From Alphaproteobacteria bacterium (GTDB lineage Bacteria > Pseudomonadota > Alphaproteobacteria > Bin95): a stretch of 64,000 nt of DNA. The notes under the pieces were generated by a model. It searched no databases and was not told the DNA's origin. It saw only the letters and a program-made list of their open reading frames with translations. The position numbers and the translations under genes are program-made. The stretch covers positions 192,001 to 256,000 of the forward strand of contig OZ219785.1 in assembly GCA_964291285.2 (NCBI GenBank), given 5' to 3'. This document shows, piece by piece, positions 1 through 64,000 of this stretch; positions within the stretch are counted from its first letter, which is position 1, and every line of letters begins with the position of its first letter.

Positions 1-1
1 A

Positions 2-1156
2 TTGCGTCGGCAGGTCGGGCATGCCGCGATACGCGTAGCTGCGCTGCCGGTCGCGGCAGGGGCCGCATTCCCGCATGAGGGGTTCGGGCTCGCGGACGCC
101 GCAGCGGGGACAGAGGCCGGCAGACAGGCGCTCGCGGGTCACGGCATGGTAGCGGCGGCGGTCGGTGGCGAGGCGCGCCTCGCGGCATTCCGTGCATGAG
201 TCGAACCCGGGGTCGGGAGGCCGCTTCGTGCAATGGATGCAAACGCCCCGGGCGCGGGCCTCGGCGATCCTGCGATGCCATCTCGCGCGCTCGGCGGTGC
301 GGCGCTCGTCCCGGCAGGGCCGGCACATTGTCGAGCCCTCGGCGGGAGAAGCCTTGCCGCAGCGGATGCAGAGCCCCCGGGAGGCCCGGGCGAGCACCCT
401 GCGGTTGTACCCGTCCAGCGAGACGGCAAGACAGGCGTCGCAGGCCAGGCGCCCGGGCGCGGCGGGGTGGCGGCCGCAATCGAGGCACAATCCGACGGCG
501 CGGCGGGCGTCCCGGCGGCGTCTGGCGGCCTGCTTGTCCCGTTCGGCGGGAAGCGGCCGGCAGTCCGGGCAGCGGCGGCTGCCGGGAACCGGCGGGGCCT
601 CGCCGCACTCGATGCAGAGCGAGCGGTCGGCCTGCCGGCGGCGGCGGTCGATCCGGGCGCGGTATATCCGCCGGCGCGCGGCGAGGCAGTCGTCGCAGCA
701 CGCATTGCCTTCGGCGGGCGCCCCGTTCCCGCACTGCACGCAGAGGCCGGCCTGGCGCCGTTCATCCTTGCGCTCCTGCAGGCGCCGGCGGCCGAGCGCG
801 AGATGTTTTTCGTTGCAGGCCTCGCAGAGCCGCCGGCGGGGCTTTTCGGGCGTGGCGCCGCATTCCTGACAGAGGCCGCGGTTGCTCCGAAGCAGGCGGC
901 GTTTGCGGGCGGCCTTGCGGTCGCTGGCGCGGCGGCGCTCCTGGCATTCCGGGCAGTATTTCGCCCCGTCGGGCGGGGAAACCTTGCCACAGTTCAAACA
1001 GAGGCCGCGCGCCGCAAGCCGGTCCCGGGCGCGCGAGGCGTTGGACCGCCGGGCGGGCGCGGCCCCGGTGGCGTTGCCGGAGCTGGCCCTGCAGCAATGG
1101 AAGCCCGCTGCTTCGGCGGGCGGATGGATATGAGCGGAAGCCGGCATGCCGGACAT
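2..1156 (-). CDS. Tandem C4 zinc-finger / Arg-rich helix repeat protein (8 repeats; runs off the window edge)
   Basis: Manual translation, absent from the ORF track because there is no stop in the window. ATG at 1156 follows an AGGAGA RBS. 385 open codons contain 8 x (G/S)(L/V)C-x2-C-x11-C-x2-C separated by 20-24 aa Arg-rich linkers. Confidence 0.85.
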   Translation of the reverse strand, partial: MSGMPASAHIHPPAEAAGFHCCRASSGNATGAAPARRSNASRARDRLAARGLCLNCGKVSPPDGAKYCPECQERRRASDRKAARKRRLLRSNRGLCQECGATPEKPRRRLCEACNEKHLALGRRRLQERKDERRQAGLCVQCGNGAPAEGNACCDDCLAARRRIYRARIDRRRRQADRSLCIECGEAPPVPGSRRCPDCRPLPAERDKQAARRRRDARRAVGLCLDCGRHPAAPGRLACDACLAVSLDGYNRRVLARASRGLCIRCGKASPAEGSTMCRPCRDERRTAERARWHRRIAEARARGVCIHCTKRPPDPGFDSCTECREARLATDRRRYHAVTRERLSAGLCPRCGVREPEPLMRECGPCRDRQRSYAYRGMPDLPTQ

Positions 1157-1723
1157 GGGCGACGTCTCCTGCTGGCGGGACGGGCGCGGGAGCCGGTCGC
1201 ACGGACGCCCCCCGCAGTAATCGCCCCGACAACCCTTTCCCGACCTTCCGGCCGGACAGGCCGGACGGCGGCGTTCGCCGGGAACGGCCGGCGGCGGCGC
1301 CCGGCCGGCCGCGCGGGAGAGGATTGCGACGGTCCGGACGGGGTGGGGACCGGGACGCCGGAAACCGGTCCGCCGCCGTTTCGGCTGCCCCGGCGGCCGG
1401 CGCTCCGGGCCGCCGCACCGGGAACCGCCGGCGGGCGTTCCCCCGGGGTCGCGCACGGAGGGGCGGAAACGGCGCCGGCTGAGAACCGCGTCGGCTTCGC
1501 CGATCCGGTTACCGGGTTACCGCTCGACCTGCCCTGTCCGCTCGCCAGGGCGGCGAAACGGGGCCGGGGCGGGCATGAACGCCTCGCCCTTCGACATCGG
1601 ATGCGGGCCGGCGGCCGGTCCCGACCGGCCGGGAAGAGCGCGTGCGCCGCCTGCTGCCGAACCGGTTTGAGGCGCGCGGCCAATTTGTGTTACCTTCCGC
1701 GGCCGGAACAGGGAGATTTAGCC

Positions 1724-2371
1724 ATGGCGAAACCCGGAATCACGCTTTCACCGCGCAAAGCGCACGGCGACCGTTGGGAATGGTGGAACCCCGATTTCGT
1801 CTTCGATTTTGTCGGTACCGATGGCAACGACGAGCTGTTCGGCGGCTACGGCGACGACACCATGCGCGGCGCCAAGGGCGACGACATGCTGTACGGCGGC
1901 CGGGGCGACGACCTTCTGAAGGGCGGCAATGGCGACGACACGCTGAAAGGCAGCTACGGCGACGACACGCTGAAAGGCGGCCGGGGCGACGACGACTTGG
2001 TGGACACGTCCGGCAACAATTTCATGTACGGCGGCCGGGGCGACGACTTCATGGTCGCCGGCGATGGCGACGATGTGCTCAAGGGCGGCCGGGACGACGA
2101 CATCCTGTACAGCGGCGGCGGTGCGGACCGTTTCGTTTTCGGCAGGAACAGCGGTTTCGACTCGGTCATGGACTATGAAGACGGCAAGGACAAGATCGTC
2201 TTCGAAGGCGGCATCCAGTTCTCGGACCTGATCTTCACTTACGAAGAGCAGCCCAGCGGCAGCCGCGCCGTAGCCAAAATCGAAGACGCTTCCGGTGAAT
2301 GGGCAGTTCATTTTGACAATTATGTAAAGGAAGAGGAATTGACCGAGTCCGATTTCGAGTTCCTCGGCTAA
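1724..2371 (+). CDS. RTX/hemolysin-type calcium-binding repeat protein
   Basis: GGxGDDxLx nonapeptide repeats; GGGAGA RBS before ATG 1724. The track ORF 233..2371 is over-extended. Confidence 0.9.
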   Translation: MAKPGITLSPRKAHGDRWEWWNPDFVFDFVGTDGNDELFGGYGDDTMRGAKGDDMLYGGRGDDLLKGGNGDDTLKGSYGDDTLKGGRGDDDLVDTSGNNFMYGGRGDDFMVAGDGDDVLKGGRDDDILYSGGGADRFVFGRNSGFDSVMDYEDGKDKIVFEGGIQFSDLIFTYEEQPSGSRAVAKIEDASGEWAVHFDNYVKEEELTESDFEFLG

Positions 2372-2419
2372 CCCGGAACCCAGAACGCTTTTTCCAACCA
2401 TCTTCAAGGGAAACAAACC

Positions 2420-3262
2420 ATGGCACGACCCGGAAAAACCATTACCGGAACCCCCGGTCATGATTATGCAGGACCTTGGCACTATCCGCAGGATGGCGGA
2501 CCGCGCTACCGCTCAAAGGACTTGGAGGGAACGAACCGCGACGACACGATCCGAGGCTTGGAGGGGCATGATCGAATCGTCGGCAAGCGTGGCGACGACA
2601 CGCTGTACGGCGGCGGCGGCGTGGATCTGATCCTGGGCAACGCTGGCCACGACACGTTGTACGGCGGCAACGGCGACGACCACCTGTTAGGCGATTCCGG
2701 CAACGACACGCTGAAAGGCGGCAACGGCGACGACGACATGTGGGGCGGCACGGGCCGGGACTCTCTTTACGGCGACGCCGGCCACGACGACATGTGGGGC
2801 AACGAGGGCCGGGACTCTCTTTACGGCGGCGACGGCGACGATGACATGGACGGCGGCGGCGACGACGACCTTCTGAAGGGCGGCGACGGAAGAGACACGC
2901 TCTGGGGCGGCAAGGGCAACGACACGCTCGACGGCGGCGACGGCGACGACTTCCTGTGGGGCAACAACGGCAACGATACCTTCATCTTCAGCGGGAACAG
3001 CGGAAAGGACGTCATCCGTGACTACGATGCGGATTCGGACACAATCCAGATCAAGGGAGTCTCCGGGATCGAAGATTCTGGCGACCTCTATCGCTTTTCT
3101 ACCAAGCTAGGCAACGACGATGCTGTAATAATCTACAAAGCAACAGAGGTTAATGAAGACAATGATGGCAAAGACGCCAGGGACAACGCAACGTGGGAAA
3201 TCAAGCTTCTTGATACGCAGTTGTCCGACGTTGATCTGTCCGACTTCGATATCATCGCCTGA
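2420..3262 (+). CDS. RTX/hemolysin-type calcium-binding repeat protein (paralog)
   Basis: Many GGxGxDxLx repeats; similar N-terminus (MARPGKTI vs MAKPGITL) and an SDF-containing C-terminus. Confidence 0.9.
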   Translation: MARPGKTITGTPGHDYAGPWHYPQDGGPRYRSKDLEGTNRDDTIRGLEGHDRIVGKRGDDTLYGGGGVDLILGNAGHDTLYGGNGDDHLLGDSGNDTLKGGNGDDDMWGGTGRDSLYGDAGHDDMWGNEGRDSLYGGDGDDDMDGGGDDDLLKGGDGRDTLWGGKGNDTLDGGDGDDFLWGNNGNDTFIFSGNSGKDVIRDYDADSDTIQIKGVSGIEDSGDLYRFSTKLGNDDAVIIYKATEVNEDNDGKDARDNATWEIKLLDTQLSDVDLSDFDIIA

Positions 3263-3456
3263 CGGTTAAAACTTGCCGCCCCGGCGTTCGGGGCGCGTAT
3301 CTGCTTGCATAAGCGGCGCGGGGCCGTCGCCGGGCCGCGGCGAACGCTCGCAAGCTCGCTACACGCCGACCCCGGCGAGACCTTATCGCGCCTGAATGGA
3401 TACGGCAGAATCGAGCGCCCAACGCGCTACGCGCGGCGCTTGCCGAAACTGCCGGT

Positions 3457-3485
3457 GGTTCCCCCGCCCACGCGGGGATAGCCCC
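3457..3485 (+). repeat. Single type I-E-like CRISPR repeat (orphan, no array)
   Basis: GGTTCCCCCGCCCACGCGGGGATAGCCCC, 29 nt with a CCCCGC/GCGGGG hairpin. No second good copy and no cas genes in the window. Confidence 0.55.
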
Positions 3486-3884
3486 CGCCGTGCATCTGCG
3501 AATCATGACATTCGGTCTTGGTGTCTCCCGCACGAACGGCCGGCCTGCATCGCCCGGGTCACGCCGCAACGCATTCCTTCTCCGTCTCCGGGGCCTCGTC
3601 GCCATATGCCGGCCTCCGGAACGGTCCCGCGCGCTGTCTCTGTCCATGGAATCTGCTCTCATATGGTACCAGCAGGGCATGTTTTATACCACCGGCCACA
3701 GATAAGAACCGATTAGCCTCTCTCGGCGGAGATTACCTCTTGCAGTAGGAGGCCTCGGCTCAGGGGGCGAGCTGCGGAGGGAGGCTCTGCTATAGGTTCC
3801 AATCAACGACCGTTGGTATTACCTACATACCCATAGAATCACGATGGACTGTAATACCAGCGGCGCTGATTGCTGACTCATGAC

Positions 3885-5580
3885 CCTAAATCCGGCAGTT
3901 GAGTATGGCTTGGCCTTGCCGAATCCCTTGTAGTCTTCGGGTATGAGCGGCTTTTCAGGGGCCGAAGAGGCTCACCCTGTGGGTGATTATCCTGGCGCTG
4001 TGCGGGATGTCGCCCGAGCGTTCGTGAAGGTGGACACCTTCGGCGGCGCGGTTCATGTGGAATGGGACCCTGATGCGGCGGTGACGCCGCTGGGGCATCT
4101 GGCGTTTTTCGCGGAATAGCTGAAGGTGAGCGGTCGCTTTGACGCTTTGGTTGCGGACTGCCCGCTGCGGTACACGAGCCCGAACGCGCCGTCGAAGCGG
4201 GATGTCCTGGGGACGGTTCTTCTGTCGGTTCTGGCGGGGCAGTCTCGCTATGCGCACATCACGTCGCTGCGCGGCGACGGGGTGAACCCTGCGCTGCTGG
4301 GTATGGACAAGGTTGCGAGCGAGGATTCGGTGCGGCGCGGTCTGGAGCGGATCGGTGCGGATGTCGGCACATCGTGGCTTCAGGGCCATCTGGACGAGGT
4401 GGTCCGTCCGCTGCTGAGGGAGCCGTGGGTTCTGGACTGCGACACGACGATCAAGGCGCTTTACGGTCGTCAGGAGGGAGCGGTTGTGAGCTACAACCCG
4501 AAGAAGCCGGGCCGCCCCTCGCATGCCTGCCATGCGTTCCTGATGGCGGGCACGCGGCTTGTTCCGGATGTCGAGGTGGCGCCGGGCAACCATCACCATT
4601 CGAGGCGCGCGGCGCCGTCCTTGTGGGCGTTGCTCGACCGTCTTGGGCGGGATCGCTGGCCGCGTCTGGTGCGGGGCGACAAGGACTGGGGCAGCGAGGC
4701 CAACATGGCTTCGTGCGAGGCTGCGGGTCCGGACTATCTGTTCAAGCTGCGCCTGACGAAGGGGGCGCGCCTGCTTGCCGAGCGGCTGATGGCGCGGGAC
4801 GGCCGGGAGGATGCGGGCCAGGGCTGGTCGGGGATCGGGGCCGATCTGCGTCTGCAGGGCTGGAGCCGGACGCGCCGGGTTGTGGTGCTGCGCCGGCGGC
4901 TTCCTGCGACGCTGGCGCTGACGCGTGGCGACAAGGCCCGGGGCGAGCTGTTCCGGACCGGGGCGCAGCCCGGCACCGGGGTGTGGGAGTTCGCGGTGCT
5001 GGCGACCTCGCTGGACCTGGAGATACGCTCGCTGGCCCAGCTCTACCGCGACCGGGCGGACGCGGAGAACGGCTTCGACGAGTTGAAGAACCAGTGGGGC
5101 TGGGGCGGCTTCACCACGCGCGACCTGACGCGCTGCCGGCACATGGCCCGGCTGGTCGCGCTCATCTACAACTGGTGGAGCCTGTTCGTGCGCCTCGCCG
5201 ACCCCGACCATCACCGCGAGGCGATCACCAGCCGGCCGCTGCTCCTGCACGGGGTTGCCCGCCAGACCCACCACGCCGGCCAGACCCGGCTGACGGTGAC
5301 CTCCCATCACGGGCGTCGCAAGACGGTGATGGCGGCGCTGCGCCGGATCGCCGGCTTCTTCCGGTCGCTGACGCAAACTGCGGAGCAGTTGAGCGCCGGG
5401 GATCGCTGGCGCCGCATCCTCGCCGAGGCGCTCAGGAAATACCTCCATAGCCGCGAACCGGGGCGTCAACCCTGGCTGCCGCCACCCAGGGCCGCGACCA
5501 CGTGCTGAAATCCACGCCCAAATCCGACCGTTCACACTACCCCGAGACAGCGATCAAGCCCGTCAACTGCCGGATTTAGG
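3885..5580 (+). mobile_element. IS1380-family insertion sequence, full length (~1.7 kb)
   Basis: Perfect 18-bp terminal inverted repeats CCTAAATCCGGCAGTTGA (3885-3902 / 5563-5580) enclosing a DDE transposase; no target duplication evident. Confidence 0.85.
3943..5508 (+). pseudogene. IS1380-family DDE transposase with premature TAG
   Basis: The frame from ATG 3943 (VDTFGGAVHVEWDPDAAVTPLG) hits TAG at 4117-4119, then continues in frame (LDCDTT, VRGD, RADAENGFDELK). Confidence 0.8.
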
Positions 5581-5651
5581 ATCAACTGAAAAACCGCAAC
5601 CGGCCGAAAAATGTCAGCGAATAGGCGCGCTCTGTAACCGTCGCTAACACT

Positions 5652-6427
5652 GGGAGGATGCAGGCCAGGGCTGGTCGGGGATCGGGGCCGATCTGCGTCT
5701 GCAGGGCTGGAGCCGGACGCGCCGGGTTGTGGTGCTGCGCCGGCGGCTTCGCGGGCCTCTGGCGCTGACGCGCCGCGATGACGGCCAGGGCGATCTGTTC
5801 TGGGTCGATGGGCAGCCTGACGCCAAGCTGTGGGAGTTTGCGATCCTCGCCACCTCGCTGGACCTGGAGGTGCGCTCGCTGGCCCAGCTCTACCGCGACC
5901 GGGCGGACGCGGAGAACGGCTTCGACGAGTTGAAGAACCAGTGGGGCTGGGGCGGCTTCACCACGCGCGACCTGACGCGCTGCCGGCACATGGCCCGGCT
6001 GGTCGCGCTCATCTACAACTGGTGGAGCCTGTTCGTGCGCCTCGCCGACCCCGACCATCACCGCGAGGCGATCACCAGCCGGCCGCTGCTCCTGCACGGG
6101 GTTGCCCGCCAGACCCACCACGCCGGCCAGACCCGGCTGACGGTGACCTCCCATCACGGGCGTCGCAAGACGGTGATGGCGGCGCTGCGCCGGATCGCCG
6201 GCTTCTTCCGGTCGCTGACGCAAACTGCGGAGCAGTTGAGCACCGGGGACCGCTGGCGCCGGATCCTCGCCGAGGCGCTCAGGAAATACCTCCATGGCCG
6301 CGAACCGGGGCGTCAACCCTGGCTGCCGCCACCCAGGACCGCGCCCACAGGCTGAAATCCACGCCCAAATCCCACCGTTCACACTACCCCGAGACAGCGA
6401 TCAAGCCCGTCAAATGCCGGATTTAGG
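5652..6427 (+). mobile_element. 5'-truncated second IS1380 copy
   Basis: Near-identical to 4805-5580; transposase C-terminal part ends at 6355; right inverted repeat TCAAATGCCGGATTTAGG ends at 6427. Confidence 0.85.
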
Positions 6428-7210
6428 ATAAATCGCGGTCGTCCCCTGCTTCCGGTCCGTGGACTCTTTCGCGATTCCGGGGGAATCGACCAAGAACACC
6501 TTGTCCTTATCCTTCCACCGGTTGCACCATTGCTTTGCGCGCCACTGCAATTCGCAATTGCAGTTGACCATGAAGAATGTTCGAGGCGATACGTACCGCC
6601 AACGAACCGCACAGGTTCTGCTACCGAGCCCTTCCTCAAGCCGTCGTTGCCAGTGGCATACCTCCTCGGCATGGCCTCCTTTACGTCGGCTGTTGTGATG
6701 GTAGAGGATTACGGGCCTCCCTCCTTCTGATAACGCCGCTATTTCGCATTCGGGAATTCCCTTTCCGTGCCTTCTGCGACCGGGTCGAAACGACTCCTGC
6801 TCAATGAGGCCGTTGTCGGGATCGGCAAAGACCAAATCGCAATCTTGCAAATCCCTCCTGGTTTTACGAAACCACTTCTTCCTCCATGTCCCTTGTTCGT
6901 GCTGCTTGCATCCGTGGAAATCCAATTTCCCATCCGAAAAGACGGCATCCGCGAGAAGATCGGAGCTTTCAACTGCCCGGACGCTGCGATTTCCAGATTT
7001 TACGAGCCTGTAGAGCCTGTCGAATGTCTCCCTATCGCAATCTCGCCATTTCTTCGCGTTGCATAGATAACCTGTGTGTTTTCCGTCTTTCTTCTCTTCT
7101 TCGTCGGGGAAAAGATACCAGGCCACGCCCAGCTTCGATCCGTAGGAAAGCGCGCGAAGCAGACTGTATTTTGCGTAGTCGCCGATGTCTCCCGTATATC
7201 TGTCCTGCAT
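6410..7210 (-). CDS. Conserved hypothetical protein, possibly SAM-methyltransferase (RlmJ-like) fold
   Basis: 266-aa ORF with lower GC; motifs RYTGDIGDYAK and DLVFADPDNG. The last codons and stop come from the IS1380 inverted repeat. Confidence 0.65.
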   Translation of the reverse strand: MQDRYTGDIGDYAKYSLLRALSYGSKLGVAWYLFPDEEEKKDGKHTGYLCNAKKWRDCDRETFDRLYRLVKSGNRSVRAVESSDLLADAVFSDGKLDFHGCKQHEQGTWRKKWFRKTRRDLQDCDLVFADPDNGLIEQESFRPGRRRHGKGIPECEIAALSEGGRPVILYHHNSRRKGGHAEEVCHWQRRLEEGLGSRTCAVRWRYVSPRTFFMVNCNCELQWRAKQWCNRWKDKDKVFLVDSPGIAKESTDRKQGTTAIYPKSGI

Positions 7211-7524
7211 TCGCGGCTTCCACCCCTCACTCCAGTCCCATCAGGCTGCGGGCGAAGTCGCGGGGGGCGAGGCGCGAGGCGTATTCTACACCGTGTTCGA
7301 GACGCTGAAGTCAAGTCTGGATACACCCGCCGCTGCGATGGCCCGAAACCTCTAACCCGGCGCGCGGCGTCATGCAATGCAGAAATTTGCGCTGCGGTGC
7401 GGCTGTGGTGCTTTTTCGGCAGCAGGAGATGGGGGTTCGCGTCCGGTCGGTGTTGTGCTGTGGCGTGTTGAGGCGAGGGCGGCGGTTGATTTTCGAGCGC
7501 GAGCGGAACCGCACAGCGGCATTG

Positions 7525-8715
7525 TCAGGAATCGGTCGCGGTTGCCCGGCCGTCACCGGCGCTGTCCGGTTCGCCCGTCATGGTCCGCGCCATCGCCTTG
7601 CCCACCCGCTCGGCCGCAGCTTCGATGTCGCGGTCGGCGAGATGGGCGTAGCGCAGCGTCATGCGCACATCGGAATGGCCGAGCAGGCGGGAGACGACCG
7701 GGACCGGCACGCCGTTCATGACGGCATGGCTGGCCATGGTATGGCGCAGGTCATGAAGGCGCACATCCCCGATGCCGGCTTCGCGTCTGACGCGGTACCA
7801 GAGCGGCAGGTCGGGGCTGCGCGGGCGGGCGGGGTCGCGCGGCGAGGGAAACACGAACGCGCTGCCCGTGCGCGGCTGCCGGTCGAGGATGCGCCGCGCC
7901 CGGCTGCCGAGCGGGACCGTCCTCGGCCCCGTCTTGCTGTCCGAGAGGGCCAGCATGTCCTCGCGAACTTCCGACCATCGCAGGCCCGTGATCTCGCCCC
8001 TGCGGCAACCGGTGAACAGCAGCAGCCGGACGATGTCGGCCTGCTGCCTGTCGCGGCTTCGGGTCTGCGCGTCCAGAACACTGTGCAGGCGTGCGAGTTC
8101 CTCGCGGGACAGGAACCGCATGAGCGCCGGGCGGCGGTTCCTTCTTGTGCCCTTGGCCGGATTGACTTCGATGTGGCCGCAGGCGGCGGCGAAGGTCATG
8201 ATCTGCTGCAGGATGTCGAGGGCGCGGTTGGCGCCGCCGGGCGCGGTCCGGCTGTAGCGGTCGAACCACTGCCGGACATGGGCCGGGGAAATGCGGTCGA
8301 GCGGCTTCGAGCCGAATGCCGGAAGCAATTGTCGCCGGAGTATCCCGGACGCGGTTTGCTGGCCCGACGGCTTGCAGCGGTTGAAATGGGCCTCCTTCCA
8401 CGGGCCGGCGACGAAATCCCGGAACAGCGGGACCGCGCCGGGCGGTTTGGCAGTCTCCTCCGGCTGCGGGGCCGCCTGGCGTTCAAGAGCCTCCCGGCGG
8501 GCTTCGGCGGCGCTCTTCACGCCGACCGGGCCGAGCGAGACGCGCCTGGTGCGCCCGCCGCTGTCGAGCAGCAGCACCCAGCTGCGCCCGCCGGCGGGCC
8601 GCACCCGGACGCCGAGGCCGGCGATGCGCGTGTCCCGGACCGTATATTCCCGCTCGCGGGGGCGGAGACGGGCGACGGCGGCGTCGGTCAGCTTCATCCG
8701 TTCCCGGCCCGCCAT
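7525..8715 (-). CDS. Tyrosine recombinase/integrase (downstream partner, copy 1)
   Basis: N-terminal arm-binding-type domain (LTDAAV..D..GLGVRV..GGRSW); catalytic motifs TGCRRGE, DSKTG, HDLRH, LGH..TLRY. Confidence 0.93.
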   Translation of the reverse strand: MAGRERMKLTDAAVARLRPREREYTVRDTRIAGLGVRVRPAGGRSWVLLLDSGGRTRRVSLGPVGVKSAAEARREALERQAAPQPEETAKPPGAVPLFRDFVAGPWKEAHFNRCKPSGQQTASGILRRQLLPAFGSKPLDRISPAHVRQWFDRYSRTAPGGANRALDILQQIMTFAAACGHIEVNPAKGTRRNRRPALMRFLSREELARLHSVLDAQTRSRDRQQADIVRLLLFTGCRRGEITGLRWSEVREDMLALSDSKTGPRTVPLGSRARRILDRQPRTGSAFVFPSPRDPARPRSPDLPLWYRVRREAGIGDVRLHDLRHTMASHAVMNGVPVPVVSRLLGHSDVRMTLRYAHLADRDIEAAAERVGKAMARTMTGEPDSAGDGRATATDS

Positions 8716-9839
8716 CAGTCTGCCTCCAGCACGGCGCCGACCGTCTCGACAGCGTCCTGCACCATGGCGTCGGCGACATGGGTATATTTCAGCGTGGTTT
8801 CCGGCCTGCGGTGGCCCAGCAACCGGCCGATGGCGAGCACCGTCACGCCCTGCCGGAGGGCAAGGCTCGCATGCGTATGGCGCAAATCGTGAAGGCGGGC
8901 GTCCTCCAGGTCTGCCTCGGCGCGGACCCTGCGCCAGAAGTGGTCCAGCCAGCTTCCGCTCCGGGGCCGGTCGCTATCCGGGGCCGGGAACACATGGCGG
9001 CCTTCCCGCTCAAGGCCGTCGAGAACGGCCCGGGCCGGCTCCGACAGCCAGACTGTCCTCGGCCCCGTCTTGGAGTCGCGAAGAAACAGGCGGCCTTCCC
9101 GGTAGTCGGACCATTGCAGGGTGAGGATCTCGCCCTTGCGGCAGCCGGTCAGCAGCAGCAGGCGGATGACGGCGACATGCTGCGGCCAGCGGGCCTCATG
9201 CGCCTTGAGCCGCGCGGACAGGCGGCGGATTTCCTCGTCCGGGAGGAACCGCTCGCGGCCCTTGCGGCGGTAGCGGCGGATGCCCCGGCAGGGGTTGGAC
9301 CCTTCCGGGCGCAGGCCCATGGCCTCCGCCTCCCTCATGATGACGGACAGCACCGGCATCGACCGGTCCGCCGCCACCGGCGTCGCGCGCAGGCGGGCGA
9401 ACCAGTTCCTTACCTCCTGCCGGTCGATGGCGGCAACCGGACGCCCGGCGAAATGCGGCAGAAGCCGGTTGCGCAGATAGCTGCGGTTGACAGCGAGCGT
9501 TCCGGCCTTCCAGAGCCTTGCATGGCGCTCGAACACGGTTTCGGCGACGGCTTCGAAGAGCGTCTCGTCCGGCGTGAGCGGCGCCTCCCCGCCGCGCCTG
9601 ATCGCGGCAAGCATGTCCGCAGCCGCAGACCGCGCGTCCGTGACGCTCATCGACCCGGCGTCGCCGACGATCTTCCAGATACGCACGCCGCGATGCTGGC
9701 AGTGGATGAAGAACTGCTTGCGGCCCGAGGGCGACACACGGACGCCGAACCCCCTGAGCCTGCCGTCGCGGACCTCGCGGACGGACCTGCGGGGCTTGAG
9801 CGCCTTCACGCGCGCCTCGGTAAGGGTAGTCTTCGCCAT
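8715..9839 (-). CDS. Tyrosine recombinase/integrase (upstream partner, copy 1)
   Basis: ATG 9839 after GGGAGA; TGCRKGE, DSKTG, HDLRH, LGH..TLKY; stop overlaps the next start. Confidence 0.93.
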   Translation of the reverse strand: MAKTTLTEARVKALKPRRSVREVRDGRLRGFGVRVSPSGRKQFFIHCQHRGVRIWKIVGDAGSMSVTDARSAAADMLAAIRRGGEAPLTPDETLFEAVAETVFERHARLWKAGTLAVNRSYLRNRLLPHFAGRPVAAIDRQEVRNWFARLRATPVAADRSMPVLSVIMREAEAMGLRPEGSNPCRGIRRYRRKGRERFLPDEEIRRLSARLKAHEARWPQHVAVIRLLLLTGCRKGEILTLQWSDYREGRLFLRDSKTGPRTVWLSEPARAVLDGLEREGRHVFPAPDSDRPRSGSWLDHFWRRVRAEADLEDARLHDLRHTHASLALRQGVTVLAIGRLLGHRRPETTLKYTHVADAMVQDAVETVGAVLEAD

Positions 9840-9930
9840 TGCGTTTCTCCCGGCTCCGGTTGCAGCCGGGGAACGGGCCCTTGCGACCCGCTTGCCCGAC
9901 CGCTGCATTTCGGGAGAAAAAACGACGCTA

Positions 9931-9943
9931 TGTCAGATAGTTA
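9931..9943 (+). promoter_or_regulatory. IHF-like binding site at element end (copy 1)
   Basis: TGTCAGATAGTTA, one mismatch to WATCARNNNNTTR, with an upstream A-tract. Confidence 0.45.
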
Positions 9944-9948
9944 GCACC

Positions 9949-10479
9949 GGCAGGTGCGGCCGTGGTGTCGTGCGCCTGGCCAGGGCTGAGGTCATAGCGG
10001 ACCGGCAGGCCGCTCACGTCCGACACGGCGTGGATCTTCGTGGTCAGTCCGCCACGGGAACGGCCCATGCAACGATCCGGACCCCCTTTTTTGATCCCGC
10101 CGCATGCTGGTGAACCCGGACGCTCGAACTGTCGATCATCTGCACATTGCCGTCGTGAGCCTCCACCACCGCATCCATCAACTGATCCCAGATGCCCTTC
10201 TTGCGCCAGCGGTTGAACCGGTTGTAGCAGGTCGTACAAGGCCCGTAGTGCTCCGGCAGGTCTCGCCACGGCGCCCCCGCGCGAAGCACCCACAGAATGC
10301 CGTTCAACACCCGCCGGTCGTCAACCCGCGGCACCCCACGGGTCTTGTTCGGCAGCAACGGCTTGATAACCCGCCATTCGAAGTCCGTCAGATCGTACCG
10401 GCCCATGTCCTCGCTCCCTGAAGTTGGGAGCTTGAATCACAGCTTCGCTGAAGAAGAAACCCCTTATGGGTACACGACC
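9949..10479 (-). mobile_element. IS5-family (IS427-like, two-ORF) element remnant
   Basis: orfA 10406..10044 (YDLTDFEW..GAPWRDLP..IDSS); A_AAA_AAG slippery site ~10086-10092 into orfB (GRSRGGLTTKIH..GQAHD), which is cut off at the integrase element end; terminal GGTCGTGTACCCATAA next to TA. Confidence 0.8.
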
Positions 10480-10514
10480 TAATCTCCTGCGCTACGATAA
10501 AGGAACCGTCCACA

Positions 10515-11294
10515 ATGCCTAACGTGACGACAATTCCAGAAAATATAGAATATGTTCTTCTACACGGCTACGGTGCCAATGCGAGTTCCTGGGATTTAGT
10601 TGCCGATAGTATGAATGCAATTCACTCCACTCATGCTATTGAATTGGTTGGATTTGGTCGGAACGTTCCCCCGAAACACTTCGACTACTCTCTGGAGTCT
10701 CAAGCACAGCATCTGGCGCAATTATTCAGAAACAGGAGTAATTCCTACAGGCTAGTAGCTCACTCCCTCGGTGCAGCTATTGCTGTTATTGCGTTGCTGG
10801 ACTTCAAACTAGATCCGAAGGAGTTAATTTTGATTAGTCCGCTGTTAGTTCCCCAAGAGGCCCCGTTTTTTATTAGCATCCATTCTGTGCCCTTGCTGTC
10901 GAATATTGTCACGAACGCACTCCCACCATCTATCTTGGTCGACTCCGTACTAAAAAGAATCTATTTTGATCCCAAAAAGATAAATGCTGATATTCGGTCT
11001 GCCTATATCGGTGATTTCTCAAACACCTATCATCGACGCGCCCTGCGCGAGACAGCACGCACTCTCTATAGATTTGATGCTGAACCATACGTTAGCCGCT
11101 TCAACAATATTGAGACTCCGGTAACGATTATTTGGTCTCGAGAAGACCCACTTCTCCCATTCCGAAATGCCGCTACATTGCAATCCAAAATGCCCAATTC
11201 AAGATTGTTCCCGATAGACAATTGTGGCCATGCTCCACACGAGGAATGTCCTGGCAAATTTGTTGAGGCATTCTTGTCCTCAAGGGAAAAGTAA
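10515..11294 (+). CDS. Alpha/beta-fold hydrolase
   Basis: LLHGYG, AHSLG nucleophile elbow, EDP, GHAPHEE; AT-rich compared with the host. Confidence 0.9.
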   Translation: MPNVTTIPENIEYVLLHGYGANASSWDLVADSMNAIHSTHAIELVGFGRNVPPKHFDYSLESQAQHLAQLFRNRSNSYRLVAHSLGAAIAVIALLDFKLDPKELILISPLLVPQEAPFFISIHSVPLLSNIVTNALPPSILVDSVLKRIYFDPKKINADIRSAYIGDFSNTYHRRALRETARTLYRFDAEPYVSRFNNIETPVTIIWSREDPLLPFRNAATLQSKMPNSRLFPIDNCGHAPHEECPGKFVEAFLSSREK

Positions 11295-11298
11295 ATCA

Positions 11299-12144
11299 AT
11301 GCGGTCTATATTGATCAGCCCCCTTAGAATAGTGTGGCCAATCATTGTATCGTTTGGAGCTATTGCACTGTCTGTTGCTGGTTACGGTGGGCTTCTGCCA
11401 TTTGAGTTGCTGCCATCGGGATCGGAGGTGTCAATAAGTATTTCAATCATATCGGTCCCGGTGGTGATCTCAGAAAATCAAATTTATTTCGGACTAATGT
11501 TAGTGGGATTTATGTTATTGTTGAGTTTACCCTTTCGGAATTAGGCAAAATTGTTTCCATCTCATCTTGATTTGATGCTGGCATTCGATGAAGCAGGTAT
11601 AACAAGGCGGTTGACTGGACAGGGCCTTAATAAGAAGTTGGTATTCCCAATTCATTCAAATTGGACAGAAAGACGGAAACAGTTTCTTGATCAGATTGAC
11701 GATATAATCGCAGGCCAGCTCTCCGGAATTGTGCTATTTGGGACAGAGCCGGATAAAGTATCAGGTACAGGGAGAACCACTTTTTTTGTGGAAAAGGTGG
11801 GAGCGCTTCAAAAATATAGGATTTCATCATCAGACGGATATGTACTACTGAGAAAAGAAGCTGATATCGGAGAAATAGAAACCAAATTTCAGCTAATCAA
11901 TACCATTGATAGTGTATTTTCAATAAACCTTTCACAGATATATTTTTCTTGGAAATTTCATATACATCCTGTTTTTGAGCAATTCTATAGAGTTGATCCA
12001 AAAACGACAAGAAGCCTCTTCAACCTATCTACATCTACAGTTGTTCGTTTCTTTCCAGTAATCGATATTGGCGACACCATTTACTTGGTACAGGATGGAG
12101 AGAAATTTGTGCCAATCTGTTATGGTGTGTATTCCACAAGGTAG
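11299..12144 (+). pseudogene. Hypothetical membrane protein split by a single in-frame TAG (or two small adjacent genes)
   Basis: Hydrophobic ORF 11299-11544 and ORF 11551-12144 share a frame (..PFRN*AKLFPSH..); the second has only a TTG start and no clear RBS. Confidence 0.55.
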
Positions 12145-12339
12145 TCGCTTACCACGCAGTGCGTGGCCCGGAACGTTGAAGGGTGGCGATAGTTGTCAAC
12201 GAAATCGCGCTTGGCAAGTCGTTATGGCGCTGTGCGGCGCGAACCGGTGGAGAGCGCGGGATCGGAGGGGACGAGGGCGTAGCCGGGCGCGGCTGACGGG
12301 GGCCGGATCGGCCCTGTATGTCGCGCGGTCTGCCTGCTG

Positions 12340-13515
12340 TTATCGCCTCCTTGCCATGTCTGCCGGCTCTCCCGTCATCGCTCGCGCCATGGCCGCTCCG
12401 ACCCGCTCCGCAGCCGCCTGGATGTCGCTGTCTGCCAGATGAGCATAGCGCAGGGTCATCTGCACGCTGGAGTGCCCGAGCAGGCGGGAGACGACCGGCA
12501 CCGGTACCCCGTTCATCACGGCATGGCTCGCCATCGTGTGACGAAGGTCATGGAGGCGCACATCTTCAATGCAGGCTTCCTTGCGAACCCGATCCCAGAG
12601 CGGCAGGTGCGGACGGCGCGGGCGGGCCGGGTTGCGCGGCGAGGGAAACACGAATGCGCTCCTGCCGCGCGGCTGCCGGTCGAGGATGCGCCGCGCTCGG
12701 CTGCCGAGCGGAACCGTTCTCGGCCCGGTCTTGGAATCCGTGAGGGCCAGCCCGTCCTCGCGGACTTCCGACCAGCGCAGTCCCAGGATCTCGCCCCTGC
12801 GGCAGCCGGTCAGCAACAGCAGCCGGACGATGTCGGCCTGCTGCCGCGCGCCCTGCCGGGTCTGCGCGTCCAGGGCGGCATGGAGGCGTGCGAGTTCCTC
12901 CCGGGACAGGAACCGGGTGAGCTTCGGCCGCCGGTTTAACGCGATGCCGTCCGTGGAATTACGTTCGATATGGCCGCAGGCGACGGCGAAATTGAGAATC
13001 TGGCGCAGACGGGCCAGGCATTGATTGGCGTTGCCCGGCGCCGTGCGGCTGTATCGCTCGAACCAGCGCCGGATGGCGGCTTCCCCGATGCGGTCGAGCG
13101 GCTTCGATCCGAAGGCCGGCAGAAGCTGGCCCGCCAGTTGGGACCTGGCGACCCTCTGCGTCGAGGGCTTGTAGCCGTCGAAATGCGCCTCCTTCCACGG
13201 GCCCGCGAGGAAATCCCGCAACAGCGGGACCGGCCCCGTGCGCACGGTCTTTCCCACGGGCTCCGGGCTCGCCATGCGGGCATGGCATTCCCTGCGAACC
13301 TCTTCCAGGCCCTTCACCCCGACCGGGCCGAGCGAAACGCGCTTCGTGCGCCCGCCCATGTCCTGCAGCAGCACCCAGCTCTTTCCTCCGGAGGGCCGGA
13401 CGCGGACCCCGAGGCCGGCCGCGCGCGTGTCCCAAACCGTGTATTCCCGCTTGCGGGGGCGGAGCCGGGCGGCGGCGGCGTCGGTCAGTTTTTTCCGTTC
13501 CCTGCCCGCCATCAT
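12340..13515 (-). CDS. Tyrosine recombinase/integrase (downstream partner, copy 2)
   Basis: Homolog of 7525..8715; all catalytic motifs intact. Confidence 0.93.
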   Translation of the reverse strand: MMAGRERKKLTDAAAARLRPRKREYTVWDTRAAGLGVRVRPSGGKSWVLLQDMGGRTKRVSLGPVGVKGLEEVRRECHARMASPEPVGKTVRTGPVPLLRDFLAGPWKEAHFDGYKPSTQRVARSQLAGQLLPAFGSKPLDRIGEAAIRRWFERYSRTAPGNANQCLARLRQILNFAVACGHIERNSTDGIALNRRPKLTRFLSREELARLHAALDAQTRQGARQQADIVRLLLLTGCRRGEILGLRWSEVREDGLALTDSKTGPRTVPLGSRARRILDRQPRGRSAFVFPSPRNPARPRRPHLPLWDRVRKEACIEDVRLHDLRHTMASHAVMNGVPVPVVSRLLGHSSVQMTLRYAHLADSDIQAAAERVGAAMARAMTGEPADMARRR

Positions 13516-14636
13516 TTTCCCTCCAGCGCAGCGCCGATCGTCTCGGCGGCCTCATGCACCATGGAGTCGGCAAGGTGGATGTATTTCAGCGTCGTCTCCG
13601 GCTTGCGGTGGCCGAGCAGGCGGCCGATGGCGAGCACGGTTTCGCCTTGCCGGAGCGCCAGGCTGGCTACGGTATGGCGCAGGTCGTGAAGGTGAACGTC
13701 CTCCAGTTCCGCCTCGGCGCGGACCCCGGCCCAGAAATATTCCAGCCAGGTCGCGCTCCGCGGCCGGCTGGCCCCCGATACGGGGAATATCCACCGGTTC
13801 TTGCGCGCAAGGCCGTCGAGGACGGCGCGGGCCGGTTCGGAGAGCCACACGGTCCTGGGTCCCGTCTTGCTATCGCGGAGAAACAGGTGGCCTTCCCGGT
13901 AGTCCCGCCATTGCAGGGTGAGGATCTCGCTCTTGCGGCAGCCTGTGAGCAGCAGCAGGCGGATGACGGCGACCTGCTGCGGCCAGCGGGTCTCGTGCGC
14001 CCGGAGCCTCGCGGACAGGCGGCGGATCTCCTCGTCGGAGAGGAACCGCTCGCGGCCCTTGCGGCGGTAGCGCTTTATCCCCGGGCAGGGGTTGGAGCCC
14101 TCGGGGCGCATGCCCATCCGTTCCGCCTCCCTCATGATGACGGAGAGGATGGGCATGGACCTGTCGGCCGCCACCGGCGTCGCGCGCAGGCGGGCAAACC
14201 AGTTCCTCACCTCCTGCCGGTCGATGTCGGCAATCGGACGCCCCGCGAAATGCGGCAGGATGCGGCTGCGAAGATAGCTGCGGTTCACGCGGAGCGTTCC
14301 GGGCTTCCAGACTCCCTCGTGACGCCGGAACGCGGTCTTGGCGACGGCTTCGAAGAGTGTCTCGTCGGGCAAAGGCGGCGCCTCCTCGCCTCGCCTGATG
14401 GCGTTGAGCATGTCGCCCGCAACGGACCGCGCCTCGGCGACGCCCAGGCTCCCGGCGTCGCCGACGATCTTCCAGATGCGCTCGCCGCGATGCTGACAGT
14501 GGATGAAGAACTGCTTGCGCCCCGAAGGCGACATACGGACGCCGAAGCCCCTGAGCTCGCCGTCGCGGACCTCGCGGACGGACTTGCGGGGTTTGAGGGC
14601 CTTCACGCGCGCCTCGGTAAGGGTGGTTCCCGGCAT
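13512..14636 (-). CDS. Tyrosine recombinase/integrase (upstream partner, copy 2)
   Basis: Homolog of 8715..9839 with the same length (1125 nt); catalytic motifs intact. Confidence 0.93.
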   Translation of the reverse strand: MPGTTLTEARVKALKPRKSVREVRDGELRGFGVRMSPSGRKQFFIHCQHRGERIWKIVGDAGSLGVAEARSVAGDMLNAIRRGEEAPPLPDETLFEAVAKTAFRRHEGVWKPGTLRVNRSYLRSRILPHFAGRPIADIDRQEVRNWFARLRATPVAADRSMPILSVIMREAERMGMRPEGSNPCPGIKRYRRKGRERFLSDEEIRRLSARLRAHETRWPQQVAVIRLLLLTGCRKSEILTLQWRDYREGHLFLRDSKTGPRTVWLSEPARAVLDGLARKNRWIFPVSGASRPRSATWLEYFWAGVRAEAELEDVHLHDLRHTVASLALRQGETVLAIGRLLGHRKPETTLKYIHLADSMVHEAAETIGAALEGK

Positions 14637-14718
14637 AGAATTTCTCCCGGCTCCGGTTGCAGCCAGGGAACTGATATGCTTCCCTAGCTGCAAATTTTCG
14701 GGAGAAAAAACGACGCTA

Positions 14719-14731
14719 TATCAGATAGTTA
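14719..14731 (+). promoter_or_regulatory. IHF-like binding site at element end (copy 2)
   Basis: TATCAGATAGTTA is an exact match to WATCARNNNNTTR, with an upstream A6 tract. Confidence 0.55.
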
Positions 14732-14942
14732 GCACCCAAGGTGCGCCGCCGCGGTGTTCGTCGAAGCCGGCGCTCGCCGGGTCCCTGTCGGCGCTGTAAC
14801 TCACGGGCGCGAAATCGGGAAAGAAACCGACCCCGAGCACGCGCCCCTTTTCCGTGCAGGCGGCAGGGGCCTCCGCCGCTGCGAACAGCGCCGCGAGGCC
14901 GAACGCACCCGCAAGAAGCCGCCTGCCGGATCGCGCCGTCAT
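14721..14942 (-). pseudogene. Truncated amino-acid ABC substrate-binding protein (N-terminus only)
   Basis: Signal peptide, then VLGVGFFPDFAPVSY..FDEHRG (SBP family 3-like start), reading straight into the element end and stopping. Confidence 0.6.
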
Positions 14943-15103
14943 CGCAGAACCCGCCTTTCCCGCCGCTCCCCGTCTCCGGCGGCGCAACCGGTTTCTATTC
15001 CATCCGCGCCCGGCCTGCCACGGCCCTTTGCCGCCGCGGAGACCGTGAGCCTTTCTTTCGGGCTTTGATTTCCTTCGCTCCCCCGGATATGCCGACGCTC
15101 GTC

Positions 15104-16402
15104 ATGCTTCGCTTTTCCCTGCGAACCCTCGGCCTGTCGCTCGCACTCGCCTCGGCGGTCGCGGCGCCGGCGGGATCGATTGCCGAACGTAACCGGAATG
15201 AGGCGCAGTGGCTGCGTCTCGCCGTCGAACGGCTGTGCCCGCAGCCCACACTGTCCGGCCTCGACGCGCAGACCGCCCTGCCCGGCAGCTGGCTGCTGGA
15301 CGAGACCCGCCGGCCCGATGACGGGGTCCCCCGGCGAATCACCATCCGCCTGCTGCTGCCGGGGGCGGACGAACTCACCGTCGAGCGGCGGCAATTCGGC
15401 GGCAGGCTGCGCCAGTTCCTGGTTTCCTACGCTGCGCATGACGGGGAAGGCGCGCAGCCATCCGTTCAGGCCATCGCCGACGGAGGATGCGTAATCCGGT
15501 CCGGCCGGGCGATCCGGACGGAGGACGGAGGCTGGCGGTATCTCGACCAGTTCGAAGGCGATCTCCGGACGCTGAAATGGGCCGAGACCCTGCAGGCCCC
15601 GTGGCCCGAGGGAACGGACCCCGGTGGCGTCCGGGTCGCCCTCGTGGACTCGGGACTGGCCTACGACCTGCCGCTGTTCCGCGACCGGCTGGCCCGCGAC
15701 AGCGAGGGCATGCCGCTCGGCTACGACTTTTGGGACCTCGATCCCTGGCCCTATGACGGCGACACGTCGCGCGGTCCCTTCCTTCCGATCCGGCACGGCA
15801 CTGCGGTCGCATCCGTGCTCGCGCGCGAGGCGCCGGCAGCCGCGCTCATCCCGTTCCGCTATCCGCGCCCCGACATGACCCGCATGGCCGCGCTGGTCCG
15901 CCGCGCCGCCGATGCAGGCGCCCGCATCCTCGCCATGCCGCTCGGCAGCCGCAATCCGGGGGACTGGCGCGGGTTCGAGCGCGCGCTCGGCAGGCACGAC
16001 ATGCTGGCCGTCGTCTCGGCGGGGAATAACGGCCGCGATATCGACAGGGGGAGCCCGGTCTATCCGGCCGCGTCCACGCTTGAAAACATCCTCGTTGTCA
16101 CTTCGGCCGACGGCTTCGGGCGCCTCGCCCGGGGGTCGAACTGGGGCCGGGAGAGCGTGGATGTCATGCTGCCGGCGGAGAATGTCGGGATCGTCGATTT
16201 TCGCGGCGCTTCGGGGACCGCTTCCGGCTCCAGCTACGCGGTGCCGCGCCTTGCCGCCCTTGCGGCGAGGCTGCTGGCGCGGGAGCCGGGACTGACTGCG
16301 GCCCGGCTCAAGGCCCGCATCCTGGCCCGCGCGACGCCGTCTCCCTATGAGCGGGAGGGCGTCGTGGCCGCCGGCTGGATTCCCGACCCGCTTTCGGACT
16401 GA
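15104..16402 (+). CDS. Secreted subtilisin-like S8 peptidase with unknown N-terminal domain
   Basis: Signal peptide; VALVDSG, HGTAVA, SAGN, GSSYAVP. Start could be 15089. Confidence 0.8.
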   Translation: MLRFSLRTLGLSLALASAVAAPAGSIAERNRNEAQWLRLAVERLCPQPTLSGLDAQTALPGSWLLDETRRPDDGVPRRITIRLLLPGADELTVERRQFGGRLRQFLVSYAAHDGEGAQPSVQAIADGGCVIRSGRAIRTEDGGWRYLDQFEGDLRTLKWAETLQAPWPEGTDPGGVRVALVDSGLAYDLPLFRDRLARDSEGMPLGYDFWDLDPWPYDGDTSRGPFLPIRHGTAVASVLAREAPAAALIPFRYPRPDMTRMAALVRRAADAGARILAMPLGSRNPGDWRGFERALGRHDMLAVVSAGNNGRDIDRGSPVYPAASTLENILVVTSADGFGRLARGSNWGRESVDVMLPAENVGIVDFRGASGTASGSSYAVPRLAALAARLLAREPGLTAARLKARILARATPSPYEREGVVAAGWIPDPLSD

Positions 16403-16413
16403 CCCCCGCCCGG

Positions 16414-18462
16414 CTACCGGCGCTTCGGCGCGGGCGGGGCCGCGTCGATGAAGCGCCGGGCGGCCTCGGCCTGTCGGGGGTCGGCCTTCCTGAGCGCCCG
16501 GTAAGCTTCCTCCGCCAGCTCCGGGGCCTTGCCCCAGACGCCGGACTGTATGGCGAACCGCAGGGCCTGCGGGTCCTCGGGCGCCATGCCCATCAACCGG
16601 CGCGCATGGCCGGTCATCTCCTCGAAGCGCCCGCCGAGCTGCAGCGACACCAGCAGCGAAATCCTCGCATTGATCGAGTTCGGAACCTGCCGGGCCGCCT
16701 GGCCGTGGAGCGCAATGGCGCGGTCGAAATCGCCAGACCGCGCAAGCAGCCGGCCGGCTTCGAGCAACTGGCCGTGGTTCCTTGCTTTAGCGCAGGTCCC
16801 GGCCAGCCCGTCGCGGTCCGACTCGCTCGCCTCGCGGCCCCGGAATGCGTCGATTCCGGCCGCACAGGCCGAGAAGGCCGCTCCCAGCCAGCGCGTGACC
16901 TCGGCAGCCCTGGGGTCCTCACGCAAGGACAGGAGCGCGCGAACGCCCTCCAGCGGCATCGCCTCGAACCGCCCGTCGCCGCCGCCGACGGCAATCCCCG
17001 CCAATTCGCCGGCTGCGTCCACCAGTGCGCCGCCGCTGACGCCGGGCTGCATGCGCGCGCGAATGTGCAGCCGCCCAAGTTCCGCGCCCTCCCCAGGCCC
17101 CGCAATCAGCCCGCCGGGGTCGAAGACGCGCACCTCCTTCCGGGCGATATCGACGCCGACGGCGTAGAAGTCGCCATCGCCCGGGACTTCGCCCTCGAGG
17201 TCGGGGATGAACCCGTCCGAGGGCAGCCCCGGGACCTCCAGAAGCGCCAGATCGCCGGCATAGGCGGAGGGAACCACCCTCGCCTCCCTCGGCCCGCCGG
17301 GCGTGTGAACGACCGCATCCGGCCGGTCCGCCACGACATGGCGGTTGGTGACGAGCAGCGCGGGTCCGATCCGCGTTGCGCTTGCGGCCGGATCGAAGCC
17401 GGAGACCGGGAAGACCGCCTGCCGGACGAGGCAGACCGGCGCCGGATGGGGACAGTCCGCCAGCGCCTCCGGCTTATCCGGCGCCTCTTCTGCCTCCGGC
17501 GCGGCATCGAAGGAAAGCGGGACGACCCTCTGCCGGCCGTCGCGCAGCAATACGATGTCCACCGGCGCGCCGGGATCGCGTATGACCGCGAATGCCGCAA
17601 TCGCATCGCGCGGCGTGCGCACCCGGCGCTGGCCGATCTTCAGGATCGCGTCTCCGGGCTGGATGCCGGCCGCGTCTGCCGGACCGCCTTCGCTAACCGC
17701 GCCGACCATCGGCGCAGCGACGCTCGCCGGCCGGTCGTGCCCTGCCGCCGCTAGCCTCCAGCCGGGCGCGGGATATTCGACCCTGCCATCGGAGATCAGC
17801 GCCTCGACGACGCGCATGAGCAGGTCGGTCGAAACGGCGAAATTGACGCCGATATTCGTGTCGCCGTCGGAGGAGGCGAAGATCGCTGACATCATGCCCA
17901 CCAGGCGGCCCTGCCGGTCCACCAGCGCGCCGCCGGAACTGCCCGGATTGGCGGCCGCGTCGGTCTGGACGAAGTCCTCCACGGCGTTGAAGCCCGCGTC
18001 CGTCACATGCAGCGCAGAGACCACGCCGCATGTCACGGAGAGGCCGAGCCCGTAAGCATTGGCGATGGCGCATGCCGGCTCCGCCAGCTGCGGGGCGGGC
18101 GCGACCCCGATGGGCCGGAGCCTGGCATCGACGCGCAAGAGGGCGATGTCGCTCGCGGCGTCCTTCGCAACCAGTCTGGCCGGCAGAATGCGGCCGTCGG
18201 ACAGGCGCACATCGATCCGCCGGGCTGGCTCGACCGTATGCCACGCCGTCGCGACGAGGCCGGGCTTCAGGACCACGCCGCTGCCTTCGGGAGCGATGCC
18301 GGGGCGTGTGCCCGCGCCGCCCTGGGGCCGCCCCGGCCAGACCGGCAGCACCGAAACGACCGACTCCAGCGTCTCGGCAGGCAGCGCCTGCGCAGGGGGC
18401 GCCTGGACACCGGCCAGCAGGAGCAGCAGCGCGGTCGCCGGAAGGTATTTTCGACACGGCAT
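16414..18462 (-). CDS. Trypsin-like (HtrA) protease-PDZ-second trypsin domain-TPR-like protein
   Basis: Signal peptide; TAWH/DIALL/NPGSSGG; PDZ (GPADAAGIQPGDAIL); TNRH/DLALL/PGVSGG; helical C-terminus. Confidence 0.8.
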   Translation of the reverse strand: MPCRKYLPATALLLLLAGVQAPPAQALPAETLESVVSVLPVWPGRPQGGAGTRPGIAPEGSGVVLKPGLVATAWHTVEPARRIDVRLSDGRILPARLVAKDAASDIALLRVDARLRPIGVAPAPQLAEPACAIANAYGLGLSVTCGVVSALHVTDAGFNAVEDFVQTDAAANPGSSGGALVDRQGRLVGMMSAIFASSDGDTNIGVNFAVSTDLLMRVVEALISDGRVEYPAPGWRLAAAGHDRPASVAAPMVGAVSEGGPADAAGIQPGDAILKIGQRRVRTPRDAIAAFAVIRDPGAPVDIVLLRDGRQRVVPLSFDAAPEAEEAPDKPEALADCPHPAPVCLVRQAVFPVSGFDPAASATRIGPALLVTNRHVVADRPDAVVHTPGGPREARVVPSAYAGDLALLEVPGLPSDGFIPDLEGEVPGDGDFYAVGVDIARKEVRVFDPGGLIAGPGEGAELGRLHIRARMQPGVSGGALVDAAGELAGIAVGGGDGRFEAMPLEGVRALLSLREDPRAAEVTRWLGAAFSACAAGIDAFRGREASESDRDGLAGTCAKARNHGQLLEAGRLLARSGDFDRAIALHGQAARQVPNSINARISLLVSLQLGGRFEEMTGHARRLMGMAPEDPQALRFAIQSGVWGKAPELAEEAYRALRKADPRQAEAARRFIDAAPPAPKRR

Positions 18463-19577
18463 CAGCGGTCTCCGCCGGCCTGTCCGCCCTCGAAACCGCG
18501 CCGCCACTCGTCGAAGCGGCCTTGCTCTATGGCGCTGCGGATTTCGGCCATCAGGGCCTGGTAGAAGGCGGTGTTGTGCCAGCTTAGCAGGGTCGCGCCC
18601 AGCATTTCGCGCGACTTGACGAGATGATGCAGATAGGCGCGGCTGAACTCCCGGCTCGCCGGGCAATCGACGCTTGGGTCCAGCGGCGCGGGGTCCTCGG
18701 CATGGCGGGCGTTGCGCAGGTTGAGCGGCCCCTCCCGGGTCCAGGCCTGCGCGGTGCGTCCGGACCGCGTCGGCAGCACGCAGTCGAACAGGTCTATGCC
18801 GCGCGCCACGGCGCCCACGATGTCGGCCGGCTTGCCCACACCCATCAGGTAGCGGGGCCGGTCCGCCGGCAGCGCATCGGGGACCGTATCGAGGACGGAG
18901 AACATCGCCGCCTGCCCTTCCCCGACCGCGAGGCCGCCGACCGCATAGCCGTCGAAGCCCATCCGCACCAGCGTCTCGGCGGACTCCGCGCGCAGATCGT
19001 CGTGCACGCCGCCCTGCACGATGCCGAACAGGCCGTAGCCGGGCCGGTCCCGGAAGGCGGCTCGGCAGCGCTCCGCCCAGCGCATCGACCGGCGCATGGA
19101 CTCGGCCGCGCCGTCCTTGTCGATGGGCCAGGGCGTGCATTCGTCGAGCGCCATGGTCACATCGGCGTCGAGCAGGTATTGCGCCTCGACCGCGCGCTCG
19201 GGCGTGAGTTCGAGGCGCGCGCCGTCAATATGGCTCCGGAAGCGCACCCCGCCCTCCCCGACTTTGGCGAGGTCGCCGAGCGACATGGCCTGGTAGCCGC
19301 CGGAATCGGTCAGGATCGGCCCCGGCCAGCGCATGAAGGCATGCAGCCCGCCGAGCCGAGCCACCCGTTCCGCGCCGGGCCGCAGCACGAGATGGTAGGT
19401 GTTGGCGAGCACCATCTGCGCGCCGGTTTCCGCCACCATGTCGGGCGTGAGCGCCTTCACGGTCGCCGCCGTGCCGACCGGCATGAACGCCGGCGTCTCG
19501 ACCGGGCCGTGCGCCGTCTGGAGCCGCCCGCGCCGGGCGCGCCCGTCAGTGCCCGTCAGCGCGAAGACCAGCGCCAT
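18462..19577 (-). CDS. tgt: Queuine tRNA-ribosyltransferase
   Basis: [44 protein letters not shown]. Confidence 0.97.
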
Positions 19578-19578
19578 G

Positions 19579-20400
19579 TTACCCTTCGGCCTCGGCTTCC
19601 TCTTCCGCTTCGGCTTCCGCGCGGGCCCGGCGGCGTTCGATGCCGCGCGCGAGAGCAATCGAGATTTCGTAGAGAACGAGGCCCGGGAGCGCGAGACCGA
19701 CCTGGCTGATGATGTCGGGCGGGGTCAGCACCGCCGCCGTCAGGAACACGACCACGATGGCATATTTGCGCCCGCGCGCCAGCTGGTCGGCCGAGACGAT
19801 GCCGGCGCGGGCGACCAGCGTGAGCCCGACCGGCATCTGGAAGAAGAGCCCGAAGGCGAACATGAGCTTGATGACCAGCGAGAGATATTCGGAGACCTTG
19901 GCCTCGAGCTGGATCGGGAGCGTGCCGGTCTCGCCCTCCGCCCCCGGCGCGCCCGGCGTCTCGAAGGTCAGGAAGAACTCCCAGGCGAGCGGCATGACCG
20001 CGTAATAGACCATCGCCCCGCCGGCGAAGAACAGCACCGGCGTCGCCACGAGATAGGGCAGGAAGGCCTGTTTCTCGCGCCGGTAGAGGCCGGGCGCAAC
20101 GAAGCGCCAGAGCTGGTTCGAGATGACCGGGAAGGCGAGGAACAGCCCGGCATAGATGCCGATCTTGATATAGACGAAGAAGGGCTCGTAGAGCGCGGTG
20201 AAGATCATCCGCCGCCCGGCTTCGTCGCCGAGCGCGCGGGCGAGCGGCGCGGTCAGGAACTCGAAGATGTAGCTTGCGACGGAGACGCAGAGGATGAACC
20301 CTACCAGGAGGGCGATGACGGAATAGACCAGCCGGTTGCGCAGCTCGATGATGTGGTCGAGCAGCGGGGCTTCTTTGTCTTCTTCCGCCCCCTGGTTCAC
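19579..20400 (-). CDS. tatC: Twin-arginine translocase TatC
   Basis: [27 protein letters not shown]. Confidence 0.97.
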
Positions 20401-20747
20401 CAGAGTTTCGCCGGCTTGCCGGACTCGGCGGCGGCCGCCGACGCCGTCACGGAAGGCTGTGGCGAGGCTGCGGCGGGCGGAGGCTGGCTGGCCGGCGGCT
20501 TGACGACGGCCTTGTCGTCAAGCCAGTTGTCCACGCGGGTAGCGCTCTCGACCGATTTCTTGACCTCGTCGAGCTCGGCCTCGCGTGCCATGTCCTCGAT
20601 GCCGGTCTGGAGCTCGCGCACCGTCGCCCGCGCCTTGCGCACCCAGCCGCCCACCGTCTTCAGCATTTTCGGCAGGTCGCGCGGGCCTATGACGACGATC
20701 GCGATAACCGCGATCACGAGCATTTCCGTCCAGCCGATATCGAGCAT
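20397..20747 (-). CDS. tatB: Twin-arginine translocase TatB
   Basis: MLDIGWTEMLVIAVIAIVVIGPRDLP. Confidence 0.95.
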   Translation of the reverse strand: MLDIGWTEMLVIAVIAIVVIGPRDLPKMLKTVGGWVRKARATVRELQTGIEDMAREAELDEVKKSVESATRVDNWLDDKAVVKPPASQPPPAAASPQPSVTASAAAAESGKPAKLW

Positions 20748-20772
20748 GGCGCGTTGCCGGCCCTCCCGGCCG

Positions 20773-20991
20773 TCAGGTGCGGGCTGCGGTGTCTTTTTCG
20801 CTTTCGGCGGCGGCGACGGTCTCCGCCGGCTTGGACTCGATGGCCGTCTCGCGGTCTTCCTCGTTCAAGCCCTTCTTGAAGTTCTTCACGCCCTTGGCGA
20901 GATCGCCCATCACGCGCGGCAGTTTCCCGGCGCCGAAGAGGATCAGGATTATCACCAGGACGATGATGACTTGCCAGGGACCGATGCTCAT
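20773..20991 (-). CDS. tatA: Twin-arginine translocase TatA
   Basis: [33 protein letters not shown]. Confidence 0.95.
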
Positions 20992-21053
20992 ATGCTGTGC
21001 CTCCTGCTGCTGGCCGCCCTTATCGCAGAAGCGCGCGCCGCCCGCAACGCGGC

Positions 21054-22136
21054 TCAATCGCGAGGAAAGACGAAGACCTGCTCGCCGTCCAGCGAAAGCT
21101 GGCGCACCTCGCCCTCGCCGGCGGGAACGCGGCCGGGGGATCGGACATGGAGATGGACGCCTTCCGGGGCGTCGGGACCGTAAACGCCCCGGGCGGCGGC
21201 GGCGAGCGTGAGATGGACGAGCGTGCTGCGGCCGACCATGCGCACGGCATCGACCCGGGCTTCCGCGCCGGCGCCTTCCGGTTCGCCGATGCGGATCGCC
21301 TCGGGCCGGACAAGCACCTGCACGGCCGATCCGTCCGCGAAACCGGGAGCGGCAACGGACCCGAGCGGCGTTTCCACCCGTCCTCCCGCCACCAGTCCGT
21401 CGAACCGGTTCACCTCACCGAGGAACATGGCGACGAAGGGGCCGGCGGGTTCGCAATAGATTTCCTCCGGCGTGCCGTTCTGGACCACCCGGCCGTCCTG
21501 CATCACCACCACCCGGTCGGCCATCATCATGGCTTCCTCGGCATTGTGGGTGACGAACAGGGTCGCGGCGCCGCTCGTCTTCAGGAGGTGCATGGAATCG
21601 TCGCGCACCCGGCCGCGCAACTCCGGGTCGAGGCCGGAGAACGGCTCGTCCAGAAGCACCAGATAGGGCTCCGGCGCGAGCGCGCGGGCGAGCGCGACGC
21701 GCTGCTGCTGGCCGCCGGAGAGGACATGGGGATAGGCGCCGGCATAGGCGGACATGCCGACCTTGTCGAGCAGTTCGTCGGCCCGGCGGCGTTGCTCCCG
21801 CCCCGCGAGGCGGCTCAGGCCGAAGGTGACGTTGTCGCGCACCCTGAGATGCGGGAAGAGGGCATAGTCCTGGAACATCATCGAGACGCGCCGTTGCTCG
21901 GGCGGCACGGTCAGGCCCGGGCCGGTCACGGTCTCGCCGGCGATGGCGACCCGCCCGGCCGCCGGACGTTCGAGGCCCGCGACGAGGCGCAATGTGGTGG
22001 TCTTGCCGCAGCCGGACGGCCCGAGCAGGCACACGATCTCGCCGGCATCCACCGCGAAGCTCACGCCGTCGAGCACGGTCTCGCCGTCATAGCCGTGCTC
22101 CAGGTCCTCCACTTCCAGAAGAATAGGTGCGCTCAT
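21054..22136 (-). CDS. ABC transporter ATP-binding protein (FbpC/PotA-like)
   Basis: [31 protein letters not shown]; C-terminal TOBE-like region. Confidence 0.92.
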
Positions 22137-22150
22137 TCCCGCCGTTCCGC

Positions 22151-22840
22151 TCAGATGACCGTTATGAGCCCCTCGATGATCCATTCGACCGGCCGCCAGA
22201 GCAGCCAGTCCACCGGATTGAACCCGATGCCCGCCCTGGACAGCAGCCAGGGCAGCACAAACAGCACGAGAAGGATAAGCACGATCCCGCCGCGCTCCAA
22301 GCGCGCGAGGCGGCTGGCGATTCGGGCGGGCAGCAGCGCCGTCAGGATGCGCCCGCCGTCCAGCGGCGGCACCGGGAGCATGTTGAAGACGGCAAGCACG
22401 GTGTTGAGGATCACGCTCTTCCGGGCGGTCTCGGCCACCCAGTCGCGCCCCGGAAATTCCGGCGCCCAGCCCAGGGTCTGGAGCACGACCAGCGAGAGCA
22501 CGCAAAGCGCAAGATTGGCGGCCGGGCCCGCGACCGCCACCAGCGCCATGCCGAGCCGGACGGGCCGGAGCCGCCCGAAAGCCACCGGCACCGGCTTTGC
22601 GTAGCCGATCAGGAAGGGCGCGCCGGAAAGCAGCAGCAGCCCCGGCAGCAGCAGCGTCCCGAAAGGGTCGATATGGCGGACGGGATTGACCGTGACCCTG
22701 CCGAGCCGGCGGGCGGTGTCGTCGCCGAGCTTCCAGGCGGCCCAGCCATGCGCCGCCTCATGGCAACCCACGGCCAGCAGCAGGGGCAGCGCCCAGACCG
22801 ACAATTGGTAAAGGAATTCCTCCAGCGAAACGCCGCTCAC
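22151..22840 (-). CDS. Site-2 protease family (M50)
   Basis: HEAAH, AGPAAN, FNMLPVPPLDG. Confidence 0.93.
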   Translation of the reverse strand: MSGVSLEEFLYQLSVWALPLLLAVGCHEAAHGWAAWKLGDDTARRLGRVTVNPVRHIDPFGTLLLPGLLLLSGAPFLIGYAKPVPVAFGRLRPVRLGMALVAVAGPAANLALCVLSLVVLQTLGWAPEFPGRDWVAETARKSVILNTVLAVFNMLPVPPLDGGRILTALLPARIASRLARLERGGIVLILLVLFVLPWLLSRAGIGFNPVDWLLWRPVEWIIEGLITVI

Positions 22841-23802
22841 GACGCCCCCAGCCAGTTCCGGGCGCGCCGCCAGCGCCCTGCCGCCGCCGCCGTCATGCGG
22901 CCGGCCGCGGCGGCGACCTCGGCCATCTCGGCGGCATCTGCGTTGCAGTGGAGCGCGATGTCGCAGCCGGCGTCGAGCGCCCGGCGGGTCCTCGCGCCGA
23001 ACGGACCGTCGAGCGCGCGCATGGAAAGGTCGTCGGTGAGCAGCAGCCCGTCGAAGCCGATACGCCCGCGCACCACCTCCCCGATCACCGCCGGCGAGAG
23101 CGTTGCCGGCAGCCGGGCGTCCCAGTCGCGGTAGAGCACATGCGCGGTCATGCCGACGGGGAGGTCGGCCAGCGCGGAGAAGGCCGCGACCGACGGCTCG
23201 TCCGCGTCGGTATCCGGCAGGGTCTCATGGCTGTCGGCCGCGGCCCGGCCATGGCCCGGCAGGTGCTTGAGCACCGGCAGCACGCCCGCATCCCTCAGGC
23301 CCTGGGCATAGGCGCGGGCATGGGCTGCAACGATGGCGGGATCGCTGGAGAAGGCGCGTTCGCCGATCACCTCATGGGTGAGTCCCGGCGCGTGGACATC
23401 CGCGACCGGGGCGCAGTTCACGTCGATGCCGAGCCCGGCCAGCATCCCGCCGATGGCGCGCGCCGTTGCCCGCGTCGCGCCGACAGGCCCCTCGGCCAGC
23501 CGGGCGGCGGAGGGAAAGGCCGGCCATTCAGGCGGGCCGAGCCGGGCTACGCGCCCGCCTTCCTGGTCGATCAGCACGGGCGCGGCGCCGTCCCCGACCG
23601 CCTCGCGCAGCTCGGAGGTGAGCCGGCGGATGGCGGCGGCGTCCCCGAGATTACGCTCGAAAAGGATGAAGCCCAGCGGGTCCGCATCACGGAAGAAGCC
23701 TCGCTCCCGGGCCGTGAGCACAGGGCCGGCGCAGCCGAAAATGGCTGCAAGCGGCGCCTTGCGCGAGCCGGTCCGCTCAGCGGACGAGGAAGCAATCGAC
23801 AT
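22837..23802 (-). CDS. nagZ: Beta-N-acetylhexosaminidase (start uncertain)
   Basis: GFILFERN, IDQEGGRV, KHLPGHG..DSH, DDLSM. Confidence 0.93.
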   Translation of the reverse strand: MSIASSSAERTGSRKAPLAAIFGCAGPVLTARERGFFRDADPLGFILFERNLGDAAAIRRLTSELREAVGDGAAPVLIDQEGGRVARLGPPEWPAFPSAARLAEGPVGATRATARAIGGMLAGLGIDVNCAPVADVHAPGLTHEVIGERAFSSDPAIVAAHARAYAQGLRDAGVLPVLKHLPGHGRAAADSHETLPDTDADEPSVAAFSALADLPVGMTAHVLYRDWDARLPATLSPAVIGEVVRGRIGFDGLLLTDDLSMRALDGPFGARTRRALDAGCDIALHCNADAAEMAEVAAAAGRMTAAAAGRWRRARNWLGAS

Positions 23803-24460
23803 CGCGCGCCTTGAGCTGTTCGCAGACGAGTTGCGCCAGCGCCGCGTTCGAGACGGGGCCTGCGCGGACGCGGACGACCCCGCCGCCGTGGGCGAATTGC
23901 GCTTCCATGCGCCCCAGCAGGTCGTCATGCCGCTTCTTGAGCTCCTCCCACGCCTCGCGGGCGGCAGCCTCGGTGCCGAACGCGCCAAGCTGCACGGAAA
24001 GGGGGGTTGCAGTTTCCTGTTGCGGCCTTGCGGACGGCGTCGGGGGCGCGGGCGGGGCGGCAGCGGTCGCGCTGCCGCCCCGAGGGGCGGGCACCGGCAT
24101 GGGCGCGGCTTTCGTGCCGGCTTCCGCCGGTTCGGAGGACGGCGCGGGCGTCGGAGGCGGGATCACCGGCCGGGGCGCCTCCGGCAGCGGGCCGATGGTC
24201 TCCGGCACCGCGCCCGGCCGGCCGCGCACCAGCGCCTCGTAAATGCTCGCATCCTGATGGTCCACCTCGAGCCCTCCCGGCTCCTTCGGCGCTACCTTGT
24301 AATCCCCCTCAGGGGCCTTGACGACGGGCAGGTCTGCATCGCTCGACCCCTGCAGCGCCCAGTAACCGAACCACAGCAGCCCCCCGAGCGCGACGACCGA
24401 CAACACGCCCAGACCCGCCAGCCGGAGCGTGTGGCGCCGGTTGTCGGACGCCGCTGCCAC
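23777..24460 (-). CDS. SPOR-domain membrane protein
   Basis: TM helix, KVAP..PGG, Pro/Ala linker, VQLGAF..RVRAGP..C..LK...DC; lies between argS and nagZ. Confidence 0.85.
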   Translation of the reverse strand: MAAASDNRRHTLRLAGLGVLSVVALGGLLWFGYWALQGSSDADLPVVKAPEGDYKVAPKEPGGLEVDHQDASIYEALVRGRPGAVPETIGPLPEAPRPVIPPPTPAPSSEPAEAGTKAAPMPVPAPRGGSATAAAPPAPPTPSARPQQETATPLSVQLGAFGTEAAAREAWEELKKRHDDLLGRMEAQFAHGGGVVRVRAGPVSNAALAQLVCEQLKARDVDCFLVR

Positions 24461-24464
24461 GGCC

Positions 24465-26171
24465 CTACATCCGTTCCACCGGCTCGACGCCGAGCGTCCG
24501 GAGCCCCCCGGCGATGACGATGGCGGTCGCGCGGACCAGCGCCAGCCGGGCGCGCGTGCCAGCCGGGTCGTCCTCCTTGATGAAGCGGAGCCGGGCGTTC
24601 TCGCGGCCCTTCGTCCAGAGCGCGTGGAAATCGGTCGCGGCGTCCATGAGGTAGAAGGCCGCGCGGTGCGGCTCATGCGCGGCGGCGGCCGCCTCAACCG
24701 TCTGCGGCCACGCCGCCAGCCTGCGGATCAGCGCCAGCTCTTCGGGCTCGTCCAGCCGCGCCAGGTCCTCCGCGCCCGCCTCGCCGATTCCCTCGCCGTG
24801 GCGCAGCACGGAGCAGCAGCGGGCATGGGCGTATTGGACATAGAACACCGGGTTGTCACGCGACTGGGCCACCGCCTGGGCGAGGTCGAAATCGAGCGGC
24901 GCATCGTTGCGGCGGGTGAGCATCAGGAAGCGCAGCGCATCCCGCCCTACCTCCTCCACCACCTCGCGCAAGGTGACGAAATCGCCGCTGCGCTTGGACA
25001 TGCGCACCAGTTCGCCGCCGCGCAACACGCGCACGAGTTGGCAAATTTTCACATCCAGCCTAGCATCGGTCGCGGCCGACACGGCCGCCTGCATCCGCTT
25101 GACATAGCCGCCATGGTCGGCGCCCCACACGTCTATGAGTTCCTCGAAGCCGCGCGCCGCCTTGTCCATGTGGTAGGCGATGTCGGAGGCGAAATAGGTC
25201 CAGCCGCCGTCCGACTTCTTCAGCGGCCGGTCCACATCGTCTCCCGCCCCTGTCGAGCGGAACAGCATCTGCTGGCGGCCCGGCTCCCAATCGTCCGGTT
25301 TCCTGCCCTTGGGCGGGTCCAGCACGCCCCAATAGACCAGCCCCTTCTCCTCCAGCCCCGCGATGGCGCGCTCGACGCCGCCGGATTCGACCAGCCCGCG
25401 TTCCGAAGTGAACACCTCCTGCTCGATGCCGGCGGCGGCAAGGTCCTCGCGGATCGCCGCCATCATCACGGCGACGGCCCGGTCGCGGAAGGGCGCCAGC
25501 CATTCGGATTCGCCGGCGTCCCGGTAACGCGGGCCGAATTCCTCCGCAAGTGCTGCGCCCACCGGCTTCAGATAGTCGCCGGGATACATGTCCTCCGCCA
25601 TCGGCCCCGGCGCCGCGCCCAGCGCCTCCAGATAGCGGTGGTGGACGGAACGGCCGAGCGCATCCACCTGGGCGCCGGCATCGTTGATGTAATACTCGGT
25701 GGTGACGTCGTAGCCGGCCCTGGCGAGCAGGCGGGCCAGCGCATCGCCGAAGACCGCGCCCCGTGCATGTCCGACATGCAGCGGACCGGTCGGGTTGGTG
25801 GAGACATATTCGACATTCACCCGCCGGCCCGCGCCCCCGTCCGAATCCCCATAGGCCGTACCTGCCGCAAGGATCGCCGGAATCTGCGCCCGCCAGAACC
25901 CGGGCGCCATGCGCAGATTGACGAAACCGGGGCCGGCGACCTCGGCGCTCGCGACCCTCCCGTCGGTGCGCAGGCGCTCCGAAAGCGCCTCCGCCAGGTC
26001 GCGGGGCTTCATGCGCGCGGCGCGGGCCGCCGTCATCGCCGCATTGGTGGCGAAATCCCCATGCGCGGGGTCGCGCGGCAGTTCCACGCCGGCAGCGGGC
26101 GCGTCCAGCCCGTCCGCAACATCGCGGAGGGCGGCGCGCACGGCCTGTCCGAGTTCGCGAAAAACATTCAT
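24465..26171 (-). CDS. argS: Arginine--tRNA ligase
   Basis: [36 protein letters not shown]. Confidence 0.98.
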
Positions 26172-27331
26172 CCGGGCAAGCGGTCTCCCATGCAGAGGCG
26201 GGCATGTTTGCTGTCGGCGTAGCGGTCGGTCATGCCGGCAATATAGTCCGCGACGATGCGCGCCGCCCGGCGGGCGTCTGCTCCTTCCGCGCGGCGGCGC
26301 CATTCCGGGGGCAGCGCCCCGGGCCGGGCCGAAAACGCACGGAACAGGTCCGCCACCACGATCCTGGCCCTCCCGGTCTCCGCCTCGATACGGGGATGGC
26401 GGAAGAGCCGCTCGCGCATGAAGGCCTTGAGCGCCCGGTCCGTCTCCGCCATGCCTTCCGAGAAGGCGACTAGCGGCCGGCCCGCCCGGCGGACGTCGGC
26501 GGCGGTCTCCGGTCGGGCCTCGGCGAGCCGCCGGCGCGTCTCCGCCACCGTGTCAGCCACCATGGCGCGCACGCCCCGGCGCACCGTCTCATGGATGAGG
26601 CGCGCCGGCGGCAGCCTGCCGTAGCAGGCTTCAACCTCCGCTATGGCCTCCCCGAAGAGCGGCAGGCCCCGCAGATCGTCGAGGCGCAGCAGCCCGGAGC
26701 GGACGCCGTCGTCGATATCGTGGTTATTGTAGGCGATGTCGTCGGCGAGCGCGGCGGCCTGCGCTTCGAGGCCGGGCCACTCGTCGAGGCACAGATTCAA
26801 CTCGCGGTCGAGTTCCGCAACGGGCGGGGAGACCGTGCCGGGCGCGGCAGGCCCGTTATGCTTGGCGAGCCCTTCAAGCGTTTCCCAAGTGAGGTTCAGG
26901 CCGTCGAAGGCGGCGTAACGGGCCTCCAGCCGGGTGACGATGCGCAGGGTCTGTACATTGTGGTCGAAGCCGCCGCAGCCGGCGAGCGCCTTGTCGAGCG
27001 CGGCTTCGCCCGCATGGCCGAACGGCGTGTGGCCGAGATCGTGCGCGAGCGCCAGCGTCTCCGCCAGCGTCTCGTCGAGCGCGAGGCTGCGGCAGATGCT
27101 GCGCGCGATCTGGCCGACTTCCAGCGAGTGGGTCAGCCGGCTGCGGTAATGGTCGCCCTCATGCGAGACGAACACCTGCGTCTTGTATTGCAGCCGGCGG
27201 AAGGCGGCCGAGTGGAGGATGCGGTCGCGGTCGCGCTGGAAGGGCGTGCGGTCGGGGGCTTCAGGCTCCTGCCAGCGCCGGCCCCGCCCGGAACAGGGAG
27301 AGGCGGCATAGGGCGCAAGCGGCGCGTTCAT
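26168..27331 (-). CDS. dgt: Deoxyguanosinetriphosphate triphosphohydrolase
   Basis: [34 protein letters not shown]. Confidence 0.96.
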
Positions 27332-27495
27332 CGCCGCCGGCCGGCCGCGCTGCCGCCTTCGCCCATCCTGTCGGTCATATGCTGTCCTTTTCGGGGCTTC
27401 CGCCCTGACACCCCGTCCGGCGGCGGCCCGCAACATAGCATTACGGGGCTCCCGAGGGCCAGAGGTCCGTTTTCGTTCTTGCCTGGCAGGGCCGC

Positions 27496-28296
27496 TCAGG
27501 CCCCCCGGAAATTCGCCGGGCGCGATTCGCGGAAAGCGGCGACGCCCTCGGCGAAGTCCTCGGTCAGTTCGGTCAGCATCACCTCCTCCGTGTCCATGTG
27601 GATGGCGGCTCCGGCGAGCGCGCCCGCTATGGCGTTGACCGTCGTCTTGGTCATACGCAGCGGGACGGGCGGCATGGCGGCGGCGCGGGCGGCGAGTTGG
27701 AGCGCGCAGTCCGCCGCCCTGCCGTCCTCCACCACCTCCTGGGCCAGCCCCCAGGCGAGCGCGTCGGCGGCCTCGATGCGGTCATTGCCGAGGCAGAGGA
27801 TCTGCTTGGCGCGAGCCGGGCCCACAAGCGCGACGAGGCGCGGGATCGTGCCCCAGCTCATGGAGAGGCCGAGCGCCACCTCCGGGGCCCGGAAATGCGC
27901 GCCCTTGCCCATCACGCGAAGGTCGAAGGCGGCCGCGAGCGCGAGCCCGCCGCCGATGGCGAACCGCTCTATCGCGGCGACGGTGAACTGCTCCAGCCCC
28001 TCCCAGGCCGCGCAGAGGCGCTTGCCCGCCCCGGCCGCGTGGCGCCGGGCGAGCATCGGCTTGTCGCGGCGCAATTCCATCGCGGGGTCCGCGAGGTCGC
28101 GCCCGGCCGAGAAGCCGCTGCCGTCGGGCGTGCGCAGCACGATAGCGGAGGTTTCGAGGTCCTCCGCGAAGCCCAGCGCGACCTCGGTCAATTCCTCTAT
28201 CGCCTTGAGCGACAGCGGGTTCAGCCGGTTGCCGCGGTCGAAGGTAACGGTTGCGACGCGGCCCTCGCGCCGGATGGAGACATAGTCGTAAGCCAT
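27496..28296 (-). CDS. Enoyl-CoA hydratase/isomerase family
   Basis: FSAGRDL, AIGGG..LA..FDLR, PEVALG, EGVAAFRE. Confidence 0.92.
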   Translation of the reverse strand: MAYDYVSIRREGRVATVTFDRGNRLNPLSLKAIEELTEVALGFAEDLETSAIVLRTPDGSGFSAGRDLADPAMELRRDKPMLARRHAAGAGKRLCAAWEGLEQFTVAAIERFAIGGGLALAAAFDLRVMGKGAHFRAPEVALGLSMSWGTIPRLVALVGPARAKQILCLGNDRIEAADALAWGLAQEVVEDGRAADCALQLAARAAAMPPVPLRMTKTTVNAIAGALAGAAIHMDTEEVMLTELTEDFAEGVAAFRESRPANFRGA

Positions 28297-28331
28297 GACG
28301 GGAACGGTCCTTGTCGGGTGGCGGGAAGAGT

Positions 28332-28982
28332 TCAGAGGCCGAGCGCCCGGGGAATGTCCGGGAAGCGCTCCAGCAGAGGCGCTGCGCCGCATGGCCGGCC
28401 ATAGCCGTAGCCGACGCCGATGAACAGCGCTCCCGCGCTCCGCGCCGCCTCCTCGTCATTGCGGGAATCGCCAACCAGCGCCGCAGAGGCGGGCCGGCTG
28501 CCGAGCGGCTCCAGGCAGGCAAGCAGATGGCGCGGGTCGGGCTTGCGGAACGGCGTGCAATCGCCGCCGACCAGCACCTGGAACCGCTCCCGGACGCCGA
28601 GCGCAGAGAGCGTGCGGTCGGCGGCCGCCTGCGGCTTGTTGGTGCAGACGCCGAGCCTGAGGCCGGCCGCCGCCAGCCGCGCCAGCGTTTCCCCGACACC
28701 CGGATAAAGCCGCCCGAGGACCGGCTGGTCTGGGTCCACATAGGCGCTGGCGAAGGCGCGGGCGCCGCGGTCGAGCGCATCGCTGTCCATCGGTCCGCCG
28801 CGCAGCGCAAAGGCGCGTTCGACGGCCTTGCGGGCGCCGTCGCCGATGAGGCGCGCGGCTTCCTCGCTCGTGACCGGCCTGAGGCCCTCGCCCGCCAGCG
28901 CGGCGTTCGCCGCAAACGCGATGTCCGCGGCGCTGTCCACCAGCGTGCCGTCGAGATCGAAGATGACGGTGTCGATTGTCAT
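28332..28982 (-). CDS. gph: Phosphoglycolate phosphatase (HAD)
   Basis: FDLDGTLVDS, TNKP, KPDP, VGDS..D; divergent from glmU. Confidence 0.88.
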   Translation of the reverse strand: MTIDTVIFDLDGTLVDSAADIAFAANAALAGEGLRPVTSEEAARLIGDGARKAVERAFALRGGPMDSDALDRGARAFASAYVDPDQPVLGRLYPGVGETLARLAAAGLRLGVCTNKPQAAADRTLSALGVRERFQVLVGGDCTPFRKPDPRHLLACLEPLGSRPASAALVGDSRNDEEAARSAGALFIGVGYGYGRPCGAAPLLERFPDIPRALGL

Positions 28983-29071
28983 AATCCGAAACAAAGCTTG
29001 AACCGCCGCCGATTGCGCCGCAACGATTTTCGCATAGGTTTCGGGCGGGTTCCGAAAACGGAGGGACGGAC

Positions 29072-30415
29072 ATGGCGCGGCAGGCGCCGGCGGCGGTGGT
29101 GCTGGCGGCAGGCAGGGGCGAACGGATGCGCTCGTCGATGCCGAAGGCGCTGCACGAGATCGCGGGCCGGGCAATGGTCGCCCATGTGGTCGATTCGCTG
29201 GGCGAGCTTGCGCCGGAGCGCATCGTCTGCGTCACCGGGCCCGGCATGGACGAGGTGGCCGCGGCCGCCCGGCCGGCGGAGGCGGCCGTGCAGGCGGAAC
29301 GGCTCGGTACCGGCCATGCCGTGCTCGCGGCGCGCGAAGCGCTCGCCGGTTTCGAGGGCGCGGTGCTGGTGCTGTTCGCGGACACGCCGCTCATCCGGGC
29401 GGAGACGATGCGGGCGCTTGCCGATGCGGTGGACACCGGGGCGGCTGTCGCCGTGCTGGGAATGCGCCCCGCCGGCGCCAACGAATACGGGCGGGTGGTT
29501 CTCGACGAGGCGGGCCGGCCGGAGGCGATCGTGGAATGGCGCGACGCCGGGCCGGAGGCGCGAGCGCTGCCGGTCTGCAATGCGGGCGTCATGGCGGTGG
29601 ACGGCCGCCGGCTCTTCGCGCTGCTCGACCGGGTGGGCAACGACAACGCCAGGGGCGAATACTACCTGACAGACATCGTGGCGCTCGCGCGGGCCGACGG
29701 GCTGGAAACCGCGCTGGTCGAGGTGCGGGAGGAAGAGGCGCTCGGCGTCAACTCGCGCGCCGAACTCGCCCGCGCCGAGGCCGTCATGCAGCGCCGGCTG
29801 AGAGAGAGCGCCTTCGACGCCGGGGTCACGATGCCGATGCCGGAGACGGTCTATCTCAGCTACGACACCCGTTTCGGCAGGGACGTCACCGTCGGCCCGA
29901 ACACGGTGTTCCTGACCGATGTGACGGTCGAGGACAATGTCGATATCCGGGCGTTCTGCCATCTGAAGGGCGCGGTCGTGCGCTCGGGCGCGCGGGTCGG
30001 CCCCTATGCGCGGCTCAGGCCCGGAGCCGATGTCGGGCCCGGCGCAGGGGTCGGCAATTTCGTCGAGGTGAAGAACGCCGTGCTGGAGGCGGGCGCGAAG
30101 GCGAACCATCTCGCCTATATCGGCGATGCGCATGTCGGCGCGGGCGCCAATATCGGCGCGGGCACCATCACCTGCAACTATGACGGCTTCCGCAAGCACC
30201 GGACCGAAATCGGCGCGGGCGCGTTCATCGGCTCCAACACCGCGCTGGTGGCGCCTGTCTCGGTCGGCCCGGGCGCGGTGGTGGGCGCGGGCTCGACCGT
30301 CAGCCGCAATGTCGAGGCGGACGCGCTGGTGGTGGAGCGCGCCGAACAGACCGAACGCAAGGGCTGGGCCGCCCGCCTTCGCATGCGGCGCAGCCGCCAG
30401 TCCCCGGGCGACTGA
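29072..30415 (+). CDS. glmU: Bifunctional UDP-GlcNAc pyrophosphorylase/acetyltransferase
   Basis: LAAGRGERMRS..PK, EYYLTD, GNFVEVK, ITCNYDG. Confidence 0.97.
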   Translation: MARQAPAAVVLAAGRGERMRSSMPKALHEIAGRAMVAHVVDSLGELAPERIVCVTGPGMDEVAAAARPAEAAVQAERLGTGHAVLAAREALAGFEGAVLVLFADTPLIRAETMRALADAVDTGAAVAVLGMRPAGANEYGRVVLDEAGRPEAIVEWRDAGPEARALPVCNAGVMAVDGRRLFALLDRVGNDNARGEYYLTDIVALARADGLETALVEVREEEALGVNSRAELARAEAVMQRRLRESAFDAGVTMPMPETVYLSYDTRFGRDVTVGPNTVFLTDVTVEDNVDIRAFCHLKGAVVRSGARVGPYARLRPGADVGPGAGVGNFVEVKNAVLEAGAKANHLAYIGDAHVGAGANIGAGTITCNYDGFRKHRTEIGAGAFIGSNTALVAPVSVGPGAVVGAGSTVSRNVEADALVVERAEQTERKGWAARLRMRRSRQSPGD

Positions 30416-30428
30416 CGGAGCCCGGCCC

Positions 30429-32252
30429 GTGTGCGGCATTATCGGCATTCTCGGGCGCGGGCCCGTCGCATGGCCGCTGATCGACGCCCTGAAGCGGCTC
30501 GAATATCGCGGCTACGATTCCGCCGGCATCGCGGTGCTGGACAACGGCGCCATCCGCCGCCGGCGGGCGGAAGGCAAGATCGACCGGCTGCGCGACCTTG
30601 TGGCGGCGAAGCCGGTGGAGGGCGCGTCGGGCATCGGCCACACCCGCTGGGCGACGCATGGCGCGGCCAATGAGGCGAACGCGCACCCGCACGCCACCGG
30701 CCGCGTGGCGGTGGTCCATAACGGCATCGTCGAGAACTTCCTGGCCCTCCGCGGCGAGCTGGAGGCGGAGGGCTGCACCTTCGTCACCGAGACCGACACG
30801 GAAGCCGTGGCGCAGCTCATCACGCGCAATCTCGAACGGGGAATGGACCCCGTCTCCGCGACCGATGCGGCGCTGGAGCGGCTCGAGGGAGCGTTCGCGC
30901 TCGCCATCCTGTTCGCCGGCGAGCAGGACCTGATGATCGGGGCGCGGCGGGGCAGCCCGCTGGCCTTCGGTCCGGGCGAGGGCGAGATGTTCCTCGGCTC
31001 CGACGCGCTGGCGCTCGCGCCCTTCACGGACCATATCGCCTTCCTCGAAGAGGGCGACCGGGCGGTGTTCACGCGCAGCGGGGCGGAGGTGCGCGACGCC
31101 GGGGGCCAAGCCGTGGAGCGGCCGGTGCGCCGCAACCGGCTTGCCGGCGCGATGATCGGCAAGGGCAATTACCGCCACTACATGCAGAAGGAGATCCACG
31201 AGCAGCCGACCGTGATCGGCGACACGCTGCGCGCGCTCTTCAACCCGCTGACGCGCGCGGTCGCGCTGCCGGAGCTCGGCATCGACCTGGCCTCCGTCCC
31301 GCGCGTCACCGCGTCCGCCTGCGGCACGGCCTATTATGCGGGCCTTGTCGGCAAATACTGGCTGGAGAGCCTGGCCCGGCTGCCGGTGGACCTCGATATC
31401 GCCTCGGAGCTGCGCTACCGCGAGCCGCCGCTGGAGCCGGGCGGCATGGCGCTGCAGATCTCGCAGTCGGGCGAGACCATCGACACGCTGGAGGCGCTGC
31501 GCTATGCGCGCCGGCAGGGCCTGCATTCGGTCTCCGTCGTCAATGTGGCGGAGAGCGCGATTGCGCGCGAGAGCGACGCCGTCATCCACACGCTCGCCGG
31601 CCCGGAGATCGGCGTCGCCTCGACCAAGGCGTTTACCACCCAGCTGGTCGTGCTGGCGGCGTTCTCGATTGCGGCGGCGCTGGCGCGGGGCGCGATGGAC
31701 GGGCGGGAAGCCGGGCGGCTGACCGAGGCGCTGCTGGAAGTGCCGTCGCGCACGGCGGACATACTGGACCAGGACGACGGCATCGAGGCGCTGGCGCACC
31801 GCCTCGCGACCGCGCGCGACGTGCTCTATATCGGGCGCGGCACCAGCTTCGCCATCGCGCTCGAAGGGGCGCTGAAGCTCAAGGAGCTCTCCTATATCCA
31901 CGCCGCCGGTCATGCCGCCGGCGAGCTGAAGCACGGGCCCATCGCGCTCGTCGACGAAGACGTGCCGGTGGTCGCCATCGCGCCCTCGGACCGGCTGTTC
32001 GACAAGACCGCCTCCAATATCCGCCAGGTGGCGGCGCGCGGCGGACGGGTGATCCTGGTGAGCGATGCGGCCGGCATCGAGGCGATGGGCGGCGATGCCG
32101 AAGCCGCGGTCCGCATGCCCGAGGTCGATCCCTTCGTCGCGCCGATCCTCTACGCGGTCCCGGTCCAGCTTCTCGCCTACCACACGGCGGTGGCGAAGGG
32201 CACGGATGTGGACCAGCCCCGAAACCTCGCCAAGGCGGTCACCGTCGAATAG
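30429..32252 (+). CDS. glmS: Glutamine--fructose-6-phosphate aminotransferase
   Basis: GTG start (M)CGIIG, LEYRGYDSAG, GHTRWATHG, PRNLAKAVTVE. Confidence 0.98.
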   Translation: MCGIIGILGRGPVAWPLIDALKRLEYRGYDSAGIAVLDNGAIRRRRAEGKIDRLRDLVAAKPVEGASGIGHTRWATHGAANEANAHPHATGRVAVVHNGIVENFLALRGELEAEGCTFVTETDTEAVAQLITRNLERGMDPVSATDAALERLEGAFALAILFAGEQDLMIGARRGSPLAFGPGEGEMFLGSDALALAPFTDHIAFLEEGDRAVFTRSGAEVRDAGGQAVERPVRRNRLAGAMIGKGNYRHYMQKEIHEQPTVIGDTLRALFNPLTRAVALPELGIDLASVPRVTASACGTAYYAGLVGKYWLESLARLPVDLDIASELRYREPPLEPGGMALQISQSGETIDTLEALRYARRQGLHSVSVVNVAESAIARESDAVIHTLAGPEIGVASTKAFTTQLVVLAAFSIAAALARGAMDGREAGRLTEALLEVPSRTADILDQDDGIEALAHRLATARDVLYIGRGTSFAIALEGALKLKELSYIHAAGHAAGELKHGPIALVDEDVPVVAIAPSDRLFDKTASNIRQVAARGGRVILVSDAAGIEAMGGDAEAAVRMPEVDPFVAPILYAVPVQLLAYHTAVAKGTDVDQPRNLAKAVTVE

Positions 32253-33765
32253 CGGTCCTGCCGATCAGCAGGCAGACGGGCAGCATCGGCAGGATGCAGA
32301 ACACCGCCATGGCGATGAAGCCGTCCTGGAAGCCCAGCATGTTCGCCTGCGCGGTCACCATGTGGCCCAGATAGTCGAGCGCCGCCTGCTCGCGCACGCC
32401 GTCGGGCAGGCCGGCGCGGCCGAGCAGCCCGCCCACCCGGCCGAGCAGCTCGCGCGTGGCGTCATTGGCCGCCGTTTGCGTCGCTGCGAAGGCGTCGCTG
32501 TGGTGGCCGATGCGCCGTTCCAGCACAACGACCAGGATGTTGATGCCGCAGGACCCTCCCAGCATCAGCAGCAGGTTCACCACGCCCGCGCCGCTGTCGA
32601 GCTGCCGGGGCTCCAGAGCAGCGAGCGCGGTGTTGTTGATGGCGGGCGTGACGAAGGCGACGCCGATCCGGTTCACCAGCAGGTAGCCGGCAATGGTCCA
32701 GAAGGCGGTGTCGCTGTCGGCGCCTGCCATCATCACCGCGCTCGCCATCGCCGCCGCCATGCCGCCGAAGACGATCAGCGGGGCCGGGTAACGGTCGGAG
32801 AGCCGGCCCGCAAGCGGCAGCAGCAACGAAGCGACAATGCAGCCGGGCAGCAGCAGCGAACCCGCCTCGGTCGCCGTCATGCCCGGCACGATCTGGCCGA
32901 AGACGGGGAAGATATAGACCGTGCCGAAGGAGGCGAAGGCGAACACGAAGCTGGTCGTCCCGGCCGCGGCGAAGCGCAGGTTCCGGAAGAGGCTGAGGTC
33001 CAGCAGGCTGGCGTTCGCCCGGCATTGCGAGAGCACGAAGCCCACGGCGGCGATGAGGAACCCGCCCCAGATCGCCAGCATGTAGTCCGAGAACCAGCCC
33101 TCGCGCTGGCCGGAGGCAATGCCGGTGGTGAGCAGGAAGATGGCGGCGGCGACGAGCGCGAAGCCGAGCGCGTCGAAGGCCTCGGGCGGTGCGCGCTGCT
33201 CGCGTTCGGGGATGAAGATGAAGCCCAGCAGGAAGGCGAGCGCCGCGGCGGGAAGCGGCACGAGGAAGATATAGCGCCATTCCAGCAGGTCGATGGCGAG
33301 GCCGCCGATCGCGGGTCCGAGGCCGAGCGCGAACACCACGCCCATGCTGAACAGGCCCATGGCGAGGCCGCGCCTGTCGGGCGGGAAGACCTGGAACAGC
33401 ACTACCATGACCAGCGGCTGCACGATGCCGGAGGAGAGGCCCTGCACGATCCGCCCGAACACGATCAGGCTGAAATTCGGCGCCCACCAGCAGATCATGC
33501 TGCCGACGCCGAACAGGACGAGCGAGAGCGCGAAGGCATTCCGCTGGCCGATGCGCGCCACCAGCCAGCGGTTGAGCAGCAGGCTCGCCGTATTGGTGGC
33601 GAGGAAGGCGGTGGCGAGGAACTGCGCCCGGTCCTGCCCGATCCCGTATGCGCCCATGACATGGGGGATCGCGACATTCGCCATGGTGCTGGAGAACACC
33701 ATGGTGAAGAACGCCAGCAGCCCCGTCGCGGTGACGAGCCAGATATAGAGCGGGCTGCGGTCCAA
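32239..33765 (-). CDS. DHA2/EmrB-family MFS transporter
   Basis: About 14 hydrophobic segments; GRIVQG, LGPAIGG, WRYIF. Confidence 0.9.
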   Translation of the reverse strand: MDRSPLYIWLVTATGLLAFFTMVFSSTMANVAIPHVMGAYGIGQDRAQFLATAFLATNTASLLLNRWLVARIGQRNAFALSLVLFGVGSMICWWAPNFSLIVFGRIVQGLSSGIVQPLVMVVLFQVFPPDRRGLAMGLFSMGVVFALGLGPAIGGLAIDLLEWRYIFLVPLPAAALAFLLGFIFIPEREQRAPPEAFDALGFALVAAAIFLLTTGIASGQREGWFSDYMLAIWGGFLIAAVGFVLSQCRANASLLDLSLFRNLRFAAAGTTSFVFAFASFGTVYIFPVFGQIVPGMTATEAGSLLLPGCIVASLLLPLAGRLSDRYPAPLIVFGGMAAAMASAVMMAGADSDTAFWTIAGYLLVNRIGVAFVTPAINNTALAALEPRQLDSGAGVVNLLLMLGGSCGINILVVVLERRIGHHSDAFAATQTAANDATRELLGRVGGLLGRAGLPDGVREQAALDYLGHMVTAQANMLGFQDGFIAMAVFCILPMLPVCLLIGRTAIRR

Positions 33766-33918
33766 GAGGCGCTCCTGCCGGAAGCCGGAGGAAGGGGATA
33801 ATAGGCCGCCCGAAGCCGGTGGAAAGGCCGGACCGGCAGCCCTGCATCGTGATAGTCTCGCTGCTTCCGGTCATGGTCCCTGTCCGGCCTGGACGGGACC
33901 CAAGCAGGGAGGACGGCG

Positions 33919-35445
33919 ATGCTGGTGACACTCGGCGAGATGCCGGCCAGGGCCGTGGCGGCGTTCGGCGACAGGCCGGCGGTGATCTTCGAGGACGTGC
34001 CCTACAGCTTCGAGGCGCTGGACCGGCGGGCCAACCGTTTCGCCAATGCGCTCGTGGCCGCCGGCATCGAGCCCGGCGACCGGGTGACGCTCTGCGCGCC
34101 GAATTCCTTCGACTGGATGGCGGCCTATTACGGCACGGCGAAGGCGGGCGCCGTGCTCAACCCCGTCACCGCCATGCTGACCGCAGGCGAGATCGGCTAT
34201 ATCGCCGGTAATTGCGGCGCGAAGCTGCTGCTGGCGGGGCCGGGCAAGGGCGAGGCCCTGTTCGAGGCGCTGGCGGGGACGGCCGTGGAACGGGTCGTGT
34301 TCGCGGCGGACGAGGCGCCGGAAGGGGCGGAGACCTACGAGGCGTTCATCGCCAACATGCCGGACGAGTTCGAGCCGCGTCCGCGCGGCCTCGATGAGCT
34401 CGGCGCCATCGGCTACACCTCGGGCACGACCGGCCATCCGAAGGGGGCGATGATGTCGGGCCGCGCCATCGCGGTCGGGACGGCGGGGACGGCGCTGATG
34501 CACGGCCGGACGGCGGCCGACACGACCGTCAGCGCGCTGCCGCTCTCGCATGTTTACGGCATGGTGGTGATGAATTGCGGCCTGCTCTGCGGCGCGACGA
34601 TGGTGCTGCTGGAACGGTTCGAGGCCGAAGCCATGCTGCGCTCGGTCGAACGCTACCGCGCGACCATGCTGGAGGCGGTGCCGACCGGTTTCATGTACAT
34701 GCTGGCCGACCCCGCCATGGGCAGATACGACCTGTCCAGCCTGGAGCGGATGACGACCGGCGGGCAGACCATTCCGCCGGCGACCGCCGCCGAGGTCGAG
34801 GAGAAGTTCGGCGCGACCCTGCTGGAGCTCTGGGGCATGACGGAACTGGCCGGCCCCGGCACGACCCATGCCGCGGCCTGCGAGCGCCGGCTCGGCTCCA
34901 TCGGCGTCGCGATACCCTATGTGGAGGCGCGCATCGGCTCCCTGGAGGACGGCAGGCAGACCGCGCCGGCGGGCGAGCCGGGCGAGCTGCTGATCCGCGG
35001 TCCCATCGTGCCCATGGGCTATTACGGCAACGAGGCGGCGACGAAGGAAGCCTTCGACGAGGACGGCTGGTTCCGCACCGGCGATGTCGCCACCCGGGAC
35101 GAGGACGGGTTCCTCTGGGTCGTGGACCGCAAGAAGGACATGATCAACACCGCCGGCTTCAACGTCTATCCGGCGGAGCTGGAGCGGGTGTTGGCGGCTC
35201 ACCCGGATGTGTCGATGGCCGCCGTCGGCGGCGTGCCGGACCGCGAGAAGGGCGAGCTTGCCAAGGCCTATATCGTGCCCCGGCCCGGCGCCGAACCGAC
35301 GGCGGACAGCATCGTGGCCCACTGCCGCAAGCACCTCGCCCCCTACAAGGTGCCGCGGCAAATCCAGTTCGTCCCGGACCTCCCGGTCAACTCCACCGGC
35401 AAGATCCTGCGCCGCGAGTTGCACACCATTGACGACGGCGGCTGA
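33919..35445 (+). CDS. Acyl-CoA ligase (AMP-binding, FadD-like)
   Basis: YTSGTTGHPKG, WGMTE, GWFRTGD, DRKKD, GKILR. Confidence 0.93.
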   Translation: MLVTLGEMPARAVAAFGDRPAVIFEDVPYSFEALDRRANRFANALVAAGIEPGDRVTLCAPNSFDWMAAYYGTAKAGAVLNPVTAMLTAGEIGYIAGNCGAKLLLAGPGKGEALFEALAGTAVERVVFAADEAPEGAETYEAFIANMPDEFEPRPRGLDELGAIGYTSGTTGHPKGAMMSGRAIAVGTAGTALMHGRTAADTTVSALPLSHVYGMVVMNCGLLCGATMVLLERFEAEAMLRSVERYRATMLEAVPTGFMYMLADPAMGRYDLSSLERMTTGGQTIPPATAAEVEEKFGATLLELWGMTELAGPGTTHAAACERRLGSIGVAIPYVEARIGSLEDGRQTAPAGEPGELLIRGPIVPMGYYGNEAATKEAFDEDGWFRTGDVATRDEDGFLWVVDRKKDMINTAGFNVYPAELERVLAAHPDVSMAAVGGVPDREKGELAKAYIVPRPGAEPTADSIVAHCRKHLAPYKVPRQIQFVPDLPVNSTGKILRRELHTIDDGG

Positions 35446-35906
35446 TCCGCCGGCGGCCATTGCCCTTCCCGTGCCTCGCGGCCTTCGCCGGCCCGGTCAA
35501 GGCAGGCCCGCAAACCCCTTGCCACCGCCCTTGCGCCCCCTTCGTCGCCCCCGCGAAGGCAGGGACCGCAGCGATGAAGAGGTGCGACATATTGTTCATG
35601 AAATTAAGGTAATATTTCTCTGTTTTGGGTCTGAAGCAGGAAAATCCGTGATATGATGGGTCCGGGGTAAGCGGCATCCGGAGCCGCTTCCCGCCCGCGC
35701 CGGCCCGGTGCGGAACGACCCCGATTCAGCCGACAGGCGAAGTGCGTCCTGTGCCTGCCTCGCGCGCGGGCAATCAGGCGCGCGAACCGCGCCGGCGCAA
35801 TGGCGCGCCCGCGCCGACGCAGGCGCGCGCAGGATACGCGCGGATAAGGGTCGCTCCCTGCCGGGACGGCATGGCCGTCGAACCGAAGCGGAATGAAGGA
35901 GCCGCC

Positions 35907-36080
35907 ATGCCCATCATCGACCCGACCGTCGCCCTCTCCTCACGACAGGAAGCCTTCTGCCGCCACTACACAGCCTCAACCGGCTGCAGAGGGCCTGCCC
36001 CTTCAATGCGCCCCGGCAGCCGGACGGGCCCGGAGACGCGGAGTTCGCACCCGGCCATGACAAAACATGACATTCCATGA
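35907..36080 (+). pseudogene. Remnant resembling a terminase small-subunit HTH N-terminus
   Basis: AAGGAG RBS; MPIIDPTVALSSRQEAFCRHYTAS resembles the LTxKQxxFCxxY start of that family, then similarity is lost. Confidence 0.45.
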
Positions 36081-36082
36081 CA
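36056..36082. repeat. CATGACA x3 at 10-bp period (cluster 1)
   Basis: CATGACAaaaCATGACAttcCATGACA. Confidence 0.9.
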
Positions 36083-36254
36083 TCCACGGTGGAGTGGGCG
36101 GTCCCGCCGCCTCGCGCGGGCGGGCGCGCACGCACGGGCAGGCGCGCATTATGCGCGGGCGAGGGACGCTCCTCCGGCAACGGGGGCGTCCGGGACCACG
36201 GACCGACCAAGGAGGCTGCAATGCCTTGCGAACGACCGGGGCGGAGACCGGCCC

Positions 36255-36281
36255 CATGACAAAACATGACATCCCATGACA
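36255..36281. repeat. CATGACA x3 at 10-bp period (cluster 2)
   Basis: CATGACAaaaCATGACAtccCATGACA; 26/27 identical to cluster 1. Confidence 0.9.
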
Positions 36282-36433
36282 TATCGCCAGGGGCCGCCGC
36301 CATTCCTCTCCTCTCCCGCCTGCAGGAGGAGAGGCCGGTGGGAGCCGCGCGGCACGGGCGGCCCTCCCTTGCCCGCTGGGGCGGTTGCTGCGAGAGTCCC
36401 GCCTGGGTCAGGCAATCGGGGGAGACGGAGGGC

Positions 36434-37102
36434 ATGGAACTCGACGAGGCGATGCGGACGACCTTCGCCTGCCGGGACTTCACGGAAGACCCGGTGTCGG
36501 ACGAGACGATCTACCGGCTGCTGGATGCGGCCCGGTTCGCGCCGAGCGGCGGCAACCGCCAGGGCAACCGGGTGATCGTGGTCCGCGACCCGGCGACGAA
36601 AGCCCGGCTGGCGGCGCTGGCAGAGCCGGCGGCGAAGCGCTACGCGGCGCAGGTCAAGCGCGGCGAGAGCCCGTGGAACACGGTGCATCCCTCCGCGGTG
36701 ACGGACGAGGAGGCTGCCGCCACCCGCCCGCCGTCGCGCCTGACCGAGCCGTTCCGGGAAGCGCCGGCGGTGCTGGTCTTCATCGTCGATCTCGGCGCCG
36801 TCGCCTCGATGGACCGCTACCTGGACCGGGTCGGCGTGATTTCCGGCGCGTCGATCTACCCCTTCGTCTGGAACACGCTGCTGGCCGCCCGCCAGGCCGG
36901 GCTCGGCGGCACCATCACCACGCTCGCCGTTGCCGAGGAGCCGGAGGTCAGGCGCCTGCTCGGCATCCCGGATGAATTCGCCGTGGCGGCCGTCGTGCCG
37001 CTCGGCAGGCCGGTCCGCCAGCTGACGAAGCTCCGCCGCCGGAGCGTCGCCGAGATCGCAACCCGCGAGCGCTTCGGCGGCGAGCCGCTGGCGGACGGCT
37101 AG
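36434..37102 (+). CDS. Nitroreductase family protein
   Basis: R.F...PV..E.IYRLLDAARFAPSGGNRQ; LLAAR..GLG. Confidence 0.9.
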   Translation: MELDEAMRTTFACRDFTEDPVSDETIYRLLDAARFAPSGGNRQGNRVIVVRDPATKARLAALAEPAAKRYAAQVKRGESPWNTVHPSAVTDEEAAATRPPSRLTEPFREAPAVLVFIVDLGAVASMDRYLDRVGVISGASIYPFVWNTLLAARQAGLGGTITTLAVAEEPEVRRLLGIPDEFAVAAVVPLGRPVRQLTKLRRRSVAEIATRERFGGEPLADG

Positions 37103-37112
37103 GGAGGGGCCG

Positions 37113-38432
37113 GTGGCGCGCGGCGGGAAGATGCACTTGGCCCAGTTCCTGACCCACGGGCCCACCTACCACAGCCTCGCCATGTGGCGTCACCCGAAGA
37201 CCGACCCCTCATGGGACTGGGCGCGCCCGGGCCTCTACGAGCATATTGCGCGCACCTGCGAGCGCGGCCTGTTCGACATGGTGTTCTTCGCCGACCTCAA
37301 TTACATCTCGGACACCTACCAGGGCTCGCTGGAGCCGGCGCTGCGCTACGCCGTGCAGGCGCCCGAGCACGACCCGGTGCCGCTGCTCGGCTGGCTCGGC
37401 GCGGTGACGGAGCGCATCGGCGTCGCGGCGACCTTCTCGGTCTCCAACCAGCATCCCTTCTACGCCGCGCGCCTCTGGGCCACGCTCGACCACATGACCT
37501 CCGGCCGGGCCGGCTGGAACGTGGTGACTTCCATCAACAGCAACCAGGCCGCCAATTACGGCGTCGAGCGCGAGGCGACGGAGCGCCGCTACGAGCGCGC
37601 ACACGAATATATGCAGGTCTGCCGGAAGCTCTGGAACAGCTGGGACGAGGACGCCGTGCTGCTCGACCGCGAGGGCGCGCGCTTCGCCGACGCCTCGAAG
37701 GTGCATCGGATCGAGCATGAGGGCGAGTTCTTCCGCTCGCGCGGGCCGCTCAACGTGGTGCGCTCGCCGCAGAACGGCCCGGCGATCCTCCAGGCCGGCA
37801 CCTCGCCCGGCGGTCGCGACTTCGCCGCGCGCTACGCCGACGCCGTGTTCGCCATCCAGCCGCGGGCGGAGGACGCCGGGGCCTATCTCGCCGACATCAA
37901 GGAGCGCATGGCGGCTTTCGGCCGGCCGCCCGAAGCCTGCCGCATCCTGTTCGGCATGCAGCCCATCCTCGGCGAGACGGAGTCGGAGGCGCGCGAGAAG
38001 CAGGAGGAGCACAACGGGCTGGTGCCGGTCGAGGGCGGCAAGGCCATCCTCTCCGCCCATCTCAACATGGACCTCGCCGGGATCGGCGACGACGACACCA
38101 TGCTGGAGCGCCCGGAGCCGGAGCTGGTGCGGATGCGCACGCGCTTCCGCAAGAAGGACGGCACGCCCATGACGCTCGCGGAGGTCGCGCGCCGCCACGG
38201 CCAGAGCGTGAGCCTGCCGCAATTCGTCGGCACGCCGGAGAGCGTCGCGGACCAGATGGAGGCGTTCTTCGACAAGGCCGGCGGCGACGGCTTCATGCTC
38301 TCGTCGATCTACAGCCCCGGCGCGATCGAGGAGTTCGTGGACCATGTGGTGCCGATCCTCCAGCGCCGCGGCCGCTTCCGCACCGAATACAAGGGCCGCA
38401 CGCAGCGCGAGCTTCTGGCGCAGGAAGACTGA
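37113..38432 (+). CDS. NtaA/DmoA/SoxA-family FMN-dependent monooxygenase
   Basis: WRHP, ERGLFD.VFFAD, GRAGWNVVTS, QAGTS..GRDFAA, VPILQRRG.FR. Confidence 0.93.
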   Translation: MARGGKMHLAQFLTHGPTYHSLAMWRHPKTDPSWDWARPGLYEHIARTCERGLFDMVFFADLNYISDTYQGSLEPALRYAVQAPEHDPVPLLGWLGAVTERIGVAATFSVSNQHPFYAARLWATLDHMTSGRAGWNVVTSINSNQAANYGVEREATERRYERAHEYMQVCRKLWNSWDEDAVLLDREGARFADASKVHRIEHEGEFFRSRGPLNVVRSPQNGPAILQAGTSPGGRDFAARYADAVFAIQPRAEDAGAYLADIKERMAAFGRPPEACRILFGMQPILGETESEAREKQEEHNGLVPVEGGKAILSAHLNMDLAGIGDDDTMLERPEPELVRMRTRFRKKDGTPMTLAEVARRHGQSVSLPQFVGTPESVADQMEAFFDKAGGDGFMLSSIYSPGAIEEFVDHVVPILQRRGRFRTEYKGRTQRELLAQED

Positions 38433-38445
38433 GCCGGCCCGGTCC

Positions 38446-38898
38446 ATGCCCTTCGTCGAAGCTGAGGACCTGCCGGCGTCGGGGCGGCTCATGGCGCTGG
38501 ATGTGGGGGACCGGACGGTCGGGCTGGCGGTCTCGGACCCGGACCGGCGCGTCGCCTCCCCGGCGGGAACCGTACGCCGCGCGAAGCGGTTTGCGGACAC
38601 GGCCGCGATGCTGCTGGCGGCCCTGGACGAACGGGGTGCGGCGGCGCTTGTCGTCGGCCTGCCGCTCGACCTCGACGGGCGCGAGGGGCGGCGCGCGCGG
38701 CAGGTCCGCCAGTTCGCCCTCAACCTGATGGGACACCGCGACCTGGCCGTGCTGATGTGGGACGAGCGCTTCTCCACCAACGCGGTCGAGCGCGCCATGC
38801 TCGCGGACGACGCGAGCCGCCGCCGCCGCCGCGCCGCCAAGGACACGCTCGCCGCCGTCTATATCCTCCAGGGCTTCCTCGACTCGCTGCCCGGGTGA
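38446..38898 (+). CDS. ruvX: RuvX/YqgF pre-16S rRNA nuclease
   Basis: ALDVG..TVGLAVSD, VVGLP, WDERFST, D..AA.YILQG. Confidence 0.94.
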   Translation: MPFVEAEDLPASGRLMALDVGDRTVGLAVSDPDRRVASPAGTVRRAKRFADTAAMLLAALDERGAAALVVGLPLDLDGREGRRARQVRQFALNLMGHRDLAVLMWDERFSTNAVERAMLADDASRRRRRAAKDTLAAVYILQGFLDSLPG

Positions 38899-38908
38899 GA
38901 AATCCGGG

Positions 38909-39673
38909 CTACGGGTCGGAAATCAGCAGGTAGCCGCGATTCTCGACGGTGTCGAAGGTCCGCATGGCGGCGATCAGGTCGGCCGCTTCCACCCAAACCC
39001 AGGGCGCCCGGTTCGGGTTCACGTCCATGATGAGGAAGGAATCGCTGGCCCGGTCATAGGCGGCGAGCGGCGAAATGTGCCCGCCGCCCGTCTGGCCGAG
39101 CGCCTTGCGGGCGTAGTTGACGAGCACATAGTCGTCGCGGGTGGCGAGGTTCCGGGCGAGTTCGTCGATCAGGGGCGCCGCCGCCACGCCGTCCTCCACG
39201 ACCCGCATCGTCACCGACAGCCCGTGCGCGCGGAGCACCTGAGCGAGCTGATGAAGCTGCAGCCCAAAGTCCTTCTTCAACTCCCCCTCGATTTCGATGG
39301 GCTTGCCGAGCACCTCGGCCACGCTCTTCGTGCCGGCGATCAGCACGTTGTTCGGCGTGTATTTGCCGAGGAACGGATCGAAGCCCTCGGGCAGCCATGC
39401 CATGTCCTCGGCGGCGATGGGGCGGCGGTCCTGCGGCAACCCCTCGCGCTTGCCGAGGCGCAGCGCGTTCAGCACGATCGCCGACGAGGCCGGGCCGCAA
39501 TAGATCCTGTTGTCCTGACTGACGAAATGATTGCTGAGGGGGAAGAAGTCCGCCTTATGCGCGGATCTTGAGAAGCGCGCCGCGCTCTCCTCCGAGGTCC
39601 ACTCGACCAGCGGGGCGGCCGCCGCCGGCGCCGCAAGCAGGACGGCAAGCGCCGAAACAATCCAGAGGCGCAT
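38909..39673 (-). CDS. Phytochelatin synthase family protein (signal peptide)
   Basis: Q....YCGPAS (Cys), GQTGGGHISP (His), LIMDV (Asp). Start may be 39703. Confidence 0.92.
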   Translation of the reverse strand: MRLWIVSALAVLLAAPAAAAPLVEWTSEESAARFSRSAHKADFFPLSNHFVSQDNRIYCGPASSAIVLNALRLGKREGLPQDRRPIAAEDMAWLPEGFDPFLGKYTPNNVLIAGTKSVAEVLGKPIEIEGELKKDFGLQLHQLAQVLRAHGLSVTMRVVEDGVAAAPLIDELARNLATRDDYVLVNYARKALGQTGGGHISPLAAYDRASDSFLIMDVNPNRAPWVWVEAADLIAAMRTFDTVENRGYLLISDP

Positions 39674-39715
39674 CGTTCGAAATCCCCGTCCGGTTTCTGA
39701 CAAGGCGGCTTCGCC

Positions 39716-40183
39716 TTACGGGTTCTGGTCCCAGTCGGGGTCGTCGCTGGGGGACATGGGCGTTTCGGTGGCGAGCAGGCCCTTGCCGGGGACATAGTTG
39801 ACCTCCAGCCGGATGCCGTCCGGGTCCTCGAAGACGAAATAGTAGTAGCCGGGCGCGAAATCGGCCTCCAGCGGGCCGCGGTCGATCATGCCGCCGAGCG
39901 CGCGCACCTTGGCCGCCGCCGCATCCACATCCTCGCGCGAGCGCGCCCGGAAGCAGAGATGGTGCAGGCCCACCCGGTTCTGCACGAAGCGTTCCTCTTC
40001 GTATTCCGGGGCCGGGCGCTGGATGCCGAGCGCGGTCCGCCCGCCCACGTGATAGACGAAATTGTTGCCGTCATAGACCTTCTGCAGGCCAAGGAAGGGC
40101 AGGAGGCCGCAGTAGAATTCGCGCGCCTCCTCGAACCGGCTGACGGTCAGGATGACATGCGCCATGCCGTTGATCTCGATCAT
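39716..40183 (-). CDS. VOC/glyoxalase family protein
   Basis: HVILTV..FY..LL, GLHHLCF, FEDPDGIRLE. Confidence 0.9.
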   Translation of the reverse strand: MIEINGMAHVILTVSRFEEAREFYCGLLPFLGLQKVYDGNNFVYHVGGRTALGIQRPAPEYEEERFVQNRVGLHHLCFRARSREDVDAAAAKVRALGGMIDRGPLEADFAPGYYYFVFEDPDGIRLEVNYVPGKGLLATETPMSPSDDPDWDQNP

Positions 40184-40881
40184 CGGGCTGCTCCGGGATT
40201 GGGATGGGCGTAGAGATTCTTGCGGGCCTCTTCGTCCCACTGGCCGGTGGGCTTGCCGAACTCGCGCCCCACCTCGTAGCCGCGCCGGAGCGCCGGGCGC
40301 TGCTGGAGGCCCTTGTACCAGCGCTTCACATTGGGGAAGCTGTCGAGATCGACCTCCTGGCGCTTGTAGGTGATGACCCAGGGCCAGCACGCCATGTCGG
40401 CGATGGAATAGTCGCCGGCGATGAACTCGCGCCCCTCCAGCCGCCGGTCGAGCACGCCGTAGAGGCGCAGCATCTCGTTGGTGTAGCGCTCGACGGCGTA
40501 GGGCAGCGTTTCCGGTGCGTAGAAGCGGAAATGGCCGGACTGCCCCAGCATCGGTCCGAGTCCGCCCATCTGCCACATCACCCACTCGATCACTTCCATG
40601 CGCCCGCGCAGGTCGGAGGGCAGGAACTTTCCGGTCTTCTCCGCGAGGTAGAGCAGGATCGCCCCGCTCTCGAACACCGAGACCGGCGCGCCGCCGCCCG
40701 GCGGGTCGTGGTCCACGATGGCGGGCATGCGGTTGTTGGGGCTGATCTTCAGGAAGTCCGGCTCGAACTGGCCGCCGCGGCCGATATTCACCGGCACGAT
40801 GCGGTAGTCGAGCTCCATCTCCTCCAGCGCGATGGAGATTTTCCAGCCGTTCGGGGTCGGCCAGTAATAGACGTCGATCAT
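40180..40881 (-). CDS. Glutathione S-transferase (YfcG/Nu-like)
   Basis: TPNGWK, SPNNRMP, FESGAIL, YSIAD. Confidence 0.93.
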   Translation of the reverse strand: MIDVYYWPTPNGWKISIALEEMELDYRIVPVNIGRGGQFEPDFLKISPNNRMPAIVDHDPPGGGAPVSVFESGAILLYLAEKTGKFLPSDLRGRMEVIEWVMWQMGGLGPMLGQSGHFRFYAPETLPYAVERYTNEMLRLYGVLDRRLEGREFIAGDYSIADMACWPWVITYKRQEVDLDSFPNVKRWYKGLQQRPALRRGYEVGREFGKPTGQWDEEARKNLYAHPNPGAAR

Positions 40882-40957
40882 GGCAAGGGCGCTCCGCCAG
40901 CGGTCCGCCACTATAGCGCGAGGCTTCGGCGCCCCGCCATGACGGCAGCGCCCCTGT

Positions 40958-41656
40958 TCAGCGGTCGAGGTCGAGCGCGTAGCCGCCGGAGCGCACGGTG
41001 CGGATCGCGTCCGGCTCGCCTTCGCCGTTCAGCGCCTTGCGCAGCCGGCGGATGTGGACGTCGACCGTGCGCTCCTCGACATAGACGTCCCGTCCCCAGA
41101 CGGCGTCGAGCAGTTGCGTGCGGCTCAGCACCCGCGTCGGCCGTTCCATGAAGGTCCGCAAAAGGCGGTATTCCTTCGGACCGAGATGCACGCCGCGACC
41201 ATCCCGCGAGACGCGGTGCCGGACAAGGTCGATGACGATGCCGCGATATTCGAGCCTCTCCTCCACCAGGGCCGGATGCGCCCGGCGCAGCACCGCCTTG
41301 AGCCGCGCCTCCAGCTCCTTCGGCGAGAACGGCTTGACGATGTAGTCGTCGGCGCCGGTATCAAGGCCGCGCACCCGGTCGGCTTCCTCGCCCCGCGCCG
41401 TCAGCAGGATGATCGGCAGCATCCGCGTCGCCGCCTTCGCGCGCAACTGCCGGCAGACCTCAATTCCAGACTTGTGCGGAAGCATCCAGTCCAGCAGCAC
41501 CGCGTCCGGCCGGTCCTCGGCCACCCGTTCGAGTGCCTCGTCGCCGTCCGCCGCCACCGATACCGAATAGCCGGACGTCTCGAGGTTGTAGCGCAGCAGT
41601 TCGACGATGGGCATTTCGTCCTCGACGACAAGGACGTGCGGCCGTTCTGTGCTCAT
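40958..41656 (-). CDS. phoB: Phosphate regulon response regulator
   Basis: LLDWMLP, GADDY..KPFS, RTVDVHIRRLRK; in the pst operon. Confidence 0.96.
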   Translation of the reverse strand: MSTERPHVLVVEDEMPIVELLRYNLETSGYSVSVAADGDEALERVAEDRPDAVLLDWMLPHKSGIEVCRQLRAKAATRMLPIILLTARGEEADRVRGLDTGADDYIVKPFSPKELEARLKAVLRRAHPALVEERLEYRGIVIDLVRHRVSRDGRGVHLGPKEYRLLRTFMERPTRVLSRTQLLDAVWGRDVYVEERTVDVHIRRLRKALNGEGEPDAIRTVRSGGYALDLDR

Positions 41657-42372
41657 TGGCTGTCCGCCTCCGGAACGAGGGTGTTGGTCGGGTCGTGCGT
41701 CTGGCGCTCCTGCGGCCGGGTGCCGAGCACGGCGTAGCCGATCTGCTCGGCGATATTGGTCGTATGGTCGCCGACCCGTTCCAGGTTCTTCGCCACGAAG
41801 AGCAGATGAGTGCAGGGCCCGATATTGCGCGGGTCCTCCATCATGTAGGTCAGCAATTCGCGGAACAGGCTCGCATAGTGCTGGTCCACCTCGGCATCGC
41901 GGGCGCATACGTCGGCGGCGGCCTCGGCATCGCGCGCGGTCCAGGCGTCCAGCACCTGCTTGATCATCGTCTGCACGACCTGCGCCATGGAAGCGATGGA
42001 GACTGTTGTGGGCAATGGCGGGAAGCGGCTGACCGCGAGCGTACGTCCGGCAATGTTCTTGGCCAAGTCCCCGATCCGCTCGAGGTCGGACGAGATCTTG
42101 ATGGCGGCGAAGATGGTTCTGAGATCGGCTGCGACCGGCTGGCGCAATGCCACAAGGCGCACGCTGAAAAGGTCGATCTCGATGTCGAGCGCGTCGATCT
42201 CCTTGTCGCGGACGACGATCTGTTCCGCGAGTTCGGTATTGCTGCGGCAGAGCGCCTCCACTGCAGCGGCGAGCTGCGCCTCCGCCATGCCGCCCATCTC
42301 GGCCAACCGGTTGTCGAGTTGACGCAACTCCTCGTCGAAGGCCTTCGAGATATGTTCGACGCGGTCGTTCAT
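41653..42372 (-). CDS. phoU: Phosphate signalling protein
   Basis: HI...FDEEL, QPVAADLR, DLERIGD, LERVGDH.TNIAE. Confidence 0.96.
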   Translation of the reverse strand: MNDRVEHISKAFDEELRQLDNRLAEMGGMAEAQLAAAVEALCRSNTELAEQIVVRDKEIDALDIEIDLFSVRLVALRQPVAADLRTIFAAIKISSDLERIGDLAKNIAGRTLAVSRFPPLPTTVSIASMAQVVQTMIKQVLDAWTARDAEAAADVCARDAEVDQHYASLFRELLTYMMEDPRNIGPCTHLLFVAKNLERVGDHTTNIAEQIGYAVLGTRPQERQTHDPTNTLVPEADSQ

Positions 42373-42396
42373 GGGAAGCTTTCTCCTACCCTCCCC

Positions 42397-43170
42397 TCAG
42401 CCGATATGGCCGGATATATAGGATTCCGTACGCGGATCGACAGGCTGGGTGAACACCGTGTCGGTGTCGCCGACCTCGACAAGGTCGCCCAGATGGAAGA
42501 AGGCCGTGCGTTGCGAGACGCGCGCGGCCTGCTGCATCGAATGAGTCACGATAACGATGGTGAAGTTCTGCTTGAGCTCGTCCATCAGCGCCTCGATGCG
42601 TGCCGTGGCGATGGGATCGAGTGCGGAGCAGGGCTCGTCCATCAGGATGACCTCCGGGCGCACGGCGATCGCGCGCGCGATGCACAGGCGCTGCTGCTGC
42701 CCGCCCGAGAGCCCGGTCGCGGGCTCACTGAGACGGTCCTTTACCTCGTCCCAGAGCCCGGCGCGCTCGAGGCTGGATGCGACGACCTCGTCCAATTCGG
42801 CGCGGGAGCGCGTCAGCCCGTGGATCTTCGGCCCGTAGGCGACATTGTCGTAGATCGATTTCGGGAACGGATTGGGCTTCTGAAACACCATGCCTATCCG
42901 GGCGCGGAGATAGACGAGGTCCACCGCGGAGTCGTAGATATCCTCGCCGTCGAGGCGAATATCCCCGTCCACCCGGCAGATCTCGATCAGGTCGTTCATG
43001 CGGTTGAGGCAGCGCAGGAAGGTGGACTTGCCGCACCCGGACGGCCCGATCAGGGCCGTGACTTCGTGCTCACGAATGTCGAGATCGACCTGCTTCAGCG
43101 CGTGCGCGTCGCCGTAGAAGACATTGACGCCTCGCGCCGTCAGCTTGGGCATGGCATCGCTTGGGGACAT
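42397..43170 (-). CDS. pstB: Phosphate ABC ATPase
   Basis: [32 protein letters not shown]. Confidence 0.97.
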
Positions 43171-43190
43171 GTCCAGCAAAGTCGGTCCTC

Positions 43191-44471
43191 CTACCACCGG
43201 CGTTCGAAACGCCGGCGCAGAATGACGGCCGTCAGGTTCATGACGACCAGGAACGCCAGAAGGACAATGATAGCCGCGGCGGTCTTCTCGGCGAAGGCGC
43301 GTTCCGGGCTGTCGGCCCAGATGTAGATCTGCACCGGCAGGGCGGACGCCGGATCGAGCAGACCCTGGGGCACATCCACGATAAAGGCGACCATGCCGAT
43401 CATGATGAGCGGCGCGGACTCGCCGAGCGCCTGGGCCATGCCGATGATCGTGCCGGTCATGATGCCCGGCATGGCCAGCGGCAGCGTGTGGTGGAGCATG
43501 GCCTGCATCCGGCTGGCGCCGAGGCCGATGGCGGCCTCCCGGATCGAGGGCGGCACCGCGCGCAGCGAGGCCCGCGTGGCGATAATGATCGTCGGCAGGG
43601 TCATGAGCGCCAGCACCATGCCGCCGACCAGCGGTGCCGACCTCGTCAACCCCATGAACCCGAGGAAAATTGCAAGGCCCAGCAGTCCGAAGACGATGGA
43701 GGGCACCGCGGCGAGGTTGTTGATGTTGATCTCGATGAGGTCCGTCCACCGGTTGCGCGGCGCAAACTCCTCCAGATAGATCGCCGTCATCACGCCCAGC
43801 GGGAAGCTCAGCACGAGGCAGGTCATGAGCGCGAAGAAGGAGCCGGAGATCGCGCCGAGAATGCCGGCGAGTTCCGGTTCCCGGCTGTCGCCGCTGGAGA
43901 AGAAGCGCCAGTTGAACGTGCTGCGGATGCGGCCCTCCTCGTCCAGCCGGTCGAGCCAGGCCAACTGCTTGTCGTTGAAACGCCCGGATTCTCGGGCGGT
44001 CGCGCCCTTGAGCAGCATGTCCACTTCGTCGTCGGCCGGCACCCAGACGCGCATCGTCTGCCCGATCGCGCCGGGGTCTTCGAGGACCAGTTCGCGCAGT
44101 TCGAAACCGGCGCCCGCGCTCACCAACTCCATGAGCTTGCGCCGGTCCCGTCGCTTGCGCACCGCCTCGGGAAAGATTTCGCCGAGCGCCGCACGGACGA
44201 CGGCACGGTAGTTGGCGGTCGAAAGGGTTTCCGGGTCGCGTGTGCCGGAGGGGTCGAGAATGCTCTCGTCGAGGGTGACGTCAAGCGCGATCTCGGCCTG
44301 CGAGAAGGCGCCGATGCCCTTGGAACCGATCGCGCCGATGAGCAGGACCAGAAAGGCGAGAGCAACGCCGATGGCGGCGATGCCGTAGATGCGGAAACGC
44401 GCCTCGGCCCGCCGCCGCCGCGGCAGCGACGCCAGGATCGTTTCGGTCGGGCTCTGCCGCGGGTCAGTCAT
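43191..44471 (-). CDS. pstA: Phosphate ABC permease
   Basis: [28 protein letters not shown]. Confidence 0.96.
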
Positions 44472-45468
44472 AGCGTTCCTGGTAGCGGCGCACGAGCATG
44501 AGCGCGATGAGGTTCAGGATCAGCGTCGCGATGAACAGCAGCAGGCCGAGCGCGAAGGCGGCCAGCGTCTTCGGGCTGTCGAATTCCTGATCACCGGTCA
44601 GCAGGGCGACCATCTGCACCGTGATGGTGGTTACGGCCTGAAGCGGATTGACGGTCAGGTGGGCGGAGAGGCCGGCCGCCATGACCACGATCATGGTCTC
44701 CCCGATGGCGCGCGAGACGCCGAGCAGCAGCGCACCGCCGATTCCGGGAAGAGCGGCCGGGAGCACCACGTCTTTGACGGTCTCCGACTTGGTCGCGCCC
44801 AGTCCGTAAGCGCCTTCGCGCAGGGACTGCGGCACGGCCGAGATTACGTCGTCGGCGAGTGAGGAGACGATGGGCACGATCATCACGCCCATCACCATGC
44901 CGGCGGCGAGCGCGCTCTCCGAGGAGACCTCGAAGCCGATGGACTCCGAGGAGTCCCGTACGAAAGGTGCAACGACCAGCACTGCGAAGAAGCCATAGAC
45001 TACAGTCGGGATGCCGGCCAAGATTTCCAGGATCGGCTTTGCGAACGATCGGGCGCGGGGCGTTGCGTATTCCGCGAGATAAATGGCGGAAAGCAACCCT
45101 AGCGGCCCCGCGACCGTCATCGCCACGGCGGCGATGAGCCCGGTGCCGACCAGCAGCGGGATCACGCCGAACGCGCCGCTCGACCCGACCTGGTCCTCGC
45201 GTATGGCGATCTGCGGGCTCCAGTTCAGCCCGAACAGGAAGTCGAACAGCGGAACCGCTTCGAGGAACCGGATGGTCTCGAAAAGAAGCGAGAGCACGAT
45301 CCCGACGGTGGTGAGGATCGCGACAAGCGAACTGGCGATGAGGAGCCCGAGCAGGATGCGCTCGCCCAGCACCTGGCGGGCGCGCCGTCCTTCCGGCGCC
45401 GCCAGCAGCGAAGAGCGCGGCGCGCTCTCCACCGTTGCGACTGCCTGCGCCATGCCGGGCTCCACCAA
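44464..45468 (-). CDS. pstC: Phosphate ABC permease
   Basis: LAGIPTVVYG, SRAIGETMIV. Confidence 0.96.
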   Translation of the reverse strand: MVEPGMAQAVATVESAPRSSLLAAPEGRRARQVLGERILLGLLIASSLVAILTTVGIVLSLLFETIRFLEAVPLFDFLFGLNWSPQIAIREDQVGSSGAFGVIPLLVGTGLIAAVAMTVAGPLGLLSAIYLAEYATPRARSFAKPILEILAGIPTVVYGFFAVLVVAPFVRDSSESIGFEVSSESALAAGMVMGVMIVPIVSSLADDVISAVPQSLREGAYGLGATKSETVKDVVLPAALPGIGGALLLGVSRAIGETMIVVMAAGLSAHLTVNPLQAVTTITVQMVALLTGDQEFDSPKTLAAFALGLLLFIATLILNLIALMLVRRYQERYD

Positions 45469-45477
45469 CGCCCGGCC

Positions 45478-46524
45478 TTACATCGACAGGTTCTGAAGAC
45501 CGTTGGCCGCCGCGCTCCATTCCTTGCGCTCGGCGTCGGACATCGGGATCAGGCCCTTGTCGGCCAGATAGCCCTCGGGGCCCCAGGTCGCCTCGTTCGT
45601 GAACTCGGCGATGAACTCGGCGATGCCGGGCACCTGGCCGACATGCGCCTTCTTCACATAGAAGAACAGCGCGCGCGAGACAGGGTAGTTGCCGTCGGCG
45701 ATCTCTTCGAATTCCGGTGCCACGCCATTGACGGTGCTGCCCTGCAGCTTGTCGGCGTTCTGGTCGAGGAAGCTGAAGCCGAAGATGCCGAGCGCGCGCG
45801 GATTGGTCGTCAGCTTCTGCACGATCAGATTGTCGTTCTCGCCGGCCTCGATATAGGCACCGTCCTCGCGGATTGTGTGGCAGAGCTTCTTGTAGGCCTT
45901 CTTGTCCGCCTTCTTCATGGCCTTGATCCCGGCGAACTTCTTGCAGCCGCCTTCCATGGCAAGCTCGACGAAGGCGTCGCGCGTGCCGGAGGTCGCGGGC
46001 GGGCCGAGCACCTCGATGCGCACATCGGGCAGGGCCGGATTGACGTCCTTCCAGGTCTCGTAGGGGTTCGCCTTCAGCTCGCAGGCGTCCGCCTTCTCGC
46101 AAGCGCCGGCCGGCACGTCGTGCGCGAGCGCGAGGAAGACATCCTTGAGGGTCAGTGACATCTGCTTGGTGTCGCGGGAGTTCGCGAGCACGATGCCGTC
46201 ATAGCCGACCTTGACCTCGATCACGTCCGCAATGCCGTTTTCCGCGCACTTCTTCACTTCCTTGGTCTTGATGCGGCGCGAGGCGTTGGTGATGTCGGGA
46301 TGGCCTTCGCCGATCCCCGTGCAGAACAGCTTGAGCCCGCCGCCCGAGCCGGTCGACTCGACGATCGGGGTCTTGAAGGAGGTCGTCTTGCCGAACCGCT
46401 CGGCCACCGCCGTCGAGAACGGGAACACGGTCGAGGATCCGACGATGCGGATCTGGTCGCGGGCCTCTGCAGCGCCCGCAACCGCCACGCCGGCGAGCAG
46501 CCCGGCGATCAGCGTCTTTTTCAT
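45478..46524 (-). CDS. pstS: Phosphate-binding protein
   Basis: Signal peptide; GSSTVFP, TGSGGG, SGTRDAF, YPVSR.LF. Confidence 0.96.
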   Translation of the reverse strand: MKKTLIAGLLAGVAVAGAAEARDQIRIVGSSTVFPFSTAVAERFGKTTSFKTPIVESTGSGGGLKLFCTGIGEGHPDITNASRRIKTKEVKKCAENGIADVIEVKVGYDGIVLANSRDTKQMSLTLKDVFLALAHDVPAGACEKADACELKANPYETWKDVNPALPDVRIEVLGPPATSGTRDAFVELAMEGGCKKFAGIKAMKKADKKAYKKLCHTIREDGAYIEAGENDNLIVQKLTTNPRALGIFGFSFLDQNADKLQGSTVNGVAPEFEEIADGNYPVSRALFFYVKKAHVGQVPGIAEFIAEFTNEATWGPEGYLADKGLIPMSDAERKEWSAAANGLQNLSM

Positions 46525-46649
46525 CTGGAAGCGTCCCTTGTTGACATGGTTAGGGCGGCGGTCATGCTTGTGCCCGGCCGCCTGCTGCCACCTTGCTGCG
46601 CGGCAGTGATGCGACCGTTGCAAACTCGTGTCACAGGTACTGCGTTTTC

Positions 46650-46697
46650 ATTACGGTAATGTGACGCCGCTGGCCGCGCCCAACGGAATTATGACAA
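46650..46697 (-). promoter_or_regulatory. Candidate Pho boxes upstream of pstS
   Basis: Minus strand TTGTCAT-AATT-CCGTTGG and GCGTCAC-ATTA-CCGTAAT: 11-bp-spaced CTGTCAT-like heptamers. Confidence 0.55.
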
Positions 46698-46701
46698 AGG
46701 C

Positions 46702-47736
46702 CTAAGGGGCGTTTGCGCCCTCGGCGGACGGCAGATAAACGGTGAAACAGCTTCCCCGGCCGACCGTGCTTGTTGCCGCTATGCGCCCGCGATGCCGGTT
46801 CACGATGTGCTTCACGATGGCGAGGCCGAGCCCGGTGCCGCCGAGTTGCCGGGAGCGGGCCTTGTCCGCGCGGTAGAAGCGCTCCGTCAGCCGCGGCAGG
46901 TCGTCCTCCTCGATTCCGGGACCGGCATCGATCACGGCGATGCGCGCGCCGGGCAGGCCGATATCGGGAATGCGGGAGACCACCGCCGCTTCCAGCCGCA
47001 CGTCGTCGCCGCCATATTTTATCGCATTGTCCAGCAGGTTCTCGAAAACCTGCGTGAGTTCGTCCGGGTCGCCGAGCACGGGCGGCAGCCCGTCCGCGAT
47101 GTCGAGGGCGACCGGCCTGTCCGAGCGCGCCGCCAACGTCTCCGCGACGCCTTTCAGCAGCGGCGCGAGTTCGAGCGCGGTCTCCGGCCGGATGTGCTCG
47201 CGCGCCTCGACGCGCGCCAGCGACAGCAGGTCGTCCACGAGCCGCGACATGCGCGCGGCCTCCGCGTCCATGATCTCGAGGAACCGGGTCCGCGCCTCCG
47301 GGTCGTTCGCCGCCGGCCCGCGCAGGGTTTCGATAAAGCCGATCAGCGTCGCCAGCGGCGAGCGGAGTTCATGACTTACATTGGAGACGAAATCGGCGCG
47401 CATCCGCTCGTTCTGCCGGAGCGCGGTGACATCGCGCATGATGACGAGGACGCCGCCCTGCCCGCCGGGAGCGGCGAGTGCCTGCAAGTCGAAGGCGCGC
47501 GCGATCGGCACCGGCAGGCTGACCTCGACGCCGTGCTGGCCGCCTTCCGTCAGCACGGCATCCACGGCACGGAGCGCATCCGGGTGGCGCAGGCTGTGGC
47601 TGAGGTCCCGGCCGAGGGCGGGATCGCCCAGCACCGCGCGCGCCGCCGGGTTGATGCGCATGACGACCCGCCCGGCGTCCAGCAGCAGGACGGGATCGGG
47701 CAAGGAGTCGAGAATGTCTGTGGCGAGATTGTTCAT
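46702..47736 (-). CDS. phoR: Phosphate sensor histidine kinase (no N-terminal TM segment)
   Basis: PAS; DFVSNVSHELRSPL, NAIKY, D.G.GI, TERFYR, GTGLGL. Confidence 0.9.
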   Translation of the reverse strand: MNNLATDILDSLPDPVLLLDAGRVVMRINPAARAVLGDPALGRDLSHSLRHPDALRAVDAVLTEGGQHGVEVSLPVPIARAFDLQALAAPGGQGGVLVIMRDVTALRQNERMRADFVSNVSHELRSPLATLIGFIETLRGPAANDPEARTRFLEIMDAEAARMSRLVDDLLSLARVEAREHIRPETALELAPLLKGVAETLAARSDRPVALDIADGLPPVLGDPDELTQVFENLLDNAIKYGGDDVRLEAAVVSRIPDIGLPGARIAVIDAGPGIEEDDLPRLTERFYRADKARSRQLGGTGLGLAIVKHIVNRHRGRIAATSTVGRGSCFTVYLPSAEGANAP

Positions 47737-47789
47737 GCGGCCCTAAAGTGCATGAAATATATGACGATTCGATGCGAGGATACCCTGCG

Positions 47790-49376
47790 ATGCGCGATTT
47801 CCACCTTCCGGGCCGGTCTCCCGTCCGCGCAGCCAACGCAATGGTTGCCACCAGCCAGCCTTCCGCGACGCTCGCCGGGGTGGAGGTGCTGCGGGCGGGC
47901 GGCAACGCCGTCGATGCCGCGGTCGCCGCCTGCGCCGTGATGTGCGTGACGGAGCCGCAGTCCACCGGAATCGGCGGGGACTGCTTCTGCCTCTATGCGC
48001 CGGCGGGCGCAGACGCGCCGATTGCGCTCAACGGATCGGGCCATGCGCCGGCGGCGCTGTCGGCGGAGTGGCTGGCGGAGCGCGGCGTGAACGCACTCGA
48101 CGAGTCGAGTCCCCATGCGGTGACCGTGCCGGGCGCCGTCGACGCCTGGGAGCAGCTTCTGGAAGACCATGGCAGCAAGGGCCTCGACGAGCTCCTGCAA
48201 CCGGCGATCCGCTACGCCGAGGAAGGCTTCGTCGTCCACGCCCGCACGGCTGCGGACTGGAGCGATTCCGCGGACCGCCTTGCCGGCGACGCCGACACGG
48301 CGGCGCGCTTCCTGCCGGGCGGCAAAGCCGTCGGGGAAGGCCGCGCATTCCGCCAGCCCGAGCTCACGGCGACGCTGAAGCGGATTGCCCGCGAAGGCCG
48401 GTCGGCGTTCTACGAGGGCGAGGTCGCGGCGGACATGGTGGGCAAGCTGCGCACGCTCGGCGGGCTGCACACGGAAGAGGATTTCGCCGCCCGCAATGCG
48501 GAATATGTCGAGCCGGTCTCGACCGACTACCGCGGCTATACCGTGTACGAATGTCCACCGAACGGCGTCGGCGTCATCGCGTTGCTCATGCTCAACATGC
48601 TGGAGGGCTTCGAGCCGGCCGACGACCCCCTTTCGGTGGACCGCATGCACCGGCTCGTCGAGGCGACGCGGCTCGCCTACCGGGACCGCAACGCCTTTGT
48701 CGCCGACCCGGCCGACGCCGATGTGCCGCTGGATATGCTGCTCTCGAAGGACTATGCAGCGGTACTCGGCGGGACGATCTGCGAAGACCGCGCCGCGCCT
48801 GCCCTGCCGCCTGCCGGCTGGCCCCGGCATGAGGACACGGTCTATCTCTCTGTGGTGGACCGGGACGGCAATGCCTGCTCCTTCATCAACTCGCTGTTCA
48901 AGTCCTTCGGCAGCGCCATCCTGGCGCCGACATCGGGCGTGATGCTGCACAATCGCGGGCTCGGCTTCTCGCTGGAACCCGGCCATCCGAACGCGGTGCG
49001 CCCGAACCGGCGCCCGATGCACACCATCATCCCGGCCATGCTGGCAAAAGACGGCCGCGCGGTCATGCCGTTCGGCGTCATGGGCGGCCACTACCAGCCG
49101 GTCGGCCAGTCCTGGGTTCTGTCCTCGATGCTGGACCACGGCATGGACCCGCAGGCGGCGCTCGACCTGCCGCGCCTCTTTGCCTATGACGGCCGGGTCG
49201 AGGTTGAGCGCGGCATTCCCGAGGCCGCCTGCGCGGAACTCCGCCGCCGGGGCCACGACCTCGCGCCGGCGGGCCGCCCGCACGGCGGCGGCCAGGCGAT
49301 CTGGATCGACCGCGACTCGGGCACGCTGGTGGCGGGCTCCGATCCGCGCAAGGACGGCCTCGCGCTCGGATACTGA
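47790..49376 (+). CDS. ggt: Gamma-glutamyltransferase family protein
   Basis: GGNAVDAAVA, GIGGD.F, DTVYLSVVD (Thr nucleophile), GVMGG, DPRKDG. Confidence 0.92.
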   Translation: MRDFHLPGRSPVRAANAMVATSQPSATLAGVEVLRAGGNAVDAAVAACAVMCVTEPQSTGIGGDCFCLYAPAGADAPIALNGSGHAPAALSAEWLAERGVNALDESSPHAVTVPGAVDAWEQLLEDHGSKGLDELLQPAIRYAEEGFVVHARTAADWSDSADRLAGDADTAARFLPGGKAVGEGRAFRQPELTATLKRIAREGRSAFYEGEVAADMVGKLRTLGGLHTEEDFAARNAEYVEPVSTDYRGYTVYECPPNGVGVIALLMLNMLEGFEPADDPLSVDRMHRLVEATRLAYRDRNAFVADPADADVPLDMLLSKDYAAVLGGTICEDRAAPALPPAGWPRHEDTVYLSVVDRDGNACSFINSLFKSFGSAILAPTSGVMLHNRGLGFSLEPGHPNAVRPNRRPMHTIIPAMLAKDGRAVMPFGVMGGHYQPVGQSWVLSSMLDHGMDPQAALDLPRLFAYDGRVEVERGIPEAACAELRRRGHDLAPAGRPHGGGQAIWIDRDSGTLVAGSDPRKDGLALGY

Positions 49377-49412
49377 GCCGCGCCGGGCACGGCAGGAACG
49401 GGAGGCGGGCCT

Positions 49413-50204
49413 ATGGCCGGACGCCTGAACAGCAAGGTTGTTGTGGTCACGGGAGCGGCCTCGCGCGGCGAGGGCGTCGGCACCGGCAAGGCGATCGCCG
49501 TTCTCTCGGCGCGCGAGGGGGCGAAGGTGGTGCTGGTCAACCGCTCGGCCGAACGCGCCGAGGGGCTGGCGGAGGAAATCCGCGCGGAGGGCGGCGAGGC
49601 GTTCGTGTTCGCGGGCGACGTGACCGAGGAAGCCGACGCGGGCGCGATGGCGGAGGCGGCCGAAGCGCATTTCGGGCGCATCGACGCGCTCGTGAACAAT
49701 GTCGGCGGCTCACGTCAGCAGGGCGCGGTGATGGAGATCGGCCGCGAGGGGTGGGATGCGACGCTCGCCGTCAACCTCACCTCCACCATGCTCTGCTCGC
49801 GGGCCTGCATCCCCGCCATGCAGCGCGCGGGCGGCGGGTCGATCCTGAACATCTCCTCCGTGGTCGGCGCACGCGGCCTGCTGAGCAGCACCGGCTCCGT
49901 CGCCTACGCCTCGGCCAAGGCGGGCCTCCACGGCCTCACCATGTCGCTCGCCACCGACTACGCGAAAGACGCGATCCGCTGCAATTGCATCATCGTCGGC
50001 ACGATCTTCACGCCGATGGTCGCGCACCAGGGCCCGGAAGCACGGGCGCGGCGGGCGGCGATGGTGCCGCTCGGCACGGAGGGCACCGGCTGGGACATCG
50101 GCTGGGCCGCCGTCTATCTCACCAGCGACGAGGCGCGCTGGATCACCGGCGTGCTGCTGCCGGTCGATGCCGGCCTCCTCGCCATCCGCGACTGGCCGCG
50201 ATAG
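49413..50204 (+). CDS. SDR oxidoreductase
   Basis: VVTGA..G.G, NNVG, YASAK. Confidence 0.93.
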   Translation: MAGRLNSKVVVVTGAASRGEGVGTGKAIAVLSAREGAKVVLVNRSAERAEGLAEEIRAEGGEAFVFAGDVTEEADAGAMAEAAEAHFGRIDALVNNVGGSRQQGAVMEIGREGWDATLAVNLTSTMLCSRACIPAMQRAGGGSILNISSVVGARGLLSSTGSVAYASAKAGLHGLTMSLATDYAKDAIRCNCIIVGTIFTPMVAHQGPEARARRAAMVPLGTEGTGWDIGWAAVYLTSDEARWITGVLLPVDAGLLAIRDWPR

Positions 50205-50216
50205 GCGGGGCAGGCG

Positions 50217-50561
50217 TTACTGCGGGTAGAGGCGGAAGGCGACGCGAGCGCCGGACCCTTCCCGGCTGACGGTGAGCGACAGCATCTCGCCCTCCCGGCG
50301 GAACAGACCCTCTCCCGCCGGCTGCCAGCCGAGCTGCGGCAGCGCCTCCGCGTACCAGCTGCGAATGCGCGCTTCCGGCACGGTCCCGGTCGCCGCCGCC
50401 TCGACGATACGCCCGCCGGGCTTGTCGAACGCCACCGCAGAGCCAGGCTCGACCTCCAGCCCCGCCATCAGCGGCAGGGCCTCGAAGCCCGGCACATAGC
50501 GCTCCTCGGCCTGCATGCCCGAAGCGAACAGGCACAGGACGAGGATCAGCGCGAACCTCAT
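50217..50561 (-). CDS. Small exported hypothetical protein
   Basis: Signal peptide; LPLMAGL..FDKPGGRIVEA..WY..LPQLGW. Confidence 0.75.
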   Translation of the reverse strand: MRFALILVLCLFASGMQAEERYVPGFEALPLMAGLEVEPGSAVAFDKPGGRIVEAAATGTVPEARIRSWYAEALPQLGWQPAGEGLFRREGEMLSLTVSREGSGARVAFRLYPQ

Positions 50562-50695
50562 GGCCGACAGTTCCCGGACATCGTCATGGCTGATTCGCCG
50601 CTCCTCCCTCGCACGCCGGCCGTACCCTGCGGCAAAGCCTGCCGCAGGCGGGAAAACGGTATGTCCGGCGGGCGTCCGTTGCAAGCCTTCGCCGC

Positions 50696-51512
50696 CTACC
50701 CGCCGGAGCCGCGCATCCGGCGGCCCTCGGGGTCGAAGGCGGGTGCGAAGCGCAGGCGGCCGGGACGGCGGTCCCCGGCGATGTTGATCTCGACTTCTGC
50801 GCCGTCCGACACGCCGGAGACATGGGCGAGCGCCAGCGGACGGCCGATACGGTAGCCGAACGCCGCGGAGGTCGTCTGCCCTGCTATGCGTCCGTCGAAG
50901 CAGACCGGCTCGTGGCCGAGCGGCACGGCATCCGGATCGTCGAGCACGATCGTGGCCAGGGTCCGCCGTCCCGTCTTCCGCCGTTCGGCGAGCGCGTCCG
51001 AGCCGATGAAGCTCTTCTTCCGCGAGCACAGCCGGTCGAGCCCCGCCTCGACGGGGCCGATATCACCGTCGAGCTCGTGGCCCATCGCCGCGAAGCCTTT
51101 CTCGATCCGCATCGAGGTCTGCGCATGGAGGCCCGCAGGTGCGGTGCCGGCCTCCCTGAGCGCGGCGTAGATGGCGGAGGCATCCGCCGCCCGGCAGGTC
51201 AGTTCCCATCCGGCCTCGCCCACATAGGAGAGGCGCGCGGCCTGCACCCGCCGTCCGGCGAGATTCGCGCCTGCATGCCTGAAATAGCCGAGCGCGTTCA
51301 GCTCCGGCGCGCCCAGCGCCTCCACGATCCGGGCGCTGTCGGGGCCCATCAGGCCGAGCACTGCATAGGCTTCCGTCACGTCCCGGAGCGCGACCTCGAA
51401 GCCCTCGGCATGGCGGCGGAACCAGGCGAGGTCGCGCGCGATGGCCGCCGCGCCGGTGAAGAGCCTGTACCGGTCTGCGGAGAGGCGCTGTGCTGTGAGG
51501 TCGCTCTCATAG
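50696..51512 (-). pseudogene. C-terminal fragment of a GcvT-family (sarcosine/dimethylglycine dehydrogenase-like) gene
   Basis: YESDLT..RL, RLSYVGEAGWEL, SMRIEKG, FDP.G.RMR; the 5' part is replaced by the IS1634 end. Confidence 0.85.
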
Positions 51513-53526
51513 CCCGACTTCCGCAACTCGGGGGTCATGAGGATGCTAACTCATTGAATAGCCTTGATCGTCTCCCCGAGGGTCGGCACTACAAGGCGGC
51601 GAACGGAGAGGCGGCGCCGTGTGCCGTCAGGCGGAGATCCGGGGTGCGGGTTGCTGCGGCCAGGTCATGCCGAGCTGTTGCAGCAGTAGCTCGTGCTCCT
51701 TGTTCGGCCGGGTGTGGCGCGGCAGGACGAGGTGCCGGCCGTCGGTGGTTGGCAGATGGACGTCCACCATCTGGATGGTGGCGAAGGCCTCAAGGATGGC
51801 GCGTGGGGTGAGGCCCGGGGCGCGCGGCCGGGCGAGGTTCTTCAGGGTCACCAGCAGGCAGTAGGCGATGAACGAGACGAAGATATGCGCCTCGATGCGC
51901 TCTTGGCGCTGATGGAAGATGGGGCGGATCGCGAGGTCGTGCTTGAGTTCCTTGAACGCCTGCTCGATCTCGACGAGCTGCATGTACAGATGCCACAGCG
52001 TGGCGGGGTCTTCGGCGACCATGTTGGATCGCAGCAGGTAACGGCCCTCGCGGCGGCGGACCTGGCGCAGCCGGTCGCGCTGCAGGCGGAATGAGAAGCC
52101 GTTGGCGGCGAGTTCGCTGTCGGTCCCGGGCACGGTGATGTCGACCAGGCTCCAGGCCCGGCCGGCCTCCTTCCTGGCGGCGCCGAGCTTGAGCAACAAC
52201 TGATCCCGGCTGTTCGACTGCCCTTGCAACTCGGCCAATCGACGCCACAGCCTCTTCAGCCGGCGCCGGCGCATGCCGCGTTCCTTCACCTGCCGCCCCT
52301 CGCTGCGCACCAGGACGTAGAGCTCGCCATCCTCGACCAGAAGCTTGACAGTCACGGACTGGCGCACCTCCTGCCAGGGCAGGCCCAGGAACACCTTCTC
52401 GAGCCGCGTCAGCCGGCCCTTGGGCGTGCCCACCAGGTAGCGCACCGGCGCCTCGCCCTCGCGCATCGCGGCCAGCGTCTCCTCGGTGGGGATGCCGCGG
52501 TCCATGATCCACACCCGCTCGGAGCGGCCATACTGATCCTCGATCTTCTTGAGGAACGCCGCCAGCGTGGTGTCGTCGGAGGTGTTGCCCGGCATCACCT
52601 CATAGGCCAGCGGAAAGCCCTGCGGCGTAACGATCAGGGCGATCACCACCTGCACGCAGTCGGGCCGCTTGTCCCGGCTGTAGCCGAAGCGGCGCTTGTC
52701 ATCGAACGGCGGATCGCTCTCGAAGTAGGTCGAGGTCAGGTCGTAGAGCAGCACGTCGAAGCGCGCCTCGAACAGCGTCGCCCAGCGGTCGCGCAGAAAC
52801 GAGAAGAAGCCCTGCTTGTGCGCCAGCAGCTTGTCGAGACAGCGATAGAGTGTGTCGTCGGCGATCGCCCGCTCGCCACCCAGAAGATCGCGAAGCGCGC
52901 TGTGCTCATACCAGTGACGGTGAAGGCGCCACTCGCTGCCCGGGTCGATCAGCCGGTAGCAGACCTGGATCTTCAGGATGTCCAGCCACCGCGTGCCTTG
53001 CCGGCTCGCCGGCAGCCGCTCTTCCCAGAAGCGGTCCAGGTCCAGGCGGTCCCACAAGGACAGCGCCAGCCAGCACGCCCCCCACTGGCGCGGGTCGTGA
53101 AGCGCCACCTGCGAGAGGTCGATCTTCACCACTTCGCAAGTCAGCGCCGGCGCCTCCCGGTCCTCGGGAAACAGCGCCATCTGCCGTGATCGCGACTTGC
53201 CCTCCACCACCTCGATCGAGCGGCACCACGCCGCTCGCTGGCTGTCGTTGATCTCCCCGAGATAGAGCACCTGACGCTGAACAACCCGACCGCCGTGGAC
53301 CCGGACGTTCTCCACAACGCTCCAGTAGCGGTGCTCCTTGCCGTCCTTGAAGCGTCTCTTGCAGCGCACGAACATCAGCGCAGCGTCCGGATCTTCGCCA
53401 GCCCGATCAAGGGGGTAGGTCGGCACTACAAGCCGGTCCCGAGAGGTACTGCACCGAAATCCGACACTTCTCGCGCCGGAAAACCGTCAAATCAGTCGAT
53501 TCTCAAGCCGAGTTGCGGAAGTCGGG
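51513..53526 (-). mobile_element. IS1634-family insertion sequence
   Basis: Inverted repeat CCCGACTTCCGCAACTCGG; the perfect match extends to 22 bp (51510-51531 / 53508-53529). No matching target duplication. Confidence 0.9.
51627..53375 (-). CDS. IS1634 transposase
   Basis: YDLTSTYFE, GYSRDKRPD, MDRG, IEQAFK.LK..L.IRPIFH. Confidence 0.94.
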   Translation of the reverse strand: MFVRCKRRFKDGKEHRYWSVVENVRVHGGRVVQRQVLYLGEINDSQRAAWCRSIEVVEGKSRSRQMALFPEDREAPALTCEVVKIDLSQVALHDPRQWGACWLALSLWDRLDLDRFWEERLPASRQGTRWLDILKIQVCYRLIDPGSEWRLHRHWYEHSALRDLLGGERAIADDTLYRCLDKLLAHKQGFFSFLRDRWATLFEARFDVLLYDLTSTYFESDPPFDDKRRFGYSRDKRPDCVQVVIALIVTPQGFPLAYEVMPGNTSDDTTLAAFLKKIEDQYGRSERVWIMDRGIPTEETLAAMREGEAPVRYLVGTPKGRLTRLEKVFLGLPWQEVRQSVTVKLLVEDGELYVLVRSEGRQVKERGMRRRRLKRLWRRLAELQGQSNSRDQLLLKLGAARKEAGRAWSLVDITVPGTDSELAANGFSFRLQRDRLRQVRRREGRYLLRSNMVAEDPATLWHLYMQLVEIEQAFKELKHDLAIRPIFHQRQERIEAHIFVSFIAYCLLVTLKNLARPRAPGLTPRAILEAFATIQMVDVHLPTTDGRHLVLPRHTRPNKEHELLLQQLGMTWPQQPAPRISA

Positions 53527-53625
53527 CTAACTGCCGCGGCGATGCGGGGAGTTGAGGCTTGCCGCCTTCGTGCGTTCGGCGCGCGACTCTCGCGCACGGC
53601 ACCGACACAGTTGGGGGAAGCCAGA

Positions 53626-54657
53626 ATGGGAACCAAATCGACAATCGCCGCGGCCGCAGCGCTGTTCGTCGGACTCGGCGCATCCAGCGGGCCTGCAAGC
53701 GCAGAGCAGTGGAGCATGGCCACGCCGTGGGGCGGCGGGCCGCTGCTCGAGTACACCGCCAAGGGCATCGCCCAGGAGATCGAGTTCCTCACCAACGGTG
53801 AGATCAAGGTCGAGGTGTTCCCGGGCGGCACGCTCGGGAAGGCGCTCAAAGTGACCGACACCGTGCGCAAGGGTGTCGCAGAGATCAGCCATAACTGGGC
53901 CGGCTACGACTGGGGTGTCGACCGGACCGGCGTGCTGTTCGGCGGCTTCGCCGGCACCATGGAACACGAGAAGATGATCCACTGGATGTTCCGCGGCGGC
54001 GGCGCCGACCTGCTGATGGAATGGCGCATGGCAAAGTTCGACATCGCCTCCATTCCCTGCGGTTCCGCGCCTCCCGAGGTGTTCATGCACAGCCACAAGC
54101 GCGTGTCCTCGCTGGCGGACTATGAGGGCATGAAGGTGCGCACTTCCGGCGCCTGGGCCGAGATCGCGCAAACGCTCGGCGCATCCACGGTCATCCTGCC
54201 CGGCGCCGAAGTCTATCCGGCGCTCGAGCGCAAGGTGGTGGACGGCATCGAGTGGGGCACGCCGTGGATGAATGAGTCGGCCGGCTACGAGAAGATCGCC
54301 AAGTACATCGTGGTGCCCGGTATCCATCAGCCGACCGCGTTCCACGAATGCCAGATCAACAAGGCCGTCTGGGACAAGCTCTCCGACCGCAACAAAATGC
54401 TGCTTCGCCGTGCGGGTGAGCGCATGACGTTCAACTTCTGGATGGAAATCGGCCACCAGGACGCACCGGCCTTCCAGAACTTCCTGAAGGGGGGCAACGA
54501 GGTCGTGGATCTCGATGCGGACTTCATCGCCAAGGCCAAGACCGCCACCGACGAGTGGGCCGCCAAGCAGGCCGGCGAAAACGAATGGTTCGCACGCGTC
54601 TGGAAGAGCCAGCAGGACTACGCCGCGACGTGGTCCGAGGCCCATCGCTACCGCTAG
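53626..54657 (+). CDS. dctP: TRAP transporter substrate-binding protein
   Basis: Signal peptide; GEIKVEVFPGG, GMKVR, EVYPALE..VVDG.E. Confidence 0.92.
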   Translation: MGTKSTIAAAAALFVGLGASSGPASAEQWSMATPWGGGPLLEYTAKGIAQEIEFLTNGEIKVEVFPGGTLGKALKVTDTVRKGVAEISHNWAGYDWGVDRTGVLFGGFAGTMEHEKMIHWMFRGGGADLLMEWRMAKFDIASIPCGSAPPEVFMHSHKRVSSLADYEGMKVRTSGAWAEIAQTLGASTVILPGAEVYPALERKVVDGIEWGTPWMNESAGYEKIAKYIVVPGIHQPTAFHECQINKAVWDKLSDRNKMLLRRAGERMTFNFWMEIGHQDAPAFQNFLKGGNEVVDLDADFIAKAKTATDEWAAKQAGENEWFARVWKSQQDYAATWSEAHRYR

Positions 54658-54668
54658 CGGTGGCCGAG

Positions 54669-54692
54669 CGGGCGGGCCGTCAGGTCCGCCCG
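54669..54692 (+). terminator. Stem-loop after dctP (mRNA stabiliser or weak terminator)
   Basis: CGGGCGGGCC-GTCA-GGTCCGCCCG followed by GTTT. Confidence 0.4.
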
Positions 54693-54770
54693 GTTTCCGT
54701 CACGGTGTCCCCGGCCGCCGCAGTCGGGGCTTCACGCTCGGTTTGCCTCAGCGATGAGGAGTGACACGGC

Positions 54771-55307
54771 ATGGTTGCCCTCATCAGGGGAATAGAGCGT
54801 CTCTCCCAGTCCCTTGGCGTGGTCGGCGCCTGGGTCATGGCGCCGCTCATCCTGTCCATGGTCTACGAGGTTCTGGCGCGTCACCTGTTCGACGCGCCGA
54901 CCTTCTGGGCCTACGAGGTGGGCTACATGCTTGCAGGCACCTGCTACCTGTGCGGCATGGCGTACTGCATGAAGGAGCGCGGCCACATCCGCGTCGACTT
55001 CATCTACGACAATATCGGGCCGAAGGGCCGGGCGGCAGTGGACGTCTGCGGCTTCGTGTTCCTGATGTTGCCGGGAGCGGTCTGGGTCACCTTCGGACTC
55101 GGCGAATATGCCTACGAGGCATTCGAGAGCGGCGAGGTTTCCGGTGAATCCGCCTGGAATCCGGTGATCTGGCCGTTCAGGACGGTCTGGGTCATCGCCT
55201 TCGCGGTGCTGTGCCTGCAGGCGTTCGCCGAGCTCCTCAGGTCGGCCCGGGTGCTGCTCGGCCTGGCCGAGGAGAAAGGCTTCGAACCGCATGGAGTCGA
55301 GCTGTGA
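54771..55307 (+). CDS. dctQ: TRAP small permease
   Basis: YEV.AR..F..PT.WA.E, HIRVD; about 4 TM segments. Confidence 0.92.
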   Translation: MVALIRGIERLSQSLGVVGAWVMAPLILSMVYEVLARHLFDAPTFWAYEVGYMLAGTCYLCGMAYCMKERGHIRVDFIYDNIGPKGRAAVDVCGFVFLMLPGAVWVTFGLGEYAYEAFESGEVSGESAWNPVIWPFRTVWVIAFAVLCLQAFAELLRSARVLLGLAEEKGFEPHGVEL

Positions 55308-55935
55308 CCCTCGGCATAGGCCTCATGATGTTCCCGGCCCTGATGGTGGCCATCTTCATGGGTTTCCCCGTGGCGTGGTCGCTGATGGGAATCGCCCTCA
55401 TCTTCGGCTACTACCGCTTCGGCGACGCGCTCGTCTATCAGCTCGTGGCGAAGGTGGACGACGTCGCCTCCTACTATGTGCTGGCCGCCGTGCCGCTGTT
55501 CGTCTTCATGGGCGTGATGCTGGAGCGCTCCGGCATCGCCGAGCGCCTGTTCGAGGCCATTCACCTTTGGACCCGCCGGCTGCCGGGCGGTCTGGCGGTC
55601 GGCACCGTGCTGCTGTGCGTGGTTTTCGCTGCGGCGAGCGGCGTTGTGGGGGCGACCGAGTCGGTGGTCGGTCTGCTCGCCATTCCGATCATGCTGCGCT
55701 ACGCGTACGACAAGGGCCTCATCTCCGGCACCATCTGCGCGGGCGGTTCGCTCGGCACCATCATCCCGCCGTCGGTGGTGGTGGTCATCCTCGGTCCGGT
55801 GGCCGACGTCTCGGTGGGCGACCTGTTCGTCGGCATGCTGTTCCCGGGCCTGCTGCTCGCGCTGTCCTACGTGCTCTACATCCTGGTGCGATGCATGCTG
55901 AAGCCCGGGGACGGACCGCGCCTGCCGCCGAGTGA

Positions 55936-57369
<1,434 letters not shown>

Positions 57370-57898
57370 CCGACAACACAGTCGCTCTCCCCGACCGCGA
57401 CCATCTTCATCCTGCTGTTCATCGCCTTCATCGCCGGCTTCGTGCTCGATCTGATTTCCATCGTGCTGATCATCATCCCGGTAGCGGTCGCGGTGCTGCG
57501 CAAGATGGGCGTCGACGACGTCTGGTTCTGCATCATGTTCCTGATCGTCATCCAGACCAGCTACCTGACGCCGCCGATGGCGCCTGCCATCTTCTATCTG
57601 CGCGGCATCAGCCCGCCGGAGATCAAGCTGGCGGACATGTACCGCGGCGTGATCCCGTTCATCCTTCTGGAGCTGGTGGTGCTGGCGCTGGTGTACTGGT
57701 TCCCGGGGCTGGCGCTGTGGCTCCCGAGCGTGGTGTTCAAGACATTCTAGAGCGGTCTCCGACCGGTATGAAACGCGTTCCACACCAACGTCCCGCTTTG
57801 GAAGTTTCCATGCAGCGGGTCGCGCCGGCTCTCCCGGAGGCAGTTTGGTTCGAGGCCTCCAGGGCGCGCCGCGCCCCCGCCACAGAGTTGCGTTCCCG

Positions 57899-58903
57899 TT
57901 ACGGCGTCACCACGATCTTGCCGAAGACTTCGCGGTCTTCCAGCATGCGCACGCCTTCCGCGGCGTCTTCCAGCGGCAGTTCGACGTCGATGGGCGGATC
58001 GAGGCGGCCGGCGGCGATGTCCGCCATCATTTCCTTGAGGCCCTCCACGGTCCAGCTGTTGGAGCCGAGGATCTGGAGCTCGAAGGTCCAGATGTAGCGG
58101 ATGTCGGTCTGCGGGTCGAAACCCGCCGTCGCCCCGCAGGTCAGCATCCGGCCGCCGCGCTTGAGCGCCTTCATCGAGGGCACCCAGGTGTCGCCGCCGG
58201 TGAAGTTGACCACGACATCGACGCCACCCTCGTAGGAGCGCCGGAAGGGCTTGCCGTAGCGCTTCCAGATCTCGCGCTCGAATTGCGTCTCGACATAGTT
58301 CAGGCCCTCGTCGGCGCCGAGCGCCAGCAGGCGGTCGATCTTCTCCTGGCTGCTGGCGGCGGCGATGACATGCGCCCCGACCGCCTTGGCGAGCAGCACG
58401 CAGGCATTGCCGACGCCGCCCGAGGCGCCCAGGATCAGCACCGTCTCGCCCGCCTTCACATGCCCGTTCTCGAACATCATGCGGTGCGCCGTGCCGTAGG
58501 CGACCGGCAGCGACGCCGCCTGGGCGAAGCTCACCCCGTCCGGCATGGACACGAGCTGCCCGGCCGAGCAGAGCGCCTTCTCCGCGAGCCCGCCGTCGAG
58601 CATTTCGCCCATCAGGCCCCGCTCCGGCCAGATCGGGTCCACCAGAACCCGGTCGCCGGGAGACCAGCCCTCGACGCCATCGCCCACCGCCTCGATCTCG
58701 CCGGCGATGTCGAGGCCGGGCACCACCGGTATCGGCACCTTGATGCCCGGCATGCCGCGCCGGGTGAAGACGTCGTGGTAGTTGAGCGAGCACGCCCCGA
58801 CCCGGACGACGACCTCGCCCGGCCCCGGCTCCGGTTCCGGCCAGTCGGTGCGGAAGGCGAAGCGGTCCTGCCCGCCATGGCCTTCGAGAACGAGCGCGCG
58901 CAT
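57899..58903 (-). CDS. MDR-family NAD(P)-dependent quinone oxidoreductase/alcohol dehydrogenase
   Basis: LN.HD...RRG, PG.D.AG, GASGGVG, FGKIVV. Confidence 0.92.
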   Translation of the reverse strand: MRALVLEGHGGQDRFAFRTDWPEPEPGPGEVVVRVGACSLNYHDVFTRRGMPGIKVPIPVVPGLDIAGEIEAVGDGVEGWSPGDRVLVDPIWPERGLMGEMLDGGLAEKALCSAGQLVSMPDGVSFAQAASLPVAYGTAHRMMFENGHVKAGETVLILGASGGVGNACVLLAKAVGAHVIAAASSQEKIDRLLALGADEGLNYVETQFEREIWKRYGKPFRRSYEGGVDVVVNFTGGDTWVPSMKALKRGGRMLTCGATAGFDPQTDIRYIWTFELQILGSNSWTVEGLKEMMADIAAGRLDPPIDVELPLEDAAEGVRMLEDREVFGKIVVTP

Positions 58904-58916
58904 GGGCCGGGTCCTC

Positions 58917-60146
58917 CTATTCGGCGGCAGCGGCTTCCTTGGCCGCCATCTTCGCCTTCAGCTGCTCGGGCGTCAGCCGCACTATGTCCTCGTTCTGGTG
59001 CGCATAGCGCCGGGCGCCCTCGACCGAGAGCTCCTCCAGTTCTATCTCGCCGGCGAGCACGCCCGCCTTCCAGGCCGCATGCTCCTCTTCCATCGCATGG
59101 AACTCCGGCATGACCTCGCGGGCGAACAGCTCCAGCGAGGCGCAGATGTCGTCATGCGTGTTCTGCCCGGCCTGGTTCAGCAGGATCACCTGGTCCACAT
59201 TGGCGGCGGCGAAGGCGCGCAGCTTCCGGCGGATGGTCTCCGGCGAGCCGATCAGCCCGGCGGTCAGCGCCTGCTGCGCCTTCTCCGTGTGGCGCCAGTC
59301 CTGGTAGAGCTTCCAGAGGTCGGTCTCGCCCGGGGCGGAGATGCCGTGCCGGCCGTAATGGCTGAGGCAGAAGATGAAGAAGGTCCACCCGGCCGCCTTC
59401 TCGACGGCTTCCTCGTCGGTCTCGCAGCACATGAAGCCCGAGACCATGGCGATGTTCGGATTGGTCGGGTAGTCGCAGATCCTGTCGAGATTGCGGGTGA
59501 GGTTGAGGTAGTAGCGGTTGACCCAGGCCCTGGCCGCCTCCGGCGAGACGAACTGGAAGCCGAGCGCCCCCATGCCCCAGCGGCCCGCGTCCTCGATGGT
59601 GTCGATATTGGAGCACGCGACCCAGAGCGGCGGATGCGGCTTCTGCAGCGGCTTCGGCACGACATTGCGCTTCGGGTAGCTGTAGAACTCGCCGCTGAAC
59701 TCGAAAGCGGTCTCGGTGAAGAGCGGGATCGTCGCCTTGACGCCCTCGATCCAGCGGTCGCGCTTGGAACGCACCTGCACGCCGAAAGGATGCAGTTCCA
59801 CCGGCCCCTGCGCCTCGCCGAGCCCGAGCTCCACCCGCCCGCCGGAGAGCAGGTCGAGGGTCGAGACCTTCTCCGCGACGCGGACCGGATGGTTGGTCGT
59901 GAGCTGGATGACGCCGTGGCCGAGGCGGATGTTGCGGGTGCGCTGGCTGGCGGCGCCAAGGAACACTTCCGGCGCGGAGGAGTGCGAATACTCCTCGAGG
60001 AAGTGGTGCTCGACTTCCCATGCATAGTCGTAGCCGAGTTCATCCGCGAGCTCGATCTGCGCCAGCGACTCGTCCAGCAGGCGCCGCTCGCTGTCCTCCG
60101 CCCAGGGGCGCGGCAACTGGTGCTCGTAAAAGATGCCGAATTTCAT
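58917..60146 (-). CDS. LLM-class flavin-dependent oxidoreductase
   Basis: MKFG.F, EHHFLEEY, LDLLSGGRVELG, PKPLQKPHPP. Confidence 0.93.
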   Translation of the reverse strand: MKFGIFYEHQLPRPWAEDSERRLLDESLAQIELADELGYDYAWEVEHHFLEEYSHSSAPEVFLGAASQRTRNIRLGHGVIQLTTNHPVRVAEKVSTLDLLSGGRVELGLGEAQGPVELHPFGVQVRSKRDRWIEGVKATIPLFTETAFEFSGEFYSYPKRNVVPKPLQKPHPPLWVACSNIDTIEDAGRWGMGALGFQFVSPEAARAWVNRYYLNLTRNLDRICDYPTNPNIAMVSGFMCCETDEEAVEKAAGWTFFIFCLSHYGRHGISAPGETDLWKLYQDWRHTEKAQQALTAGLIGSPETIRRKLRAFAAANVDQVILLNQAGQNTHDDICASLELFAREVMPEFHAMEEEHAAWKAGVLAGEIELEELSVEGARRYAHQNEDIVRLTPEQLKAKMAAKEAAAAE

Positions 60147-60213
60147 GCGGTGGAATTCTCCGACAACCGTCCCTCCGGAATCCTAGCACGAACCGGCCGC
60201 CGGCCGGGCCGGG

Positions 60214-63200
60214 TCACTCCGCCGCTGCGGGCGCCGGCGCTTCGAGGCGTCCGCGGCGGCGTTCCTCCAGCGGGGCGAGGATCAGGCCGAGCAGCGGCGG
60301 GATGATGGTGAGCGTCAGCACCGCCGAGAGTGACAGGCCGCCCAGCACCACCGAGCCCAGCCCCCGGTAGAGCTCCGAGCCCGCGCCCGGAAACAGCACC
60401 AGCGGCGCCATGCCGAATATGCTGGTCAGCGTGGACATGTAGATCGGGCGCAGCCGGTCCCGCGTCGCCTCCCGGATGGCATCCGGCGGCGTCATGCCGC
60501 CCTCGCGGATATGGAACAGCGTCTGGTGGACCAGCAGGATGGCGTTGTTGACGACGATCCCGACCAGGATGATGAAACCCAGCAGGGTGAGCATGTCGAG
60601 CGGCTGGAAGGCGAACAGGTTCAGCACCGCAAGGCCGAGCACGCCGCCGGCCGTCGCCAGCGGCACCGAGATCATGATGACCAGCGGATAGACGAAGCTC
60701 TCGAACAGCACCGCCATGACCAGGAACACGATGGCGACGGCGATCAGCAGGTCGATGACGATGTGGTTCCAGGTGATCGTGAGCTGGTCGGCCGCCCCGG
60801 AGAGCCTGAGCTTCACCCCGGCCGGCAGGCCGTCCGCCCGGAGCGGGCCGATGACCTCGGCGCGCACGAGGTCCATCGCCTCCTCCAGCGGCATCTGCGC
60901 GCGCGGCCGGATCTGCAATGTGACCGTGCGCACCCGCTCCTTGTGCCGGATTTCGGTCGGACCGGTAGTCACCTCGATGTTGGCGAGCGAGGACGCCGGC
61001 AGGATGACGCCGTTCCGCGTCACCACCGGCAGGAAGTCGATGCCCTGCGTGGATGCGACATTGTCGGTCGGCCCCTTGAGGACGAGGTTGGTGCGCCGCC
61101 CGTCTATGGTCACCCTCGCGACCCTGAGCCCGTCATTGAAGGCGTCGATGGTGTCGGCGAACTCCCGCGCCGAGACGCCGTTGTCCGCCAGCCGGAGCCG
61201 GTCCGGCAGCACGCGCACCTCCGGCGCGCCGAGTTCGAGGCCCGGAATCGGGCGGAGCTGGTTGCCCTCGCCGCGCGGCAGCGCCTTCGCGGTCATGCCG
61301 GTCGCCCTGCCGGCGACCGCCATCACCGTTTCGAGATCGGGTCCGGAAATGTCGAGGTCGATGGCCCGCTTGCCGCCTATGCCGCGCCCGAAAATGGACG
61401 CCACGGTGAAGAAGCCGAAGGTTCCGGGCTCGCGGAATGAGGCCTGCTGGAGGACCGGCACCAGTTCTTCCGGCCTTGCGGGATCGGTGGAAGACGCGCC
61501 GACGAATGTGTAGGACGGCAGCGCCACGAAGAAGAAATTCGCGATTTTCGGCGGCTTGCCGGGCTCGGCCTCGGGGCCGGTCTCGCTCGCCCAGAGCGCG
61601 CGCGTCGCGTCTTCGATCTCCTCGGCGATTTCGCTGTTCGTCCTGAGGTTGTAGCCCGGCGGCGGCAGCACCCGGCCGAGCACGAAATTGCGGCTGCCGT
61701 CCGGCAGGTAGTCGAGCTTCGGCGTCAGCCACCAGGCGACGGCGACCGCAAGCCCCACGATGGCCGCGACGGAGACCAGGGCGGCCTTGCGGTTCCGCAC
61801 CACCGCGCCGGCATAGGCGAGCGTCGCGCGCGCATAGCGCCGCGCCAGACCGTCCAGCACCGGCACTTCGACGCGCCCGCCGGTCCAGACCCGCGCGGCG
61901 AGCAGGCGGCGCGAGAGCGCCGGGATGACCGTGACGGCGACGATGAGCGAGAGCATGACCGACACCGAGATCGCCACCGCAATGTCGCGGAACAGCTGCC
62001 CGACCTCGAGGTCCATTGCGAGGATCGGCACGAAGACCAGCACCGTGGTCAGCGCCGAGACCAGGATCGCCCCCCAGACCTGGCTGGCGCCGCGCAGCGC
62101 GGCCTCGCGCGGCGGCATGCCGCGCTCCCGCAGCCGGTAGATGTTCTCCAGCACCACGATCGCCGCATCCACAACCATGCCGACCGCAAAGGCGATGCCC
62201 GCAAGCGACACGACATTCAGCGAACGCCCGAGCATGGCCATGGCGACGAAGGAGCCCACGACCGAGACCGGGATCGCCAGCGAGACGATCAGCGTCGGCC
62301 GCCAGGAGCGCAGGAACAGCAGCAGCATGATCGCCGCCAGGATGCCGCCGACGACGATGTTCTGCCGCACCAGGTCGATGGCGGAGACGATGTAGTCGGT
62401 CTCGTCATAGACCTGGTCCATGACGAGGCCCTCGCCGGGCAGCACGGATTCGTTCAGTTCGGCGACGGCGGCGCGCACGCCCTCCATGGTCTCGATGACA
62501 TTGGCTCCGGCCTCGCGCTTGGCGTTCATCACCACGGCGCTCTTGCCGAGGCGGCGGATGCGCGCGCGCGGCTCCGAATAGCCGTAGGAGACCTCGGCGA
62601 TGTCGCCGACCGTCACGCGCCCGATCCGCCCGGTGGCGCTGTCCGACGCGGTGCGCAGCACGACCGCACGCACGGCTTCCGGCGTGTCCAGATCGCCCTC
62701 CGCGCGCACCAGGTAGCGCCGCTTGCCTTCTTCCACGTCGCCGGCCGAGACCGAAGCGTTGGCGGCCCGCAGCTTCTGGGTGATCTCCGTCACCGTCAGG
62801 CCGAATTGCGCCATCCGCTCCGGCTGCACGGTGATATGCAGTTCGCGCTTGACGCCGCCGAAGGCGTCGGTCCGGGAAACGCCCTCCACGCGTTCCAGCC
62901 GGTCCTGGATCACTTCCTCGACGAAATCGCCATAGGTGTGGACCGGCCGGGCGTTGCCCTTTGCGGTCTGGATCGAGAACCACGCGATGGCGTTGTCTTC
63001 CGCGCTCGCCGTCCGCAGGGTCGGGCGGTCGGCCTCGTCCGGATAACCGGACACGCGGTCGAGCCGGTTCGCGACCAGCAGCAGCGCCCGGTCCATATTG
63101 GTGCCGATGGCGAAGGTGAGCGTCACCCGCGCGCGCCCGTTTTCCGACCGGCTCTCGACATCCTCCAGCCCCTCGACGCCCTTCAGCACCTCCTCCTGGC

Positions 63201-63396
63201 GGTTGACGACCTCGCGCTCGACTTCCGCCGGGGCCGCGCCGGGCCAGAGCGTCTGCACGGTGATGATCGGCTTGCGCACGTCCGGCGTCAGCTGGATCGG
63301 GATCGTCTCCAGGGCCACCAGTCCGAACAGCACGACCATCAGCACCGCCGCGATTACCGCGATGGGGCGGTCTATGGCGAAGCGGACGAGGTTCAT
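60214..63396 (-). CDS. RND efflux permease (AcrB family)
   Basis: AIDRP, GMVVDAAIVVLENI, GIVVNNAIL, RLRPI. Confidence 0.96.
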   Translation of the reverse strand: MNLVRFAIDRPIAVIAAVLMVVLFGLVALETIPIQLTPDVRKPIITVQTLWPGAAPAEVEREVVNRQEEVLKGVEGLEDVESRSENGRARVTLTFAIGTNMDRALLLVANRLDRVSGYPDEADRPTLRTASAEDNAIAWFSIQTAKGNARPVHTYGDFVEEVIQDRLERVEGVSRTDAFGGVKRELHITVQPERMAQFGLTVTEITQKLRAANASVSAGDVEEGKRRYLVRAEGDLDTPEAVRAVVLRTASDSATGRIGRVTVGDIAEVSYGYSEPRARIRRLGKSAVVMNAKREAGANVIETMEGVRAAVAELNESVLPGEGLVMDQVYDETDYIVSAIDLVRQNIVVGGILAAIMLLLFLRSWRPTLIVSLAIPVSVVGSFVAMAMLGRSLNVVSLAGIAFAVGMVVDAAIVVLENIYRLRERGMPPREAALRGASQVWGAILVSALTTVLVFVPILAMDLEVGQLFRDIAVAISVSVMLSLIVAVTVIPALSRRLLAARVWTGGRVEVPVLDGLARRYARATLAYAGAVVRNRKAALVSVAAIVGLAVAVAWWLTPKLDYLPDGSRNFVLGRVLPPPGYNLRTNSEIAEEIEDATRALWASETGPEAEPGKPPKIANFFFVALPSYTFVGASSTDPARPEELVPVLQQASFREPGTFGFFTVASIFGRGIGGKRAIDLDISGPDLETVMAVAGRATGMTAKALPRGEGNQLRPIPGLELGAPEVRVLPDRLRLADNGVSAREFADTIDAFNDGLRVARVTIDGRRTNLVLKGPTDNVASTQGIDFLPVVTRNGVILPASSLANIEVTTGPTEIRHKERVRTVTLQIRPRAQMPLEEAMDLVRAEVIGPLRADGLPAGVKLRLSGAADQLTITWNHIVIDLLIAVAIVFLVMAVLFESFVYPLVIMISVPLATAGGVLGLAVLNLFAFQPLDMLTLLGFIILVGIVVNNAILLVHQTLFHIREGGMTPPDAIREATRDRLRPIYMSTLTSIFGMAPLVLFPGAGSELYRGLGSVVLGGLSLSAVLTLTIIPPLLGLILAPLEERRRGRLEAPAPAAAE

Positions 63397-64000
63397 CCCG
63401 CCTTCGCCTTCGGCGGAGGCTTGCCGGGTTTGGCGGCCTTGGCGCCGGGCACGAGCACCGGCTGGCCGGGGCGCAGGCGCTCATTGCCGCGCACGATGGC
63501 GAGGTCGCCTTCCGTCAGCCCGTCCAGAACCTCGAAACGCGTCCCCGAGGCGCGGCCGAGGCGCACACGGCGCCGGTCCGCCTTGCCGTTATTGGCGACG
63601 AAAACGAGGGCCTGCTGGCCCTGGCGCACGATCGCATCCTTGTGGACCGTGAGCGCCGGCGCTGCGCCGCCGATCGGCAGCACCACCGTCGCGGCGGCAT
63701 TCGCGGCCAGCGGCACCGCCGTTCGCCCGAAATCCGGCGTGAAGCGCACGAGCCGGGTGCGCGTCATCGCGTTCTCGTCCGGCACCACCGCCCGCACCCT
63801 GGCGCGGTGCTTCGTGCCGTCCGGCAGCAGCACCGCCACCTCGGCGCCCGGGGCAAGCGCGGCAATGCGCGCCGCCGGCACGTCCGCCTCGATCTCCAGC
63901 TTGCGGTCATTGACCAGCGCCACCACCGCGCCGCCTTCCTTCAGATAGGAGCCGATTTCGGTGTGAAGCGCCGTCACCACGCCGTCATAAGGTGCGCGGA
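63393..64000 (-). CDS. RND periplasmic adaptor (partial; 5' end outside the window)
   Basis: APYDGVV, TRT..VR, GL..GD..IVRG...LRPG. Confidence 0.9.
   Translation of the reverse strand, partial: RAPYDGVVTALHTEIGSYLKEGGAVVALVNDRKLEIEADVPAARIAALAPGAEVAVLLPDGTKHRARVRAVVPDENAMTRTRLVRFTPDFGRTAVPLAANAAATVVLPIGGAAPALTVHKDAIVRQGQQALVFVANNGKADRRRVRLGRASGTRFEVLDGLTEGDLAIVRGNERLRPGQPVLVPGAKAAKPGKPPPKAKAG

Follow-up and report, generated by a model that had tools for sequence, protein, structure and literature searches.

The textbook case of an arm-type integrase is one enzyme acting at one fixed site. A locus that twice encodes two such enzymes in tandem raises the question of what kind of element carries them, where that element ends and how it chooses its targets. 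The original prediction took each of the two copies, A and B, for an IS-like transposon of ~2.6 kb containing only two genes. Our analysis of the window (the whole 64,000-nucleotide stretch of DNA under study), of the genome around it and of related genomes leads us to a different reading, which we hold with good confidence: the integrase pair is the left-end recombination module of a family of integrative elements that insert at short ACACC-containing sites.

The first reading of the genes themselves holds up well. All four proteins contain Arm-DNA-bind_3 (PF13356), Phage_int_M/SAM_3 (PF22022) and Phage_integrase (PF00589) domains above Pfam cutoffs, and Int1 and Int2 share 155 of 374 residues (41%; E 4e-69), which makes them paralogs with arm-binding N-domains, as proposed. 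Overlapping stop and start codons in both copies bear out translational coupling, and the full R-K-HxxR-H-Y motif is found in both Int1 and Int2. Among 80 distinct Int1 and 75 distinct Int2 sequences all six catalytic residues (R-K-H-R-H/W-Y) are kept, 1-2 gaps at alignment ends excepted. The two paralogs form separate clades (support 0.93; 3 of 155 sequences misplaced), and the integrases score 41-73 bits against the NCBIfam XerC/XerD models, far below the cutoffs of 330-335. Between copies A and B the pair is ~80% identical in DNA. A 41-bp block shared by the two copies had also been reported, and it was recovered at 40/41 identity where 100 shuffles gave an expectation of 0 matches; since the true start of Int1 lies ~69 nt inside its open reading frame (at 9839 in A and 14636 in B), this block is non-coding promoter/arm DNA.

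Table 1. Features of the two integrase-pair copies and their surroundings (positions are those of the window)
Feature	Position	Strand	Remarks
Element A, part within the window	1-9968	-	Full element 13.6 kb
Element A cargo within the window	233-7210		From Pfam, ORF choice
RTX-repeat proteins, A cargo	233-2371, 2420-3262		
IS transposase gene, A cargo	4126-5508		
Fragment of another IS transposase gene, A cargo	5729-6355		
Unknown ORF, A cargo	6410-7210		
Integrase ORFs of copy A	7525-8715, 8715-9908	-	
Int2 of copy A	7525-8715	-	Int1 paralog, 396 aa; start overlaps Int1 stop by 1 nt
Int1 of copy A	8715-9839	-	P4-type tyrosine integrase, 374 aa
Left arm of A	9840-9957	-	GCACC-N4-GGTGCTAACTATCTGACA, then leader; includes 41-bp block 9908-9948
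attL core of A	9958-9968	-	ACACCACGGCC; common to IS5 target and attR; 6 uninterrupted IS5 copies compared
IS5-family element, 5' part	9969-10478	-	Split by element A
Low-GC segment downstream of B	10490-12130		38-46% GC
Alpha/beta-hydrolase gene	10515-11294		Inside the low-GC segment
Integrase ORFs of copy B	12340-13515, 13512-14693	-	
Int2 of copy B	12340-13515	-	77% identical to Int2 of A; overlaps Int1 by 4 nt
Int1 of copy B	13512-14636	-	81% identical to Int1 of A
attL of B	14696-14757	-	ACACC (14753-14757), 8-nt spacer, GCACC, then GGTGCTAACTATCTGATA; covers 41-bp block 14696-14736

The extent of the element is a different matter. Copy A matches a second copy (C2:434351-447930) at 99.96-100% identity from -19 to +13564, with the direct repeat ACACCACGGC(C) on the flanks, so that its homology spans 13.6 kb; the element does not stop at 7333, where the left boundary was first drawn. 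The attR of element A lies ~3.6 kb ahead of the window start, at G000:C1:188383-188397. The two A-type copies, A1 and A2, are 99.96% identical across the 13.6 kb although they occupy different replicons and targets that are unrelated apart from both containing ACACCACGGC. That copy A adjoins a broken IS5 gene was correctly seen: it splits an IS5-family transposase, and intact IS5 copies represent the empty site. Two further samples of this organism lack the IS5::A block in its entirety, their contigs joining exactly with 14,413 bp skipped and 0 mismatches; in the best-matching run no such joint appears among the matches listed, and one contig extends ~25 nt into the IS5 end. Absence of the block as a unit, the position of copy A inside an IS5 and the IS flanks common to several copies could suggest DNA carried along passively by IS5 or homologous recombination, or a chance tandem of two single-integrase islands. 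We give such explanations hardly any weight, as the integrase genes overlap with no att site between them, their order is conserved across proteobacterial classes, and the junctions contradict passive movement: A1 and A2 differ in their flanks, and for each flank there is a paralogous target free of the insertion that matches it exactly at the ACACC core. Copy A, in short, is the left end of a 13.6-kb element that is complete, has moved recently and sits inside an IS5.

In the 6.1-Mb genome as a whole we found 17 near full-length copies of the integrase module (76-100% DNA identity), with a sharp 5' boundary 9-24 nt ahead of GGTGCTAAC, and ~45 loci in total at which Int1 is followed by Int2, falling into four sequence subfamilies. 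Left ends were located at 23 attL sites, 18 with an exact ACACC and 5 with a one-base difference, and the left-arm sequence type of A is conserved at all 23 as well as at 48 of 52 related loci in other genomes. The right flank of an empty site revealed attR for 7 of 12 attL sites, and 14 conserved right ends paired 3 more, giving 10 complete elements of 8.2-38.8 kb with the layout attL, Int1, Int2, variable cargo of 5-35 kb, attR. Cargo kinds seen include outer-membrane proteins, NAD/ADP-ribose-type conflict genes and RTX-repeat proteins. No attR was identified for 13 of the 23 attL sites (copy B included) and no partner attL for 6 of the 14 right ends, which indicates that many copies are rearranged or decayed.

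Eight of the 10 complete elements carry, ahead of attR, one or more NikA-like RHH genes and a conserved non-coding right arm ~330 bp long; the RHH matches beside this arm score 40.6 and 26.6 bits (Pfam cutoff 27, the second lying just below it), and no relaxase was seen in three annotated elements. All these eight have in common only a 2.4-kb left module and ~500 bp at the right end, and A-type copies share with them the left module alone. Element A has neither the conserved right arm nor its TGTCAGATAGT repeat, the A-type copies having a different right end, and thus an element can do without the arm. An autonomous minimal transposon of ~2.6 kb, nothing more than the integrase pair between short ends, would account for the restriction of the common integrase-end sequence to the 2.4-kb module in all copies, and for copy B, which has no recognisable cargo boundary or attR. 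We nevertheless consider it very improbable. Near-identical copies have 8-13.6 kb in common rather than 2.4 kb, attR lies 8-39 kb from attL in all 10 two-ended elements, no copy has a right end directly behind Int2, and homology between subfamilies fades at the Int2 stop, where there is no core repeat; copy A by itself contradicts the model.

Copy B consists of an intact pair and an attL; its right end has either been lost or escaped recognition, and the 86 kb downstream yielded no attR. The low-GC segment that separates it from the split IS5 may be the remains of its cargo. Its neighbour, previously called a broken substrate-binding protein, is an open reading frame with a C-terminal subtilase domain, and the breakage was not borne out.

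The elements are bounded by a direct repeat of 10-13 bp that starts with ACACC, and for 7 of 9 tested flanks a paralogous target without the insertion could be identified. In these 7 targets attL is identical to the empty site through an ACACC-type pentamer (ACTCC and ACACA in two) plus 5-8 nt, and then diverges. The uninterrupted target already holds the repeat sequence, and integration is therefore by conservative site-specific recombination between attP, the joined ends, and a short attB. Targets vary between copies yet nearly always carry ACACC; they include three IS families, often the transposase genes, a SLOG-domain gene and unique DNA, in agreement with the earlier view that the mobile element is multicopy and does not insert at tRNA att sites. 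Low target specificity was likewise correctly anticipated, but insertion is not random in the manner implied by an IS-like element: it is site-specific at ACACC plus 5-8 nt. Location in larger islands at fixed att sites had been named as an observation that would count against a new system, and every copy with both ends found is indeed an island, but the 23 attL sites have 18 distinct flanks (counted by eye) and not one fixed site. Several copies occupy the same position in the same IS family, which could partly reflect spread of an IS::element composite and not independent insertion. In closely related copies the target bases that follow ACACC are identical or almost so; elements C3:1616829 and C5:400404, 99.6-99.8% identical, have the cores ACACC-AG(C/A)GAG and ACACC-CG(A/G)GAG. 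Mismatches between the flanking repeats fall at core positions 6-8, and in two elements at position 2 too. Neither a circle junction nor a precise excision product was seen in the assembled contigs, which drop rare forms.

The module is not confined to this genome. In other genomes, 48 of the 52 loci compared keep Int1 ahead of Int2, and 45 of 48 attL sites there contain ACACC. Across related loci Int2 is the more divergent protein (60-82% identity, compared with 70-84% for Int1). Plasmids carry the module as well, in Shewanella, Vibrio and sphingomonads: gene order is the same, with 4-nt overlaps, on the S. oneidensis MR-1 megaplasmid and on a Polymorphobacter plasmid, and Int2 lies directly downstream in 15 of 29 plasmid records that match Int1.

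As the original prediction also suggested, the sequences indicate that both paralogs are probably used together as a putative heteromeric pair. In the mechanism that we propose, Int1 and Int2, catalytically complete and translationally coupled, would form a hetero-tetramer of the XerC/XerD type in which one paralog recognises the invariant ACACC half-site and the other the element's own GCACC/GGTGC half-site. The arm-binding N-domains would hold repeats of the ACTATCTGACA type, which lie in both arms, the strands would be exchanged at the two edges of a 6-8-bp overlap just right of ACACC, and partial homology in this overlap would guide target choice. If the core of each new target is partly inherited, specificity can drift, and with such drift the element could reach many sites, for the most part harmless ones within IS copies. 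The RHH protein may be a directionality factor or an oriT-binding mobilisation helper. In its strictest form, with an obligate hetero-tetramer of P4-type integrases, a 5-bp ACACC anchor, a target picked by overlap homology and specificity drifting from site to site, this scheme is advanced tentatively.

Structure prediction for Int1 with Int2 gave a weak score of 0.39, the best of 3 controls reaching 0.00, with contacts agreeing by at least 83% among three runs and a partner pLDDT of at least 77. At the mark applied, 58 of 80 solved complexes pass, compared with 2 of 110 mismatched pairs, and passing scores of 0.60 or less come from 7 of the 80 solved complexes and from both passing mismatches. 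As solved tyrosine-recombinase assemblies exist, the pass may reflect likeness to known assemblies, and hetero- and homo-oligomers are not distinguishable by this prediction. It is also conceivable that the paralogs divide the labour with no hetero-tetramer, for example one integrating and the other excising or resolving, or one serving as an architectural arm-binding partner. The weak complex prediction, the greater divergence of Int2 and the ability of element A to work with a different right arm fit such an arrangement, which we think unlikely: every catalytic residue is kept in both proteins in subfamilies down to ~36% identity, and the gene order and stop/start overlap are invariant. Loss of catalytic residues would be expected in a purely architectural partner, as in Tfp and GinC in the part of PMC10214605 that deals with them.

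A copy-out process of the SE/Tn554 kind, in which attL x attR recombination yields a circular copy and no empty donor site, would explain the high copy number, and we assign it a similarly low probability. Many copies per genome, with near-identical ones on different replicons, are what it predicts, and at C3:1579048 the attR core ACACCCCTGAG resembles that of another target (ACACCCCTGAAC) while attL has the local core. This arrangement recalls the SE 'footprint' rule, by which the target's 6 bp are placed beside attL and the element's beside attR (PMC10214605, in the portion describing SE ends). However, ordinary excision and reintegration after replication or transfer would raise copy number too, and tfp, srap and tnpC, the SE/Tn554 helper genes, are missing: the two integrase genes leave no gap between them, and what lies behind them is not conserved.

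Among known systems, the integrase pair shares its domain architecture with the P4-type/IntSXT-type integrases of genomic islands, ICEs and IMEs, which have the same Arm-DNA-bind_3, SAM-like core-binding and catalytic domains, an integrase gene beside attL and a short direct repeat also present in the target. Known members rely on a single integrase that acts at a fixed site, most often in a tRNA or tmRNA gene; here the two paralogs invariably occur as a pair, the core held in common amounts to no more than ACACC and a few further bases, and the element reaches tens of copies in a genome. The ICEPmu1/ICEMh1 family ICEs of the Pasteurellaceae differ, by description, in being 80-kb conjugative elements with a fixed tRNA-Leu site and an 11-13-bp repeat. 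The XerC/XerD hetero-tetramer of chromosome dimer resolution and IMEX elements also has two paralogous active tyrosine recombinases, and its separately bound half-sites of one core are the working model proposed for Int1/Int2; unlike them, Xer proteins are host housekeeping enzymes that lack an arm-binding domain. Tyrosine transposons of the Tn916/CTnDOT type share relaxed target choice and tolerate overlap mismatches, but use a single integrase in place of a pair.

SE, GInt and RIT elements are likewise multi-recombinase modules at the left end of islands (7-16 kb or larger). The original exclusion of RIT and Tn554 stands. RIT has three recombinases, and is rejected for a two-gene module at whose Int2 stop subfamily homology ends. 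Tn554 combines one ordinary and one large recombinase (TnpB, ~630 aa) with a small TnpC at one preferred site, and is rejected given equal-sized paralogs of 374 and 396 aa, no conserved third ORF and many sites. GInt (ginABCD), whose third protein has no catalytic motif, does not fit two genes that are both catalytically complete. SE was rejected because no conserved gene follows Int2 and the overlap of Int1 stop and Int2 start leaves no tfp between them. In the sections of PMC10214605 that treat these elements, Tn554 needs two tyrosine recombinases, makes no target duplication and carries a 6-bp footprint, and SEs, defined by the operon intA-tfp-intB-srap, are syntenic in Gammaproteobacteria only, at 1-2 copies per replicon.

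The family thus belongs to a known general kind, the integrative element, and is distinguished by a probably heteromeric integrase pair and by IS-like spread; full-text literature searches found no published description of it. Since some hosts of the module can be cultured and are genetically tractable (Shewanella, Vibrio, Paracoccus), the paired-integrase idea is directly testable. Were the obligate hetero-tetramer real, a site-specific integrase system would spread as insertion sequences do, with ~45 loci in one genome and arbitrary 5-35-kb cargo. Such 'homology-steered' integrative transposons, which extend even to the S. oneidensis MR-1 megaplasmid, would then make up a widespread class not described before. 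As a genome-engineering scaffold, a recombinase of two proteins whose short target can be partly steered would be of interest, and the module is a possible marker for islands missed by tRNA-based island finders. A conserved integrase pair working on a 5-bp anchor, and multiplying like an IS with kilobases of cargo, would widen the known scope of integrase-based elements, and paired-integrase elements would account for some of this bacterial group's heavy repeat load and replicon shuffling.

Our analysis of the two pairs of integrase genes in the window, copy A and copy B, points to a real family of paired-integrase elements that is best classed as a variant among integrase-type integrative elements. 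The region has a GC content of ~70%, except for a low-GC stretch at 10.5-12.1 kb, and in each pair Int1 is followed by Int2, with a stop/start codon overlap of 1 nt in copy A and 4 nt in copy B. All four proteins pass the Pfam cutoffs for Arm-DNA-bind_3, Phage_int_M and Phage_integrase, and Int1 and Int2 are paralogs (41% identity, E 4e-69). At the DNA level the two copies are ~80% identical and align in register 4797 bp apart, and a 41-bp block at 9908-9948 and 14696-14736 is identical at 40 of 41 positions, more than chance would lead one to expect. The core observation of the original prediction, two paired-integrase copies with a shared 41-bp block, is thus sound in domains, paralogy, overlap and identity. 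Alignment of both upstream regions, together with the conserved N-terminus MAKTTLTEARVKALKP, places the true Int1 start at 9839 in copy A and 14636 in copy B, and the block is therefore non-coding DNA upstream.

Features of the integrase pairs, their surroundings and the cargo of annotated elements (window positions)
Feature	Position	Strand	Basis or content
Int1 ORF, copy A	8715-9908	minus	ORF call
Int2 ORF, copy A	7525-8715	minus	ORF call
Int1 ORF, copy B	13512-14693	minus	ORF call
Int2 ORF, copy B	12340-13515	minus	ORF call
Alpha/beta-hydrolase gene	10515-11294	+	in low-GC segment
ORF without family match	11551-12144	+	in low-GC segment
Downstream of copy B, in order			~200 bp GC-rich DNA; 1.6 kb low-GC DNA with alpha/beta-hydrolase gene; IS5::A block
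Downstream of copy B, past IS5::A			~410 bp; 5'-truncated third pair of integrase genes, just beyond the window
Cargo, element A			IS transposase gene and fragment of another, RTX-repeat proteins, an SSB
Cargo, C3:1616829 element			Slam-type assembly protein, porin
Cargo, C4:518077 element			NUDIX/NrtR regulator, ARPP-1, ADP-ribosylglycohydrolase, IS4-type transposase

The elements are much larger than the ~2.6 kb first proposed, a size that proved wrong. In this genome of 6.1 Mb in 5 contigs (C1 to C5, with the window on C1), a search with copy A returned 17 near-full-length module copies of 76-100% identity and many fragments. A sharp boundary 9-24 nt upstream of GGTGCTAAC is common to all module copies; at the other side, homology fades at the Int2 stop between subfamilies and continues beyond it within them. 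Copy A and C2 from 434351 onward are 99.96-100% identical over 13,564 bp, C3:1616806 and C5:400414 are 99.6-99.8% identical across an 8.2-kb element on C3, whose C5 counterpart measures 10.1 kb with an extra internal segment, and other subfamily groups have 3-8 kb in common. Ten complete elements measure 8.2, 8.2, 10.1, 10.1, 11.1, 13.6, 13.6, 21.6 (located at C3:123454), 36.4 and 38.8 kb. Element A is a 13.6-kb island nested in an IS5, with copy A as its left end; its right end lies 3.6 kb before the window start, so that window positions 1-9968 belong entirely to it.

Comparison of 23 left ends (attL) gave the order ACACC, N5-9, (C)GCACC, N3-4, GGTGCTAACTATCTGACA, with ACACC exact in 18 and differing by one base in the other 5, and with no conservation in the bases to its left. 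Counts from a loosened attL pattern, which matched many false sites in this GC-rich genome, were set aside. Because many element copies lie in repeated DNA, uninterrupted paralogous targets exist, and these were found for seven of the nine flanks tested; of the repeated targets, three are IS4/5-type transposase genes, one is a SLOG-domain gene and one is an unknown repeat. At copy A, the intact IS5 reads GCACG-ACACCACGGCC-GCCGGTGCC and attL reads GCACG-ACACCACGGCC-GCACCTGCC, with a target core of GCACGACACCACGGCCGCCGGTGCC; other targets are TCGA-ACACCCCTGAAC-GGCTC, CTTCC-ACACCGCGCC-GGTCTT and CTCTT-ACACCACGGC-TCGGG. Probing with the right flank of each empty site recovered the right end (attR) for 7 of 12 left ends. 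A conserved right end, consisting of TGTCAGATAGTGCCCTAAC, ~25 nt, and TTCGAGATTT abutting ACACC, occurs 14 times and pairs three further left ends. Each of the 10 complete elements is bounded by a 10-13-bp direct repeat starting with ACACC. The flanking repeats are mismatched in four of the ten, and core positions 6-8 are involved in three of these: two elements have a single mismatch, within positions 6-8, and the third, at C3:1579048, differs at positions 2, 6 and 8. At the C4:518077 element, attR has ACGCC instead of ACACC. Judged from these alignments, the direct repeats and the mismatch pattern read as the signature of conservative site-specific recombination, with the overlap just to the right of ACACC.

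Element A (A1) and its second copy (A2, C2:434351-447930) are near-identical and lie on different replicons, in unrelated targets that share ACACCACGGC, a coincidence that would be unlikely unless target choice were guided by core similarity. The attR core of the C3:1579048 element, ACACCCCTGAG, is near ACACCCCTGAAC, the core of another target, and its attL has the local sequence, suggesting that the attR core was carried over from an earlier site. In two other samples of the same organism, contigs join position 766 of locus L066, which extends into the window, to position 15180 with 0 mismatches, skipping the IS5 and the nested element A. The missing IS5::A block is L066:767-15179 (window up to 10478), or 14,413 bp, and the joint has 3 ambiguous bases, as expected of a small IS target duplication. 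In the run best matching the window, no joint that skips IS5::A is among those listed, and one contig extends ~25 nt into the IS5 end. It follows that the IS5::A insertion is both recent and polymorphic. These joints bear on the presence or absence of the whole block, not on excision of A alone; among the joints listed, which come from assembled contigs only, none goes back between the ends of A as a circle junction or excision product. Across the 12 metagenome runs, the shares were 0.05-0.10 of sampled words, and run X1 yielded mostly matches of 90-99% identity to repeats.

The mechanism that we propose draws on two co-translated paralogs, catalytically complete and invariant in order, and on a core common to attL and attR that is also present in the target, which is variable apart from an invariant ACACC, with flanking-repeat mismatches mostly at core positions 6-8. 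Int1 and Int2 would form a 2+2 hetero-tetramer on the joined ends (attP) and the target (attB), with half-sites split between ACACC and GCACC/GGTGC. The N-domains would bind the arms, and a ribbon-helix-helix protein may act as a directionality or mobilisation helper. The joined-end site is predicted to read ...TTCGTGTT/TTCGAGATTT-ACACC-N6-GCACC... Complex prediction lends weak support to an Int1 + Int2 assembly (score 0.39, against 0.00 for the best control). Of 80 solved complexes 58 reached the mark applied, as did 2 of 110 mismatched pairs; the passes that scored 0.60 or under were 7 of those 80 solved complexes and both mismatches. Contacts agreed between runs to at least 83%, and partner pLDDT was at least 77. 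Since tyrosine-recombinase assemblies have already been solved, this pass may reflect likeness to them, and the modelling does not separate hetero- from homo-oligomers.

The sequence common to the eight complete elements with the conserved right end is limited to the 2.4-kb left module and the ~500 bp nearest that end; the two A-type copies share with these eight the left module alone. The right arm is conserved, AT-richer and non-coding (~330 bp). The small genes that precede it encode NikA-like ribbon-helix-helix domains, which score 40.6 bits and 26.6 bits, the latter just below the cutoff of 27. An 11-nt repeat, ACTATCTGACA, is found in inverted orientation in the two arms; the right arm of element A differs and lacks ACTATCTGACA, yet this element has moved precisely at least once. 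No relaxase was seen in the three elements annotated (A, C3:1616829 and C4:518077). The cargo of element A includes RTX calcium-binding nonapeptide repeat ORFs of 712 and 280 aa at window 233-3262, a region with many repeat-related joints in contigs of other runs. In the C4:518077 element, the combination of a NUDIX/NrtR-type regulator, an ARPP-1 domain protein and an ADP-ribosylglycohydrolase (locus L068:1947-4918) resembles an NAD/ADP-ribose-based conflict system.

In copy B the genes are intact and the attL is typical, with ACACC at 14753-14757. Neither its own core nor a right end of either kind was convincingly found in the 86 kb downstream, and the best reading of copy B, from the arrangement of this DNA, is an element that has lost its right part or had it replaced. 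Its empty site was not found in relatives, same-genus genomes matching only from about window 15057 onward, and the neighbouring gene of one relative maps to another replicon here. Copy B had been described as abutting a broken gene for a substrate-binding protein; no flank ORF has Pfam support for such a protein, the ORF next to attL (14741-16402) has a C-terminal subtilase domain, and the break is unsupported. The third pair, at L066:1-423 (G000:C1:186323-187722), ~4.3 kb before the window start and ~410 bp past the IS5::A block, retains Int2 but only the C-terminal ~85 aa of Int1 and is ~72% identical to copy A, making three modules of the same orientation within 20 kb. The segment at window 10490-12130 is low in GC (38-46%) and foreign-looking, and the IS5 is inserted at its edge.

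The genome holds about 45 loci in which Int1 precedes Int2: ~41 detected by tblastn and four of a subfamily in which a 74-nt gap separates the genes. Identities to copy A define four subfamilies, at 73-100%, about 60%, about 43% and, for the gapped subfamily, about 36%. Close relatives of Int1 occupy 52 loci in other genomes, from metagenome-assembled Alphaproteobacteria that include Defluviicoccus and Rhodospirillaceae, and from two records with a Chloroflexota or Dehalococcoidia label. At 48 of the 52, Int2 comes directly after Int1. The left-end motif likewise occurs at 48 of the 52 (contig ends cut the others), and 45 of these 48 motifs have ACACC. Two close relatives of the module (loci L025 and L048, Int1 identity 74-75%) lie on contigs labelled Dehalococcoidia or Chloroflexota, labels that reflect either cross-phylum transfer or mis-binning. 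In 80 distinct Int1 and 75 distinct Int2 sequences all six catalytic residues are retained, the only exceptions being 1-2 gaps where alignments end, and Int1 and Int2 form two clades in a tree (support 0.93); 3 of 155 sequences are misplaced, probably those of the 36% subfamily. Among 29 Int1-matching plasmid records from cultured bacteria, 15 have the same gene order; they come from Shewanella oneidensis MR-1 (megaplasmid), S. baltica, Vibrio, Aliivibrio, Photobacterium, Polymorphobacter, Aurantiacibacter, Paracoccus, Tritonibacter and Leisingera, and the sole annotation of these genes is 'site-specific integrase'. On the MR-1 megaplasmid, the first gene favours Int1 (255 vs 156 bits) and the second Int2 (239 vs 147 bits). 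The overlapping Int1-like and Int2-like genes of this megaplasmid (L075, 32496-34993) and of a Polymorphobacter plasmid (L076) adjoin toxin-antitoxin genes (PemK/MazF, VapBC, HipA), and neither locus has a recognisable left-end motif of the kind seen in the window's family.

Int1 and Int2 are members of the P4-type integrase family. The paired-integrase element uses no fixed att site. The defining features of RIT, Tn554, SE and GInt, as given for SE and GInt in PMC10214605 and PMC5385486, are absent from it, and Int1 and Int2 score far under the cutoff of Xer models. An 'XerCD-like pair' has been proposed for ICEPmu1/ICEMh1 at tRNA-Leu (PMC6861422). A term search of the tyrosine-recombinase classification of Smyshlyaev et al. 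(PMC8138268) gave no hit for 'tandem', 'two YRs' or 'pairs of'. A full-text literature search, with subscription journals and supplements outside its scope, yielded no account of either a paired P4-type integrase module or the ACACC target.

The strict left-end pattern has 19 matches in this genome and none in 400 other genomes sampled evenly across the class, a sample that does not establish absence. The close family is thus patchy, and the module itself is old. Within this genome, 6 of the 14 conserved right ends lack a left-end partner on their own contig and strand, and cores recur on several contigs; ACACCGGTG, for example, is carried by a left end of C3 and by right ends of C1 and C4. 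These shared cores and unpaired right ends suggest that recombination between element copies has rearranged the replicons of this organism.
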